64,000 nt of DNA. Origin: a bacterium (lineage in GTDB: Bacteria; Cyanobacteriota; Vampirovibrionia; Gastranaerophilales; Gastranaerophilaceae). The DNA is taken from the NCBI GenBank assembly GCA_017467605.1, contig JAFUSQ010000026.1, positions 1,976-65,975 of the forward strand, read 5' to 3'. The stretch's first letter is position 1; every line of letters starts with the position of its first letter. This document shows, in pieces, positions 1 through 64,000 of the stretch. The notes beneath the pieces were generated by a model. It was not told the origin of the DNA and made no database searches. It worked only from the letters and a program-made list of their open reading frames with translations. The translations under genes and the position numbers were made by a program.

Positions 1-281
1 TTTATCAAGTTTTTTTCGATAAGTCTATAAAAATTTTGGTCAAGTCTATTGTAATCAGAAAAATTTACTCTATATGGAATAATGCTTTCATTAAATTTTG
101 TATTAAGTTCTTCGATTATATTTTGCGGAATTTCGTTATTAGCCTTAATTAATATATCTAAATCAGAACTTTTTGTGTAATCACCTTTTACTCTTGAGCC
201 GTAATAATAAAATTCATAGGGGTATTCACTAATAATTTTTTTTATAATTTGTTCTTCTTTTTTTGTAATTCCTGTAATCAT
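1..281 (-). CDS. MNT-type minimal nucleotidyltransferase (partner of the HEPN protein); C-terminal end cut by the window edge
   Basis: Own minus-strand translation from ATG at 281: MITGITKKEEQIIKKIISEYPYEFYYYGSRVKGDYTKSSDLDILIKANNEIPQ... It contains the GSRxxGxxxxxSDxDxL nucleotidyltransferase motif. The start overlaps the HEPN stop (TAATG). Confidence 0.75.
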   Translation of the reverse strand, partial: MITGITKKEEQIIKKIISEYPYEFYYYGSRVKGDYTKSSDLDILIKANNEIPQNIIEELNTKFNESIIPYRVNFSDYNRLDQNFYRLIEKNLI

Positions 282-697
282 TAGTCCTCTAATGTTTTTT
301 CAAGTTCGTTGATTAAAAATTCAGTATCTTTGATAAAATTTGGTATAATATCCATCAAAACGTATGTTTTTTCAATGTCATATTCGTGCGAAGTGGTGTT
401 CCTCTTTAATCTGTATTCAGTCCAGCGTTCAAAGTCTTTAATAAAACCCAATCCGTACATATCTCTGAAAATATTGTTTATTGTAAGCTCTTTTTCATCT
501 TTATCGTATTCTTTTTTGAGGTATTTATTCATTATTTTTTTTGCAGTTTCGTATGTATATTCAAACCTTTTTATACATGAATCTTTTATATATGTTTTAA
601 TTTTATCATTTTTTTCTGCAATGTAATCTTTATAACACTCTGATAGAGTATTGTAGCTATTTTTCAGTGAAGATAAATCGAGTTCATTCTTTTTCAT
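281..697 (-). CDS. HEPN-domain protein (HI0074-like nucleotidyltransferase substrate-binding subunit)
   Basis: 138-aa ORF with an Rx4H motif (RNTTSH) near the C-terminus. It is translationally coupled to an MNT-type nucleotidyltransferase ORF. Confidence 0.8.
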   Translation of the reverse strand: MKKNELDLSSLKNSYNTLSECYKDYIAEKNDKIKTYIKDSCIKRFEYTYETAKKIMNKYLKKEYDKDEKELTINNIFRDMYGLGFIKDFERWTEYRLKRNTTSHEYDIEKTYVLMDIIPNFIKDTEFLINELEKTLED

Positions 698-754
698 AAA
701 TTCATAATAGTATAAAAATGTGCCTGACCTAAGTTTATTACAAAATGTAAAGAT

Positions 755-838
755 GTATTTTAAAATATCTCAAACCCAATTATACTGCTCTATATGATAT
801 GATATGATATGATGTAGTGTGCCTATAGCAATTAATTT
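755..838 (+). promoter_or_regulatory. Conserved promoter module, copy 1: -10 TATACT at 781-786, then (ATATG)x4 at 792-811
   Basis: About 85 nt nearly identical to 11986-12070 and 44256-44340, and located 54 nt upstream of ORF 892. Confidence 0.5.
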
Positions 839-891
839 TTGCTTTCGTTGTTTAATTAAATGTAAGGGAAAACAAAAGAAAGGTAGAAATT

Positions 892-1269
892 ATGGCAGTA
901 GAAGCAATTAATGTAAATCAACAGGTATTACCTCCGAAAAAGACAGGCGGTGCCGGAAAAGCTTGGGCATCAGTATTTATTCCTGGTTTAGGTCAATTTT
1001 TGGACGGAAGAAACAAAGAAGGTGCTATTTATATGGGTACAAATTTAGGTGCATCAATCGGTGCATATGCTTTGGGAAATAGTATAGGTAAAGATATTTT
1101 TCAAGCGACTCAAAAAGCCATGGAAACAGACGGAATGTTTGATGTTTCTAAATATTTATCAAAAATGCCTAAGGGTAAAATTTATGGAGCAATTGCATTG
1201 GGAATAGGAAGTACGATTCTATGGATTGCAAACATTGTTGATGCTTATAAAGGTAAAAAACATAGTTAA
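892..1269 (+). CDS. Small membrane protein (PGLGQ motif, two hydrophobic segments)
   Basis: 125-aa ORF with AG-rich SD (aaagaaagg) about 9 nt upstream. Gly/Ala-rich hydrophobic stretches are present. Function unknown. Confidence 0.6.
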   Translation: MAVEAINVNQQVLPPKKTGGAGKAWASVFIPGLGQFLDGRNKEGAIYMGTNLGASIGAYALGNSIGKDIFQATQKAMETDGMFDVSKYLSKMPKGKIYGAIALGIGSTILWIANIVDAYKGKKHS

Positions 1270-1327
1270 GCATATAAATGATAAGAAAGGAATTTATAGG
1301 TTTTGGACAATATGTTCAAAACCTTAT

Positions 1328-1537
1328 TTATATAAAGAATTTGTAAATTTCAATGTTTAATTTAGATGCAATAAGAATTAGTCTTTTGACGCTTGGAACT
1401 CTCCTTCCGCATTCAATAGCAGCAATATAATCCTTTGACAAACCTGTCATTATAGACAGTTTTAGCTGGGTAATTCCTTTTTCTTTGCGGAATTTTTTAA
1501 TGTTATTTTGCAAAGTTAATATTGTACTATTTGACAT
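1328..1537 (-). CDS. XRE-family helix-turn-helix transcriptional regulator
   Basis: 69-aa ORF. KGITQLKLSIMTGLSKDYIAAIECGRRVPS matches the Cro/C1 HTH pattern. It is divergent from a pilin-like gene. Confidence 0.8.
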   Translation of the reverse strand: MSNSTILTLQNNIKKFRKEKGITQLKLSIMTGLSKDYIAAIECGRRVPSVKRLILIASKLNIEIYKFFI

Positions 1538-1604
1538 ACTTTTATTGTAGTGTTATGATTCCCAAAAAAGTTGTACATATAGTACAATTTTTAAGGAGGT
1601 CAAA

Positions 1605-2264
1605 TTGAAAAAATTTTTTGCATTTACTTTGGCAGAAGTACTTATTACACTTGGAATAATTGGGGTCGTTTCTGCATTGACGCTTCCGAATTTTTTACAT
1701 AATTATTATGAAAAACAGACTGTTGCAAAATTAAAATCAACTTATTCAATTTTGAGTCGGGCAATAAAACTTTCAAGTGAGGATAATGGCTTGCCCGAGG
1801 AGTGGAATATGACGGGTCGAAATAAAGCCAGTTCGGAAATCGCAGCAAGAAAGCTTTTACCATATCTTAAAGCAGCTTTAGATTGCGGTACTGATGATAT
1901 TGATAATAAATGTGTTTCAAAAAATAGAAGTTTATTAAACGGAACTGTCATTGAATGGGGAACAAATTCTTATAAAATTTTGTTGTTAAACGGTGCTTCT
2001 CTTATTATCGCTGGAGGAGAACAAAGTAATGGAATATATTTATATTTTCAAGTAGATATTAACGGTATTGCAAAACCTAATGTATGGGGCAGAGATATAT
2101 TTGAGTTTTCGTATAGAGAAAATTTGGGGCTCTTACCATCAGGAAATCCTCAAAATGCTTCAAATACTTATAAAACTTTTTGCAAAGATACAAATTCAAC
2201 CGGTTATGGCTGCGCATATTATGTTTTGCAATTTGGAAATATGAATTATTTACGCAAAAAATAA
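1605..2264 (+). CDS. Type IV pilin-like protein (prepilin-type N-terminal cleavage/methylation domain)
   Basis: N-terminus MKKFFAFTLAEVLITLGIIGVVSALTLP (FTLxE plus hydrophobic helix). TTG start with SD aaggagg 5 nt upstream. Confidence 0.8.
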   Translation: MKKFFAFTLAEVLITLGIIGVVSALTLPNFLHNYYEKQTVAKLKSTYSILSRAIKLSSEDNGLPEEWNMTGRNKASSEIAARKLLPYLKAALDCGTDDIDNKCVSKNRSLLNGTVIEWGTNSYKILLLNGASLIIAGGEQSNGIYLYFQVDINGIAKPNVWGRDIFEFSYRENLGLLPSGNPQNASNTYKTFCKDTNSTGYGCAYYVLQFGNMNYLRKK

Positions 2265-2582
2265 GGTGTTTTGCCAAAAGGTATAAAGAATTTATTGACA
2301 CAATATTTTTAGCCTCAAAAATTGTTACAAAAATTTACAAAAAATTGCTAAAAATAACAAGTGTAAGCTTGACTACTAATATTGAAGTAATAAGATGAAA
2401 TAACATGCAAAAGTAAAGTCGGGTGAACTGTGCGAAAGCTTGTAAGTTTGACTAAGCAAGGGTTTTACCAACTTTTACAACTATCAAAAATTTGCATTTT
2501 CCGCCATGCCCGGCGGGGGTTTACAGCCTTAAGTTAGAAAAAAGATTTTTTAGTAGTACACCATTTAAAATGAGGTGAATTG

Positions 2583-5500
2583 ATGTCTAAGACAAAATAT
2601 GCAAAAAGGGTAACTCCGATGGGTATTCCCCATACTCGTTTGGACGATTTACCGGACCTTATTGAAGTGCAAAAAAAATCGTTTGAATGGTTTTTAAAAG
2701 AAGGTTTGAAAGAAGAATTACTTTCATTCTCTCCTATTAAAGACTATACAGGCAGATTAGAATTGCATTTCTTACCAAATTACACATTCGACAATGCAAA
2801 ATACACAGTCGAAGAAGCAAGAATTCATGACGCAACTTATGCAAAACAATTGCGCGTTATGATCAGATTAGTTAACCGTGACAGCGGTGAAATTAAAGAA
2901 CAAGAAGTTTACATCGGCGATATTCCGACAATGACTGACAAAGGTACATTCATTGTAAACGGTGCAGAACGTGTAATCGTATCACAAATCGTACGTTCTC
3001 CGGGTGTTTACTTCAAATGCGACCCGTCACCGACAGGAAAACGTTTGTATAACGCAACAATGATTCCTAACCGTGGTGCTTGGTTGAAAATTGAAACAGA
3101 TTCTAACGATATTATTCACGTTAAAATCGACAAAAACAGAAAAATCTTGGCTACAACATTGTTGAAAGCTATGGGTATAACTGTTTCTGAAATGGAATCA
3201 AAATTCACTCACTTTGAATTTTTGAAGAAAACTTTGGAAAAAGACCCTACAGAAACAACTGATGAAGCATTAGTTGAATTATACAAAAAATTAAGACCGG
3301 GCGATCCGGCTTCTGCTGCAGGTGGACGTCAAATCTTAGAATCAAGATTCTTTGATGAAAAGAAATACGATATAGGTCGTGTTGGTCGTTATAAATTAAA
3401 TAAAAAATTGAACTTAAATATTCCGAATAATCAAAGAACTTTGACCGTTGAAGATATTGTTTCAACAATCGAATATTTAATCAATTTAACATATGATGAA
3501 GGTCAGTTAGATGATATTGACCACTTAGGAAACAGAAGAATTCGTTCAGTTGGTGAATTGTTACAAAACCAATTCAGAGTCGGTCTTTCAAGAATTGAAA
3601 GAATTGTTAAAGAAAGAATGACTTTGCAGGATTCTGAAACATTAACACCATTGAACTTATTGAATACAAAACCTTTGGTTGCTTCATTAAAAGAATTCTT
3701 TGGTTCTTCACAGTTATCACAATTTATGGACCAAACAAACCCATTGGCTGAATTGACTCACAAACGTCGTATATCAGCATTAGGGCCTGGTGGTTTGCAA
3801 AGAGAACGTGCAGGTTTTGCGGTTCGTGATATTCACCCGTCTCACTACGGACGTATTTGTCCGATTGAAACACCTGAAGGTCCGAACGCAGGTTTGATAG
3901 GTTCATTGGCTACTCACGCTAAAGTTAACGACTACGGATTTGTAGAATCTCCATTCTTTGTTGTTAAAGACGGTGTTGTAACTGATGAAGTTGTTTATAT
4001 GACTGCAGATGCCGACGAAAACTTCCGTTGTGCTCCTGCTGACGTAAAATTGACAAAAGACAGAAAATTTGTTGATAAGGTTGTCCCTGCAAGGTATCGT
4101 TCAGAATTTATTATGTGCGATGCCTCAAAAATTGACTATGTGGGTGTATGTCCTATTCAAATCATTTCAGTTGCAACATCAATGATTCCGTTTATTGAAC
4201 ATGATGACGCTAACCGTGCATTGATGGGTTCTAACATGCAGCGTCAAGCAGTACCTCTTTTGATTACTCAAAGACCAAGAGTTGGTACAGGTCTTGAATC
4301 TCGTGTAGCAAAAGACTCAGGAATGGTTATCGTAGCTGATGTTGACGGTGTTGTTGAAAGAGTTGTCGGTGAAGAAATTGTAGTTCGCGATCAACACAAC
4401 AAACCGCACATCTATACATTAATGAAATACGTTAGATCTAACCAAGATACATGTATTAACCAAAGGCCTATTGTTCACGAAGGCGACAAGGTTAAAGCCG
4501 GTGATGTAATCGCTGATGGTGCTTCAACTTGCGGTGGTGAACTTTCATTAGGTAAAAACATTTTGGTTGCTTATATGCCTTGGGAAGGTTATAACTTTGA
4601 AGATGCGATTCTTTTATCTGAAAGATGTGTGCATGATGATATCTTCACTTCATTACACATTGAAAAATTAGAAATAGAAGCGCGTCAAACAAAACTCGGA
4701 CCGGAAGAAATTACCCGTGAAATTCCGAATGTTTCAGAAGATGCTTTGAGACACTTAGATGAACGCGGTATTGTTCGTATTGGTGCAAGAGTTTATGCAG
4801 ACGACATTTTGGTTGGTAAAGTTACACCGAAAGGTGAATCTGAACACCCGCCTGAAGAAAAATTATTAAGAGCAATCTTTGCAGAAAAAGCAAGAGATGT
4901 TAAAGATAACTCTTTGAGAGTACCTCACGGTGAAGGCGGCAGAGTACTTGACGTTAAGGTATTTGACAGAGAAAAAGGTGACGAATTACCGCCCGGAGCT
5001 AATACAGTAATTAGAGTTTACATTGCTCAAAAACGTAAGGTTTCTGTTGGTGATAAACTTTCAGGACGTCACGGTAACAAGGGTATTGTATCTCGTATAT
5101 TACCTAAAGAAGATATGCCGTTCTTGCCTGACGGAACACCTGTTGATATCGTATTGAATCCTCTTGGTGTACCTTCTCGTATGAACGTTGGTCAAACTTA
5201 TGAATTATTGTTAGGTTTGGCTGCATACTTGACCGGAGATCATTACGAAGCTCCTGCATTTGATGAAATGTACGGTGAAAATCAATCAGAAATAGCTACA
5301 AAAGCTGAACTTATAAGAGGTATTAAAGAATCCGGCTATGACTGGGTTGGCGAAGACGGTAAGGTTATGCTTATTGACGGTAGAACCGGTGAACCGTTTG
5401 ACAGACCTGTTGCAGTAGGTTTGACATACTTCTTGAAACTTGTTCACCTTGTTGATGATAAGATTCACGCTCGTTCAACAGGTCCTTATTCATTAGTAAC

Positions 5501-5900
5501 TCAACAACCGTTGGGTGGTAAGGCTCAGTTTGGCGGACAAAGATTCGGTGAAATGGAAGTTTGGGCATTGGAAGCTTACGGTGCAGCTTATACTCTGCAA
5601 GAAATGTTAACAATTAAATCAGATGACGTTAACGGACGTAACAGAGCTTATGAAGCTATCGTTAAGGGTGACAATATCCCAAGACCGGGTATTCCTGAAT
5701 CATTCAAGGTACTTGTAAGAGAATTACAAAGTATCGGTTTAGATATAACAGTAGCGAAAAAAGACGGTCAGGAAGTTGACTTGATGACTGATATGGACGA
5801 TTTGAGAAAAGCTGCTCCAAAGCGTACATTGTCAGATGTTGACTCAGAGTTATTGAATATCAATTTCTTTGAAACACCGACCACTTTTGGCGATTTATAG
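2583..5900 (+). CDS. rpoB: DNA-directed RNA polymerase subunit beta
   Basis: About 1105 aa with typical beta motifs ([45 protein letters not shown]). ATG at 2583, 3 nt inside the TTG-initiated ORF. SD gaggtg upstream. Confidence 0.97.
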
Positions 5901-5909
5901 TAGATTACA

Positions 5910-5965
5910 ACCCTCCCCTTGAGGGAGGGTCGACATCTTTGATGTCGGGGCGGGTAATTCCCGCC
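5910..5965. repeat. Three consecutive short GC-rich hairpins (REP-like) between rpoB and rpoC1
   Basis: ccctccc/gggaggg (5911-5929), cgacatc/gatgtcg (5931-5947) and ggcggg/cccgcc (5949-5965). The same ccctc/gaggg family recurs in many intergenic regions. Confidence 0.7.
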
Positions 5966-5990
5966 AATAATAAAAAGGAGAAAATGACAA

Positions 5991-7700
5991 ATGTCAACAA
6001 GCATTGATTATTTTGATTATATACGAATAAGTATTGCTTCTCCGGAAAGAATACTTCAATGGTCGCACGGCGAAGTTACAAAACCGGAAACAATTAACTA
6101 TCGTACATTAAAACCGGAAAGAGACGGTTTATTCTGCGAAAGAATTTTTGGGCCGACAAAGGACTGGGAATGCTATTGCGGTAAGTATAAAAGAGTAAGA
6201 CATAAAGGTATCATTTGTGAACGCTGCGGTGTTGAAGTTACAGATTCAAAAGTAAGACGTCACAGAATGGGACACATCAAATTGGCTGCTCCTGTTTCTC
6301 ACATTTGGTTCTTAAAAGGTATTCCTTCATATCTTGGTTTACTTTTGGATATGACATTGAAGGATTTGGAACAAGTTATCTATTTCAACAGCTATGTTGT
6401 ATTAGATGGCGGTGATTCTGATTTCAAAAAACTTCAATTATTATCAGAAGAAGAATATGAAGACTACATGGCTGAAAACGAAGAATCAACATTAAAAGTT
6501 GGTATTGGTGCAGAAGCAATTAAAGAACTTTTATCAGAAGTTGATATCAAGACTTTGGCCGAAGAAATCAGAACAGAATTAGCAGGAAATGTAACATCTG
6601 TTCAAAAGAAATCTAAATTAATTAAGAGATTAAGATTGTTAGATTCTTTAATCTCATCAGATACAAATCCAACTTGGATGATTATGGACGTACTTCCTGT
6701 TACTCCACCGGATTTGAGACCTATGGTTCAATTGGACGGCGGACGTTTTGCAACATCAGATTTGAATGATTTGTACAGACGTGTAATTAACAGAAACAAC
6801 CGTTTACAAAGACTTTTGGAAATGGGTGCTCCTGAAATTATTGTTAGAAACGAAAAACGTATGCTTCAAGAAGCGGTTGATGCGTTAATTGATAACGGCC
6901 GCCGAGGAAGAACAGTTGTTGGCCCTAACAACAGAGCATTAAAATCTTTATCTAACATCATTGAAGGTAAACAAGGTCGTTTCCGTCAAAACTTGTTAGG
7001 TAAACGTGTTGACTACTCAGGTCGTTCAGTTATCGTTGTAGGTCCTACACTTCAATTGAATCAATGCGGTTTGCCTAAAGAAATGGCTATCGAATTGTTC
7101 AAACCGTTTGTTGTTAATAAACTTATCGAAAGAGGATATGTTCAAAACATCAAATCTGCTAAGAAGAAAATTGAAAGATCCGAACACATTGTTTGGGATA
7201 TCTTGGAAGAAGTAATTGACGGACACCCTGTAATGTTAAACAGAGCTCCAACCCTTCACAGATTAGGTATTCAAGCATTTGAACCAAAATTGGTTGAAGG
7301 TCGCGCAATTCAACTTCACCCGCTTGCTTGTACAGCATTCAACGCCGATTTCGACGGTGACCAAATGGCTGTTCACGTTCCGCTTTCAATTGAAGCTCAA
7401 GCTGAAGCAAGAATGTTGATGCTTGCAACTAATAACTTATTAGCTCCTGCTAACGGAAAACCAATTGTTACACCTTCTCAGGATATGGTCTTGGGTATGT
7501 ATTACTTAACTACTATCAAAGATCCTAACCAAGAAGTTAAAGGTTATTTCTATAACTTTGCAGATGCTATTTCAGCGTTTGAAGTCGGAGTAATCAAACT
7601 TCATGACAAAATCATTGTTCGTGATGAAAAGAACGAAAGACTTGAAACAACAGTTGGTAGAATTATCTTCAATGAAGAAGTTAGAAAAGCGTTAGTATAA
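5991..7700 (+). CDS. rpoC1: DNA-directed RNA polymerase subunit gamma (N-terminal part of beta-prime)
   Basis: 569 aa with the zinc-binding CxCGK...CxxC and the [12 protein letters not shown] catalytic motif. It ends at a real stop and is followed by a separate rpoC2. Confidence 0.95.
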
Positions 7701-7704
7701 AATA

Positions 7705-7886
7705 AGTAGGATAAGTAGTTAAGTGCGATAAGTAGGATGAGTTCTTTACAGACTTTAGAATTGCTAAATCCGAACAAATAGTTAAAATACCGAATAAATG
7801 ATAAGAACTTATCAAACTTAACAAACCTATCAAACTTATCCAACTAAAATAAAAGAATGTAGGGTGGGGTACCTACCCCACCAAAT
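7705..7886. repeat. Degenerate GATAAGT/ACTTATC imperfect palindrome plus the perfect palindrome ggtggggtacctaccccacc
   Basis: Left half is rich in ataagtagg units and right half in acttatc units. The palindrome lies at about 7865-7884. Related arrays occur at 26040-26122, 27800-27850, 33171-33245, 44160-44200 and 60320-60360. Confidence 0.6.
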
Positions 7887-7907
7887 AAAATATAAAGGAA
7901 AATTAGA

Positions 7908-10900
7908 ATGGAAATGACATATACACATGCAAAGAAAACTCCTGATTTCATTAACAAACAAATGGACAAAGGTTCTTTGAAGAAATTGTTAGGTCAAATG
8001 TATTTGGAATACGGCGGAGCGAAAGCTGCATCTTTAGCAAATGCTCTTAAAAATTTAGGCTATAAATACGCTACTGTTTCAGGTACGACAATTTCAATTG
8101 CTGACTTATCGGTTCCTGAGTCTAAGAAAGCGTTGTTAAAATCAGCAGAAGAAGAAATTGAAAAATCTACAAACAGATACCTAAAAGGTGAAATCACAGA
8201 GGTAGAAAGATATACAAAAGTTATTGACACTTGGTCAGAAACAACAGCTAAGTTGACTGAACAAGTTGTAGAAAATTTTGACAGATTAAACCCTGTATAT
8301 ATGATGGCATTCTCCGGAGCTCGTGGTAACTTATCACAGGTTTCACAGCTGGTTGGTATGAGAGGTTTGATGGCTGATGCACAAGGTCAAATTATTGACT
8401 TGCCGATTAAATCAAACTTTAAAGAAGGCTTATCCGTTACGGAATACATCATTTCATCATACGGTGCTCGTAAAGGGTTAGTAGATACAGCGTTGAAAAC
8501 AGCCGATTCAGGTTATTTAACAAGACGTTTGGTTGACGTTGCACAAGATGTAATAATTAGAGCTGACGATTGTCATACTGATAAATATATTAATATGAAG
8601 CCGATTATGGACGGAGATGTTGTTATCGTTCCATTAATCGACAGATTATTAGGCAGAACAGTTGCTCAAGATATTGTTGATGCTGATGGTAATGTTTTAG
8701 TTGCTAATGGTACAACAATGGATAGAAATGATATTAAGAAAATTTCAAACTTAGATTTGCAAGAACTTAAAGTTCGTTCAGGTTTAACTTGTGGTTTGGA
8801 ATATGGTGTCTGCCAAAAATGTTACGGTTGGGCAATGACAACACAAAAACTTGTTGATATCGGTGAAGCTATCGGTATTATTGCAGCTCAGTCAATCGGT
8901 GAACCCGGTACACAGCTTACAATGAGAACCTTCCACACAGGCGGTGCGGTTGGTGTTAAAGAAGCTAAGAAAGAAATTTTAGCTCGTGAAGCAGGTACGG
9001 TAATTTCAAAAATTAAAGCAAGAGAACTTAGAACTCGTCACGGTGATGTTGTACAAGTTTCTATGTACGAAGCTGATATTGAAGTTAAAGGCGAAAAACG
9101 TACAACTAAATATCACATTCCTGCAGGTGCAACATTGTTTGTAACTGATGGAATGAAGGTTTCTAAAAACTTCAAAATGGCAGAACATGCTCCATCATCT
9201 CAAGGTGACAGTTCTCGTTTGACAGAAAAAGCTACAAAAGATATTACAACTGATATTTCAGGTGAAATCGTATTTGAAGATTTCAAAGCTGATGAAAAGA
9301 AAGACAGACAAGGTAATATTTCAAGAACAACTAATAAACAAGGTGTTATTTGGGTATTAGGCGGTGATGTTTATACATTACCTGGTGGTTCTAAAGTTCT
9401 TGTTAAAGATGGACAACAAGTAACTGAGGGCGAAAAACTTGCTGAAACATTGACTATTTCTGAACATGGCGGTGAAGTCAGAGTTGGTGAAGATTTAGTT
9501 ATTGAAGATGCTCAATTTGACGGTAAAAAGATTAAGAAAATTGTTCAAGGTAAAGAATTAACAATTGTTATTGCATCTTTGAAGCCTGAAAATGCATCAT
9601 TTGAACAAACTAAAAAAGAACAACTTTGGACTGTAGATAAAACAGGCGAAAAATATATTGTTAAAGCTCCTGTTGATACAACAGTAGAAAACGGTATGAT
9701 TATTGCCGAATTAATTGATGATGATTGTGCAGTTACTTCATCAGGTGAAATCAGATACGTTGATGTTGAAGTAGACGAAAATCAAATCATTACAAAACCT
9801 GGTAAAGTTGTATTTATACCTGAAGAAGTACATCAAATTAATAAAGATTCATCATTGAAAATGGTAGAAAACGGTGCAACTGTTACTGCGGGTACAGAAG
9901 TTGTTAAAGATGTATATTGTCACATTGACGGTGTTGTAGAATTCAAAGAATACAACGACGTAATTCACGAAATTACAATCAGACCCGGCGAAGTTCATAC
10001 TTTATCAAACATTTCAGAATTGAAAGTTGATGAAGGTGAAGTTGTTAAGAAAGGTACGGTAATTGCTGAAGGAATTAAGGCAAAAGCTACATCTATTGTT
10101 ACAATTATGGATTCATCAGTTGATGAATTAGCTTCATTAGATGATTTAGATGAAGAACTGGATTCATCTCTTTCATTAGATGATGATTCTATTGCTAACC
10201 AGCCTGTACAAATTCTTGTAAGACCTGTTCAAGTATTAGAAGTTACACAAAAAGATGTATCAATTAAATTTGATGCATCAGACGAATTAATTGATATCAT
10301 TCCTGTAACTCAATTACAATACAAAGACGGTGCAAGAGTTAGAAATGTTGATGGTGCAACAATTACAAGAACAAGCTTAGTGCTTCAAATGCAAGGGTAC
10401 TTATCACATCTTAAAGGTATGGTAGAACTTGACAAGAAAGGTGCTTTAAGAATTGTTGTGTTAGAAAACTTGATTGTACGTCGTGAAATGGAAGGTTCTG
10501 CTCAATCTTCATTACAAACAGCATTGCTTGTTAAGAATGGCCAAACAATTAAACCAAAAACTCCTGTTGCAAAAACTCAGGTTCTTGCAATGCATGATGC
10601 GGTAGCATCAATTAAAAATAAAGCTGATGATATCAGAAGACTTCTTTTAATATCTGAAAGCTCAGAAACTAATGTTAACGTAAAGGGCAAAGCAGTTGTT
10701 AAGAAAGGTGACTTTATTAAAACCGATAAGGTTCTTGCTGAAAGTGGAGAAACTTCTCCGGTATCAGGTATTGTAACCGGTGTTAATAAAGGCAAGATTT
10801 CAATCAGAAACGGTCGTCCTTACTTAATCAGCCCGGGTACAATGTTACAAATCGATTCAGGCTCTTTGGTATTAAGAGGTGACTTACTTGCAACATTAGT

Positions 10901-11759
10901 ATTTGAAAGAGAAAAAACAGGCGATATCGTTCAAGGTTTGCCGAAAGTTGAAGAACTTTTGGAAGGTAGAAAGCCAAAAGATTGTGCAATTTTAGCCGAA
11001 TATGACGGTACTGCAAAAATAGAAATTGATGACGATGGTTTGCCAAGATTATTCTTGCTTGACGAAGAAGGTTCATCAACTGAAATTAAATATGCGATTG
11101 ATTCTAATGTAATCGTATCAAACGGACAAAAAATCACAAAAGGTCAAGCGTTGACATCTGGTCCTATGAACCCTCATGATGTAATGAGATTATGCGGTCC
11201 GGAAGCAGCTCAACAATATTTGGTAGATGAAGTTCAACGTGTATACCGCTCTCAAGGTGTTGAAATTGCGGATAAACATATTGAAATCATAGTTCGTCAA
11301 ATGACTAAGAAAGTTCGTGTTGTTGATGCCGGTGATACAAACTTGTTACCTGGAGAACTTATCGAAGTTCAAACATTTGAAAAAGAAAATAAAGCTGCAG
11401 AAGAAGCAGGAAAACAATTAGCAACTTGTGAATTCATGTTGTTAGGTATTACAAAAGCTTCATTGAATACTGAAAGCTTTATTTCAGCAGCATCATTCCA
11501 AGAAACTACAAGAATTCTTACGGAAGCTGCTGTTGACGGTAAAAAAGACTTATTAAGAGGTTTGAAAGAAAACGTTATTATTGGTCGTTTGATACCGGCA
11601 GGTACAGGTTTCCACCATTTGATTAATGCTGACGAAGAACGCGATAGAGAAGAAAGAAAACGCGTTGTTGCACAAAGAAATCAAGCAAGAAAACCTTCTG
11701 CAATTTTGGAAGAAATTGAAGGAATGTTTGGTGCACCTGATTTCAATATCGAAGAATAA
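7908..11759 (+). CDS. rpoC2: DNA-directed RNA polymerase subunit beta-prime (C-terminal part, with a large lineage-type insertion)
   Basis: 1283 aa with a conserved trigger-loop/bridge region ([47 protein letters not shown]) interrupted by several hundred residues before the conserved C-terminal block. Confidence 0.95.
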   Translation: [1283 protein letters not shown]

Positions 11760-11783
11760 TTCGATATTTTATAAGCAAAATAA

Positions 11784-11811
11784 AAAGCCCTCGGTAATCG
11801 AGGGCTTTTTG
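11784..11811 (+). terminator. Rho-independent terminator after rpoC2
   Basis: agccctcg-gtaat-cgagggct followed by ttttt. Confidence 0.75.
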
Positions 11812-11817
11812 CTGCTC

Positions 11818-11937
11818 GGAAACCCTCTCCCATTTTTCAAATACTCAAACAAGTTCTCGTATTGAAAAATTGCCCTCTCTCCTTGTGAGAGGGCAGAATT
11901 TCTTAATGAACGTTGTGAATTTAGAAAATTCGGGCGA
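11818..11937. repeat. Intact copy of composite repeat R1-hairpin-R2
   Basis: Matches 14124-14201 (R1 plus hairpin) and 14590-14660 (hairpin plus R2). Central hairpin tgccctctc-tccttgt-gagagggca at 11871-11895. Confidence 0.8.
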
Positions 11938-11985
11938 TGGTTGAATATAAGTATCCAAAATGCTAATGTAACAAAATGTTAAGTT

Positions 11986-12143
11986 TTATTTATAAATAGC
12001 TCAAATTCAATTATACTGCCCTATATGATATGATATGATATGATGTAGTGTGCCTATAGCAATTAATTTCCAAAAAATGTTTTTACATGAGTGTAAGCGC
12101 GAGGTGCTTAAGAGACAGAGTAAAAACACGAAAGGAGATTACT
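11986..12143 (+). promoter_or_regulatory. Conserved promoter module, copy 2 (TATACT 12012-12017; (ATATG)x4 12023-12042) plus a conserved 73-nt leader
   Basis: Near-identical to 44256-44414 up to the ATG, and to 755-838 over the promoter part. Confidence 0.55.
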
Positions 12144-12665
12144 ATGGGTATTGAATTTAATTCTGAATTAAATTTGCAGAATTTGACAGGAACACAAAAG
12201 CAAACAGGGAGTAAAAAGCTTTCTAAGACAGGCGACATTGATGTAGCAGCTGCATTAAAAGCATTAGGCAAATCAAGTAAGTCTGATTCTGCAAAAGCTA
12301 GAGAAAAACTTGATAACATCAAAGCTTCAAACGGTATGACCTATAAAGAAGCAAAAGCAAAAATGAAAGAAATTGAGCAAAAATATTTATCAATGAGTGG
12401 TGATGACGGTTGGGGCGGAATATTTTCTCATCGTAAAAATAAATATTTGAAAGAAGTTCAAGATCCGTCTCCGGAGGTTCCAGGACACCCTGGAATGACA
12501 TATAGCGTATATCGTTACCATTTTGAAGTTGACGGGAATGCACTTCCTGAACCTGATAAAACAGAATATAGAAAAGCAAAAGCTGCAGTTGAAGAAATAG
12601 AACGCAATAATTCAGCATTAGTTTCTGATGCAAAGTCTGATTTTGGTTTTAATATTAGTTTTTAG
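12144..12665 (+). CDS. Hypothetical charged protein, MGIEF family (paralogue of 44415-45002)
   Basis: ATG preceded by aaaggagattact. Shares the MGIEF N-terminus, ASNGMTYKEA and EIERNNS blocks with the 44415 ORF. No signal peptide or TM segment. Confidence 0.75.
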   Translation: MGIEFNSELNLQNLTGTQKQTGSKKLSKTGDIDVAAALKALGKSSKSDSAKAREKLDNIKASNGMTYKEAKAKMKEIEQKYLSMSGDDGWGGIFSHRKNKYLKEVQDPSPEVPGHPGMTYSVYRYHFEVDGNALPEPDKTEYRKAKAAVEEIERNNSALVSDAKSDFGFNISF

Positions 12666-12779
12666 TGATTTGGGTTAATGAAATAAGGCGCAGGAGACAA
12701 TTTGTCTCCTGCGCCCCAAGTTTTAAATTTTTTAAAATTATATATTGAAAAATTTAATATAATAATGTATAATATAAAT

Positions 12780-12861
12780 ACAGAGTGGCAGCTTGTCAAA
12801 CTGCCGGAAGCTTTGTAGAGATCGAAGTGGCACTTATCGCATGCGGTAGGTGCCGCTTTTT
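12780..12861 (+). ncRNA. Candidate small RNA of about 80 nt (unknown family)
   Basis: Consensus promoter TTGAAA(12745-12750)-17 nt-TATAAT(12768-12773). Internal hairpin ggcag/ctgcc. Terminator ggcac...gtgcc followed by ttttt at 12857-12861. No ORF and no downstream same-strand gene. Confidence 0.35.
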
Positions 12862-13026
12862 GTTATGAATAAAATCAAAAAGATTAAAATTAATGTCAGA
12901 TTGAGATTTTCCATAAAGACCTCCTTCCTTTTGAATTACCGACCGAAATCGAAGTAGTAATTGTTGTGTCGATGATTCTCAGAAAAAGCCTCTTTTACTC
13001 TGTTAAAATTTCAATGTTCATTAAAT

Positions 13027-14079
13027 CTAAACATTCATAATTTTGAGAATATCATTTAATTCTGCGCTTGTCTTTTTAACATCTGCATTTGAATATTTAA
13101 TAGCGTTGTCAGGGTCTTTCAAGCCATTGCCTGTTAAAATACAAACGATTTTTGAACCTTCTTTAATTTGATTTTTCACTTTAATCAATCCTGCAACAGA
13201 TGCAGCAGATGCGGGTTCTGCCAGAACACCTTCACAAGATGCAATTAGTTTATATGCTTTAACGATTTCTTCATCAGTTACAAAGTTAATCATACCGTTG
13301 CTTTCATCTCTGGCAGCTTCTGCGTATTTCCAGCTTGCAGGGTTTCCGATACGGATTGCAGTTGCTAATGTTTCGGGGTTCATAATTCTTTCACCTTTAA
13401 CAATAGCAGCAGCACCTTCTGCTTCAAACCCCATCATCTTTGGTAATTCAGAAATTTTACCCAAATTGTGCCATTCTTTATAACCTTTCCAGTATGCGGT
13501 AATATTTCCGGCATTACCTACAGGTATAAAGTGATAATCAGGAGCTTGGTCTAATGCCTCACAGATTTCAAAAGCTCCTGTTTTTTGACCTTCAATTCGG
13601 TAAGGATTAACGGAATTAACTAATGTTATAGGGTATTTTTCTGAAATTTCTCGAACCATTTCAAGTGCTTTGTCAAAATTTCCTTGAATAGCAATAATTT
13701 CAGCACCATACATCATAGCTTGAGATAATTTTCCAAGAGCAATATATCCATCAGGAATTAAAACATAAGTTTTCAAACCAGCTTTCGCTCCATATGCAGC
13801 CGCTGAAGCTGAAGTGTTACCGGTTGAGGCACAAATTATTGCACCTGAACCTGCTTCTTTAGCTTTTGTAACTGCCATTGTCATACCGCGGTCTTTAAAA
13901 CTTCCTGTCGGATTGCAGCCTTCAAATTTTAGATATATTTCTGCATTAAGTCCTATTTTTTTAGCTAAATTTTCAGCTTTAATCAAAGGAGTATTTCCTT
14001 CATTAAGCGTTACAACCGGTGTTGAATTTGTTACCGGTAAAAATTCTCTGTACTTGTTAATTAATCCTTGGTAATACAT
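13027..14079 (-). CDS. thrC: Threonine synthase
   Basis: 350 aa with the PLP-lysine motif [11 protein letters not shown] and the typical threonine synthase N-terminus. Confidence 0.93.
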
Positions 14080-14123
14080 AACTTCCTCTTTTCTTTTTTG
14101 AATAAATTATACAATAAAAATGA

Positions 14124-14201
14124 AAAACCCTCTCCCATTTTTCAAATACTCGAACAAGTTCTCGTATTGAAAAATTGCCCTCTCACAAAGAGAGAGGGCA
14201 A
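14124..14201. repeat. Left part of the split composite repeat (R1 plus inverted-loop hairpin)
   Basis: Matches 11818-11895. Hairpin tgccctctc-acaaaga-gagagggca at 14176-14200; the loop is approximately the reverse complement of the tccttgt loop. Confidence 0.8.
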
Positions 14202-14205
14202 AATG

Positions 14206-14565
14206 CTAAATTTTATTATATTCTTCTACAATTATATTTAAGACATTTTCTAAATTATTCAGTATATCACTATCCAAAAATCTTAGAACTTTATAACCAT
14301 TTTCATTTAAAAATTCTGTACGAGTGTTATCATATTTGAAATTTTCAGATTCAATGTGTTGTGAGCCATCTAATTCTATTACCAATTTTTTACCTAAACA
14401 TACAAAATCAACTATATATTTGCCAATAGGAACTTGTCTGCGAAATTTAATATTATTTAATCTTTTTGCTCTAAGATTTTCCCATAAAATATTCTCGCAA
14501 TCAGTCTGATTAGTTCGTAAAGACTTCGCATTATCTAAAGATTTAGAATTATATATTCTGTTCAT
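14206..14565 (-). CDS. DUF559 (Vsr-like endonuclease fold) domain protein
   Basis: Motifs ENILWENLRAKRLNNIKFRRQVPIGKYIVDFVC...LVIELDGSQH are typical of DUF559. ATG at 14565 is preferred over the TTG at 14583. Confidence 0.8.
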   Translation of the reverse strand: MNRIYNSKSLDNAKSLRTNQTDCENILWENLRAKRLNNIKFRRQVPIGKYIVDFVCLGKKLVIELDGSQHIESENFKYDNTRTEFLNENGYKVLRFLDSDILNNLENVLNIIVEEYNKI

Positions 14566-14589
14566 AAATAAATAATAATACAAACAAAC

Positions 14590-14660
14590 ATGCCCTCTCT
14601 CCTTGTGAGAGGGCAGAATTTCTTAATGAACGTTGTGAATTTAGAAATTCGGGAAAGGGT
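14590..14660. repeat. Right part of the split composite repeat (hairpin plus R2)
   Basis: Matches 11870-11937. Hairpin at 14591-14615. Confidence 0.8.
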
Positions 14661-14664
14661 TAGT

Positions 14665-14889
14665 TTAAAATGAAAAATCAAAAAGCTGAGAAAGTTCAAT
14701 ATCTAAGGCATCTGCCAGAATTCGCATTGTTTTTATTGTAACGTTTGCTTCTCCACGTTCAATTTGTCCGATGTAGTTAAAATTCATATCGACCATTTCA
14801 GCAAGTTTCATTTGCGAAAGTTTTTTTGATTTTCTTACATAAGCAAGTTTTGTTCCAAAACGTTTTTCTACACCTGTATTTTTACTCAT
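14665..14889 (-). CDS. XRE-family HTH transcriptional regulator
   Basis: 74 aa. KKLSQMKLAEMVDMNFNYIGQIERGEANVT matches the HTH pattern. Confidence 0.8.
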   Translation of the reverse strand: MSKNTGVEKRFGTKLAYVRKSKKLSQMKLAEMVDMNFNYIGQIERGEANVTIKTMRILADALDIELSQLFDFSF

Positions 14890-15088
14890 ATCAACTATTA
14901 TAAATTTGTTTTCAACGGATTTCTAACTGTCATTAAATATTTTTTAATTACTATTAACTGTTAATTTTTGTAAAATTTATTTTAAAATCAGTCAATTTTT
15001 ATATGATTATCCCGTTTTATAACATGTAAATAATAGTTAATAGCAATTATTTAATTGTGAATGAGTGCAATTAAGAAAGGAGTATTTT

Positions 15089-15541
15089 ATGGGTACAGAT
15101 TTTATTACAATTGGCGGAATTCGATATGATGCCAATCAGGTAAAGGGTTATGAGAGACAAGGTAATTCTTTTACTGTTACTTTAACGGACGGGTCTAAGT
15201 TTAAATATAACAATCAGGATATATTTCATACAAATGCCGGGAGAGTGGATTATAACGGGAAAATTCCTACAATTTTCGGGCAAAATATGAATAAAGGCGA
15301 TAAAGGTCCTAAAGATATTACTATTACTAATTGTCGTCTGACTATGATTGAAGGTACAAACGAAGATGATATTCTTGTATTGAATGATTCAAAGGTTAAT
15401 ACGGTTGATCTTTCAGGTGATCCAAATAATCACGATATGATTGTGGTAAATGGTAAATCTGATATTTATCGTAAATTATATGCTGATGAAAATGACAAAG
15501 TTATCGATAATAGTGACAAAGGATTTAATGTTAGAGGCTAA
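15089..15541 (+). CDS. Hypothetical protein (MGTDF N-terminus)
   Basis: ATG preceded by aagaaaggagtatttt. 150 aa. No recognisable domain. Confidence 0.65.
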   Translation: MGTDFITIGGIRYDANQVKGYERQGNSFTVTLTDGSKFKYNNQDIFHTNAGRVDYNGKIPTIFGQNMNKGDKGPKDITITNCRLTMIEGTNEDDILVLNDSKVNTVDLSGDPNNHDMIVVNGKSDIYRKLYADENDKVIDNSDKGFNVRG

Positions 15542-15548
15542 ATATTTT

Positions 15549-15574
15549 GGGGCGGGCGATAAAATCGCCCGCCC
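15549..15574. terminator. Bidirectional GC-rich terminator hairpin between convergent genes
   Basis: ggggcgggcga-taaa-atcgcccgccc. Confidence 0.7.
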
Positions 15575-15586
15575 TGCTATTAAAAT

Positions 15587-16861
15587 CTATATTTGCACTC
15601 TTATTAAGCTATTTACACTTTCAATAGCAGGATCGTTATTGAATATATTTATAACGTTTTGCATATCGAGTTCTCTGCAAAGTTCCGTAATAACTGTGAT
15701 TTCGGCGCAATTACCTTCACCCACTTCTTTTTGAACAATGCTTGCCAAGCTTATGTTATTTTCTTCACAAGCTTTACCGATACGACCTATTACGCCCATA
15801 CTGTTTTGGGTTGTAATTGAAATGTAATATTTGTTTTCTGTTAACGAGATATCTATCATTTGAGCATTTTCACTATGGCCGCATCTCATCATTGGTAGTA
15901 TATAATCAGTTTTTCCAATTTCTGATGCTATTGCCAAGATATCTCCGACAACTGAACTTGCGGTTGGAAATTCACCTGCTCCGGGTCCGGATAGAGTTAC
16001 ATCTCCGACGGGGTGTCCTGAAAGGCTTACCGCATTGGTTACATAATCTATATGTGCCAGTGTTTTTGAAATTGGTACAAGCATAGGGTGCACTCTTACA
16101 TCAGCCTTTCCGTTTCTATTTAATTCGGCAGATGCAATAAGTTTAATTTTATATCCCATTTCATTTGCAGCTTTCATATCTTCAGGACGGATTTTTGTTA
16201 TTCCTTCTCTGTAGACATTTTCAAATTTTACACGTTTCCCAAAGGCAATTGTTGCAAGGGTTGTAATTTTATATGCTGCATCATATCCTTCAACATCACC
16301 TGTTGGGTCTGCTTCTGCATAACCAAGTTCCTGAGCTTCTTTTAAAACATCAGAATATGATGCGTCTTGGGTATCCATTTTTGTTAAAATATAGTTTGTC
16401 GTACCGTTTAGGATAGCTTTAATTTTGTTTATTTTATTTCCGGCCAATATAGTTTTAATCGGCATAATCAATGGAATTCCGCCTGCAATGGCTGCTTCAT
16501 AGAGAATTACTTTATTGTGTTTTTCTGCAAAATTAAATAATTCTTCCCCATGTTTTGCAAGAAGTTCTTTATTAGCGGTGACAATATGTTTACCGTTTTG
16601 AACTGCGGTTTTTATCAAATCGAAAGCGGGTTCAATCCCACCGACAAGTTCTGCAACTATTTGTATTTCCGGATTATTAACAACTTCATAAGCATCATCT
16701 GTTATAATGCTTTCATCTAGTCCTTCAATATTGCGTTTTTTGTTCTTGTTGCGAACTGCAATTTTTACAATTTCAATATTTTCAAAATTTTGCAGAGTTT
16801 TAAATACTCCGCTTCCGACTGTTCCAAGTCCTATTAAACCAATTTTAATTTTATTTTCCAT
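15587..16861 (-). CDS. hom: Homoserine dehydrogenase (with C-terminal ACT domain)
   Basis: MENKIKIGLIGLGTVGSG Rossmann N-terminus and a conserved catalytic region. ATG at 16861 is chosen over the upstream ATG at 16909. Confidence 0.9.
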   Translation of the reverse strand: MENKIKIGLIGLGTVGSGVFKTLQNFENIEIVKIAVRNKNKKRNIEGLDESIITDDAYEVVNNPEIQIVAELVGGIEPAFDLIKTAVQNGKHIVTANKELLAKHGEELFNFAEKHNKVILYEAAIAGGIPLIMPIKTILAGNKINKIKAILNGTTNYILTKMDTQDASYSDVLKEAQELGYAEADPTGDVEGYDAAYKITTLATIAFGKRVKFENVYREGITKIRPEDMKAANEMGYKIKLIASAELNRNGKADVRVHPMLVPISKTLAHIDYVTNAVSLSGHPVGDVTLSGPGAGEFPTASSVVGDILAIASEIGKTDYILPMMRCGHSENAQMIDISLTENKYYISITTQNSMGVIGRIGKACEENNISLASIVQKEVGEGNCAEITVITELCRELDMQNVINIFNNDPAIESVNSLIRVQI

Positions 16862-16985
16862 AGAGTAATTATAACATAAAATTTTAATTGACTTAATTAT
16901 TTTTAACATGACTATTGCAAAAAAGTATTTTTACTGTAAAATCAAGGTATTGATAAGATAACTAGCTAGAAAAGGAAGATAAATT

Positions 16986-17177
16986 ATGGCAAAACATTGT
17001 GAAATATGCGGAAAAGCTCCGATTAAAGCGGCAAAGAGAACTTTCTCAAATAAACAAATTGTACACACTCAAGAACCAAACTTGCAAACAGTTAAAGCAG
17101 TTGTTAACGGTTCTGTAAAAAGAATTACTGTTTGCACATCTTGTATAAGAGCTGGTAAAGTTCAAAAAGCAGTATAA
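16986..17177 (+). CDS. rpmB: 50S ribosomal protein L28
   Basis: 63 aa; the pattern MAKHCEICGK...NKQIVHTQEPNLQ is typical of L28. Confidence 0.85.
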   Translation: MAKHCEICGKAPIKAAKRTFSNKQIVHTQEPNLQTVKAVVNGSVKRITVCTSCIRAGKVQKAV

Positions 17178-17207
17178 TTTAAGAATTTTTGATTTTATAA
17201 GCAAAAG

Positions 17208-17232
17208 GAGGACAATAAGTTGTCCTCTTTTT
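17208..17232 (+). terminator. Rho-independent terminator after rpmB
   Basis: gaggaca-ataagt-tgtcctc followed by ttttt. Confidence 0.75.
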
Positions 17233-17350
17233 GTTTATAACTGTTACAGTTGGTAACAACAAATGTATGATTTGTTATGTTTTTGCTATACTATTAGTAG
17301 TTACGGTTGCTAATACCCTGCAGACACATAGCTGAAAGGATATAAAAATA

Positions 17351-18877
17351 ATGATTAAAAAGTTATCAGGTTTATTAATGTTACTTATGGCAGGCATTCA
17401 AAGTGCAAGTGCTATGAATGTAGATGCTTTTATGGATAAGCATATCGCACCTGTTTCTGATGCGGTTGCAAAAATGATATTCTTTCCGATTTCTATTTGC
17501 GGGTCAAAAGTTCCATTAATTATATTTTGGATATTATTTGCAGGAATTTTCTTTACAATATTTTATAAGGGAATTTGTGTTTGGGGATTCAAACATGCCG
17601 TAGATTTAATAGTTAAACCGTCAAAAGATAGCAAAGACGGGGGTGGTGATGTTTCATCATTTCAAGCTTTAGCTACTGCATTATCAGGAACAATTGGTAT
17701 CGGAAGTATTGCGGGTGTTGCAATTTCTATTTCAATTGGCGGGCCGGGGGCTGCATTTTGGATATTTTTCGGTGCACTTTTGGGAATGTCAATTAAGTTT
17801 GTAGAAGCGACTTTGGCGGTTAAATACAGAAGATTTAATGCAGATGGTTCTGTATCAGGCGGGCCGATGCACTATATTGCACACGGTTTAACAAGAAAAA
17901 ATATGCGCTGGCTGGGACAGCCGTTATCTGTAATCTTTGCTATTCTTTGTATTGGCGGTGGTATTACAGGCGGTAATATGATTCAAATTAACCAAACTGC
18001 TCATCAATTGATTTTTATTACAGGTGGTGAACATAGTATATTTCATGGTTTTACATGGGTAATTGGTTTAGTTGCTGCAATTTTAATAGGTTTGGTTGTT
18101 GTAGGCGGGATTAAAGGTATTGCAAAAGTTACAACAATTCTTACTCCTACAATGTGTGCTTTGTATATAATTTCAGGTTTAATTGTAATTTTTGCTAATT
18201 TTATGAATATTCCTTCTGCGATTGCTTTAATTATTAGAGAAGCATTTCACCCTACGGCTATTGCAGGGGGTGTTTTTGGAACGATTATTATCGGTTTAAG
18301 ACGTTCTGTTCAGTCAAATGAAGCCGGAACGGGTGCGGCTGCAATTGTTTATGCTGCTGCGCAGACTAAAGAACCTGTTTCACAAGGCTTTGTAGCATTG
18401 TTAGAAACTTTCTTAACAGGTATTTTATGCTTGTTTACATCTTTTGCAATCGTATTTTCAGGGGTTTTGGAACATACTGAAATCGGTAAAATTTCAGGTA
18501 TTGAACTTGCTTCAAATGCTTTTCAATCAGTAATTCCGTTTTTCCCGATAATTCTTTCAGTTATTGCAATTTTGTTTGCTATGTCAACATTGATTTCTTG
18601 GGCATATTACGGACAGAAAGCTTGGACTTTCTTATTTGGGGAAGGTAAAAAGCGTGTATTTACTTTTAATATGATTTATTGCATGTTCATTATTATTGGT
18701 TCTGCAATGAATGTTCAATCTATCATTGATATTACTGATGCTATGATGATTGCAATGTGTGTTCCGAATATTATTGTTCTTTACATATTAGCATCAGAAG
18801 TGAAAAAAGAATTAAAATTGTATTGTCAAAAACATCAAATCGGGAAATGGGTTAATCCGGCTTGGTTCAAGGGGTAA
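17351..18877 (+). CDS. Sodium:alanine (AGCS family) symporter
   Basis: 508 aa, multi-TM, with the conserved AGCS blocks FQALATALSGTIGIGSIAGVA and GGPGAAFW. Confidence 0.85.
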   Translation: MIKKLSGLLMLLMAGIQSASAMNVDAFMDKHIAPVSDAVAKMIFFPISICGSKVPLIIFWILFAGIFFTIFYKGICVWGFKHAVDLIVKPSKDSKDGGGDVSSFQALATALSGTIGIGSIAGVAISISIGGPGAAFWIFFGALLGMSIKFVEATLAVKYRRFNADGSVSGGPMHYIAHGLTRKNMRWLGQPLSVIFAILCIGGGITGGNMIQINQTAHQLIFITGGEHSIFHGFTWVIGLVAAILIGLVVVGGIKGIAKVTTILTPTMCALYIISGLIVIFANFMNIPSAIALIIREAFHPTAIAGGVFGTIIIGLRRSVQSNEAGTGAAAIVYAAAQTKEPVSQGFVALLETFLTGILCLFTSFAIVFSGVLEHTEIGKISGIELASNAFQSVIPFFPIILSVIAILFAMSTLISWAYYGQKAWTFLFGEGKKRVFTFNMIYCMFIIIGSAMNVQSIIDITDAMMIAMCVPNIIVLYILASEVKKELKLYCQKHQIGKWVNPAWFKG

Positions 18878-18941
18878 AGGGGTAAATTTCTTTTTGATTA
18901 TCGTGTGGTTTGTAAAGAAAAATTTTCTGGAGGTTTTATAA

Positions 18942-19217
18942 ATGTCTGATAAAATTCTTGTAACGGTTCAAGGGGTTGATAAAATTGGTATTGTAGCGAA
19001 AATCACTGCTACTTTGGCTCAATTTGATGTAAATATTGAAGATATAAAACAAACTCTTATGCAAGGGCATTTTGTAATGTTTATGCTTTGCAATATAGAA
19101 AATTCTAAATACTCGTTTAAAGAAGTAAAGGACGGTCTGACAAGTGCCGGTCAAGAAATGGGTATGGAAATTTGGGTTCAAAAAAAAGAAATTTTTGACA
19201 ATATGCACAAAATTTAG
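18942..19217 (+). CDS. ACT-domain protein (UPF0237-like)
   Basis: 91 aa; ILVTVQGVDKIGIVAKITATLAQFDVNIEDI is a typical ACT fold start. Confidence 0.75.
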   Translation: MSDKILVTVQGVDKIGIVAKITATLAQFDVNIEDIKQTLMQGHFVMFMLCNIENSKYSFKEVKDGLTSAGQEMGMEIWVQKKEIFDNMHKI

Positions 19218-19226
19218 AGATAAATT

Positions 19227-19442
19227 TTAGTTTTTTCTTTCGACAAATTCTAAATCATACCCTAAAATATCGGCAATAATATATGCTTCTGCAAGTGTAA
19301 TTCTGTTAAGTCTTAGTTTGTGTGAAATTCTTTGAAAAGTGTATTTTTCACCTGTTTTTTCGCTCATTAATTCTGCGAGTTTGGTTATTGTAATACACTT
19401 TAGTGCCAATAAAGATTTTATTTTTTCTCTAATTTGTACCAT
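19227..19442 (-). CDS. Small HTH DNA-binding protein (XRE-like)
   Basis: 71 aa. ITITKLAELMSEKTGEKYTFQRISHKL is HTH-like. It is divergent from a pilin-like gene. Confidence 0.65.
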   Translation of the reverse strand: MVQIREKIKSLLALKCITITKLAELMSEKTGEKYTFQRISHKLRLNRITLAEAYIIADILGYDLEFVERKN

Positions 19443-19571
19443 AGGTTAATTATATGATACTTGAATTATTTGATATAATATGTTACTATATAATTAATAT
19501 ATTAATTAATTGATTAATATAATAAGAATAAATTAAAGTAATATATGTTTTAAAAACGAGGATAATTAAGT

Positions 19572-20438
19572 ATGAAAAAACGACAAATTAAAGATGACAG
19601 GGGTAAAAATGATTCCCTTGTCCAAGGGGAGAGTGGACAAACAGTTAACTTATCTGCCCCGATGGGGGAAGTGGCACGAAGTGCCGAAGGGGAAGTATCC
19701 CGTAGGGTTGCTTTTACGTTAGCAGAAATCCTCATAACAATCGGCATAATCGGAGTAGTCGCGGCAATGACTATCCCGACACTTATTCAAAAAAATCAAA
19801 AAAGAATTATTGAAGCTAGTATCAAAGAGGATTATTCAATAATTCAACAGGTTATTCGTCAAAATGAAGCTAATGATATCGATATAGTTTCGGAATTTAA
19901 AGATGGTGATACTCAATTTTTAAAAACGTGGTTTGAAACATATTTTGCACCGTATATGAAATATAATCGTGTTTGTTACAATAAAGCTGGCTGCTGGCAA
20001 AATAGGGGTTTAAACAAAGCATTGAGCGGTATAAGTGTTCATATTGATCGTGGTACCATAGGTGTTGGAGAAAATATAATTACTGTAAAGTTAAATAATG
20101 GTTCAAATTTAAATTTTGATGTTTGGGCTACCACAAACTCTATAACCAATGTTAATGCTTGGAATTATTTTGGTATACGTACAAATTCACCTGTTTTGAC
20201 TATTTATATAGATGCAAATGGTGATTCTCCTCCAAATGTTTTTGGAAAAGATATTTATGTCATGGCGTATGCTCCGGAAACAGGTTTGGTTTATGCCGGT
20301 TATCATAGGACAGATAGTGAAATTAATAAAAATTGCTCAAAAAATGCAACTGGCAGCAATGCCGGTTTTTATTGTCTAATGCGAATTAAAAATCATGGCT
20401 GGCAGATTCTTGATGAGGTTTGGAGAATTAAGACCTAA
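19572..20438 (+). CDS. Type IV pilin-like protein with a long leader containing a REP element
   Basis: VAFTLAEILITIGIIGVVAAMTIPTLI prepilin motif about 46 aa after an SD-preceded ATG. Leader residues QTVNLSAPMGEVARSAEGEVSRR are encoded by repeat 19641-19707. Confidence 0.75.
   Translation: MKKRQIKDDRGKNDSLVQGESGQTVNLSAPMGEVARSAEGEVSRRVAFTLAEILITIGIIGVVAAMTIPTLIQKNQKRIIEASIKEDYSIIQQVIRQNEANDIDIVSEFKDGDTQFLKTWFETYFAPYMKYNRVCYNKAGCWQNRGLNKALSGISVHIDRGTIGVGENIITVKLNNGSNLNFDVWATTNSITNVNAWNYFGIRTNSPVLTIYIDANGDSPPNVFGKDIYVMAYAPETGLVYAGYHRTDSEINKNCSKNATGSNAGFYCLMRIKNHGWQILDEVWRIKT
19641..19707. repeat. REP family D copy (ctgccccga.ggggaagtggcacg.agtgccg.aggggaagtatcccgtaggg)
   Basis: 62 of 67 nt identical to 28195-28261. 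A shorter copy lies at 52847-52885. Confidence 0.85.
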
Positions 20439-21658
20439 CCTAATATCGCCTTATGAAAGACTTTTTTGCCTTTGCGGATTTTCAAACCTGATTGTAAATC
20501 TTCAATTGTATAAGTTTTGTCTAATCCGGACACAACTTCATCATTTACACTGATTCCGCCCTGCTGAATAAGACGTTTTGCTTCTCCTTTGCTTGCGCAA
20601 AGTCCGCATTTTACAACAAGATTTGCGATATTTATAACTCCGTCTGTTAAATCTTCGTTACTGATTTCTGTTGTCGGCATGTTTTCACTGTCGCCTGCTC
20701 CGCTAAATAGTGCGTATGCGGCAGCTTTTGCTTTTTCGGCTTCTTCTGTGCCATGAACTAATTGAGTTAATTCGTATGCCAATATCTCTTTCTTTTCATT
20801 AATTCTGTTGTCTTCCCAAGTTTCCATTTCCTTAATTTGTTCCATTGGTAAGAAGGTCAACATTTTTATACATCTCATAACATCTGCATCATCAACATTT
20901 CGCCAATACTGATAAAATTCAAACGGAGATGTCTTATTTGGATCAAGCCATACTGCCCCTTTTGCGGTTTTGCCCATTTTTTTGCCTTCGCTGTTTAATA
21001 AAAGGGTTATGGTCATTGCAAATGCATCATCACCTGTTTTTTTGCGGATTAATTCCGTTCCTGCAAGCATATTACTCCATTGGTCATCTCCGCCAAATTG
21101 CATGTTGCAGCCGTAATTTTGATGCAAATGATAAAAATCGTATGCCTGCATTATCATATAATTGAACTCTAAAAAGCTCAATCCTTTTTCCATTCTTTGT
21201 TTGTAACATTCCGCACGAAGCATATTGTTAACTGTAAAACATGCTCCTACTTCTCTTAATAGCTCTATATAATTCAAATTCAAAAGCCAATCGGCATTGT
21301 TTACCATAATAGCCGCATCTTCGCCAAATGTTATAAATCTTTCCATTTGTTTTTTGAAGCAATCACAGTTGTGTTGGATAATTTCAGGGGTCATCATTGA
21401 GCGCATATCACTTCTGCCTGAAGGATCTCCAATATAACCCGTTCCTCCGCCAATTAAAACAACAGGCTTGTTCCCCGCCATTTGTAATCTTTTCATTAAA
21501 CATAATGCCATAAAATGACCTACATGTAATGAATCCGCCGTCGGGTCAAACCCTATATAAAACCGTGCACCACCATTATTGATAAGTTCTCTGATTTCCT
21601 TATCATCTGTTACCTGTGCTATTAATCCTCGTTCCTGTAATTCTTCAAATATTCCCAT
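20435..21658 (-). CDS. tyrS: Tyrosine--tRNA ligase
   Basis: 407 aa with the class I HIGH motif (LHVGHF), a KMSKS-like KMGKT motif and a C-terminal S4-like domain. Confidence 0.93.
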   Translation of the reverse strand: MGIFEELQERGLIAQVTDDKEIRELINNGGARFYIGFDPTADSLHVGHFMALCLMKRLQMAGNKPVVLIGGGTGYIGDPSGRSDMRSMMTPEIIQHNCDCFKKQMERFITFGEDAAIMVNNADWLLNLNYIELLREVGACFTVNNMLRAECYKQRMEKGLSFLEFNYMIMQAYDFYHLHQNYGCNMQFGGDDQWSNMLAGTELIRKKTGDDAFAMTITLLLNSEGKKMGKTAKGAVWLDPNKTSPFEFYQYWRNVDDADVMRCIKMLTFLPMEQIKEMETWEDNRINEKKEILAYELTQLVHGTEEAEKAKAAAYALFSGAGDSENMPTTEISNEDLTDGVINIANLVVKCGLCASKGEAKRLIQQGGISVNDEVVSGLDKTYTIEDLQSGLKIRKGKKVFHKAILG

Positions 21659-21750
21659 AATATCCCTTGTTGTTAATTTTATGTGTTGGGTTGAAAACCC
21701 AACCTACTATAATATATGTAGGTCGGCATTGCTATGCCGACAATTAATTT

Positions 21751-21998
21751 GTAGTTCTCGTCCGTACCGAACTTAAATTCTGCTCGATTCGCAAATGGTG
21801 GGCGGTACTGGACTGTCTTGACTCGCTCGCATTAAACGGGTCTGCGCATTTTGCATTTATGGCTTTGCCATAAGCAAAATAGGCTTCGCCCTCTGCTCGC
21901 TCGTCGCTCGAACCATACAAGGCTTTTCGCCTTGTGGTTCTCGTCCGTACCGAACTTTTACCACTTTTCCTTTTGCAAATGGTGGGCGGTACTGGACT
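21751..21998. repeat. Two direct copies (about 184-bp period) of a roughly 64-bp unit that includes the 3' 19 nt of the adjacent tRNA
   Basis: gt(a/g)gttctcgtccgtaccgaactt at 21751-21774 and 21934-21957. gcaaatggtgggcggtactggact at 21791-21814 and 21975-21998. Confidence 0.8.
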
Positions 21999-22055
21999 CG
22001 AACCAGCGACCCCCACAATGTCGATGTGATGCGCTACCAACTGCGCCAACCGCCC
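21980..22055 (-). tRNA. tRNA, probably Val(GAC); encoded CCA; unusual C at position 33
   Basis: Hand-folded cloverleaf: GGGCGGT-TG-GCGC-AGTTGGTA-GCGC-A-TCACA-TCGACAT-TGTGG-GGGTC-GCTGG-TTCGAGT-CCAGT-ACCGCCC-A-CCA (76 nt). Confidence 0.75.
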
Positions 22056-22203
22056 CCACCAAACTATTCAATTTTCAATGTCGATTTAAATTTTCTCCCT
22101 CGCCCTTTTAAAGGGAGAGGGTTGGGGTGAGGGTTAATTCCCTCCCGCTAACTCTATTCTATCAGCTAAATATCATTTGTAAATCTTATATAATTATTAG
22201 TCC

Positions 22204-22518
22204 TTATTTTTTTATAATTTTTATTATTTCATAAATTTGCCTTAATTTTTGGGTTGAACAATCTGATAATAAGGCATTTATATTTTTAACTAATCCTTCT
22301 TGAGTACTTTTCGACGTAAGCAATAATTCCAACGGCGAAATTTTGAAGTATTTGCAGATTTTATCTATAGTATCTGATGTTGGTTGATATCTGTTGCGCT
22401 CAATATTTGAAAGTCCAACAATACTGAGTCCAACTTTTTCTGAAAATTCTTCTTGTGTTAATCCGTTTTTTATTCTCAGTTTTTTAATATTTTCATTTAT
22501 TAATTTTTGGTATTGCAT
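22204..22518 (-). CDS. XRE-family HTH transcriptional regulator
   Basis: 104 aa; NGLTQEEFSEKVGLSIVGLSNIERNRYQPT matches the HTH pattern. Confidence 0.8.
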   Translation of the reverse strand: MQYQKLINENIKKLRIKNGLTQEEFSEKVGLSIVGLSNIERNRYQPTSDTIDKICKYFKISPLELLLTSKSTQEGLVKNINALLSDCSTQKLRQIYEIIKIIKK

Positions 22519-22696
22519 AATACATACTTTATATTCATTCTCTATATAGTTTAATAAATTATTTAACTACTTTTATGGCTAAATAATTGTAAAGAATTGT
22601 AAAAATACCATATTATATAAGCAATTTGGCAGATAAAAAATTTTTCATGATTGTGTAAGCAATGTGTGCTTGAGAGTATAAAAAGGAGATTTGATT

Positions 22697-23743
22697 ATGG
22701 ACCCTATTTCAGTACAAAAGGGAGACAACCTTACCAAAATTGCAAAAAATTATGACACTACAGTTGATGAGTTACTCAAACTTAATCCGAAATTAAAGGA
22801 TAGGCCAAACTTAATTTTTGCCGGTGAAAAAATTAATGTACCAAAACCGCCAAGTGAAACACCTTATCCCGGTTTAGGTGTTGAAAGAGAGAATAATGAA
22901 TTACCTAAAGCCCCTTGGCAAGAAGGCTATGAAGAAGGCGGTATTCCGAAAGCAACCGTAAAAGAGGATAGCAATGAATCTGCAGCCAGAGAAAATACTA
23001 CTCTTGGTACTGCGTTAACTTTGGGTGCTAAAGGTTATCTTAAAAGAGCTCAAATTAAAGCAATGCCAAAAGATATAAAAAATCAAGCAACAACTGCAAA
23101 AAGAGCCGCTTCAAGAACATTGAAAAATGCCAAAGGTAAAATAGCAAAAGCCAAAGCTCATAATATTAGAAATACTGCTGCAGGTAAAATCAGAGAAGCC
23201 AGAAAAGCAACCGCAAATTTTAAATCAGAAGAAGCTAAATTAAAAGAATTACAACAGAAAGCTAAAGCAGCAAAAGGTGAAGCTAAAAAAGAATTACAAA
23301 GACAAATACAAAAACAAAAAGATATATTAGGTCAGGCAAGAGCCAAAAAAGTTGCTAAACAAGAAGCCGCTGCTGCTGCAAAAAGAAAAGTAACTAAGAA
23401 TGTAAATAAAGCAGTTGGAAAAGGAGTTACAAAGAAAGCAGCTGCAAAGGCTGCGACAAAAGGCATTGTAAAAAAAGCTGCAGGAAAAGCTTCCGGAAAA
23501 GCTGTGGCAAAAGTGGCAGGTAAGGCTGCCGGTAAAACAGTATTGAAGAAAATACCTGGTGTAGGTCTTATTGCCGGTTTAGCTTTTGCTGCTGATCGTG
23601 CAATGCATGGAGATTTCACAGGTGCAGCAATGGAAGTTGCTTCAGGTGCCGTAAGTTGTGTTCCGGGATTAGGAACAGCCGCATCTGTCGCAATTGATGT
23701 TGGTTTAGGAGCTAAAGACTTGCATGATGCAAAAGTAATATAA
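22697..23743 (+). CDS. LysM-domain protein with a Lys/Ala-rich central region and a Gly-zipper hydrophobic C-terminus
   Basis: The N-terminus [26 protein letters not shown]...GEKINVP is a LysM motif. ATG at 22697 with SD aaaggag upstream. Confidence 0.8.
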
Positions 23744-23772
23744 ATTTTTGTAATTTATAGAATTTGCAAAAT

Positions 23773-23801
23773 AAAAAGCACCTGATTTTCAGGTGCTTTT
23801 T
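23773..23801. terminator. Bidirectional terminator between the LysM gene and rplA
   Basis: aaaaagcacctg-atttt-caggtgcttttt. Confidence 0.8.
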
Positions 23802-23817
23802 ATCAAAGTTTATATTA

Positions 23818-24540
23818 TTAAACCAATTCTTTTACTTCAGCAGCAAATGTTTTCGGGTCTAATTTGATACCGGGTCCCATTGTTGTTGACAAGTAAACTG
23901 ATTTTACAAATGTACCTTTTGCTGATGATGGTTTTGCTTTTAATACCGCATCTGCTAAAGTTGCATAGTTTTTAATTAAATCATCTTCAGCAAATTGGAT
24001 TTTTCCGATAGGGCAGTGAATCATACCTTGTTTGTCAGCTCTGTATTCAACTTTACCTGCCTTAGCGTCTTTTACTGCTTTTGCAATATCCATTGTTACA
24101 GTTCCGGTTTTAGGGTTTGGCATCAAGCCTTTCGGACCTAACACTCTACCTAATTTACCTAACATACCCATACAATCAGGTGTTGCAATCAATGTATCAA
24201 ATTCAAACCAACCGCCTGAAATCTTATCAATGATTTCTTCTGCTCCTGCAAAGTCTGCACCTGCTTCAGTTGCTTCAGTTGCTTTAGCACCTTTTGCTAT
24301 AACGCAAACTCTTACTTCTTTACCTAAGCCTGCAGGTAATACTACTGTTGATCTGATTTGTTGATCTGCTTGACGTACGTCAATACCTAATCTCATGTGG
24401 CATTCAACTGTTTCGTTGAATTTTGAAACTTCTTTTGAAATTTCCTGTAATTTTTTTATTGCATCTACTGCTGTTGACGGTTGTGCAAAACCTTCAAGCA
24501 TTTCTTGCATTTTTCTTTGTTTTTTTGTTATTTTTGACAT
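23818..24540 (-). CDS. rplA: 50S ribosomal protein L1
   Basis: [15 protein letters not shown]... 240 aa; ATG at 24540 inside a longer ORF. Position after rplK is the conserved gene order. Confidence 0.93.
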
Positions 24541-24589
24541 TTTATTTTCCTTTCGTGGTAATAACGGACTTACGTCCTTCCATCTTGTA
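24541..24589 (-). promoter_or_regulatory. Candidate L1-binding leader-like element (rplK-rplA spacer)
   Basis: Minus-sense tacaagatggaaggacgtaagtccgttattaccacgaaaggaaaataaa aligns over about 45 nt with the rplK leader at 25016-25075. It contains the ggac-gtaa-gtcc hairpin. Confidence 0.3.
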
Positions 24590-25015
24590 CTAATCTTTAA
24601 CTGTAACACCCATTGCTCTGCATGAACCTGCAATCATTTTTACTGCTGCGTCCATGGTTGTTGCATTCAAATCGTCCATTTTAATTTTTGCGATTTCTTC
24701 CAATTGTGCTCTTGTGATTTCAGCAACTTTATCCTTGTTAGGTGCTGAAGAACCCTTTGGAATATTTAATGCTTTTTTAATCAATACCGGTGCCGGTGGT
24801 GATTTGATTATGAATGTAAAGCTTTTGTCTTCGTAAACATCAATAACTACAGGGATAATGTAACCTGCTTTGTCTTGAGTTTTAGCATTGAATTGTTTAC
24901 AAAAATCCATGATGTTTACACCATGCTGACCTAATGCAGGACCAACAGGTGGTGCCGGATTTGCTTTTCCTGCTTCAATTTGAAGCTTAATTTTTCCTAC
25001 TACTTTTTTTGCCAT
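24590..25015 (-). CDS. rplK: 50S ribosomal protein L11
   Basis: [36 protein letters not shown] is a canonical L11 N-terminus. ATG at 25015. Confidence 0.95.
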
Positions 25016-25075
25016 GTTTTTCTCCTTTTGTGGTCTTAACGGGGGCGTCCCTTCCACATTTTGTACTATCTTTTA
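25016..25075 (-). promoter_or_regulatory. Candidate L11-operon leader (L1 autoregulatory-site-like)
   Basis: Minus-sense gatagtacaaaatgtggaagggacgcccccgttaagaccacaaaaggag shares the motif AGTACAA.ATG.GGAAGG.ACG-N5-CGTTA-NN-ACCAC with 24541-24589. Confidence 0.3.
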
Positions 25076-25714
25076 TTATAATTTATTTATTTGCTTATAT
25101 TCCAATTCTACCGGAGTTTCACGACCGAAGATTGAAACATTTGCTCTAAGTTTTGATTTATCAGGGTAAACTTCGATAATATCCGCATCAAAGTCTGCGA
25201 AAGGTCCTGATATAATTCTGACCTTATCACCTGCTTTAACATCAAGTTCAATTTTTTCAACTTGTGATGTTGAACGGTGAAGAATCTTTTTAATTTCACT
25301 TTCTCTTGCAGGAATAGGTTTTTTTGCTGAACCTACAAATTTTGTAACTCCTGATGTATGTCTTACTACATACCAGCTATCTTCGTCCATTATCATTTCA
25401 ACCAGAACATAACCCGGGAAGATTTTTTCTTCTTTTTCCTGTTTTTTACCTGCCTTCATTTGAGTTACAGTTTTTTGAGGAACTTCTATTCTAAAAATCT
25501 TGTCACCCATGTTCATATATTCAATACGTTTTTCCAAGTTCACTTTAACTTTGTTTTCGTATCCTGAATATGTGTGAACGATATACCATCTTTTTTGGTT
25601 TTTCTTAGCTTCTTTTACTTCTGCTTCAGCTTGTTCTTGAACTTGAGCTTCTGCTTGTTCAGCCAAGATATCTTCGTTCAGTTGTTCTTCCATTGTTTTT
25701 TCTTTTTTAGTCAT
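25076..25714 (-). CDS. nusG: Transcription termination/antitermination factor NusG
   Basis: 212 aa; WYIVHTYSGYENKV NGN domain plus a KOW motif (GDKVRIISGPFADF). Confidence 0.93.
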   Translation of the reverse strand: MTKKEKTMEEQLNEDILAEQAEAQVQEQAEAEVKEAKKNQKRWYIVHTYSGYENKVKVNLEKRIEYMNMGDKIFRIEVPQKTVTQMKAGKKQEKEEKIFPGYVLVEMIMDEDSWYVVRHTSGVTKFVGSAKKPIPARESEIKKILHRSTSQVEKIELDVKAGDKVRIISGPFADFDADIIEVYPDKSKLRANVSIFGRETPVELEYKQINKL

Positions 25715-25738
25715 AAGCCACCTATCTTGCTTAAATTT

Positions 25739-25930
25739 TTACTTTATAAAGCTGAGTAATCCTTTGAATAAAAGATCCATCAAATATATTGCTACTGTAA
25801 ACACAATTACGATTACTAAAACTGAGCAAGTTTCAAATACAACCTGACGTTTTTCAGGCCAGCTGATTTTGCCCCATTCGGTTCTCACACCTTTAAAATA
25901 TGTTTTAATTGATTCTAGCGTATCATTCAT
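25739..25930 (-). CDS. secE: Preprotein translocase subunit SecE
   Basis: 63 aa; the pattern KGVRTEWGKISWPEKRQV plus a single TM segment. Conserved position upstream of nusG. Confidence 0.88.
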   Translation of the reverse strand: MNDTLESIKTYFKGVRTEWGKISWPEKRQVVFETCSVLVIVIVFTVAIYLMDLLFKGLLSFIK

Positions 25931-25955
25931 GTGTTTTTCCTTTTATTTTATAATT

Positions 25956-26028
25956 CGCGCCCTGAAGGACTCGAACCCTCGACATCCGGTTTTGGAGACC
26001 GACGTTCTACCAACTGAACTAAGGACGC
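25956..26028 (-). tRNA. tRNA-Trp (CCA anticodon), CCA end not encoded
   Basis: Hand-folded: GCGTCCT-TA-GTTC-AGTTGGTA-GAAC-G-TCGGT-CTCCAAA-ACCGG-ATGTC-GAGGG-TTCGAGT-CCTTC-AGGGCGC-G. Classic position between rpmG and secE. Confidence 0.9.
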
Positions 26029-26039
26029 ATATTCTAAAG

Positions 26040-26122
26040 TTTGATAAGTTTGATGAGTATATAAGTTCTTTTTATTTTAAAAACCTATCCTACTTAACAA
26101 ACTTATCCTACTTATCTTACTT
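26040..26122. repeat. GATAAGT/ACTTATC degenerate palindromic repeat
   Basis: tttgataagtttgatgagtatataag ... cctatcctacttaacaaacttatcctacttatcttac. Same family as 7705-7850 and 33171-33245. Confidence 0.6.
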
Positions 26123-26290
26123 CTACTTAGTTTCCTTATGTGCAGTATGTTTTTTGCATTTTGGACAATATTTGTTTAATTCCATTCTTTCTTTAATATT
26201 TTTTTTGTTTTTTGTTGTTGTGTAGTTTCTTTCTTTGCATTCTTCACATGCTAGAACTACCATTCTGTCATTTTTTCCTTTGATACCCAT
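26123..26290 (-). CDS. rpmG: 50S ribosomal protein L33
   Basis: Own translation (below the ORF-track cutoff): [55 protein letters not shown]. It has the CxxC...CxxC zinc ribbon typical of L33. Confidence 0.88.
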
Positions 26291-26440
26291 TGTTTTATTT
26301 CCTTTTTGTTTATTGTGATTTTTTTTTGCTATTTAAAAAGAATGTGTATTCCACATTCTTTTTTCGGCTTGCATATTCATTTTATATTAAAAAAAATAAA
26401 TTGCAATAAAAATGTTAAAAATTGATACATTTTTGACATA

Positions 26441-26468
26441 AAAAACCCTCGAACTAACGAGGGCTTTT
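26441..26468 (-). terminator. Rho-independent terminator after ORF 26476-27066
   Basis: Minus-sense gccctcg-ttagtt-cgagggt followed by tttttt. Confidence 0.7.
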
Positions 26469-26475
26469 GTATAAA

Positions 26476-27066
26476 TTATAATCTTTTTGAATCTCTGTTG
26501 CTGACCCAATCGCCGGAAGTGCTTTGAGAGGAATACTTTCCGACAGAATCACTTCTTAGTTGTTCCATATAAATTTGACCATTTTTAACTACTTGTTGTA
26601 ATTGAGTCAAATTATTTTCAAGACTGGTTAAGACTTGTTGAGCATACAATTCAGCACCTTCTCTGATTTTAACGGCCTCGTCTGTTGCTTGAAGTCTTAC
26701 GTTGTCTGCATCTTGAAGTGCAATGTGCTTAATTTTTTCACAATCTTCAACAACTTCGTTTTTAATTCTTATACCTTCTCGTTCAATTGCTTTAATTTGA
26801 TCTGATTCGGATAATTTTCTATCAGCTTCTGCCTGAGCATCTTGAACGATTTTGGCAGCTTTTTGCTGGGCTTCATTTTGCAATTCTTCTTTACGTTTCA
26901 AGAAAAGTCTTGCTTCTTGAACTTCTCCAGGTAATGCTGCATATATTCTATCAATTAATTCTTCAATTTCCCTTTTGTTTACTACGGTGTATTTTAGTAT
27001 TGAATAACCTTCATCTAAGGCTATTTCCAACATCTTTAGTAAATCATACACTCCATTTTGCGGCAT
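26476..27066 (-). CDS. Coiled-coil protein (ATP-synthase subunit b/H-like or DivIVA-like); function uncertain
   Basis: 196 aa with long heptad-like, Q/E/A/K-rich helices. Sits downstream of coaD. Confidence 0.6.
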   Translation of the reverse strand: MPQNGVYDLLKMLEIALDEGYSILKYTVVNKREIEELIDRIYAALPGEVQEARLFLKRKEELQNEAQQKAAKIVQDAQAEADRKLSESDQIKAIEREGIRIKNEVVEDCEKIKHIALQDADNVRLQATDEAVKIREGAELYAQQVLTSLENNLTQLQQVVKNGQIYMEQLRSDSVGKYSSQSTSGDWVSNRDSKRL

Positions 27067-27183
27067 GTTTAATATCCCTTATTATATCCCTTTCAACATT
27101 TTATAATAATATATTACATAAGCAATTTTTAATTGTCAAATAATATTTTTTCATGGGATTACATATTTTAACATGTCTTGTTT

Positions 27184-27663
27184 TTACTTTTTAATTTTTC
27201 CTGTTAAATATGAAAAAACCGCATCAGGAACGAATTTTGAGATATCTCCGTTATTATTCAAAATTTCTTTGATTGTGCTTGATGAAATGAAATTATATTT
27301 AGGTTTTGTTGTTAAAAATACTGTTTTGATGTCATCACAAAGTGCGGAATTAGTTTGAGACAATTGCATTTCATACTCAAAATCTGATACGGCACGTAAA
27401 CCTCTAATTAAAACTTTTGCACCGTGTTTTTTGGCGTATTCTATAGTCAAACCTTCAAAAGAGTCGACTTCAACATTGTCTAAGTCTTTTATGCTTTGCT
27501 TTATAAGCATTACTCTTTCGTCAGTTGTTAAAAATCCTTTTTTTTCACCATTATGTGCAACGGCAATAATAACTTTGTCAAAAATTTCTGAAGCATTTTT
27601 TAAAATATCTAAATGACCTTTTGTGATAGGGTCAAAACTTCCCGGATAAATTGCGATTTTCAT
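27184..27663 (-). CDS. coaD: Phosphopantetheine adenylyltransferase
   Basis: MKIAIYPGSFDPITKGHLDIL is a canonical CoaD N-terminus; 159 aa. Confidence 0.93.
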   Translation of the reverse strand: MKIAIYPGSFDPITKGHLDILKNASEIFDKVIIAVAHNGEKKGFLTTDERVMLIKQSIKDLDNVEVDSFEGLTIEYAKKHGAKVLIRGLRAVSDFEYEMQLSQTNSALCDDIKTVFLTTKPKYNFISSSTIKEILNNNGDISKFVPDAVFSYLTGKIKK

Positions 27664-27959
27664 ATAAATTTCCTTTCGGGATTATTATAACATGAAGTAA
27701 AATTGTCCATATCCGTAGAGAAAGAACTACATTTACCCCTTTACTCCAAAAAAAAAGCTTCTGAGAAGAAGCTTCCTTGGAATTTTTTACAATTCCTCGT
27801 GTAAAAGATTAGTAGGTAGAAAGTAGAAGGTAGTAAGTATATATAAATTAGATTTATATATCGTTCTTATATACTAATAAAGTATTTTTTATATATAAAA
27901 TTGCGTGGTACTGTTCATGTTGTTACAATACTTTACAATGTATTAATATATTTCACCAC

Positions 27960-27988
27960 TTGCGAAGAATTAAAACATAGATTATAAT
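27960..27988 (+). promoter_or_regulatory. Near-consensus sigma-70 promoter upstream of the DGR target locus
   Basis: TTGCGA (27960-27965), 17-nt spacer, TATAAT (27983-27988). About 35 nt further is SD aggagg (28023-28028) and ATG at 28037. Confidence 0.5.
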
Positions 27989-28036
27989 AATAAATGTAGT
28001 TATAAAACATACAAGAATACACAGGAGGTATTAAAA

Positions 28037-28081
28037 ATGTCAAAACGCAAGTATAGCCTGAATTTCGGGGGGGGCTTCTAG
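28037..28081 (+). other. 14-codon ORF with a strong SD, terminated just after a G8 homopolymer (28067-28074); one extra G would fuse it to the DGR target ORF
   Basis: ATG TCA AAA CGC AAG TAT AGC CTG AAT TTC GGG GGG GGC TTC TAG. The target frame is open from 28057 onward. Confidence 0.5.
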
Positions 28082-28373
28082 AGCCTCCTGTTGACCGGGT
28101 TTCAGCCGATTTAGAATGTGGGGTTAATTTATGTAACCCTGAAAATTTATTATGTCATTCAAAACATTTATTCGCCCAACAGACGAGTGAACAAACTGTT
28201 AACTTACCTGCCCCGATTGGGGAAGTGGCACGTAGTGCCGTAGGGGAAGTATCCCGTAGGGATTCAATCAAAAGTTTCGTGTTGGGCAGGTATGCCCAAC
28301 TTACATTATGTCACCCTGAACTCGTTTCAGGGTCTAAAAAACAGATGCTGAAACCAGTTCAGAATGACAAAAA
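28057..28373. repeat. Patchwork of at least 4 REP-like modules upstream of or inside the 5' end of the DGR target ORF
   Basis: Family D at 28195-28261, hairpin gttgggca-ggta-tgcccaac at 28281-28300, and family C (caccctgaac..ttcagggt plus atgctgaaac.agttcag.atgac) at 28309-28373. All have copies elsewhere in the window. Confidence 0.75.
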
Positions 28374-29397
28374 TAAGAAAGCTGCCTTCACCCTTGCAGA
28401 GGTCCTCATTACTATCGGAGTAATCGGGGTGGTTGCAGCAATGACAATGCCGACATTGATAAGAGGAATTGCGGAACGCAGTAATTCAGAAACACAGGCA
28501 AATGTTGCACAAAAGATTACCAAATCAATGGATTTGATGCGTGCAGACGGAAAATTGGAAAGAACATACGAAAGTACTGACGCGTTTGTTGATGAACTTT
28601 CTAAGTATTTGAAAATAACAACCCGTTGTAATGCTGCTAATATAGATAAATGCTGGCCAACTTCAACAGTAACGACATCAGACGGAAAAACTTTTGAAGT
28701 AAAAAAAGCTAAGAAAGGTAAAAACTTACAAATAAAAAGTAACACAACAGATAACGTCGGAATGATTTTGGCAGATGGAACTTCATTGATTATGACCTAT
28801 AACCAAGATGCCGCTTTAATTGGTGATGGTGATACAGTATCTCCATCATTTGCAACGTTACCGATAGGTTTTGGCAGAACAAAGAAATATGCATATACAA
28901 CCAGTGTAACAGATCCTATAGACTTTGTAATGGACGTAAACGGCTTTAGAGGACCAAATAGTGAAACCCGCGATGGCAAATACAATGATATCCGTTCATT
29001 TAAAGTTGCGAAATTTTCAGAAGGTTGTGCAGGAATCGAAGTTGATGGTATTGGTTGTGTATATGTACTGCCATCATTTTCAGCTATAGATACTTGTAGC
29101 GATAAGACTTATGATTCCAACGGAACAAGTAACTCATATTGTTCAAATAACAGATGGGCAGGAGCAAAGAAGGCATGCTCAGATATAGGAATGAGCTTAC
29201 CCGGAACCGGCACATTGCAAGCAATCTATAACAAATCCAAATCTGACCCGAGTTTGGGCCTACCTACTTCGGGTTACTTCTGGTCGTCTGCCGAGATCAT
29301 TGCAAATTACGCGTACGCCGTGAATTTATACAATGGCTACACGAACGGCAGCATCAAGTACTATTCGGGTTTCGGAGGGTTGTGTATAGGTGATTAA
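28225..29397 (+). CDS. DGR target protein: type IV pilin-like N-terminus plus a C-terminal lectin-like (DUF1566/CLec-type) domain carrying the VR
   Basis: Prepilin motif KKAAFTLAEVLITIGVIGVVAAMTMPTLI. The C-terminus is NRWAGAKKACSDIGMSLPGTGTLQAIY...GYFWSSAE...GLCIGD, and its last 43 codons are the VR. The true start is uncertain: GTG 28225, ATG 28345, or ATG 28037 after a frameshift. Confidence 0.85.
   Translation: MARSAVGEVSRRDSIKSFVLGRYAQLTLCHPELVSGSKKQMLKPVQNDKNKKAAFTLAEVLITIGVIGVVAAMTMPTLIRGIAERSNSETQANVAQKITKSMDLMRADGKLERTYESTDAFVDELSKYLKITTRCNAANIDKCWPTSTVTTSDGKTFEVKKAKKGKNLQIKSNTTDNVGMILADGTSLIMTYNQDAALIGDGDTVSPSFATLPIGFGRTKKYAYTTSVTDPIDFVMDVNGFRGPNSETRDGKYNDIRSFKVAKFSEGCAGIEVDGIGCVYVLPSFSAIDTCSDKTYDSNGTSNSYCSNNRWAGAKKACSDIGMSLPGTGTLQAIYNKSKSDPSLGLPTSGYFWSSAEIIANYAYAVNLYNGYTNGSIKYYSGFGGLCIGD
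29269..29397 (+). repeat. DGR variable repeat (VR), 129 nt, the last 43 codons of the target including the stop
   Basis: Aligns without gaps to TR 30191-30319. There are 21 mismatches, and 18 of them lie at TR adenines. Confidence 0.9.
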
Positions 29398-29417
29398 TTT
29401 TTCCTATTTCCCTATTT

Positions 29418-29442
29418 GGTGGATTTCTTCAGGAAATCCACC
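29418..29442 (+). other. 10-bp-stem hairpin 21 nt downstream of the VR (candidate DGR target-recognition hairpin/cruciform)
   Basis: ggtggatttc-ttcag-gaaatccacc. Confidence 0.45.
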
Positions 29443-29673
29443 CTATCGATAGCACGGAACACCAAAATAGAAATTTTTTTAAAATATTTAATTGTAACAG
29501 TATAATTTTATATCATAAAAATCTCCAAAACTTAGTAACAACAAGTGTTTACACTATATAATTTACTAAAAATAAGATAAAATGTACATGAAATAGGTCG
29601 AAACTGTTACAAAACTACATGAAACAAATACGTATGTATACCAAGCATAGCAAGTATTTGACGGGACAGAACA

Positions 29674-30045
29674 ATGGCACAATATAATACTTTACCAATC
29701 TATAAAGCAACATATGATGTTTTGCTGCGTGTTATGCATGCAGTGTCGCATTTCCCGCGTGAATATAAATATTCACTCGGGGAGAAAATTCAAAATGAAA
29801 TAATCGAGTTGGTTATTTATATTTACAAAGCAAACAGTACAAAAAACAAAGTTGAATTTTTAACTAAAATGCAGGAACAAATTCAGTTAGTATATCTTTT
29901 GTTACGAATTTCGCATGATATGAAGCTTATGCCTACTCAAAAATATGCAGGTATTGTTAAGATGATTGATGAAGTATCATGCCAAGCGAAAGGGTGGTTA
30001 AGAGTAAATGAAAAATTGCGAGAGCCTGTTGATGCTAAGGCTTAA
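29674..30045 (+). CDS. avd: DGR accessory variability determinant (Avd; four-helix-bundle protein)
   Basis: 123 aa with predicted helical repeats (LPIYKATYDVLLRVMHAVSHFPREYKYSLGEKI...). Sits between the target and the TR-RT. Confidence 0.8.
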   Translation: MAQYNTLPIYKATYDVLLRVMHAVSHFPREYKYSLGEKIQNEIIELVIYIYKANSTKNKVEFLTKMQEQIQLVYLLLRISHDMKLMPTQKYAGIVKMIDEVSCQAKGWLRVNEKLREPVDAKA

Positions 30046-30190
30046 CAGGGAGTGCGTTTTTCATCACGTGGGGAGCAGTACTTCATAAGAGGAACTAAAT
30101 TTGAGATAACATCAAAGTTGTTATTTTTGATGGAAATATGTCAGTTATGATAAATTTTCTTCGATTCTAACATCAAGAGACTTCCTGTCA

Positions 30191-30319
30191 TCGGGTAACT
30201 TCTGGTCGTCTGCCGAGAACAATGCAAATAACGCGAACAACGTGAATTTCAACAATGGCAACACGAACAACAACAACAAGAACAATTCGAATATCGGAGG
30301 GTTGTGTATAGTTGATGAA
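30191..30319 (+). repeat. DGR template repeat (TR), 129 nt, adenine-rich (12 AAC and 6 AAT codons in the VR frame)
   Basis: Non-coding copy of the VR located 39 nt upstream of the RT start. Confidence 0.9.
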
Positions 30320-30357
30320 ATGTTATATTTTTTATTTATTCTTAATCTTTTCAGTAT

Positions 30358-31482
30358 ATGAATTATGATTTTACTTTAGCTGATTTATTTAAAGCTTATT
30401 TTGACTGCCGTAAAAATAAGCGGTGTAAATTAACTGCATTAAAATTTGAAATAAACCTTGAGAAAAATTTGTTAGATTTGTATAAAGAAATTAAGTCCGG
30501 AAATTATAAAATCGGACGCAGTATTTGTTTTGTTGTAACTCACCCGAAACCTCGTGAAGTTTGGGCAGCTAATTTCCGCGACAGAATTGTTCATCATCTT
30601 ATTTACAATTTTATCAGTGAAAGATTTTACAAAAGATTTATCAAAGATACTTACAGCTGTATTCCAAAAAGGGGAACTCTCGCTGCTGCTAAAAGATTGT
30701 TACATTTTTCACGCAGTGCTACAAATAATTATACAAAAGAAATGTACTATCTTAAAGCTGATATGTCCAACTTTTTCGTTTCAATAAATAAAAATATTTT
30801 GTTTGAATTGTTAAAAAAATATGTTCATGAAGAATGGATTCTGGCTATTCTTAAAAAAATCATATATAATGATCCGACTAAAAATGTTTTAAAAAAATCA
30901 TCTCGCAAAAAATTCAGGCTTATTCCGTCATATAAAAGCCTTTTTAATTCTGATTGCTGTCACGGTTTACCTATTGGGAATTTGACCAGTCAGTTTTTTA
31001 GTAATGTGTATCTTGATGTGTTAGATCAATATATTAAACACAATTTGAAATGCAGGTATTATGTACGATATGTGGACGATTTTATTATTATTGCTGAAAA
31101 TCCGCATATCCTAAATTCTCTTTTTGACAAGATTAGATCTTTCCTATATGAAAGTCTTAATGTAACACTTCACCCCAAAAAAAAGCTTGTTAATAAATTG
31201 ACTGTAGGTATGGATTTTGTAGGTTTTATTGTTAAGCCTGCAAGAATGCTTCTTAGACAGAATATATTAAGAAGAATTTTTGAAATTATTAAAATTTGGA
31301 AAAATGCTCACAATATGTTTGAGTATTTTATTTTGAATAAATTCTTTAGAACAATTAACAGTTATCTGGGCATGCTTATAAATGTCAGTTCATTTAATAT
31401 CAGATTAAAAATTGCATTGCTCGTTAATAGTTTGTTTATTCGTCCTGATTTTTCTTTTTCAAAAGTCGTGTTGTGTTATTAA
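30358..31482 (+). CDS. DGR-type reverse transcriptase
   Basis: 374 aa. LPIGNLTSQFFSNVYL carries the [ILV]GxxxSQ signature of DGR RTs. YVRYVDDFIII is the catalytic YxDD box. There is no maturase, endonuclease or retron-type extension. Confidence 0.9.
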   Translation: MNYDFTLADLFKAYFDCRKNKRCKLTALKFEINLEKNLLDLYKEIKSGNYKIGRSICFVVTHPKPREVWAANFRDRIVHHLIYNFISERFYKRFIKDTYSCIPKRGTLAAAKRLLHFSRSATNNYTKEMYYLKADMSNFFVSINKNILFELLKKYVHEEWILAILKKIIYNDPTKNVLKKSSRKKFRLIPSYKSLFNSDCCHGLPIGNLTSQFFSNVYLDVLDQYIKHNLKCRYYVRYVDDFIIIAENPHILNSLFDKIRSFLYESLNVTLHPKKKLVNKLTVGMDFVGFIVKPARMLLRQNILRRIFEIIKIWKNAHNMFEYFILNKFFRTINSYLGMLINVSSFNIRLKIALLVNSLFIRPDFSFSKVVLCY

Positions 31483-31636
31483 GAAAATTACTATTTATTG
31501 ATTGTACAAAGCCCTTTACATTTATGATTGTTCTTGATAAGCTTATTCATAATATGGGTTAAGGTTTAATTACCTTCACCCCGCGGCTCTCTCAGAAAGG
31601 GCGAGGGAGTAATTTATATAGAAAGAGGGATTAGTT

Positions 31637-33166
31637 ATGACAAAAAGAGTTTTACTTTGTATAATGGACGGTTGGGGAATTTCCACAGGTTCTGAAAAGT
31701 ATGATGCAACTAAATTGGCATGTCCTGTTAATGTGCCAAAATTAGAAAAAGAAGAAAAATTTATTCATATAAAGGCTGACGGCGAAAATGTCGGACTTCC
31801 GGCAGGTCAAATGGGTAATAGTGAAGTCGGTCACTTGAATTTAGGTGCAGGACGTATTGTTTATCAGGATTTGTCAAAGATTAACAATGCAATAAAAGAC
31901 GGAAGTTTCTTCAAAAACGAAAGATTTTTGAATGCAATTGAACATGCTAAGAAAAATAATTCAGCTTTGCACATATACGGACTTGTTTCAACAGGCGGAG
32001 TTCATTCATCTTTAGATCATTTATTGGCATTGATTAAAATGGCATCTGATAATGGTTTGACAAAAGTTTATGTTCATGCATTTTTAGACGGCCGTGATAC
32101 TCCTCCGGCAAGTGCTTGTGAATATGTTCAAGTTGTGGAAGATGAACTTAAAAAATACAACTTGCCTCCTGTTGCGACAGTTATCGGACGTTATTATATT
32201 ATGGACAGAGATAATCGCTGGGATAGGGTTGAAAAAGGTTACAACGCTTTGTTGCTGGGTGAAGGTGAGCATGCACAATCCGCAATTGAAGGTATTAAAG
32301 CATCATATGATAAAGGCGAAACTGATGAATTTGTATTGCCGACTGTAATAGGCGGAGAAGAATCTAGAATTCACGATAACGATTCAATAATTTTCTTTAA
32401 TTATCGTCCTGATAGAGCAAGAGAAATTACAAAAGCAATCAATTTTGCAGATTTTGACGGCTTTAACAGAAAGAAAGTTCTGAAAAATATTTTGTACACC
32501 ACAATGACAAGTTATGAAGCAACTTTCACATTCCCTGTTGCATTCCCTAAAGAAAAACTTATAAATATTTTGGGAGATGTTTTGGAAGAAAACGGTATAA
32601 ATCAATTTAGAACTGCCGAAACCGAAAAATATGCACACGTTACATTCTTCTTTAACGGTGGAATTGATCAGCCGCAGGCTCACGAAACTCGTGTTCTTGT
32701 TGCCTCACCAAAAGTTGCAACTTATGATATGCAGCCTGAAATGAGTGCTTTTGAAGTTTGCGATAACGTTTTAAAAGCAGTAGACAATCCAAAATATCAA
32801 TTTATTCTGGTAAACTTTGCAAACCCTGATATGGTAGGTCATACAGGAGTTGTCGAAGCAGCGACAAAAGCTTGTAAAGTTGTAGATGATTGTGTCGGAA
32901 AAATTGCCGATGCTTGTAAGAAAAACGGTATTGTTATGTTGTTAACCGCAGATCATGGAAATGCAGAGGTTATGGTTGATGAACAAACAGGCAAACCGCA
33001 AACAGCTCACACAACAAATGATGTTCCGTTTGTGTTAATTAATGCCCCGAAAGAACTGCAACTTCGTGAAGGTGGAGCGTTGTGTGATGTTGCCCCAACA
33101 GTTCTTCAATTGTTAGGTATTACTCAGCCAAAAGAAATGACGGGAATGTCTTTGATTAGAAAGTAG
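31637..33166 (+). CDS. gpmI: 2,3-bisphosphoglycerate-independent phosphoglycerate mutase
   Basis: 509 aa; MDGWG...MGNSEVGHLNLGAGR and ADHGNAE motifs. Confidence 0.93.
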   Translation: MTKRVLLCIMDGWGISTGSEKYDATKLACPVNVPKLEKEEKFIHIKADGENVGLPAGQMGNSEVGHLNLGAGRIVYQDLSKINNAIKDGSFFKNERFLNAIEHAKKNNSALHIYGLVSTGGVHSSLDHLLALIKMASDNGLTKVYVHAFLDGRDTPPASACEYVQVVEDELKKYNLPPVATVIGRYYIMDRDNRWDRVEKGYNALLLGEGEHAQSAIEGIKASYDKGETDEFVLPTVIGGEESRIHDNDSIIFFNYRPDRAREITKAINFADFDGFNRKKVLKNILYTTMTSYEATFTFPVAFPKEKLINILGDVLEENGINQFRTAETEKYAHVTFFFNGGIDQPQAHETRVLVASPKVATYDMQPEMSAFEVCDNVLKAVDNPKYQFILVNFANPDMVGHTGVVEAATKACKVVDDCVGKIADACKKNGIVMLLTADHGNAEVMVDEQTGKPQTAHTTNDVPFVLINAPKELQLREGGALCDVAPTVLQLLGITQPKEMTGMSLIRK

Positions 33167-33170
33167 GACG

Positions 33171-33245
33171 AATTTGATAAGTATATATAATGATACGTAC
33201 TTATCGCACTTAACCTACTTATCAAGCTTATCCTACCTAAAATAA
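33171..33245. repeat. GATAAGT/ACTTATC degenerate palindromic repeat
   Basis: tttgataagtatatataatgatacgtacttatcgcacttaacctacttatcaagcttatcctacc. Confidence 0.6.
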
Positions 33246-33261
33246 AAATAAGGAATTACAA

Positions 33262-36261
33262 ATGACAAATAGTATAGATAAATTAGATATAGATTTTTCG
33301 TTTAAGAAAAATAACGTTGATGAATTGTTTTTTAACTTGAGTGAAAATCCTGAACACTTTAAAAATAAAGATTTTCGCTATACGTTGAGTATGATTTATC
33401 AAATTGTTGAGGACGAATTTGCGGGGATTTTCCTAAGTCCGAATGCCCCAACACGTAATACTAATTTTTATCTTACAAATAGAGGGTTAAAAACAAATTC
33501 TCTAACAGGACAGAAACCGACATTTTTTGTAACCCCGACTAATAATTTTCAGTATTATCTAAAATCTAAAGGGTCATTATTCCGTTTTAGGTCTGAAGTT
33601 TTAGGTGAACATGTCGGATATTTTATGGATTGGGATTTGGTCATGGACTATTTTGGCGGATTTGGCAATGTTTGCGATCTTGATGACTTAACTCCGACAT
33701 TTATATATTTAAATAAATTAACTTACTTTGTAATGAAGTTGATTGAAAAACTGTATTTTATTCCAACAGTAAAACGTCATGGACAAATGTTTAGAATCGT
33801 GTATGAGCCGATTATTAACAATTCAAAAATGGCGAGAATTATCAACCTTTTTGAAGAATGTATGCCGGAAGATTTGTTTATTGAAGGTGAAAAACCTCAA
33901 AACTTTGTCTACGAATTTATTTATACGTATTTAAATTATGTTATTTATAAGTTTTTAGGCATAAAAATGTATCGTTTTAAGGACGTAAAATCGGGGACTT
34001 ACCTTCTTAAAGACCTTGAACAGCGTGCAGTCTTGAAAGGTAAAGATATAGCGGAAAGTTTTACAAATTGGTTTGATGAGCTTTATTTGGGTAAATATGA
34101 TGTAATCCCGTTCTTCAAAATCGAAAAAGTTGAAGATGAACTGTTTAGGTTAAAAGTTCATATTAAAGACAGAAAACATAATGAAAGTGTTTTAATTGAT
34201 AAACTTTATACAGATGAAACAGTATTTGGTGCAAAATCTTCTGATATTTCAAGAATTGTAGAAAAACAATTAAATTATGCACTTCGTTATATGCCTGAAC
34301 TAGAGGATTTATTTGAAGATGAAGAAAAACTTTATCTTGATTTGAATTTGAACGAGATTTATAAAATGATTACTCAGACTGCATATTATCTTCAAAAAGC
34401 TCAAATTGAGGTAGTATTGCCTGAAGAATTAACAAATATTATTATTCCGAGGGCTTCAATTAATGCGAAAGTTAAAGAATCCAGAGCGGGTGATTTAGCA
34501 GATTTAATCAATAACAATGCAAATGCAGGCAAAATGTCTCTTGATGATATTTTGGAATTTTCTTATGAAATTGCTATCGGCAACGAAAAAATATCTATTG
34601 AAGAATATAAAAAATTATTGGAAAATAATAACGGACTAATTAAATACAAAAATAAATATGTTTTGATTGACCAAGAAGAAGGTAAGAAAATCTTTGAACA
34701 AATTGCCAAGTCTAACCTGAAATCTATGTCAAGAATGGAATTAATTCACGCATCTTTGTCAGGTCAATTTGACCAATATGATTTTGATTATGATGCTGCG
34801 TTTGCAAGAGTATTGGCAGATTTTACAAAACCTGTCGAAATGACAATTCCAACGGGCTTGAAAGGCAATTTGAGACCTTATCAGGAGGTTGGTTTAAGAT
34901 GGTTGTGGACGAATGTTTCAAAAGGTTTTGGCTCTTGTATGGCTGATGATATGGGATTAGGTAAAACTATTCAAGTTATCAGTTTGTTATTAAAGATGAA
35001 AGAAGAAAACAGATTAAATAAACCTGTTCTTGTAATTTGTCCTACAACTTTGATGGGTAACTGGATGAAAGAACTACAGTTGTTTGCACCTGATATCGAC
35101 GCGGTAATTTATCATGGTGCTGATAGGGTTCTCGATGTTGAGCATGATGTTATTCTTACAACTTATGCAATTATGAGAATTGATATCGAGGAATTGAAAA
35201 AACATGAGTGGAGTGTAATTATAGTCGATGAAGCCCAGAATATTAAAAACCCTGATACGGCTCAAACTCTTGCAATTAAAATGCTAAAATCAGATGTAAA
35301 AGTTGCTATGACAGGTACTCCTGTTGAAAATAGATTGACAGAATTATGGAGTATTTTTGATTTTATCAATAAAGGTTATCTTGGTACATTGAGAGAATTC
35401 CAAAAAAGTTATGCAATTCCAATTGAAAGATTTAAAGAAAATACTCGTGCAAATAAATTAAAGATGTCAATTTCTCCGTTTGTATTGAGACGTTTGAAAA
35501 CTGATAAGCATGTAATTTCAGATCTGCCTGAAAAAATGGTACTTAATGAATATTGCTATTTGTCAAAAGTACAGGCAGTTCTATATGAAAAAACTCTTAA
35601 TGAAATGATGACAAAAATTAGCGGATTTACAGGTGTAAACAGACGCGGTAATATTTTCAAACTTATTACTGCATTAAAGCAAATTTGTAATCACCCTTAT
35701 CAATTCTTAAAATCAGGAGAAATGGGCAGAGAGCTTTCCGGTAAAATGGAAAAATGTCTTGACCTCGTTCAAAATATTATTGATAACGGAGAAAAAACTC
35801 TTATCTTTACTCAGTATAAAGAAATGGGAGATATTTTGTGTAAGGTTATTTCTCAAGAATGTAATACTGAACCGTTATTTTTCCATGGCAGTTTAACTGT
35901 TCCTCAACGTGAAGAAATAATTGAACAATTCCAAACTGATGATGATTGTAAAGTAATGATACTATCTTTAAAAGCCGGCGGTACAGGTTTGAACCTGACA
36001 AGTGCAACAAACGTAATCCATTACGATTTGTGGTGGAATCCGGCAGTTGAAGATCAGGCAACAGACAGAACTTATCGTATCGGTCAAGATAAAAATGTAA
36101 TGGTTCACAGAATGATTACATTAGGCACTTTTGAAGAAAAAATTGACGAAATGCTTAAATCTAAAAAAGAATTGGCTGATTTGGCAGTTTACGAAGGTGA
36201 AAAGATTATTACAGAATTGTCAGATGAAGAAATTTACGAAATCTTCACTCTTTCTGCTTAA
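33262..36261 (+). CDS. SNF2-family DEAD/H helicase with an N-terminal region of about 520 aa of unknown function
   Basis: LRPYQEVGLRWL, DDMGLGKT (motif I), DEAQNIKN (motif II) and a C-terminal helicase domain (LSLKAGGTGLNLT, QATDRTYRIGQ). Confidence 0.9.
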   Translation: MTNSIDKLDIDFSFKKNNVDELFFNLSENPEHFKNKDFRYTLSMIYQIVEDEFAGIFLSPNAPTRNTNFYLTNRGLKTNSLTGQKPTFFVTPTNNFQYYLKSKGSLFRFRSEVLGEHVGYFMDWDLVMDYFGGFGNVCDLDDLTPTFIYLNKLTYFVMKLIEKLYFIPTVKRHGQMFRIVYEPIINNSKMARIINLFEECMPEDLFIEGEKPQNFVYEFIYTYLNYVIYKFLGIKMYRFKDVKSGTYLLKDLEQRAVLKGKDIAESFTNWFDELYLGKYDVIPFFKIEKVEDELFRLKVHIKDRKHNESVLIDKLYTDETVFGAKSSDISRIVEKQLNYALRYMPELEDLFEDEEKLYLDLNLNEIYKMITQTAYYLQKAQIEVVLPEELTNIIIPRASINAKVKESRAGDLADLINNNANAGKMSLDDILEFSYEIAIGNEKISIEEYKKLLENNNGLIKYKNKYVLIDQEEGKKIFEQIAKSNLKSMSRMELIHASLSGQFDQYDFDYDAAFARVLADFTKPVEMTIPTGLKGNLRPYQEVGLRWLWTNVSKGFGSCMADDMGLGKTIQVISLLLKMKEENRLNKPVLVICPTTLMGNWMKELQLFAPDIDAVIYHGADRVLDVEHDVILTTYAIMRIDIEELKKHEWSVIIVDEAQNIKNPDTAQTLAIKMLKSDVKVAMTGTPVENRLTELWSIFDFINKGYLGTLREFQKSYAIPIERFKENTRANKLKMSISPFVLRRLKTDKHVISDLPEKMVLNEYCYLSKVQAVLYEKTLNEMMTKISGFTGVNRRGNIFKLITALKQICNHPYQFLKSGEMGRELSGKMEKCLDLVQNIIDNGEKTLIFTQYKEMGDILCKVISQECNTEPLFFHGSLTVPQREEIIEQFQTDDDCKVMILSLKAGGTGLNLTSATNVIHYDLWWNPAVEDQATDRTYRIGQDKNVMVHRMITLGTFEEKIDEMLKSKKELADLAVYEGEKIITELSDEEIYEIFTLSA

Positions 36262-36331
36262 AAGCAAATTTTATAATTTCATTGAGTATTACCATCTTGA
36301 AATTATTACAAAAATGGTTTATAATAATAAG

Positions 36332-36435
36332 GCAGGGAGTCGGTCAAGCTCCGTTAAAGCTTAACCGACTATGCAACTAAATTAACAAAGATACAATTTG
36401 TAAAAGAAGTCCTATTAGCGCAAGGACTTCTTTTA
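36332..36435 (+). ncRNA. Candidate small RNA of about 100 nt (unknown family)
   Basis: Consensus promoter TTGAAA(36297-36302)-17 nt-TATAAT(36320-36325). Nested hairpin agtcggt..aagct-ccgttaa-agctt..accgact. Terminator gaagtcct-attagcgca-aggacttc followed by tttt. No ORF. Confidence 0.35.
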
Positions 36436-36582
36436 TTGTTATATTGCTCATTGTTATCACCCCCTTCCACCTTTTGCAACTTTACAGGTCGTTGTGTGCC
36501 GGAGGTTTTCGTTGTCCTGCCAATATTATTTTAAATATATTTATATTTGATTATATCTTATAAAAGATTATTTGTTCATTTA

Positions 36583-37293
36583 TTAAAAGTTATTACGCAG
36601 TAATTCATATATATCTAAGTTTCCGCCGTGTCTGCCGATACCGTTTTGGGTTACATCAACGCTGAATGCTCCGAGTTCTATTGCTTTAAGAGTGTTTTCA
36701 AGTGCCATGTTTATTTGGTTATGTCCATGAAAACTTAATTTTTCATAACCTAATGATTTTAATTTATTATAATATTTTTCAATATCTTGAGGGTAAAGAG
36801 TTCCGTAACTGTCTGCAAAATAAAGGCTTTCAAGAATATTTTTATATTCCCAGTTATATAAATCAATATAACCTTTTGTATCTATATTTGAAACGTCCAT
36901 TAATTGTATAAAAATTTTATAACCCTTTTGTTGCAAATCTTTTGCAATATCAAGAGTTTGACCAATTTTGTCAGGGTGGCAGGCTATTCTTACAAAATCA
37001 ATAAAGTCTTTTGCTCTCCCCGGGAAAATGTCTGCACTGTATCTGGTAGTGTCAGTCATAACGCCAATTTCCAAATTCTCTTTAATATTATAAAATTTTT
37101 CTAAAAATTTCGGACTGCAATTGTAGAAATTACCTTTTCCCTCCGTATCCAGATGATTTCGATAGCCTATTTCATAATAATCAATTGCAAATTTATTCAA
37201 TTTTTTAATAACTTCAAATACGTAAGTTTCTTCAAAATTCCAATTTGTATTATGCCCGCCATCTCTTGTTGTGCAGTCTAAAATCTTTACCAT
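36583..37293 (-). CDS. HMGL-like / DRE-TIM aldolase-type barrel protein (short)
   Basis: The N-terminus ILDCTTRDGGH resembles the pyruvate carboxyltransferase (HMGL-like) signature. 236 aa. Confidence 0.6.
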   Translation of the reverse strand: MVKILDCTTRDGGHNTNWNFEETYVFEVIKKLNKFAIDYYEIGYRNHLDTEGKGNFYNCSPKFLEKFYNIKENLEIGVMTDTTRYSADIFPGRAKDFIDFVRIACHPDKIGQTLDIAKDLQQKGYKIFIQLMDVSNIDTKGYIDLYNWEYKNILESLYFADSYGTLYPQDIEKYYNKLKSLGYEKLSFHGHNQINMALENTLKAIELGAFSVDVTQNGIGRHGGNLDIYELLRNNF

Positions 37294-37386
37294 ACCAGCA
37301 TTTTACCACAAGAATAATTACTTGGTATAAATTGGTTTTGCCATGGCGGGTAATTTATTTTAAATAATAAGAGTTTTAAATTTGAT

Positions 37387-38268
37387 ATGTCAAAGAGGAG
37401 TTACGAAATTATGAAAACAACTATTTACCAATCAGAAGTTATAAATATGAAAGCGTTAAATAATTTATTTATTGAAATGACTGCAAAAAATTGTAATCAG
37501 CATTGTAAACATTGTTATATTGATTTCCCGAAGTATAAAAAAGAAGTTGATTTTATAGATGTGGATATAATTAAACAGGCATTGAATGATACAATGAAAG
37601 ATGATATTCATTGCATTTACTTAACCGGTGCTGAACCTATGACTCACCCTGATTTCAATGCTATTTTAAGATTATGTTTAAGACGTTGTGATGTATGTAT
37701 CTGTACAAACGGTTCTTTTATAAATGAAAAAAAAGCAAGATTTTTGAAAAAAGTTGAAGAAGAATCTACAAATGAGATTATTTTTAAAATAAGTATTGAT
37801 CATTATGATGAAGTTAAAAATGATGATATAAGATATCGCGGTGCATATCGTCAAGCGGTTTTTGCCGTTAAACATTTGATAAAATACAGTTTTAATCCGA
37901 TTATTACTGTAACTAATTATTATAATTTACCGGAAAAGGAAATATATGAAGGGTTTAAGGAAATTTTTGCAAGAAACAATTTTGAAATAGAAAAATCAAA
38001 TTTACAAATTATTCCATGGCATGATAAAAATTCAAAGATAGAAAGTGAAATTTGTAATAATGATTGTTATCCTGATTGTGCAAGCGGTAGAATTTTAACC
38101 TCAAGCGGAGTTTATGCTTGTCCGTTTTTGGCTAATGATTACAGAGGTCGCTGCGGAAGTACTTTTTTGGATTACAACAAAAAATGCTTGTTAGAAACAA
38201 ATTTTTGCAACACTTGTATTAAATCAAAATCTCCATTGTTTTCAGTTGATTTTTCAAAATTTGTATAA
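37387..38268 (+). CDS. Radical SAM protein with a Cys-rich (SPASM/twitch-like) C-terminus
   Basis: CNQHCKHCY is the CxxxCxxC motif. C-terminal cysteines are CASGR...CPFL...CNTC. Confidence 0.8.
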   Translation: MSKRSYEIMKTTIYQSEVINMKALNNLFIEMTAKNCNQHCKHCYIDFPKYKKEVDFIDVDIIKQALNDTMKDDIHCIYLTGAEPMTHPDFNAILRLCLRRCDVCICTNGSFINEKKARFLKKVEEESTNEIIFKISIDHYDEVKNDDIRYRGAYRQAVFAVKHLIKYSFNPIITVTNYYNLPEKEIYEGFKEIFARNNFEIEKSNLQIIPWHDKNSKIESEICNNDCYPDCASGRILTSSGVYACPFLANDYRGRCGSTFLDYNKKCLLETNFCNTCIKSKSPLFSVDFSKFV

Positions 38269-38271
38269 AAT

Positions 38272-38298
38272 AAAACCCTCTCTTTTGAGAGGGTTTTT
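38272..38298. terminator. Bidirectional terminator
   Basis: aaaaccctctc-tttt-gagagggttttt. Confidence 0.8.
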
Positions 38299-38301
38299 AT
38301 T

Positions 38302-38889
38302 TTATTTTTTAGCATATAATTTAACTTTGAAATTGATAAGTAAAACTCGTTTGTTCTTTTTATATGGAACAATTTCTGCGGATTGAATATCAAGAAAATG
38401 TTCGTGTTTATATAATTCTTTTAAGAAATTATCATAATTTCCGTAATTTGCAATCATTTCCATATTCAATCTTGCAACATTGTATTTGTCACCTGCACCT
38501 TGAACAAAAGCATCATCTTGAGGGTCATAATCATATTTAATTGATCTTACTTTGATTTTATTAACCCTTACCAATTGAAGAATTTCTGCAAATTCACCTG
38601 CAATAACAGCTTCTGTATCCATACCTGACATTACGGGTTTGTAGAAAGGTTTGCCGCTTTGAACATTAGCTTTTTCCATAGCTTTTTCTTCTTGTTCTTT
38701 TCTTTTGTATTCTTCAAGCTTGGCTTGTTTTTCTTTTATAGTAGTATTTTTGGTTTCAATTTCAGCTTTTACGCTTGTATAACCCTGAAAGTTTTCAACA
38801 ACTTTAGGAGCTAACATAACAACCCCTGCAATTGTTAATACTACTAAAAATATAGGTATAATAAACTGTTTTAATTTATCGCTATCCAT
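38302..38889 (-). CDS. PilO-like type IV pilus assembly protein (inferred)
   Basis: 195 aa with an N-terminal TM segment (IIPIFLVVLTIAGVVMLAP) followed by a coiled coil. Lies immediately downstream of the PilM/N-like ORF. Confidence 0.45.
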   Translation of the reverse strand: MDSDKLKQFIIPIFLVVLTIAGVVMLAPKVVENFQGYTSVKAEIETKNTTIKEKQAKLEEYKRKEQEEKAMEKANVQSGKPFYKPVMSGMDTEAVIAGEFAEILQLVRVNKIKVRSIKYDYDPQDDAFVQGAGDKYNVARLNMEMIANYGNYDNFLKELYKHEHFLDIQSAEIVPYKKNKRVLLINFKVKLYAKK

Positions 38890-38905
38890 TTTTTATCCTT
38901 TTATA

Positions 38906-40615
38906 TTATTCTGCTTCTTCTGTTGTTTGAGCTTGTTGAGCAGGCTCATTTGCAGCTGATGTATTATTATCAGCATTTGCATTATTATCTTTATTTTCAG
39001 GTTTCGGATCAGGTTTTCCTGCTAATCTGTTCATAAATGATTTCAATTCACTTTCGTCCATGTTTGTAATTTCAAATACATATGGAGCTGAATCAATAGT
39101 TGAAGCAGTACTGTTGACAACATTATCCAATGAACCTGCTTTTAAATCTAATTTGCTTAAGCGCAATTTTGATTCAAGAAGTGAATCTTTCAAGTTTTTG
39201 AAGAATACATAAACATCTTCTACAGAATCAGCACAACCTTTAATATTAATTTTACCGTTGTCACCTGTTAAGAAATATGTCAAATACAAATTCTTAGGAA
39301 TTGATTCACCTAATGCGGCATACGCCATAATTTTAACTCTGTTGTTTTTCAAAACATTTTCAATTTCTGCATTAGGATCAAATTCTGTTTTGCCTGAAGT
39401 TTTTTCGTATGCTTTTAATTGTTCATCAAGTTGAGTAATTTGATTATCGAGCTCTGAACTTTGACTTTGTGCTGAAGATAGCATTCCTTGAGTCATAAAG
39501 TATGCAATACCGATTGGAGTCATAATAAGAGCAAGTAATATTATCATAATAATAGTTGCTTTTAATGGTGTTAATTCAAATACGCTATTACCAATCGGAA
39601 TTTCAATGACTGCAACTTGAGGTTTTGCCTTACCGTTTTCTGCAAGGAAATTAACATCAACAGGCATTAATCCTGCCGGAGTCATTGTACCTATAGCATG
39701 TAAAGAAACTTTTATTTGATCATCTGATAAGATGTTCAAACTCATTTCCATTAAAGGTTCTTTTTTAAATTGGTTATCTTCAACAAATAAAGTATTTCCC
39801 GCAAATTGTAAACGACCTGCAAGAATTTCTGCTGAAGCCAAATCTGTTTCAGATAATATAATTAATGAACTTGAAGGAGTACTCATCAGAGCAATTTGAG
39901 CAGCATTTTCAATAGCGGCATAGATTTCTTCTCCTTCATAAGATTTAATCGGTAAAGGTTCTTCATAATATTCAAGAATTTTTTTACCTTGAAGGTTCAA
40001 CATTTGGAAGCCTGTGTTGTTAACAATCATCAAGCTCCAAGAGTTTCCTTCCTGCATTTGCTGAGAAGCAATACCCGTAACTTGTAAAGCTTTTAAATCT
40101 GCAAACAATGAGCATTCAACACTTACTAAAGTTGCACCCATTGAACTTAAAATACTTCTGATTTGTTCAACTGCATCAGCTTGAATTGCTGTATAAAATA
40201 CGCTTCTTGAATCTGAATTTTGTGAGACTAAATTATCAAACCAGAAAGGTAACGGTTCTTTACGTTTGAAAATATAAGTTTGTTCAAGTTCTCCGACTAC
40301 AATATTTGTAACAGAACTTTCATCTAGCAATAAAGGAATACCTTCTTTTGAGCCGAACCAAACAGTTGGAACACTCAAATGAACGTTAGCCTTTGCAGGG
40401 TTGATGTTGCGCATTTGGAATACTTCTTCCAATGCATTTCTAAAAGCATCATAGCTTGCAATTTCTCTTTGAGCTTCGTTATACGCTAAATCGGTTTGTG
40501 CATAAGACTTGATATTTCCGTATTTATCAAGTTCAATCATTTCCAAACCGCTTGTTTGCGATACAGAGATGTATACGTCTATTCCCCCGCCCATTCCAAA
40601 TAAATTATTTAACAT
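38906..40615 (-). CDS. PilM-PilN-like fusion protein (inferred)
   Basis: 569 aa. The N-terminal part of about 340 aa starts with an actin-fold-like GIDVYISVSQTSGLEMIEL. It is followed by a single TM segment (IIMIILLALIMTPIGIAYF), a coiled coil and an acidic tail. Confidence 0.45.
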   Translation of the reverse strand: MLNNLFGMGGGIDVYISVSQTSGLEMIELDKYGNIKSYAQTDLAYNEAQREIASYDAFRNALEEVFQMRNINPAKANVHLSVPTVWFGSKEGIPLLLDESSVTNIVVGELEQTYIFKRKEPLPFWFDNLVSQNSDSRSVFYTAIQADAVEQIRSILSSMGATLVSVECSLFADLKALQVTGIASQQMQEGNSWSLMIVNNTGFQMLNLQGKKILEYYEEPLPIKSYEGEEIYAAIENAAQIALMSTPSSSLIILSETDLASAEILAGRLQFAGNTLFVEDNQFKKEPLMEMSLNILSDDQIKVSLHAIGTMTPAGLMPVDVNFLAENGKAKPQVAVIEIPIGNSVFELTPLKATIIMIILLALIMTPIGIAYFMTQGMLSSAQSQSSELDNQITQLDEQLKAYEKTSGKTEFDPNAEIENVLKNNRVKIMAYAALGESIPKNLYLTYFLTGDNGKINIKGCADSVEDVYVFFKNLKDSLLESKLRLSKLDLKAGSLDNVVNSTASTIDSAPYVFEITNMDESELKSFMNRLAGKPDPKPENKDNNANADNNTSAANEPAQQAQTTEEAE

Positions 40616-40726
40616 ATCTACCTTTTTACTCTTCTTACTATTATCTTATTTTTATTATACAATATATTTTATAAATGGAAAAATCTTAACATAAATTTAC
40701 ACCATACGGAGGATAAAGTATTTAAA

Positions 40727-41635
40727 ATGTACGATATAGTCGAAAATATTAATAGATTAAAGCGAGAGAAAAAGGCGGTAATACTTGCACATTGTTATCA
40801 ACCTGTAGAGATTGATTTAGTTGCGGATTATGTTGGAGATTCTTTATATTTAAGTCAGGTTGCTTCAAAAACTGATGCAGAAATTATAGTATTTGCCGGA
40901 GTATATTTTATGGCGCAAACTGCAAAGATTTTATCTCCAAATAAAAAGGTTCTTTTACCCCAAATAGAAGCAGGCTGCAGAATGGCTGATATGATAAATT
41001 ACAGACAACTTATGGAGTTTAAAGCTAAAAATCCTGATACTCCTATTGTTTGTTATGTAAATTCAACCGCTGAAGTAAAATCAGAATGTGATTTATGTGT
41101 TACAAGTTCTAATGCGGTTCAAGTTGTAAAAAGTATAGGAGCAAAAAAGATATTGTTTGTTCCTGATACTTATTTAGGCAAATGGGTTGAAAAACAGTTA
41201 GGGAATGTTGAGATAATTACATACCCCGGATTTTGTCCTACACATTTACAAATAAGACCTGATGATATTAACCAAGCAAAAGCTCAGTACCCTGATGCTC
41301 TTGTTCTTGCTCACCCGGAATGTCATATGTCTGTTTCTGAAATAGCAGATTATGTAGGCAGTACTACGGGTATTATGAAATTTGCCAAGGAAAGTAAAAA
41401 TAAATCGTTTATTATTGCGACAGAGCAGGGTGTTATTGACAGATTAAAACGTGATTATCCGGAAAAAGAGTTTATTCCTGTGAAAAATGACATAATTTGT
41501 CCAAATATGAAAATGACTTCACTTGAAGATATTTTAAATGTCTTGGAAAATGAAACAAATGAAATTTTTGTAGATGAAGAAATTGCAAAAAAAGCTGTTA
41601 AATGCATTAATGCAATGTTGGAGGTTTCAGTTTAA
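40727..41635 (+). CDS. nadA: Quinolinate synthase
   Basis: 302 aa with typical NadA blocks (ILAHCYQ, GDSLYLS, VCYVNS, PECH). Confidence 0.9.
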   Translation: MYDIVENINRLKREKKAVILAHCYQPVEIDLVADYVGDSLYLSQVASKTDAEIIVFAGVYFMAQTAKILSPNKKVLLPQIEAGCRMADMINYRQLMEFKAKNPDTPIVCYVNSTAEVKSECDLCVTSSNAVQVVKSIGAKKILFVPDTYLGKWVEKQLGNVEIITYPGFCPTHLQIRPDDINQAKAQYPDALVLAHPECHMSVSEIADYVGSTTGIMKFAKESKNKSFIIATEQGVIDRLKRDYPEKEFIPVKNDIICPNMKMTSLEDILNVLENETNEIFVDEEIAKKAVKCINAMLEVSV

Positions 41636-41637
41636 GT

Positions 41638-42384
41638 ATGGAAAATAATTCGGACATTATTTACGGTAAAAATTCTGTAATGGAAGCATTAATTGCCGGA
41701 AATAGAGAAATAAATAAAATTTTGATTTCAAAAAATATTCACACAGATGTAAAAATCAGTAAAATTAAAGAATTAGCCCAAGAAAAAGGTATAGTTTTTC
41801 AATTTGTGGGGAAAGAGAAATTTCAGCCCTATGCGGAATTTAATCATCAGGGTATAATTGCTCAAATTTCTCCAATAAAGTATTTAGAATTGGACGAATT
41901 TATTGAAAATTCCGACATTAGTTTTCGTTCACTTGTAATATTAGACGGAATTGAAGATTCACACAACCTCGGTGCTATAATTAGAACCTGTGTTTGTGCA
42001 GGAATTGATGGGATAATCATTCCGTCTCGCAGAAATGTTCAAGTGAATTCAATTGTTGAAAAAACAAGTGCAGGGGCAATAAATCATATCCCGATTATTA
42101 AAGTAAACAGCTTAGTTAATGCCGTACAAAAATTGAAAGAAAATAATTGGTGGATTGTTGCGACTGATGCCTCCGCAAAAGACAACTACTATGATGTTAA
42201 ATATAATGATATGAATTTTGCAATTATTATGGGAGCTGAACATGCAGGAGTTTCAAAATCTTTGCTTAAAGCTTCTGATTTTGTGGTAAAAATTCCAATG
42301 CAGAATAATTTTAATTCTTTGAATGTGTCAAATGCCCTTTCAGCTATTGTATTTGAGGCTTTAAGACAAAAGTTAAAAAATTAA
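41638..42384 (+). CDS. rlmB: SpoU/TrmH-family 23S rRNA 2'-O-methyltransferase (RlmB-like)
   Basis: 248 aa; IYGKNSVMEAL substrate-binding N-terminal domain plus SpoU motifs (LDGIEDSHNLGAIIRT, GAEHAGVS, SLNVSNA). Confidence 0.8.
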   Translation: MENNSDIIYGKNSVMEALIAGNREINKILISKNIHTDVKISKIKELAQEKGIVFQFVGKEKFQPYAEFNHQGIIAQISPIKYLELDEFIENSDISFRSLVILDGIEDSHNLGAIIRTCVCAGIDGIIIPSRRNVQVNSIVEKTSAGAINHIPIIKVNSLVNAVQKLKENNWWIVATDASAKDNYYDVKYNDMNFAIIMGAEHAGVSKSLLKASDFVVKIPMQNNFNSLNVSNALSAIVFEALRQKLKN

Positions 42385-42456
42385 ATTGATATAAAATACC
42401 CCCCAACCGTATGACCTCAAAAAATTTTCTTGGATATATCATAGTTATGTATAAGA

Positions 42457-43482
42457 TTGGAGCATATTGTGAAGAAAGAATTTGAGAAATTCGGGATATT
42501 AACTGACGATATATCTGATGAGAATGTTGATTTTAATAAATTACAAAATGATAATCAAGATGAAGATGACGGGGAAGATGTTCTAAAATCCGTTGAAGAT
42601 CCTAAAGTTCAAGAAAGCTTGTTATCAGTGAATTCTGATGATAGCGTAAAAATATATCTAAGGCAAATAGGAAAAATCCCGCTTTTATCAACAGAAGAAG
42701 AATTAGAACTTGCAAAAAAAATTCAAGAAGAACATGATGAATTTTCCAAAGATTTACTGGTAAATGCTAATTTGAGACTTGTTGTCAGTATTGCAAAAAA
42801 ATACATAGGACGCGGATTATCTTTTCTTGATTTAATTCAGGAAGGAAACGTCGGGTTAATCAAGGCAGCAGGCAGATTTGACTATAAAAAAGGTTATAAG
42901 TTTTCAACATATGCTACATGGTGGATTCAACAATCAATAACAAGAGCAATTGCAGATAAAGCGAGAATTATAAGACTTCCTATTCATATGATTGATTCAA
43001 TCGGAAAAATAAGACGTGCGACTTTGGATTTAACAACTGAATTAGGACACCCGCCAACAAAACAGGAAATTGCATATAGATTGGGCCTGCCTGTATCAAA
43101 ATTAACATCAATAATTAAATCTGCTCAATCAACAGTAAGTATGGATACTCCTGCAACATCTGATGAAGATTCATCAAAAATTGCAGATTTTATTGTGGAT
43201 AATTCTACTATAACACCTGATGGAAAAGTAACACACGACAGCCTTTTAGAAGATATTAGAAAAATTTTAAATCAATTAAGCCAGAAAGAAAGAGATGTTT
43301 TAATACTTCGTTATGGGTTGGATAACAACGGTGTTAAAAAAACATTAGATGAAATAGGTTCACAATACGGAGTTTCACGCGAACGTATCAGACAAATCGA
43401 AAATCGTGCGATATCAAAATTGAAAAAACTTTGTAAAAATGAAAAACTTCATGACGGTTTGGTAAATTATTTCGGTAGCTAG
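42457..43482 (+). CDS. Sigma-70 family RNA polymerase sigma factor (group 2-like)
   Basis: Regions 1.2 to 4 are present ([59 protein letters not shown]). The start codon is uncertain (TTG ORF start). Confidence 0.88.
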
Positions 43483-43559
43483 ATTATTGCCGGCATGTTG
43501 ATTTTATTTAGTCGTGAGTGGTGAATTGACTGTTATGGTTATTATTAAAGTGAATAAGT

Positions 43560-44160
43560 GATTAAGTTCTTTACGGTTATTAATCTCTCCGTCATTGCGA
43601 GGGAGGAACGACCGAAGCAATCCAGACAGAATTGTGCAAGTGTTTCTGGATTGCTGCGCTCCCGTTGGTCGCTCGCAATGACATTAATTTTCTTATTGCC
43701 GGATTGGTAAATCTGACCTACATAACTTTGAACAATATTGCGATTTTTTGGGCTTCGCCCTCAGAATGCCCCCTCACTCGTCCTCCGGGCACCCTCTCCC
43801 GCCGGTGTAAACCTCGCAAAGCTCGTTAACACCGTACTCCCTGCGACTCGCTAACGCTCCCTGCACGCAGTCTCACTCAAAATTTTTGTCATTCAAACTG
43901 ACATCGTAGATGTCACCCTGAACTTGATTCAGGGTCTAATTCAGAATCTTCAAAAATTTTGGTTCGGCTAGTGTCTCCAAATGGGAGAGGTTTCGGAAAT
44001 TAAAATTTGTAACTTTCCCTCGCCCACAATATCAATTTAGTGGGAGAGGGTGGTTGAGCGAAGCGAAACCGGGTGAGGGAATGGGTGAGCGGACGAACAA
44101 TGAAATAGTAACAATGCCCTCCCACATGGGGCGAGGGTACTATTACCCAAAAATCACCTT
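43560..44160. repeat. Cluster of several REP-like families, non-coding
   Basis: Imperfect palindrome of about 90 nt, gtcattgcgag...ctcgcaatgac, at 43591-43682. caccctgaacttgattcagggt lies at about 43915-43936. ccctc/gaggg-type hairpins lie at 43985-44150. All families have copies elsewhere, for example at 60040-60300 and 52920-53215. Confidence 0.8.
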
Positions 44161-44255
44161 CTAAGTTACTTACCTACTTATTTCAATAATATCCGTAACG
44201 AATTATTCACTGCTAACAACTCACAATCCAAAAGCAATTGTAAAGAATTGTAAAT

Positions 44256-44414
44256 ACGTATTTAAAATAGTTAAAACCCTGATATAATGCTCTATATGAT
44301 ATGATATGATATGATGTAGTGCACTTATATCAATTAATTTCCAAAAAATGTTTTTACATGAATATAAGCGCAAGGTGCTTAAGAGACAGAGTAAAAACAC
44401 GAAAGGAGATTACT
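44256..44414 (+). promoter_or_regulatory. Conserved promoter module, copy 3 (TATAAT 44283-44288; (ATATG)x4 44294-44313) plus a conserved leader
   Basis: Near-identical to 11986-12143. Confidence 0.55.
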
Positions 44415-45002
44415 ATGGGTATTGAATTTGATTCTAATTTAAGTTTACAAGGTTTACGGGGTAATGGAAAAACGTCAAAAAGTGTTAAGTTTAAAACACA
44501 AGAGTTTAACATGGCAGAAGCGGTGAAAAATTTAAATCGTTCTACAAATTCAAATGATATTAATCAAATAGTTTATGATGATAAAACGCTCGGAAGCTTG
44601 TTAGATAAATTTGTGGGCAAAGATGAAACTGCAAAATCAGCTAAAAAAGAAGAAGATTACAAACCAGCGATGCCTCGTACTGATGAGGAAAAAGAACAAG
44701 AAAGAGTTGAAACACAAAAAGACTTTGAGGCTGGAAAAGCAAGACACAGAGATGCCCAAAAGAAATTAGATGGTTGCCGAGCTTCAAATGGTATGACATA
44801 CAAGGAAGCCAGAACAATATATAATCAAATGAGAGAAAAATATACCGATAAAAAGACAGGGAAATTTGATGAATTTGATATGTCTAATAAAGAATATGAG
44901 GTATATCAACGAGCAATAAATGCTATGAAAGAAATTGAAAGAAATAATAGTTCATTAGTGGAAGAAGCGGCTGGCAAATCTTCATGGATTTATAGTATGT
45001 AA
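44415..45002 (+). CDS. Hypothetical charged protein, MGIEF family (paralogue of 12144-12665)
   Basis: Same SD and start context as 12144 (aaaggagattactATGGGTATTGAATTT). Shared blocks ASNGMTYKEA and EIERNNS. Confidence 0.75.
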   Translation: MGIEFDSNLSLQGLRGNGKTSKSVKFKTQEFNMAEAVKNLNRSTNSNDINQIVYDDKTLGSLLDKFVGKDETAKSAKKEEDYKPAMPRTDEEKEQERVETQKDFEAGKARHRDAQKKLDGCRASNGMTYKEARTIYNQMREKYTDKKTGKFDEFDMSNKEYEVYQRAINAMKEIERNNSSLVEEAAGKSSWIYSM

Positions 45003-45099
45003 GTCGTGCTTTCAGTCAAAAACCAAACTTATTTTCAACAAAAAGCCATAAATATTTATTTATGGCTTAAAACTTTATTATGTATGTGTCTGGTAGTCG

Positions 45100-45318
45100 T
45101 TACTCTCTGGCAAGTGAATTCCTGTTAAAATGAATTAATCTTGCCAATTGCCATTGTTTGGCTTGTATTTCTTGAATACGGTCTTTGATTGTATCCAATT
45201 CTTTTAAAAGTGTTTGCAAATCCTTGTTCTGCCTTTGAAAAACAGGAGAAGTGTTTTCACTTTCTTCTGTCCAAGAAGGTAAGAAACAACCCTTTTCAAA
45301 CATTTCTCTTTCGTTCAT
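45100..45318 (-). CDS. Hypothetical small coiled-coil protein
   Basis: ATG at 45318 has ggag 9 nt upstream. 72 aa. Lies immediately downstream of ORF 45346-45555. Confidence 0.5.
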   Translation of the reverse strand: MNEREMFEKGCFLPSWTEESENTSPVFQRQNKDLQTLLKELDTIKDRIQEIQAKQWQLARLIHFNRNSLARE

Positions 45319-45345
45319 ATCACATATCTCCAAAATCAACAGCTA

Positions 45346-45555
45346 TTAACCTTGATCTGTCATTAATGCATGGAACAAATCTGATAATTTGAAATTTCCA
45401 TACTTAAATGCAACAGGTTTTTTTGCATATTCACTATTAGTGATTTTATTTAATGTGTCCATTTCTTCATTTGTCAATGATCCAAAATCAAAGCTGGTCA
45501 TTTCAGCATAATCTACCATTAAATCTTCTACGTTCATAATCTTTTTTTCTGACAT
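45346..45555 (-). CDS. Hypothetical small acidic protein
   Basis: 69-aa ORF with SD (aaggagtg) upstream of the ATG. Confidence 0.55.
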   Translation of the reverse strand: MSEKKIMNVEDLMVDYAEMTSFDFGSLTNEEMDTLNKITNSEYAKKPVAFKYGNFKLSDLFHALMTDQG

Positions 45556-45876
45556 TTTCTACACTCCTTAAAGTTTTATGATTACAGATTTAATATCGGA
45601 ATACTTTCAATTAATCTTTAAAATTTTAATCAGTTTTGTTACATAATTTTACATTTAATTTTTAACACTGGAAAAAATAGAACACATGTTTTATACTATA
45701 GTTGTAGTAGGATTTACATTCTCTTATGGAAGGCATGTATTGTGCCATCTGTTTGCAGGATTGATTTTAAAAGTATGTGAGGTAAAATTGTTTAGTAATG
45801 TAAATAATTATGACTTTATAGTCAAATAATTTTTATTACGGTATTTATAAAGTTAGTTAACTGTAGGTAGTATCTT

Positions 45877-47886
45877 TTGGAAAATGTAGATAAAAAAATA
45901 TTAAATAAGACTGAAAAGTCGGGAAAGAAAAGCTTAAGTTCCAATCCTATCAATAAGGTCAAATCACCTGTTGAAGGACTTAAGATGATTTCTGTCCCTA
46001 AAAATTCCGCATCAACTGATACTTCGGTTACTAAAGATAAAGATTTAGCTAAAACAAAGAAAAAGCTTGATAATTTAATAAAACCTATTTCTGTTGCTGA
46101 GGAGGCAAGCCTTGACAGTATTGTTGAAACAATTAACAATTTCAACAATACCAAAACTCGAACAAGACTTTATGCTAATAATAATTATAATGCCGGCAAT
46201 AAAATCTCAACGCATAATGTAAATTATTTTGAGGTTATGAAAAGCTTATATGATGCCTTTCAAAATAATAAAAACATGGTGGATTTATTTGCGAAATTAA
46301 ATGATATTTTTATAAATAAGTTAAAGTGGAATTTTGTAGGATTTGGTCTTTTTCATGAAAAGTCGAAATGTATTAATTTAAAATTATTTAGCAAAACAGG
46401 TAATACCTATTCATCAAAAGTATTTTTATCAGATGAAAACAACCCTATTATACAAAGTTTTAATACAAAATCTATGATAGATAAGGATAATATCAATTAT
46501 TTAAATATTCCTTATCTTATAAAATGCGGTTCTGTTATTTTCCCAATGATATCAATAAACAAATGTATCGGTGTCATGATTGCTGGACAGGGTATTTCTA
46601 ATATGCATATGAATATGGTTTCCTTTATTTCTAATTATATGGGAATGTATATTCACAATTTGCAATTGCAGGAAAAAACAAATAAATTTGCAAATACGGA
46701 TACTTTAACGTCATTATACAATCACAGAGGATTTCAGGAAATCCTTGCAAAAGAATTGTCAAAGGCAAAAGATACGGAAACTTCTTTGTCTGTTGTGATG
46801 TTTGATGTAAATAATATTTCAAAGATTAACAGGGAACTTGGTCATGCTAAAGGTGATGAAGTTATTAAAACTATTGCGGAAAAAATTAAACAGAACATAA
46901 GAGCAACTGATTCGGCAGGACGATACGGCGGTGATGAAATTGCCGTAATTATGCCTGAAACCGGTACAAAAGATGCTAAATATTTGGCAGAATATATTAC
47001 ATATTGTTTATCTTGTTGTTTTGTTGATGATGTCGGCCCGATTAAAGTTTCTGTCGGAATCTCTACATTCCCTGAATGTACAATTGATCAGGAAAAATTA
47101 TTGATATTGGCAGAACAGGCAATGTTTATTTCTCAGGCAAAAGGTTATAAAGAAGGAATGTCTGCGATAATCAGTTCTTCAGATTTTAATTTCTGGGACG
47201 ATGTTGCATTGAATTCTTTTGCTGAAGTTCTTGCAAAACGTCACTCGCAAATTGGTATAAATTTTGAAGAAGAACTTGTTCACAAATTTAATCAGGAAGA
47301 AATAATGAACCATAACCACTTGATGGAAATGGTTACATCGCTTGCCGGTGCAATTGATGCAAAAGATCCTTATACAAAGGGTCACTCAACGTCTGTTTCT
47401 CGTTATGCAGAAGCACTTGCCCGTGCTATTAATCTTCCTGAGCATGAAGTTGAAAGAATTAAAATCGGTGCTATGCTTCATGATGTTGGTAAAATCGGTA
47501 TTCCGGAAAATGTTCTGAAAAAACCCGGCAAACTTACTGATGAAGAATGGGAAATTATGAAACAACACCCGACAATTGGTGCTGAAAAGGTACTTGCACC
47601 AAATGAAGCTTTGAGAGATTTAATTCCTATTGTAAAATATCACCATGAAAGATTGGACGGAAAAGGTTATCCTGAACATTTGAAGGGTGATGAAATTCCG
47701 CTTTCTGCAAGGATTGTTTCTGTTGCAGATGCTTACCATGCACTTGTCAGTGACAGACCTTACAGAAAAGGTATGCCGATTGAGAAAGCATGTGCAATAT
47801 TAAAAGAAGGTGCCGGAGTTCAATGGGACAGCGATTTGGTTCGCAGATTTATTTCTATTGCGCCGTCTTTAACTACAAAAGTGTAG
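45877..47886 (+). CDS. GGDEF (diguanylate cyclase-type) plus HD-GYP domain protein with an N-terminal sensor-like region
   Basis: RYGGDEIAV GGDEF-type site. HD-GYP motifs HDVGKIGIP and HHERLDGKGYP. The start is uncertain (TTG). Confidence 0.85.
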   Translation: MENVDKKILNKTEKSGKKSLSSNPINKVKSPVEGLKMISVPKNSASTDTSVTKDKDLAKTKKKLDNLIKPISVAEEASLDSIVETINNFNNTKTRTRLYANNNYNAGNKISTHNVNYFEVMKSLYDAFQNNKNMVDLFAKLNDIFINKLKWNFVGFGLFHEKSKCINLKLFSKTGNTYSSKVFLSDENNPIIQSFNTKSMIDKDNINYLNIPYLIKCGSVIFPMISINKCIGVMIAGQGISNMHMNMVSFISNYMGMYIHNLQLQEKTNKFANTDTLTSLYNHRGFQEILAKELSKAKDTETSLSVVMFDVNNISKINRELGHAKGDEVIKTIAEKIKQNIRATDSAGRYGGDEIAVIMPETGTKDAKYLAEYITYCLSCCFVDDVGPIKVSVGISTFPECTIDQEKLLILAEQAMFISQAKGYKEGMSAIISSSDFNFWDDVALNSFAEVLAKRHSQIGINFEEELVHKFNQEEIMNHNHLMEMVTSLAGAIDAKDPYTKGHSTSVSRYAEALARAINLPEHEVERIKIGAMLHDVGKIGIPENVLKKPGKLTDEEWEIMKQHPTIGAEKVLAPNEALRDLIPIVKYHHERLDGKGYPEHLKGDEIPLSARIVSVADAYHALVSDRPYRKGMPIEKACAILKEGAGVQWDSDLVRRFISIAPSLTTKV

Positions 47887-48945
47887 TTATTTGTTAAAAG
47901 CTTCTTCTATAGATTTTTTATAATCAGGTTTTAAAATGCCTTTTTCGGTAATAATTCCTGTTATAAGTTCGTGCGGTGTAACGTCAAATCCGGGGTTTAT
48001 AATATTTACACCATCTGCACAGATTGGTTTACCGTTAATGTGTGTAACTTCATCATGTGAGCGTTCTTCAATAATAATTTCATCACCTGATTTAATATTT
48101 CTGTCAATTGTTGATAAAGGTGCAGCAATATAAAATGGAATATTATGGTATTTTGCGCAAATTGCAACGGTATATGTACCAATTTTATTTGCAGCATCAC
48201 CGTTTGCAGCAATTCTGTCTGCTCCGACACAAACCATATCAATCATTCCTTTTTTCATAAAATAAGAACACATTCCATCAGTTATTAAAGTTACGGGAAT
48301 TCCGTCCATTGTAAGTTCAAGGGTTGTAATTCTTGCGCCCTGTTGTCTTGGACGAGTTTCGTCTGCAAAAACTTGAACAGTCGGGTCATTGGCAAAAGCC
48401 GAGCGAACAACTCCTAATGCTGTTCCGTAACCAACAGTTGCTAAAGCTCCGGCATTACAGTGAGTTAAAATGGTTGCACCTTTAGGTACGACTTCTGCAC
48501 CGTAATTTCCAATTTTTTTATTAATTTCGATATCTTCGTTTTCTAATTTTTTTCCATTAATTTTTAATTTTTCAATTATTGTTGGAATATTATCATTTGA
48601 ATTTTTAATAATTTCTTTTTGCTTTTGAACAGCCCACATTAAATTAACGGCAGTAGGTCTTGCGCTGGCCATATAATCAGCTTTTTCTATAAGTTTTTTG
48701 ACAAATTCATTTTTAGATAAATTTTGTTTGGCTAATTCTTGAGCGAACAAAACAACACCATGTGCTCCGGCAATACCTATTGCAGGTGCTCCTCTAACTA
48801 TCATTGTTTTTATTGCATCAAACATATCCTGTCCGTTTGTTATGTTTACATATTCAAATTCATACGGAAATTTTGTCTGATCTACCATTCTTGAATAATT
48901 ATCAATCCATTCAATTGTTCTTATTTTTGAATTAAATTCTGCCAT
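47887..48945 (-). CDS. mtnA: S-methyl-5-thioribose-1-phosphate isomerase
   Basis: 352 aa, eIF-2B alpha/beta/delta-like family. Motifs VRGAPAIG, ARPTAVNL, CNAGALAT, ETRP and GADRIAANGD. Confidence 0.88.
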   Translation of the reverse strand: MAEFNSKIRTIEWIDNYSRMVDQTKFPYEFEYVNITNGQDMFDAIKTMIVRGAPAIGIAGAHGVVLFAQELAKQNLSKNEFVKKLIEKADYMASARPTAVNLMWAVQKQKEIIKNSNDNIPTIIEKLKINGKKLENEDIEINKKIGNYGAEVVPKGATILTHCNAGALATVGYGTALGVVRSAFANDPTVQVFADETRPRQQGARITTLELTMDGIPVTLITDGMCSYFMKKGMIDMVCVGADRIAANGDAANKIGTYTVAICAKYHNIPFYIAAPLSTIDRNIKSGDEIIIEERSHDEVTHINGKPICADGVNIINPGFDVTPHELITGIITEKGILKPDYKKSIEEAFNK

Positions 48946-48958
48946 TTTTTATTCCTTT

Positions 48959-49420
48959 TTATTGTTTTGTGTGTTGTTTTTCGTACAAATCTCTTATGAA
49001 ATTTATTATATAATATGTCAAAAATCCGCTAAAAGCGTTTGTTGTTGCGCATAACACGCCTAAAAATATTATAAATACTAATAAAAGCCATATTGGTGAA
49101 TTAGTAATCATTGCGGACAAGAAAAAATTAGTTGTGTAGTGAAAACCATTTGCTAATATTGCCATAACGACACAATACGTGATTGAAAATGTAAAATTAG
49201 AACTAAAACCTGAAATTGCACCTGTTATAATACTATCTTTAGTTGTTGTTAAATCAAGTTTCCCGTCCATTATCATGTAAAGCATAACAATTGGGGCAGA
49301 CAAAAGCAGCATTATAAAAAGCATTACCATTCCAAGGATTGGAATTGGTGAAAATATTCCAAGAATAATCCCTAAAATTAAACTCAATAAAATAATATCT
49401 TTAACTACGAATTTATCCAC
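48959..49420 (-). CDS. Hypothetical integral membrane protein (about 4 TM)
   Basis: 153 aa, strongly hydrophobic. Confidence 0.65.
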   Translation of the reverse strand: MDKFVVKDIILLSLILGIILGIFSPIPILGMVMLFIMLLLSAPIVMLYMIMDGKLDLTTTKDSIITGAISGFSSNFTFSITYCVVMAILANGFHYTTNFFLSAMITNSPIWLLLVFIIFLGVLCATTNAFSGFLTYYIINFIRDLYEKQHTKQ

Positions 49421-49594
49421 AGATAAATTATATCATAAAAATATTGTACTCGGTTTATTATTTTTGTTTTTGAAAACTTAATAATATTTACAATATAAAG
49501 TAGTTATGTTACTATAATTAAGCAGGGTAAAGCACAAAAACTTCCGCTTCGCACACGCAATTGTGAAGAAATTGGCGAAGAAAGGAGGGCAAAT

Positions 49595-49672
49595 ATGATT
49601 ATTGACAAAATAATAATGCTATTACTAGCATTCTCAATTACCGTAATAGCATTAAAATTGTTAATAACATAG
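49595..49672 (+). CDS. 25-aa hydrophobic peptide (type I toxin-like or small membrane protein)
   Basis: Own translation: MIIDKIIMLLLAFSITVIALKLLIT. SD aaaggaggg lies 5 nt upstream. A TATAAT is at about 49535. A long hairpin follows immediately downstream. Confidence 0.45.
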   Translation: MIIDKIIMLLLAFSITVIALKLLIT

Positions 49673-49740
49673 GGTGTGAAGAAAAGCCTTTAACTTAGTG
49701 CTTAAGCGTTAAGGGCTTCACCCTGCGTTTATATTATTTA

Positions 49741-50241
49741 CTATTTTTTAATCTTTGTCAAGTGTTCAAGCATATCCGAGCTTCTTGTATAAGATATTGC
49801 AATTGCTATTGAATCTATCGTATCATCAAGTTTTGGTAATTTGTCTGTTCCAAGGGCAATTTTAACCATTTGTTCAACTTCTTTTTTATCGGCTCTGCCG
49901 TATCCTGTCAAAATTTGTTTTACTTCCATAGGGGTATATTCATAAATTGGAATATTATGTTGCTCAAGAACTGTTAAAATTACTCCTCTTGCGTGAGCGA
50001 CAGGCATGACAGTTGTTCGATTTCTGAAAAAAAACAATTTTTCAATTGCACAAATATCAGGTTTATATTTTTCGACAATTGAATTCATGTCTTTATAAAT
50101 TTCCAGAAGTCTTGCTGATTCTCTTTCCCCTTTTGGAGTTTGGATAGAGCCTGAATGTTTAAGTTCTATATTTTTCCCGTCATATTCTACAACACTATAT
50201 CCGACAATTGCCATTCCCGGATCTATACCCAATATTTTCAT
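49741..50241 (-). CDS. ruvC: Crossover junction endodeoxyribonuclease RuvC
   Basis: MKILGIDPGMAIVGY start; 166 aa; the conserved catalytic D and E pattern. Confidence 0.9.
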   Translation of the reverse strand: MKILGIDPGMAIVGYSVVEYDGKNIELKHSGSIQTPKGERESARLLEIYKDMNSIVEKYKPDICAIEKLFFFRNRTTVMPVAHARGVILTVLEQHNIPIYEYTPMEVKQILTGYGRADKKEVEQMVKIALGTDKLPKLDDTIDSIAIAISYTRSSDMLEHLTKIKK

Positions 50242-50344
50242 ACAAATATTTTATCATTATTTTGTTTTTAAGTCGAATTATTATAAAAGGGGCGGGCATA
50301 CTTTTTTAAAGTATGCCCGCCCCAAGAATCAGTAATTGTTATAG

Positions 50345-50908
50345 TTAATCTTCTTTGTCTGTTGTTTCGATAGGAATGGTTACAATGTAGTAATTTCCGT
50401 TAGTTTCCTTTGTCAAATCTCCAAGTTTTACGTTATCTCCGAACATATAATTTTGTTGAAATTCAGAAATTTGTTCATCATTTTTAGATTTTCTTATAGT
50501 TCTGCCGTTTATTGTTAAAATATTCCCGTTGGCACTTACTTGTACGTTGTTTTCATTATTGTCGAAAGCTCTTAAATCTATTAAAACTCGATATTCTTTC
50601 CCGGTTTGTTCCATGTGAATAATGTTTGCTGTTTTTCTTGCAAAGCCGCGTTCTGGTGCAAACATTTTATCAATATCATGCATTTGTTTTTTAATCATTT
50701 TTTCTGCCATTGCGGGGTCAGGTCCAAAAACCGGTCTCATCATTCGTTTTAAATGCCAATCAGCAACGGTGTAAAATGCACAAAAAGCTCCAAGAAAAAT
50801 TAATAATCCTATTATAATTGATTTCATAAACGGGTGATTGGCACACATTGGGTGACTTGTTTCCTTGATAACAGTAGTTGTTTCTTCAATATTTTGATTT
50901 TCTTCCAT
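50345..50908 (-). CDS. Membrane-anchored Hsp20/alpha-crystallin-like protein
   Basis: N-terminal TM segment (IIIGLLIFLGAFCAFY) and a C-terminal ACD-like beta sandwich (YRVLIDLRAF...VQVSANGNILTINGR). Confidence 0.65.
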   Translation of the reverse strand: MEENQNIEETTTVIKETSHPMCANHPFMKSIIIGLLIFLGAFCAFYTVADWHLKRMMRPVFGPDPAMAEKMIKKQMHDIDKMFAPERGFARKTANIIHMEQTGKEYRVLIDLRAFDNNENNVQVSANGNILTINGRTIRKSKNDEQISEFQQNYMFGDNVKLGDLTKETNGNYYIVTIPIETTDKED

Positions 50909-51047
50909 GGTTTCTCCTTTCTTATAAAATTATTCTATATATTTAATAATCTATAACAATATCGAGTCAGGTAATTTGATTGGTTAAGTTCAAACTTGAT
51001 AAAATATATACTATGTGATATAATTCTGTCAGGAAAGGGATAGTTTT

Positions 51048-51236
51048 ATGGCTAAAATTTTAGTAACAATGCCTGATGAGTTTTTAAACAGGGTAGATGG
51101 TTTAGCAGACAAAGAGAGCTGTTCAAGGAGTGAATTAATAAGAGAAGCTTTGAGAAATTACATGCGCAGAGTATCTAAAAAACAGTTAGAAGCTGCTTCT
51201 CGCAATGCTGAAATTTTAGAAGAAATACTTAGCTAG
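51048..51236 (+). CDS. CopG/ribbon-helix-helix family DNA-binding protein
   Basis: KILVTMPDEFLNRVDGLADKESCSRSELIREALRNYM is a classic RHH pattern. Confidence 0.8.
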   Translation: MAKILVTMPDEFLNRVDGLADKESCSRSELIREALRNYMRRVSKKQLEAASRNAEILEEILS

Positions 51237-51243
51237 TAAAATT

Positions 51244-51462
51244 TTATATTATAAAATTAAAAAGTTCTTGAATGGGCAAATTCATAGCATTTGCTATGTT
51301 TTCAAGATTTTGAACATTTACGTTTGTTTCTCCTCTTTCGACCATACCAACAAAATTTCTATTTAAATCGGCTAATTCTGCAAGTTTTTCTTGCGAAATT
51401 TTTTGTTTTTGCCTTTCAACTCTTATTTTTAACCCCAATTTCATAACAGTATTTTGGTTCAT
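51244..51462 (-). CDS. XRE-family HTH transcriptional regulator
   Basis: 72 aa; QKISQEKLAELADLNRNFVGMVERGETNVN. Confidence 0.8.
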   Translation of the reverse strand: MNQNTVMKLGLKIRVERQKQKISQEKLAELADLNRNFVGMVERGETNVNVQNLENIANAMNLPIQELFNFII

Positions 51463-51546
51463 ATCAATATTTTATTAACTATTATATTGACATTCCACCT
51501 AAAATATTATATTAATGATTAATATATTAGGTTACAGGAGACTTAT

Positions 51547-52803
51547 ATGAAAAAATATTTGATTGTATTGTTGTTATTATTAACCATTTTTGTTGGCATA
51601 AAAGTATATGGTGTTCAAAAGTATTATTGTATAGGGAATTTATATATTCCGGGTCAAAGTGCTGAGAGTTTTTGTAAAACATTTTACCATACTTCGCAAG
51701 AATATTCACAAGAAATAAATCAGTTTATGGATAAAGAATACAAAGACTGTTTAACAGGATACTTTGTTCAGGTGAAAAATTCTTATAATTCCGGTCAATG
51801 TGAAGCTGTCAAAGAAATTAAATATACTGATGATTGTGGAGCTTCTTGTACCAAAGTAACTAATTTTGCAGGGAAACTTTTGTCAAATTATTGCGTTGGA
51901 GGAAATTCTCAATGTCTTAAAAACAGATTGGATAAAGCTAATAAAGCTATGGATTATAAGTTCTCAAAAGTAGGTAATTTATACATGTGTAATTATAATA
52001 CTGATGATGGGTGGTGGCATAGTTTTGATATTGAACCTTCTAAGACTTCAAGTCAATATTGTGAATATGATAAATCATGGGGAAACGAGGAATATAATAA
52101 ATGTGTTAAAGAGTATGAAAAAGATTTACAATTATTTCGTACACTAAATCCTAAAGGAAAATGTGTATTGATAAAAGAAAAAACTTTGCAGTATGGGACT
52201 GGTAAATGTACGGTTCAATATTATGAAAAAAGCGGTAAAAACGAGTATAGAGGTTACGAAGCTACCGGTTTAGAAAAAGAACAAGCTGAAAAATGTGTTG
52301 AAACATTGAAATCACAACTGTTGATTGGTAAAGTTTTTCAGCAGAAAGGATATACTCCTTCAAAGCCTTCCGGTCCGATTTCTAAACCAAAATCTTCAAC
52401 AAATAATAATCAAGTAAACAATACGACTAAAAAGAATGTTTCCCCAACAAAAGAAAAACAATTAAATTGGGGTAATGGATTTTGTAAATTAAGCTATAAT
52501 ATTAATTACGATACTAATTCAATAGTATATGTGCAAACAAGTTATCGTGGAATTTCCGGAGAAGAAATTACAAAATGTAAGCAAAAAATAAAAGCGGATT
52601 TAAAGAAAGAATTTGAAACTCCTATTATAAAAAATGATAAAAAGACAGGTTTAAGGACATATACATATGGAATTTGTAAGTGTTCATGTCCTTATTATTA
52701 CCAATATGATAAATTGAAAATTAAATCTGACCAATGTCAAAATTTAACAAATTATCAAATCTGTCAATCTTGTACAACAAAACTTAAAGAACAAATTAAG
52801 TAA
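51547..52803 (+). CDS. Secreted Cys-rich repeat protein (unknown function)
   Basis: Signal peptide MKKYLIVLLLLLTIFVGIKVYG, many Cys residues, and internal modules of the form C..Y...G.....KC...LK..L. Confidence 0.7.
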   Translation: MKKYLIVLLLLLTIFVGIKVYGVQKYYCIGNLYIPGQSAESFCKTFYHTSQEYSQEINQFMDKEYKDCLTGYFVQVKNSYNSGQCEAVKEIKYTDDCGASCTKVTNFAGKLLSNYCVGGNSQCLKNRLDKANKAMDYKFSKVGNLYMCNYNTDDGWWHSFDIEPSKTSSQYCEYDKSWGNEEYNKCVKEYEKDLQLFRTLNPKGKCVLIKEKTLQYGTGKCTVQYYEKSGKNEYRGYEATGLEKEQAEKCVETLKSQLLIGKVFQQKGYTPSKPSGPISKPKSSTNNNQVNNTTKKNVSPTKEKQLNWGNGFCKLSYNINYDTNSIVYVQTSYRGISGEEITKCKQKIKADLKKEFETPIIKNDKKTGLRTYTYGICKCSCPYYYQYDKLKIKSDQCQNLTNYQICQSCTTKLKEQIK

Positions 52804-52841
52804 TTTTTCTTGCGTAAGTGATGAGTTGACCATTACATTTA

Positions 52842-53215
52842 TTATTCTGCCCCGAGTGGGGAAGTGGCACGTAGTGCCGAAGGGGTATTATCATAAGTGG
52901 AAAATTGAAAGTGGAAAGTGGAAAATATAATATAACACCCCTCCTGTTCCCTCACCCGCCCTTCGGGGCACTCAATTGATGTTGTGGGAGAGGGAGCCGT
53001 TGTTAACGAGCTTTGCGAGATATACAACGGCGGGAGAGGGTATAAACTTAGCAATAAAAAAGTAACAATGCCCTAGCAAGGGGAGGGAAGAATTTTAACA
53101 CGAGTTTACGAGTGTTAGAAATTCGGGCGGGGTCTTAACCCGTAGGGAAAATTTAAAATGTCGGCATAGCAATGCCGACCTACGTTACTCTCCCTTAAGG
53201 GGCGAGGAATTCACA
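52842..53215. repeat. Cluster of REP-like families, non-coding
   Basis: Family D at 52847-52885, ccctc/gaggg hairpins, and gtaggtcggcattgctatgccgac as an inverted copy at about 53158-53186 of the copy at 21718-21745. Confidence 0.8.
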
Positions 53216-53257
53216 ATAATCATAAAAAATCGCCTTTTAAAGGCGATTTTTTTATGA

Positions 53258-54355
53258 TTATTCAACATATTCTTCCAAACGTTTTTTACGATTAGGGTGA
53301 CGAAGTTTTCTCAAAGCTTTTGCTTCAATTTGTCTGATACGTTCACGAGTAACACCAAATAATTGCCCTACTTCTTCAAGTGTTCTTTGGCGTCCGTCGT
53401 CCATACCGAAACGTAATCTTAATACATCTCTTTCACGTGGTGACAATGTACACAAAACTTCTGCCAAATCTTCTTTTAATAATTCTGAAGCAACCATTTT
53501 GACCGGTGCATCAGCTTCTTTATCTTCAATAAAATCGCCTAAACGTGAATCTTCCTCTTTACCGATTGGAGTTTCTAATGACAAAGGTTCTTGAGCAATT
53601 TTAATAATTTCACGAAGTTTTGAAATTGAAACATTCATTTCTGCTGCCAATTCATCTTCGGTTGGTTTTCTAGATAAGTCTTGAGCTAATTTTCTTGTTA
53701 CTTTTTTAAGTTTATTAATAGTTTCAACCATATGAACAGGGATTCTTATTGTTCTTGCCTGATCTGCAATTGCTCTTGTAATTGCTTGTCTAATCCACCA
53801 AGTTGCATAAGTTGAGAATTTGAAACCTCTTTCGTGGTCAAATTTTTCTGCTGCTCGAATAAGACCTAAATTACCTTCTTGGATTAAGTCTAAGAATAAC
53901 ATTCCGCGGCCTACGTATTTTTTTGCAATACTAACAACCAAACGAAGGTTAGCTTGGACTAATTTTCTCTTTGCAATTGCACCCGGAGTTCCGCCTTCAA
54001 GGATTTTTCTTGCTAATTCAATTTCTTCGCTTGCAGATAACAATTTAATTCTGCCGATTTCGCGAAGATATAATCTGACAGGATCGTCAATCGCAACACT
54101 TTTCGGCATATCCATTTCGCTTGAATCGGTATCATCAGAGCTGTGCATCATATAAATATCATCAGATGTAACTTTTTCATTAATTTTGGAAGTTACAATA
54201 TCTTCAATATTATCTGTTGAAATATCAACATTCATGTAATTAATATTTTCACGTTCCGGTTCAAGAACAGATTCCTCGTTAATGTCTTGCATGTCGAGTG
54301 ATTCATCTTCCATTACACTGACTACAGAGGAGCTTGCTTGTCTTTTTTTAGTCAT
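53258..54355 (-). CDS. rpoD: Primary RNA polymerase sigma factor (RpoD/SigA)
   Basis: 365 aa with all sigma-70 regions ([54 protein letters not shown]). Abuts dnaG. Confidence 0.93.
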
Positions 54356-56242
54356 CTAAATTTTCTCCGATTTTTGTCTATATTTCTTTATTTTATCTCT
54401 AAGTTGTATTTGAATTTTAAGGGCCTCGGGATCATTATCGTTAATCCCTTTGTATAAACTTCTAATGTGTTCTGTTTCTTTATGTAGTCTGCAATGATTA
54501 ATTTTGCTGATTGCTTCATTTATAATGTTTTCAAAATCTTTTTCATTCAGACCTCTGTATACTTCCGATGCTGAAATCAATTCGGTCAAAACTGCCTGAT
54601 AATCAGAGTTTTCAACAAATTCAGTATATAAATGTTCGATTAATTCCTTCACATTATTTACGCTACATATCAATTTGTCAATTGTAGATTTTACATTTAT
54701 TAATATTTCGTCATCGAATGTAACGTCAGCCATCATTTCACTTATTTGAGTAAATGATAGAGGGCTGTCGTCTACCAGAAAAACGCTCAATAAATTTTTT
54801 TGCGCTTTTTTTAATACAGAATCACTTTTTGTTACATTCTTAACAATTCTTTCAACTTGCGGAAGATTTGCTCTTTCAAAAACTTTCATTTCGGTTTTGA
54901 TGGCTGTCGGGTCAATTGAAAGATTTTGAGCAACCATATCAATATATTCCGAGCGAATAATTCTGTTTTTAATTTCTGCCAATACCGGAATAATTTGCTT
55001 TATATATTGTGCTTTTTCTTGTGGTGTTTTATATTTATCTTTCTGCTTAAGGATATTTTCAAGTTGAAAATCAATAAATAAAGGAGCATTTTCCATATAC
55101 ATCTTGTAAGCTTCTGCGCCGACAGAACGAACAAATTCATCAGGGTCTTTGCCTTCAGGTGGTGCTATTACTCTAATTTCGCAGGCATATTTATCTTTAT
55201 CAGATGACAGGTAACTTTCATCAAATTGTTTTATATCTCCCAGTCCTGCAAAAACTTCTTTTATTACAGATGCTCCGCGTTCTGTTGCTTTTTGACCTGC
55301 TGAATCCGTATCAAAAGATAAATATATTCTTCTTGATTTTGTATATCTTGATAAAAGTTTAACGTGTTCTGAAGTTAGAGATGTTCCGCAAGATGCAACA
55401 CAGTTTTCTATTCCATGAGCCTGCGATGAAATTACATCAAAATAGCCTTCCATCAAAATTACGGAATCTTCTTTTCTTATAGCATCTTTTGCTGTGTACA
55501 AACCGTATAAAATACGACTTTTATTATATATCAATGAATCTGAGGAATTTAAATATTTTGGGCTTTGACCTGCTTCTAAAGCTCTTGCACCAAATGCAAC
55601 AAACTCTCCGTTTTCGTTTTGAATAGGTATAATTACACGATTGCGAAAACGGTCAATATATCCCCCTTTTTCGCTTTTTAAAATTAGTCCGGCTTTTTCC
55701 AATACTTCATTTGAAAAATCTTTTCTTAATTCATCATATAAAGTTGTAAAAGATTTTGGAGCAACACCAATGTGATATTTCTTGATAATATCTGTCCCGA
55801 TTCCTCGCTTTGTTAAGTATTTTAAGGCAATTTCAGCATTTGAATCCTTATTTCTCAAAAGCAAATCGTTGTAATATTCGGCTGCAACCATTGTAGCAGT
55901 CATCATTTGTTCTTTTAATTCTTTTGAACTTCCGTCATGTTTTTGTGAATGAGGAACTTCAAATCCAAATTTTTCTGCAAGCTCAATTATTAAATCTTTG
56001 AATTCAATGTTGCGTGTTTTCATCATGAACTTCAAGGTATCGCCAGCTTCTCCGCAGCTAAAACACTTATAAATACCTAAATGCGGGGTAACGCAAAAAG
56101 AAGGATTTTTGTCCTTGTGAAACGGGCATAATCCCCAATAATTGTTTCCTTTCTTTTTAAGAACGACTTCTTGGGATACAACATCAACAATATCAAGCCT
56201 TTCTTTTATTTTTGCAACTAATTCTTCCCACGTATTTGCCAT
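54356..56242 (-). CDS. dnaG: DNA primase
   Basis: 628 aa with the zinc ribbon CPFHKDKNPSF...CFSCG and a Toprim domain (ILMEGYFDVI). Confidence 0.93.
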   Translation of the reverse strand: MANTWEELVAKIKERLDIVDVVSQEVVLKKKGNNYWGLCPFHKDKNPSFCVTPHLGIYKCFSCGEAGDTLKFMMKTRNIEFKDLIIELAEKFGFEVPHSQKHDGSSKELKEQMMTATMVAAEYYNDLLLRNKDSNAEIALKYLTKRGIGTDIIKKYHIGVAPKSFTTLYDELRKDFSNEVLEKAGLILKSEKGGYIDRFRNRVIIPIQNENGEFVAFGARALEAGQSPKYLNSSDSLIYNKSRILYGLYTAKDAIRKEDSVILMEGYFDVISSQAHGIENCVASCGTSLTSEHVKLLSRYTKSRRIYLSFDTDSAGQKATERGASVIKEVFAGLGDIKQFDESYLSSDKDKYACEIRVIAPPEGKDPDEFVRSVGAEAYKMYMENAPLFIDFQLENILKQKDKYKTPQEKAQYIKQIIPVLAEIKNRIIRSEYIDMVAQNLSIDPTAIKTEMKVFERANLPQVERIVKNVTKSDSVLKKAQKNLLSVFLVDDSPLSFTQISEMMADVTFDDEILINVKSTIDKLICSVNNVKELIEHLYTEFVENSDYQAVLTELISASEVYRGLNEKDFENIINEAISKINHCRLHKETEHIRSLYKGINDNDPEALKIQIQLRDKIKKYRQKSEKI

Positions 56243-56379
56243 ACCAAAATTGTAACATTAACATAATTTTTGGTGAAATGAATTCATTTATTTAGTGTAA
56301 AAATGAATAAAAAAATTAAAAAGCTGACTATTGCGGTCAGCTTAGAAAAATGTGTGAGTAAGTATATTTATAAGTCTTG

Positions 56380-56793
56380 TTATGCAAATAATTCTGCAAA
56401 CGGTCCGTTAGGGTCTTGAATGTGGGCTGCAACAGCTCCGTTTTCTGCCAATTTCATACCCGGCATTACAACGACATTCATTCCGTTTGTAACACTTGCA
56501 ACTTGGGCTGCAGAGACTTTGTAGTCATATCCCAAACTTGCCAAAATCTCATTTGTTTTGTCAGCTAAATCTTTATCTTCAGCAGTAAATTTACTAACTT
56601 GAACACCGTATAAATATTGAGTGTTTTTTGTCAAAAGATCTGTTTCATTTTCCAAACCTTTGAATACTTCACGATTTACTGCTTCATTTACTTCTTCTGC
56701 CTTCTTAGCTTCTGCCTCTTGGGCAATACCTTTGTTGATTGCAAAGTTATAATTGTTATAACCTTTGTTAAAATCATTAAACTTGATTGCCAT
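56380..56793 (-). CDS. Hypothetical protein, MAIKF N-terminus and PFAELFA C-terminus
   Basis: 137 aa; SD aaggag upstream. The C-terminal heptapeptide is shared with 57044-57508. Confidence 0.7.
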   Translation of the reverse strand: MAIKFNDFNKGYNNYNFAINKGIAQEAEAKKAEEVNEAVNREVFKGLENETDLLTKNTQYLYGVQVSKFTAEDKDLADKTNEILASLGYDYKVSAAQVASVTNGMNVVVMPGMKLAENGAVAAHIQDPNGPFAELFA

Positions 56794-57043
56794 TTTCCTG
56801 GTCTCCTTATGTTTTACTCACATTAGTGTTATCGGCATGTAATTTAATAATCTTTAAGGATTTGTCATGAATTGTTAAGAAGTTGTTACAAAACCCCGCC
56901 CCAACCCTCCCCTGCAAGCAGGAGAGGGAGGATTTTAACCCTCTCCTAATTTTAGGAGAGGGTCGGGTGAGGTTAAATAATTAAAAAGCCGGTTCTTTAA
57001 AACCGGCTTTAATATATGTGAGTAATAAGTTTAATTCAATAAT

Positions 57044-57508
57044 TTATGCAAACAATTCTGCAAAAGGACTTTTTTGTGCATCAGCAAGTAAATGGCTTTT
57101 TGTTGATACTGCTTCAAAATTTGTTGCTCCTTCTTTGAAGCTTTCAGCAATTCTTGGTGCGTTTGCTAATGAAATATATTGCATAACTTTTGCTTTATCA
57201 GTTGGTTTACCGTCAGGTGTTGGTGCAAAATCAACATTATTGACTATAGCTTGTGCGCCTTTGATATCTTCAGTGCCGTCAACTTTTCCTGTCAAACTCA
57301 AACCCATTGCGTTTCTGATTTCAGTACTTTTGGTATCCATATAAGCACCTAAATCACCGGTTTTTATATGAGCTTTTATTTCTTTGTAATCAGCTTTTGT
57401 TAACTGAAAATTATCATCTTTTTTGTCGATAGACTTTAATTCTTTTTTAAAGGCTCTCCACTCTTTACGAGTTATGCCGTAATCATTTCCGTTAAATCCA
57501 ATACCCAT
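57044..57508 (-). CDS. Hypothetical protein, MGIGF N-terminus and PFAELFA C-terminus
   Basis: ATG at 57508 is preceded by aaaaggagattcgaca, the same initiation context as the MGIEF genes. 154 aa. Confidence 0.7.
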   Translation of the reverse strand: MGIGFNGNDYGITRKEWRAFKKELKSIDKKDDNFQLTKADYKEIKAHIKTGDLGAYMDTKSTEIRNAMGLSLTGKVDGTEDIKGAQAIVNNVDFAPTPDGKPTDKAKVMQYISLANAPRIAESFKEGATNFEAVSTKSHLLADAQKSPFAELFA

Positions 57509-57687
57509 TGTCGAATCTCCTTTTGTACTCACATACGCTGCGGTAAACCTGTTTACCTCTTAGTATCCGTTTAAATCATAATCCTATCTTTTTTTAGATT
57601 TTCCATCATCTTTCGTATATATATAAAGTATTTACAATTTAGATAATTGCATGATTTGGGAGATTTATTAAGAAATGTTAACAAAGG

Positions 57688-59490
57688 TTATTCTTCATCA
57701 AGGCTCAAAACTGCCATAAATGCTTCCTGCGGAACTTCAACGCTTCCGACGGATTTCATACGTTTTTTACCTTTTTTCTGTTTTTCAAGAAGTTTACGCT
57801 TACGGGAAATATCACCGCCATAGCATTTTGCCAGAACGTTTTTGCGCATTGCCTTAATCGTTGTTCTTGCAATTACTCGTCCGCCCACTGCTGCCTGAAC
57901 GGGCACTTCAAAAAGTTGTCTTGGAATGATTTCTTTTAATTTTACCGTGAGTTTTTGACCTATGTAAAAAGCATTATCCTCATGGCAAATTACAGAAAGA
58001 GCGTCTACGACTTCTCCTGCAAGCATAATATCTAATTTTACAAGTTTTGAGCGTTTATATTCGCTAAATTCATAATCTAAACTTGCATATCCTTTGGTTC
58101 TTGATTTTAATTGGTCATAAAAATCTGTTATAACTTCACTTAACGGAATTTCATAAGCTAAATCTACACGAACTTTATCAAGGTATGTCATATTAATAAA
58201 TATACCTCTTTTGGTTTGTGCCAAATCCATTAAAGTGCCGACATAATCATTCGGGGTAATTATTTGAACTTTTACATAAGGTTCTTCAATATAATCTCTG
58301 TACTGTGCCGCCGGAAGGTTTGCTGGGTTGTCAATTTCTACGACCTCCCCGTTTGTTTTGTGAACTCTATATACAACAGATGGCGCGGTTGTTACCAATG
58401 ACAGGTCATATTCACGCTCGAGTCTTTCTTGAGCAATTTCCATGTGAAGCATACCCAAAAATCCGCAACGAAAACCAAAACCTAGTGCTGATGATGTTTC
58501 AGGCTCAAAGGTAATACTTGAATCATTAAGTTTTAACTTTTCAAGGGCTTCTTTTAAGTCGCCGTAATCTTCATTATCAACGGGGTACATACCGGAAAAT
58601 ACCATAGGTAAAGCTTCTTTATACCCCGGGAGTGCTTCTGCTGCGGGTTTTTCAACATTTGTAATTGTATCACCGACAAATCTTGTCAATTCTTTTATTG
58701 AACCTGCAAAATATCCGACATCACCGCAAGTCAGTTTCTTAACGGAAACTCTTGACGGAGTCTGATAACCAAGTTCAACAACTTCATACTCTTTTTTGGA
58801 GGCCATAAAACGAATTTTGTCGCCGACTGAGATACTGCCGTCAACCACTTTAAAATAACAAACAGTCCCTAAATACTGGTCGTAAACACTGTCAAAGACT
58901 AATGCTCTTAGAGGTTTATCGGAGTTATCATCAGGTGCCGGAACATAATTTACAACAGCTTCCAAAACTTCATCAATGCCTTCGCCTGTCTTTGCGCTGA
59001 CAGGGATTGCCATAGAAGCGTCTATTCCTAAAATTTCTTCAATTTCCCCTCTAACGCGTTCAACATCAGCTGACGGTAAATCTATTTTATTAATTACAGG
59101 GATAATTTCTAAATTTTGTTCAATTGCAAGATAAACGTTTGCCAAAGTTTGAGCTTCAACCCCTTGTGTTGCATCAACTATTAATAAAGCCCCTTCACAT
59201 GCTGCAAGAGAACGAGAAACTTCATAGGAAAAATCAACGTGTCCGGGGGTATCGATAAGATTAAGCTCATAATCTTTGCCATCTTGAGCTTTGTAATTCA
59301 TTCTGGCAGCGTTTAGCTTAATTGTAATACCGCGCTCACGCTCAATGTCCATAGAATCTAACAATTGTTCCTGCATATCACGCTGAGCAACCGTGCCTGT
59401 TTTTTCCAAAAGTCGGTCGGCTAGGGTAGATTTTCCGTGGTCAATGTGGGCAATTATACAAAAATTTCTTACATTATCTCTGGTTTTCAT
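57688..59490 (-). CDS. lepA: Translation elongation factor 4 (LepA)
   Basis: 600 aa; [22 protein letters not shown] and the conserved LepA C-terminal domain. Confidence 0.95.
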
Positions 59491-59531
59491 AATTCTGATT
59501 ATATTTGAAAAAGGCTCAAATGCAAGAAAGG

Positions 59532-59756
59532 TTAATTCTTACAGAAAAAATATTGCGGTTCTACATTAAATAATAGTGAAAGTTTCAGTAACATTTTTAG
59601 ACTGATTTTTTCTTTAAGATTTTCGGCTCTGCTTACAAATTCTCTTGAACAATTTAGTTTTTCGGCAAGTTCTTCTTGGGAAAATTTCGCTTCTTTTCTG
59701 AGTTTGCGAATATTTGAAGCGATAATTTTGTGATACATTACTTCATATTCTTGCAT
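59532..59756 (-). CDS. XRE-family HTH transcriptional regulator
   Basis: 74 aa; [24 protein letters not shown]. Confidence 0.75.
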
Positions 59757-59869
59757 GATTAAATTTTCGTAGTTTATAATCTTCTTACTATGAAGTAATA
59801 CATCACATTAGTAAGGAGGAATTTTATGAAATTTGGTAAATGTAGGGGTAAATATAATAGTACCGAAAC

Positions 59870-60300
59870 AAACTACAATATTATTTCCCCTCAAAATGAC
59901 ATTAAAAATGTTCCCTCTCCTAGGTGGGGTGCTTCCCGTAAGGGCAAAAGTAATTGTCATTCCGAACTGACTAGAAAATTAGTTGAGCTTGCGAAACGTA
60001 ATTTTCTGTTCCTACTCGGTGTTTCGGAATCCATTTCAAAAAAGATGCTGAAACAAGTTCAGCATGACAAAATTTTTGGTTCGCTTTGTAAAGTTCAGGG
60101 TGACAGGGGCATGTCATTACGAGGAGCGCAGCGACGTAGTAACCCCCTGCAAGTTCTGAATGGGATTGCGACGTCGGACTTACGTCCTCCTCGCAATGAC
60201 ATGCAAGTTTTGCAAGGTGTTGCAATTGCGACGGGAGTAAATAAAACAAATTTAAAAGTCCGTACATTTACCCCTCGCTCGCAATGACATTTACGATTTA
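59870..60300. repeat. Cluster of REP-like families, non-coding
   Basis: Contains atgctgaaacaagttcagcatgac with ttcagggtgac (family C) and several gtcattgcgag/ctcgcaatgac arms (family B). Confidence 0.8.
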
Positions 60301-60455
60301 TTAATCTGTGCTTTAGCACCGTATTGGACTTAACGGTCTTATCGGTCTTACTAACTTAACAGACTTTTACAATGTTACTCATAATTCGTAATTAAAAAAC
60401 CGGCCGTAAGGCCGGATTTGTTTGTAAAAAGTTTGAAAGTTTAATGTGAGTTCCT

Positions 60456-60614
60456 TTAAATCAAGCCAAGAACTTTTTTGTACCAAGAAAAAGATTCAAG
60501 TTCTGTTCCGTTAAAGGTGGTTTTTGCGCATTGATTTTTTAAATAATTTTCAAACTCGTCAGTGAATTTCGACTTCACTTTCTTAGTTTCCTTTTCAGAA
60601 ATTGATGTTGCCAT
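60456..60614 (-). CDS. Hypothetical 52-aa protein
   Basis: Own translation: MATSISEKETKKVKSKFTDEFENYLKNQCAKTTFNGTELESFSWYKKVLGLI. SD aaaggag lies 8 nt upstream, a TATAAT about 45 nt upstream, and a terminator at 60397-60420 downstream. Confidence 0.55.
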   Translation of the reverse strand: MATSISEKETKKVKSKFTDEFENYLKNQCAKTTFNGTELESFSWYKKVLGLI

Positions 60615-60831
60615 AGAACCTACTCCTTTACACATTTTTCCTTGAGAACCGAGTTCATTATAACATGAATATCATGTTTTTTCCAGATATAAAACCGAAA
60701 ATTTTCATTTTTTGCTATTATAAGCGACTTTCCAATGTAAATTTTTGTTAAGAAGTTTTGTTTTTGTAAAAATTAATTTTTTAAACTAAAATTTTGTTAA
60801 AATTTTAAAATTTTTATGATAAAATTTTTTT

Positions 60832-61743
60832 ATGATTACAATCGGAGAAAACATACATATAATTTCAAAATCGGTGCGTGAAGCTTTAGAAAAAAAAGAC
60901 GAAAATTTTATTAAAAATTTGATAAAAATTCAGCAAAATTTGGATTGTATTGATTTAAATGTCGGTCCGGCTAAGGGACAACTTGACAAAATTTATGAAT
61001 GGCTTGTTTTGCTATGCAAAGAGCAGAATATTTCATTTGATTCAACAAATATTTCTGCTATAGAAAATGGATTAAGTCTTGTTAAAAATGCTGAAAATTG
61101 TTTTATAAACAGTACATCTAAGGATAAAGAAAAGCTGGAAAAGTTAACAGATGTTGCGTTGCAGTATAATTGCAATCTGATTGCTCTTTCAATGTCAAAG
61201 GAAACCGGTATTCCAAAAACTGCTGATGAAAGATTGGAAATAATTTTTGAAATTTATGAAAAATGTATGGAAAAAGGAATTGAAAGTAATAAATTATTTT
61301 TTGATCCTTTGGTTTTACCTTTGAAAGCTGATCAAACTCAGGCAATGGAAGCTATAAATACAATCAGAATGGTTAAAGAAAGTTTTGAACCAAAAGTTAA
61401 TACGATAATCGGTTTGTCAAATATTTCAAACGGTATTCCGAATAATTTGCGATCATTAGTGAACAGAGTTTATTTAAGTCTGTGTTATGGTGCAGGGCTT
61501 GATGCGGTTATTATGGACGCTAAAGACTCGGAGCTTTACAGAATTATTAAAATGCTTGATAATTATTCTCCGGAAAATAAGCTTGATGAGTTGTATATAA
61601 AACTCTCTGACTCCATCAAAAATTTTGAAGAATTAGATGAGATAAAATTTGACAAAAATAATCTTGAAGCTCAGAATATTATTAAAACTGCGGCAGTGTT
61701 GCTAAATAAGAAAATATACTCTGATAGCTTTACACAAGTTTGA
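60832..61743 (+). CDS. Pterin-binding domain protein (methyltetrahydrofolate:corrinoid methyltransferase / DHPS-like)
   Basis: IGENIH...DLNVGP...FDSTN...INSTS...FFDPLVLP...IGLSNISNG is the pattern of the pterin-binding TIM barrel. Confidence 0.75.
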   Translation: MITIGENIHIISKSVREALEKKDENFIKNLIKIQQNLDCIDLNVGPAKGQLDKIYEWLVLLCKEQNISFDSTNISAIENGLSLVKNAENCFINSTSKDKEKLEKLTDVALQYNCNLIALSMSKETGIPKTADERLEIIFEIYEKCMEKGIESNKLFFDPLVLPLKADQTQAMEAINTIRMVKESFEPKVNTIIGLSNISNGIPNNLRSLVNRVYLSLCYGAGLDAVIMDAKDSELYRIIKMLDNYSPENKLDELYIKLSDSIKNFEELDEIKFDKNNLEAQNIIKTAAVLLNKKIYSDSFTQV

Positions 61744-61782
61744 TTTTTATGTTAAAATTCAAGTGAAGAATTTTGAGGAATT

Positions 61783-63879
61783 ATGAAAATTAAAAAGAAT
61801 TTACTAACGACTATCTTGGTTTCAACATTATTTATCAGTGGAGTTCCTGCATATTGTCAAATGAATTCTGAAGCTAGTATGTTATATCAGGAAGCTTGCA
61901 GTGCCGAACATCAGCAAGATTTAAAAGGTGCAATTGCAAAACTCGAACAGGCTATTCAAATCTCCGGCGGGGATTCGCGTTTATATACAAAATTGGCCGG
62001 ATTATATTCTGAAATTGATGAAACTAATAAGGCGTTAGAAATATATAAAAAAGTCGCAGAAATTACTCCAGATGATGCTTTTGTCTATATTAGCATGGGA
62101 AGTATTTATGAAACCCAGGGCAAATATAAAGATGCTCTAAAAGCTTATGAAAAAGCTTTGGATATTTTTCCGGAATACAAGTATAACTATTACAATATGG
62201 CTAATGCTCAATATCAATTGAGAGATTATAAGAACGCAATAAAAAATTATAATACTTTCTTAGAAACATATTCACAACATTCAGAAGCCAGAGAAAATCT
62301 TGCAGGTTCTTATTTTGCCTTGAAAGATTATGAAAATTCCGTCAAGCAATTCAAAAAAATATATGATAAAAATCGCGATGGTTTTAAAAGTTATTCAGAG
62401 TTTGGAATTTCTCTGTTGAATACTAATAATTCCGAATTATCTGCTGAAATGCTGGAAAAAGCTATAGAAATTGATCCTGAAAATAATTCTGCTCATTTGG
62501 GTTTGGCTCAAGCATATCAGGATTTGGGCAAAAACGACATGTCCTATGAACAATACCAAATTGTTTTGGCAAAAGTTCCAAATTTAAATACTGTAAGACT
62601 TGACTATGCGGATTTGCTTGCAGATATGGATAAAAATACTGAGGCTATTTCTCAATATAATATGTACATTAAAGCTTTTCCGAATGATATTAAAGGGTAT
62701 TCTCATATAGCAAAAGTTTATAAAAATTTGAACAATTATGACAAAGCTCTTGAAAATTATCTGATTGCAGAGAAGAAAAACCCTGATGATTTAGATATTA
62801 AAAAAGATATTGCACTTTGTTATCACAACAAAAAGGATTATGAAAGTGCAATAAAGTATTATGACCAAATTCTTGCATTGCAGCCTGATAATTACAGTGC
62901 AAAATTTAATAAAGCATTGGCATATCATGCATTACACAAGTATGAAGATGCAATTGTTTTGTATAGGGAAATCCTTTCAATTAAAAATGATAAAGTTATA
63001 AAAGAGAATTTAAATAACGCGTTGGTATCACGAGGACATGAACTTGTTGATTTAGAAGAATATACCGAGGCTTTAGCAAATTTCAAATCCGCAATAAAAG
63101 ACGGATATACTGATGGCTACGCTTATTATGGTTTAGCAAGAATTTACAGAGCAATGGGAGAAAATGCAAAAGCTTCCGAAAATTATGAAAAAGCTATTTC
63201 ACTTGATCCTGATAAAACTTTGTATTCCGCTGAATACAGTGATTTTATTTCCTCTCTTTATAAACCGAAAGCAAATGTTGTACAAAATTCTGAAAATAAA
63301 GAGGAATTACCAACTATTAATATAAGCGTTGAAGGAATTGAAACAACTCCGGAACAACCGGCAGAAGTTAAACCTTCAAAACCTGTTATTAAATCTTCAT
63401 CAATTACAATGAAACAAAATGAAGATTTGATTTTAGAGGGAGATAAAAATTTCAAAAGTAATAATTATGATGCGGCAGTAAAAAATTATCAGGATGCTTT
63501 GCAAATCATTCCTAATGATGCTGTAACACTTCTGAAAATAGGTAATATTTACAAGTTAAAAGAAGATAATACAAAAGCTGTAAATTTTTATCAAAAATCA
63601 ATTATTGTTAATCCCGATTACACAGACGGTTGGTTTAATTTAGGGCTTGCATATGCTAATGAAAATAATTTGATTGAATCTCAAAAAAGTTTTGAAAAAG
63701 TTATTTCATTAGATTCTGATTATAACTTTGGATACGCATATTATGCCCTTGGCAGAGCTTTGGAATATCAAGGCAAAACAAATGATGCAATTAAAAATTA
63801 CAAACTGTTTATTAAGCATAATAACGACAAAGAAATGATAAATACTGTCCAAGCTCAAATTAAACAATTACAACAATAA
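61783..63879 (+). CDS. Secreted tetratricopeptide-repeat (TPR) protein
   Basis: 698 aa with a signal peptide and many 34-aa repeats of the type A..Y.KAL...P. Confidence 0.85.
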   Translation: MKIKKNLLTTILVSTLFISGVPAYCQMNSEASMLYQEACSAEHQQDLKGAIAKLEQAIQISGGDSRLYTKLAGLYSEIDETNKALEIYKKVAEITPDDAFVYISMGSIYETQGKYKDALKAYEKALDIFPEYKYNYYNMANAQYQLRDYKNAIKNYNTFLETYSQHSEARENLAGSYFALKDYENSVKQFKKIYDKNRDGFKSYSEFGISLLNTNNSELSAEMLEKAIEIDPENNSAHLGLAQAYQDLGKNDMSYEQYQIVLAKVPNLNTVRLDYADLLADMDKNTEAISQYNMYIKAFPNDIKGYSHIAKVYKNLNNYDKALENYLIAEKKNPDDLDIKKDIALCYHNKKDYESAIKYYDQILALQPDNYSAKFNKALAYHALHKYEDAIVLYREILSIKNDKVIKENLNNALVSRGHELVDLEEYTEALANFKSAIKDGYTDGYAYYGLARIYRAMGENAKASENYEKAISLDPDKTLYSAEYSDFISSLYKPKANVVQNSENKEELPTINISVEGIETTPEQPAEVKPSKPVIKSSSITMKQNEDLILEGDKNFKSNNYDAAVKNYQDALQIIPNDAVTLLKIGNIYKLKEDNTKAVNFYQKSIIVNPDYTDGWFNLGLAYANENNLIESQKSFEKVISLDSDYNFGYAYYALGRALEYQGKTNDAIKNYKLFIKHNNDKEMINTVQAQIKQLQQ

Positions 63880-63883
63880 AATT

Positions 63884-64000
63884 ATGAAAAATTTTCTAAA
63901 ATTTTTAGCGGTAGTAATTTTGACAATATTCACTTGTGCATGTGATAGTGATAAATCTGTTGTTTTATTTAATAAGCACCCGTTTGATGCTCAAACAATA
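63884..64000 (+). CDS. Putative lipoprotein, N-terminal fragment (runs off the window)
   Basis: Own translation: MKNFLKFLAVVILTIFTCACDSDKSVVLFNKHPFDAQTI. It has a signal peptide with a lipobox-like FTCAC. Confidence 0.55.
   Translation, partial: MKNFLKFLAVVILTIFTCACDSDKSVVLFNKHPFDAQTI

Follow-up and report, generated by a model that had tools for sequence, protein, structure and literature searches.

A chromosomal DGR directed at the C-terminal tip of a type IV pilin-like protein in an uncultured gut Gastranaerophilales bacterium

Can a DGR rewrite the tip of a protein built like a type IV pilin and, if so, how is that protein produced and displayed? The question is raised by a locus in a 64-kb stretch of DNA (the window, to which all coordinates refer; features lie on the + strand except where indicated) from an uncultured gut member of the Gastranaerophilales (Melainabacteria). 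The relatives of this host are Gastranaerophilales/Melainabacteria MAGs, and its rpoC gene is split into rpoC1 and rpoC2. The initial annotation described a DGR, and the positions that it gave for the RT, the Avd, the TR, the VR, and the prepilin signal and lectin-like end of the target were all correct. Its core reading is borne out by the RT clade, the bAvd match, the adenine-specific VR/TR differences, the class III signal, the F1 register and the structural model. Every test that could be run agrees, and supports a complete, standard chromosomal DGR that subjects a type IV pilin-like protein to hypermutation at its C-terminal tip. The whole reading, in which a canonical chromosomal DGR acts on a poly-G-gated pilin-lectin target displayed on a type IV filament, is in our judgement probable.

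From 5' to 3', the cassette comprises the target gene with its VR (29269-29397), bAvd (29674-30045), the TR (30191-30319) and the RT (30358-31482). The RT, recognized as such in the initial annotation, is a 374 aa reverse transcriptase that includes both the LPIGNLTSQ and the YVRYVDD motifs and has an RVT_1 match in profile searches. Among solved structures, the closest is the RT of the Bordetella phage DGR (8ub7, E=2.9e-38), and the next match is far weaker (E=3.7e-9). The 123 aa product of the ORF annotated as Avd matches Pfam bAvd (PF22296) with 61.7 bits (cut-off 40) and scores 69.5 bits with NCBIfam DivGenRetAVD, under the cut-off of 80 for that model. The non-coding stretch between avd and the TR (30046-30190) is kept in a paralogous DGR found upstream of the window, the two cassettes sharing 74 % identity over 308 nt, and is probably part of the DGR RNA.

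The VR and TR form a gap-free direct repeat of 129 nt at an offset of 922, and the VR makes up the final 43 codons of the target ORF, stop codon included. They differ at 21 positions, 18 of which correspond to TR adenines (48 of the 129 TR nucleotides are A; binomial P=6.8e-6), and all 18 are at codon position 1 or 2. The 19 residues templated by AAY codons in the TR (12 AAC and 7 AAT) are all in the lectin tip and allow approximately 10^25 variants. Each of the two conserved cores is present exactly twice in the window (about 0.01 expected), and hence there is one VR and one TR. At the 3' boundary of the VR (29372-29400), an 18-nt core, TCGGAGGGTTGTGTATAG, which is the same in the TR, is followed by non-adenine differences at 29390, 29395 and 29400, an apparently IMH versus IMH*-like arrangement. 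The pattern GGTGATTAA (VR) versus GAA (TR) is also seen in sister loci. A single non-adenine VR change is located at 29328. A hairpin with a 10-bp stem and 5-nt loop (29418-29442) begins 21 nt past the stop codon, and none of 200 shuffles folded as well (z=-3.7). At the locus L032, a hairpin of the same shape is found at the same distance from the stop, with a different stem sequence. By homology with the Bordetella phage system, RNA containing the TR would be reverse-transcribed by an RT-Avd complex with misincorporation opposite adenines, and the target gene would have its 3' VR replaced by the resulting cDNA. The shared core that then diverges, together with the hairpin downstream, would be candidates for the elements that direct this process in that phage.

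Profile matches and the AF2 model show the target to be a modular type IV pilin-like protein, with a predicted class III signal, a helix, a beta-sheet module and a C-type-lectin tip. The prepilin-type signal is detected above cut-off by N_methyl (PF07963, 23.4 bits, cut-off 21.2) and TIGR02532 (17.2 bits, cut-off 16.3), and N_methyl matches were found for 37 of 42 family members. The mature N-terminus, FTLAEVLITIGVIGVVAAMTM (28387-28449), has Ala at -1, Phe at +1 and Glu at +5, and the family profile places F1 on residue 1 of PilA, geopilin and GspG (E down to 2e-9). Family members have A or G at -1; the Ala of the window target, in place of the usual Gly, is a point against the reading as a whole. 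The pilin module (28387-29019), defined from the model and from family conservation, consists of an alpha-1 helix of 51 residues, an alpha-beta region in which a pair of Cys is conserved, and a beta-sheet of antiparallel strands; in the predicted structure (pLDDT 90.7) the helix spans 17-67 and the strands 138-219. Foldseek returned no solved pilin for the globular pilin module, and the lectin module alone matched. Most members of the target family are not adjacent to a DGR, a point absent from the initial annotation.

The C-terminal module (29062-29394), originally described as lectin-like, has a C-type-lectin fold of the Lcl_C/DUF1566-like type. Its top Foldseek match is the C-terminal domain of Legionella Lcl (prob 1.0, TMt 0.52), and a profile match to 8q4e was obtained (E=0.0022). 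A Pfam Lcl_C search of the window target protein gave no match, while PF07603 is matched by 13 of the 42 family members. In the AF2 model, the variable residues are carried by this tip.

The start assigned to the target ORF, GTG 28225, which is also where the database gene call begins, did not stand and is probably an artefact. On the sequence, the 5' end is instead at ATG 28037, where a Shine-Dalgarno sequence read directly (AGGAGG, 28023-28028) lies 8 nt upstream. Homologous genes open with the same SD-ATG module; their products start with MSKRSHRAxFGGG and, in the ON state, continue directly into the pilin ORF. Here, the conserved leader start (MSKRKYSLNFGGGF*, 28037-28081) is out of frame with the pilin ORF, from which it is parted by a tract of eight G (G8, 28067-28074). 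This tract was missed in the initial annotation, and no other run of G or C in the window reaches 7 nt. Tracts of G6, G9 or G12 would give an ORF of 452-454 aa from ATG 28037 (453 aa for G9). The pilin reading frame that forms the body of the gene (28057-29397) is open across the tract, and its 110 codons from 28057 to 28386 were stop-free in just 17 of 20000 shuffles. The leader-coding region includes an inserted GC-rich palindromic repeat (MITE/REP-like, 28080-28344) that keeps the frame open and encodes CHPELVSGS and MLKPVQND. Related palindromic repeats are present at approximately 43590-44140, 52940-53145 and 31560-31612. The in-frame leader, at 117 aa, would be very long for a prepilin, which is another point against the reading as a whole. 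An alternative internal start is available at ATG 28345.

Seventeen homologous loci have the G-tract module, some of them in frame and some out of frame. When the association was counted in an independent set of 80 loci, a pilin motif was located no more than 450 nt downstream of 32 of 41 G runs of 7 or more (1.9 expected; P=7e-35). Tract lengths in the lineage range from 7 to 14, and most tracts are G10, largely in one out-of-frame register (of the G10 tracts, 20 could be scored and 17 of these are out of frame; three more are cut by contig ends). No polymorphism in tract length at one and the same locus was seen among the loci compared. We propose that translation from SD-ATG 28037 would be gated by the slippage-prone G8, which is OFF here, and that one additional G would restore the full ORF. 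On/off switching, by DNA or transcriptional slippage, would then be stacked upon DGR hypervariation, and if the gate is true a single gene combines the two. As it stands, translation of the target may depend entirely on the internal start ATG 28345, may be limited to a minority of cells, or may not take place.

Evidence for activity comes from sister DGRs in human-gut relatives, which likewise target pilin-lectin proteins. L032 and L033 have identical RT and TR and differ at 39 positions in 9.4 kb, 17 of them inside the 135-nt VR and 16 of these 17 at TR adenines; for L034 and L036, all five VR differences are at TR adenines. From one sample to another, these sister elements vary almost exclusively at TR-adenine positions, and the DGR lineage is thus active. 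Across 29 homologues, entropy is 2.85 bits at AAY-templated positions, 0.78 at VR codons with no A and 0.24 at residues 15-240. At the window locus itself, no VR variation was found, which counts against current activity there: the region is 100 % identical in the contigs L001 and L002, and the identical 390 aa target protein is recorded on six contigs of the same study.

The single VR sequence throughout the contigs of this strain, the G8 that puts the SD-ATG of the target out of frame and the non-adenine change at 29328 could all be expected of a quiescent relic, in which VR and TR would have come to differ through retrohoming in the past and the target would be a pseudogene of this strain, inactivated by the frameshift. 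We consider this improbable, as the RT and Avd are intact with catalytic motifs present, the 110 codons that precede the pilin motif, the tract among them, contain no stop in the pilin frame, and the sister elements differ at TR adenines between samples. Moreover, the out-of-frame but open arrangement is found in 24 of 30 independent loci, and decay would not give it. More serious, though still doubtful, is the possibility that the tract does not switch heritably and that transcriptional slippage or ribosomal frameshifting maintains a constant low level of the pilin-lectin protein. Homopolymer runs of 9 or more cause RNA polymerase slippage, which counts for such a reading, as do the predominance of one out-of-frame register among G10 tracts and the finding of no length polymorphism within a locus among the loci compared. 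The G10 pattern would be expected just as much from transcriptional slippage, or from a systematic assembly bias, as from heritable phase variation. Tract lengths of 7 to 14 with in-frame and out-of-frame states among homologous genes argue for switching. So do genic G tracts of similar length that are established DNA-level phase-variation switches, as in Neisseria pilC (PMC5953494).

There are two further alternatives. Gut DGRs are often phage-borne and C-type-lectin targets are typical of phage tail fibres in the literature, but a prophage element with a phage receptor-binding protein as target is refuted for practical purposes and has a negligible probability. There are no phage genes in the window, the cassette is flanked by housekeeping genes (coaD, ribosomal protein genes, gpmI and an SNF2 helicase gene), the target has a prepilin signal, and the sister DGRs lie in different housekeeping neighbourhoods. 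Alternatively, with the DGR and its lectin target real, the pilin-like N-terminus could be a membrane anchor or export signal only, so that the receptor would be cell-bound or of the pseudopilus type (type II secretion-like) and would never be polymerised into an extended pilus. The target gene is a singleton between coaD and gpmI, outside any pilus operon and with no assembly genes adjacent; no solved pilin matched the globular module, GspG pseudopilin models fit about as well as PilA models, and there are at least 10 such genes per genome, spread around the chromosome. Against this, the filament-assembly features (F1, E5 and the 51-residue alpha-1 helix) are almost invariant in a family with a mean column identity of 30 %, and modular pilins with C-terminal binding modules are filament-displayed (PMC8179133). 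An unassembled pilin in a diderm would also leave the hypervariable lectin in the periplasm, where diversification would have no obvious use. We therefore regard the anchor-only alternative as unlikely, and favour display on a pilus or pseudopilus fibre. In the favoured reading, a prepilin peptidase would cleave the target, which would then become a subunit of a type IV filament, most probably at its tip, and act there as a hypervariable adhesin or receptor.

The two non-diversified pilin-like paralogues noted earlier (1605-2264 and 19572-20438) have the AFTLAE(V/I)LIT motif in common and weak matches to pilin families, and neither has a G tract. The PilM/N/O-like genes reported at 38302-40615 are only weakly supported: the 569 aa ORF at 38906-40615 (- strand) scores 22.6 bits with PilN, against a cut-off of 22.8, and found no match in NCBIfam and PDB searches. 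Its homologues in Melainabacteria are named PilN or fimbrial assembly protein, and it is possibly a PilM-PilN fusion. No gene for a prepilin peptidase, assembly ATPase or secretin was found within the window, which counts against the favoured reading. Gastranaerophilales genomes encode pilA/B/C/T and pilD (PMC5877343).

Among known systems, the BPP-1 DGR (mtd-avd-TR-brt) is similar in its order of target with 3' VR, avd, TR and RT, in its RT, the closest solved relative, and bAvd family accessory protein, and in its adenine-specific changes at AAY codons, C-type-lectin-fold variable domain and hairpin after the VR. The IMH and the hairpin reportedly have roles in that system. However, the BPP-1 element is on a phage and its target is a tail-fibre tip, whereas the window element is chromosomal in Melainabacteria, has a prepilin-type target with a poly-G tract as an extra gate, and differs in its gap of only approximately 38 nt between the TR and the RT start. 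DUF1566/Lcl_C-type DGR targets (such as the Legionella LdtA and Treponema TvpA classes) also have a C-terminal C-type-lectin fold with the VR. These known targets are lipoproteins or have other export signals, whereas export and display of the window target would use the prepilin route.

Modular type IV pilins, such as Streptococcus sanguinis PilB/PilC and ETEC CofB, likewise combine an N-terminal pilin module (IPR012902) with a C-terminal ligand-binding module; tip exposure has been proposed for these modules and lectin modules occur (PMC8179133, PMC9934059, PMC6048534). Theirs are static and concanavalin-like, vWA or H-type lectin, whereas the binding module here is Lcl_C/DUF1566-like and rewritten by a retroelement. 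Neisseria pilC, a pilus-associated adhesin gene, has a 5' coding poly-G tract with in-frame and out-of-frame states, and its switching was shown by experiment (PMC5953494, citing Jonsson et al. 1991). Unlike the window target, PilC does not belong to the pilins, and the window gene differs from pilC in its shorter tract (G8), in switching that is only inferred and in DGR mutagenesis of the same gene.

The initial annotation regarded a pilin-like target as novel. This stands in that our literature search found no characterised type IV pilin as a DGR target, but not for pilins in general. DGR-target surveys list a 'GspG-type pilin' domain (PMC11661182), and 'putative pilin structures' are mentioned among DGR targets in PMC6642488 (citing Paul et al. 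2017). In Bacteroides, type V pilins diversified by DGRs have now been characterised (bioRxiv 10.1101/2024.11.15.621889). According to the passages of that preprint consulted, which describe no poly-G gate, these gut commensals also diversify a C-type-lectin head on a pilus subunit, have large families of scattered modular pilin genes, and have VR haplotypes that vary between samples, as among the sister loci here. They differ in that type V pilins are lipoproteins whose assembly by strand exchange follows cleavage by a protease, as opposed to a type IV scaffold with a class III signal and alpha-1 helix. Bacteroides also belongs to another phylum, and the window element is without ICE or prophage context. 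The DGR mechanism itself is established; the novelty lies in variants of it, namely the scaffold proposed for display and the putative second layer of variation in the same gene.

The target ORF (28225-29397, 390 aa), the Avd ORF (29674-30045, 123 aa) and the RT ORF (30358-31482, 374 aa), together with an A-rich intergenic stretch between the latter two, all lie in the same orientation. The RT contains both LPIGNLTSQ, which conforms to the [ILV]GxxxSQ motif, and YVDD, the YxDD catalytic box. Its best solved relative is the DGR RT of the Bordetella phage (bRT; 8ub7, E 2.9e-38). The next RT class gave E 3.7e-9, and the group II intron, retron and Drt RTs were at 1e-9 or worse. The ORF in the Avd position scored 61.7 bits against PF22296 (bAvd; cut-off 40) and 69.5 against NF033474, which is under the cut-off of 80. 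Both assignments made in the initial annotation, of the RT to the DGR type and of the upstream ORF to Avd, are therefore upheld. The order target, avd, TR, RT is that of the prototype BPP-1 element. Given the RT and bAvd matches and this gene order, the element is a complete, canonical DGR, and its mechanism is standard.

A gap-free direct repeat with an offset of 922 joins 29269-29397, the last 43 codons of the target ORF, to 30191-30319, the TR (SGNFWSSAENNANNANNVNFNNGNTNNNNKNNSNIGGLCIVDE). The two copies differ at 21 positions, and in 18 of these the downstream copy, the TR, has an adenine (binomial P 6.8e-6; 48/129 nucleotides of the TR are A). Within the upstream ORF, every one of the 18 is at a first or second codon position. 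The A-templated TR/VR pair, with the VR forming the end of the target ORF, is as originally described. With 19 AAY codons, the TR allows ~10^25 protein variants. The differences that do not involve a TR adenine are at 29328, 29390 and 29395. At 29328, a third codon position, the C in the TR (30250) is an A in the VR, so that a Phe shared by nearly all homologues is replaced by Leu. The changes at 29390 and 29395 come directly after an 18-nt core shared without change by VR and TR, and the VR ends in the stop codon (GAT TAA) where the TR has GAT GAA. A hairpin with a 10-bp stem and a 5-nt loop (29418-29442, z = -3.7) begins 21 nt past the stop codon, and the sister DGR locus L032 has one of equal shape and spacing with another stem sequence. 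The 18-nt core and the hairpin are candidate IMH/IMH*-type and homing elements.

Alternative template and target relationships were considered. The template TR2 of a neighbouring, paralogous DGR was rejected as the donor of the VR, as it matches at 76% over 93 nt, compared with 83% over 134 nt for the TR described here (TR1), and leaves the 3' end unmatched. Additional VRs in the window were also rejected. Each of the two conserved VR/TR cores occurs only at the VR and the TR in 64 kb (~0.01 expected), leaving a single target for this DGR within the window.

The class III signal was taken to comprise Gly or Ala at -1, Phe at +1 and Glu at +5, along with a hydrophobic stretch of ~20 aa. The N-terminus of the target reads KKAA before the predicted cleavage site and FTLAEVLITIGVIGVVAAM after it, giving Ala at -1, F1, E at +5 and a hydrophobic stretch of ~20 aa. 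Scores for the target protein were above the cut-offs for both N_methyl PF07963 (23.4 versus 21.2) and TIGR02532 (17.2 versus 16.3), and family profiles place F1 on residue 1 of mature PilA, geopilin and GspG (E down to 2e-9), in agreement with the prepilin-type signal recognized initially. In a diverse family alignment (42 sequences, 30% mean column identity), N_methyl was matched by 37 members, residue -1 is A or G throughout, and FTLAE, three Cys pairs and a DVNGxxxPN motif are invariant or nearly so. The protein would presumably be cleaved by a prepilin peptidase, polymerized by type IV filament machinery and displayed on a pilus.

When 29 close homologues were used for a first structure model, its N-terminal two thirds were modelled poorly (pLDDT <50 in the pilin module). 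The AF2 model from the diverse alignment (pLDDT 90.7) predicts a 51-residue helix (17-67), an alpha-beta region, an antiparallel sheet (138-219) and a compact C-terminal domain. Foldseek searches with the full model returned lectin-fold matches only. As no solved pilin matched the globular pilin module, it is the predicted topology that points to a pilin fold there. The top Foldseek match of the C-terminal domain was the Legionella Lcl C-terminal domain (8q4e, prob 1.0, TMt 0.52), and further matches were animal and snake-venom C-type lectins (CTLDs), Bdellovibrio Bd2740 and InvE. PF07603 (Lcl_C/DUF1566) was matched by 13/42 family members, and the window protein had no match to it at E 0.1 or better. 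C278 and C347, which would form a conserved disulfide, are invariant in the 42-sequence alignment. On the modelled structure, the tip of the target is a C-type-lectin fold, consistent with the lectin-like C-terminus reported at the outset, and the positions templated in the VR, residues 311-343 in the 350-aa form, sit on the last strands of this module. The class of 'modular type IV pilins' was defined for S. sanguinis PilB/PilC and CofB (PMC8179133). The target has this same architecture, with a C-type-lectin fold that carries the VR as the grafted module.

The 5' end of the target gene probably differs from the ORF start initially annotated. Position 28037, given initially as the start of the whole finding, is an ATG with AGGAGG upstream, and it opens a frame reading MSKRKYSLNFGGGF that ends at a stop codon at 28079-28081. 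The GGG of this leader is encoded by a run of 8 G (G8, 28067-28074), the sole G or C run of at least 7 nt in the window. In the pilin frame there is no stop codon between 28057, ahead of the tract, and the FTLAE codons at 28387, a stretch that was stop-free in only 17 of 20000 shuffles, and both reading frames are open around the tract. Lengths of G6, G9 or G12 would give an ORF of 452-454 aa from ATG 28037, and other lengths one of 14-19 aa. The GTG 28225 at which ORF 28225-29397 and the protein in the database begin probably owes its selection as a start to the frameshift at G8. ATG 28345 (MLKPVQNDKNKKAA immediately before F) is a possible internal start.

Homologues start MSKRSHRAxFGGG, and the in-frame ones run directly on into the pilin. 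The tracts at 17 homologous loci are G7-G12; about half are in frame, and at the others, which are out of frame, both frames are open. A further 80 metagenome loci (L043-L122, 437 kb), independent of these, were retrieved by the FTLAE motif only. Here, 32 of the 41 G runs of at least 7 nt are on the coding strand within 450 nt upstream of the pilin motif (1.9 expected, P 7e-35), and 24 of 30 scorable tracts are out of frame with both frames open. Poly-G tracts mark the 5' leader of pilin-like genes generally in this lineage, and not DGR targets alone. Judged by its sequence, the 5' end of the target has the anatomy of a slippage-controlled gene, and in this resembles Neisseria pilC, which is slippage-controlled through a poly-G tract (PMC5953494).

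The tract lengths can be read in three ways, as DNA-level phase variation, transcriptional slippage or assembly bias. Among the loci compared, copies of one locus did not differ in tract length. Across L043-L122 and the related loci L007-L042, tracts range from G7 to G14 with a mode of G10, and G10 in one out-of-frame register is dominant. Given these two observations, each of the three readings would fit the data.

Downstream of the tract, 28080-28344 is made up of GC-rich palindromic repeats, with further occurrences at other places in the window and within the neighbouring cassette. We note that similar MITE/REP-like repeats are found at 31560-31612, ~43590-44140 and ~52940-53145, and at 1100-1440 in L037, the contig that reaches upstream of the window, in a genome that is otherwise 33% GC. 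Examples are CCCTCCC...GGGAGGG and a unit encoding CHPELVSGS / MLKxVQxD. One palindromic copy is inside the leader-coding region of the target and is kept in frame.

Evidence for diversification came from sister elements. L032 and L033 have identical RTs and identical TRs and differ at 39 positions over 9.4 kb. Of these, 17 are within the 135-nt VR, 16 of them at TR adenines. The VRs of L034 and L036 differ at five positions, all five at TR adenines. In 29 homologues of the window target, entropy was 2.85 bits at AAY-templated positions, 0.78 at VR codons lacking A and 0.24 at residues 15-240 (Mann-Whitney P 1e-6). The differences between samples show the sister elements to be active in adenine-directed diversification. 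In the 2 other contigs with the window locus that were examined, the sequence is 100% identical over 9-13 kb, VR included, so no variation was seen at this locus; activity of the window DGR is suggested by its intact parts and by its sisters. The closest target homologue from another sample series (L042 2510-3703, 83% identical) is flanked by other genes, and the 1.8 kb of contig that follow it contain neither Avd nor RT; the tip of this homologue nevertheless differs at AAY-templated positions.

The target belongs to a large family. Clustering at 90% identity gave 1880 clusters with E ≤1e-3, and clustering at 50% identity gave 95 with E ≤1e-30. The MAG UBA6446 (L004-L011, L018-L021) includes at least 10 pilin-lectin paralogues scattered over several contigs, with no RT within 6 kb. 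The possibility that one TR templates all of these was rejected, as their C-terminal tails differ by indels and at non-templated positions. Among loci found via the target, none of 27 genome loci and none of 80 metagenome loci had an RT within 4-6 kb of the homologue. RTs of this clade gave 6228 hits at E ≤1e-20. A search from the RT side yielded 4 distinct sister DGRs (RT 53-65% identical), at least 3 of them from human-gut samples, and all 4 adjoin proteins that share the AFTLAE pilin N-terminus and end in a lectin tail. Their housekeeping neighbourhoods and gene orders vary, and one locus has two flanking targets. Most target homologues have no RT nearby and yet the sister RTs adjoin pilin-lectins; the DGR thus appears to have taken over members of an expanded pilin-lectin family that existed before it.

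In L033, the avd-TR-RT core lies between two pilin-lectin genes (5475-6734 and 9704-10966), both of which have a G10 tract; L031 and L032 are otherwise near-identical but have a single pilin-lectin gene each. A second DGR cassette is located on the same contig as the window locus (L037 430-2593), ~630 bp before the window start (window position 1 is L037 3222), so that the genome has two paralogous DGR cassettes within 30 kb. The Avd and RT of this cassette are 78% and 77% identical to those of the window DGR. It has its own AAC-rich template, TR2, and a target that is truncated where the contig stops.

The window includes rpoB followed by a split rpoC (2580-11759), with rpoC1 at 5991-7700 and rpoC2 at 7908-11759. 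The split rpoC1/rpoC2 is a cyanobacterial hallmark and supports the taxonomic placement. MAGs in which related loci occur are titled Candidatus Gastranaerophilales, Melainabacteria or 'Cyanobacteria bacterium UBA6446', homologues of a neighbouring gene are labelled Gastranaerophilaceae, and the contigs with the exact window locus are from a ruminant gut metagenome series, the source samples being SAMN15829988, SAMN15829993, SAMN15829978 and SAMN15829948. Ribosomal protein genes are also present, coaD is directly upstream of the target, and gpmI and a SNF2 helicase gene are downstream. A prophage origin of the element was rejected, as there are no phage genes in the window. Rfam identified two tRNAs and nothing else in the window, and a promoter/terminator scan was not above shuffle expectation.

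PilM/N/O-like genes had also been proposed. In the window, a PilN-domain protein (38906-40615, minus strand) is the only hint of such machinery, with a match at threshold level, and NCBIfam and PDB sequence searches with the PilM/N/O-like ORFs gave no match. Support for this proposal is weak. There are no genes for PilD, PilB or PilC within the window. The order Gastranaerophilales is reported to encode pilA, pilB, pilC, pilT and pilD (PMC5877343). In the neighbourhood of the PilN-like gene, 45877-47886 encodes a 669-aa protein with GGDEF and HD-GYP-type (HD_5) domains, which suggests cyclic-di-GMP signalling. The gene at 281-697 (minus strand) and the adjacent upstream gene (L037 3215-3502), which have the second DGR on one side and the first pilin-like paralogue on the other, form a nucleotidyltransferase / NTase-substrate-binding pair that is MNT/HEPN-type toxin-antitoxin-like.

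Overall, the original observation was confirmed, and a complete DGR acting on the tip of a pilin-like protein is the supported reading. In prokaryotes, no natural system other than DGRs is known to hypermutate proteins in a targeted way, and the targets of DGRs reveal what a cell needs to recognize. The type IV pilus is the most widespread prokaryotic surface filament, and a type IV pilin scaffold would put ~10^25 possible lectin tips on such filaments. The lineage concerned, the non-photosynthetic gut relatives of cyanobacteria, is not known to have been cultured from the gut.

The novelty first claimed for a pilin-like DGR target must be narrowed. A preprint (bioRxiv 10.1101/2024.11.15.621889) describes DGR-diversified pilus adhesins, those of the type V pili of Bacteroides. 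Type IV-type pilin domains, among the sources consulted, are entries in survey lists only: a 'GspG-type pilin' domain is listed among DGR targets in PMC11661182, and 'putative pilin structures' are named in PMC6642488 with reference to Paul et al. 2017. The word 'pilin' is absent from Wu et al. 2018, from the main text of Roux et al. 2021 as judged by a search for DGR with pilin, and from the supplements of Roux et al. that were searched. No literature linking Melainabacteria with DGRs was found, and a search for 'diversity-generating retroelement' together with 'homopolymeric tract' found only a Campylobacter capsule study. What is new is the modular type IV pilin-lectin as a proposed DGR display scaffold, combined with a putative slippery-tract gate. 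The tract would be a second, independent switch on the target gene, and is also a lineage-wide signature of pilin-like genes for which no earlier description was found in the literature.

Tentatively, and at slightly less than even likelihood in our judgement, gut Melainabacteria may have a two-layer contingency system acting on the pilin-lectin family. Poly-G tracts in the leader region would switch single family members on or off, and DGRs would rewrite the lectin tip of selected members, producing a combinatorial, hypervariable repertoire of pilus tips. The parallel with the type V pilin DGRs of Bacteroides suggests that variation of pilus adhesins is under convergent pressure in the gut, and a two-layer system, if real, would be convergent with those DGRs. 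Its functional analogue would then be the combination of pilC phase variation and pilE antigenic variation in Neisseria, here built from a retroelement.
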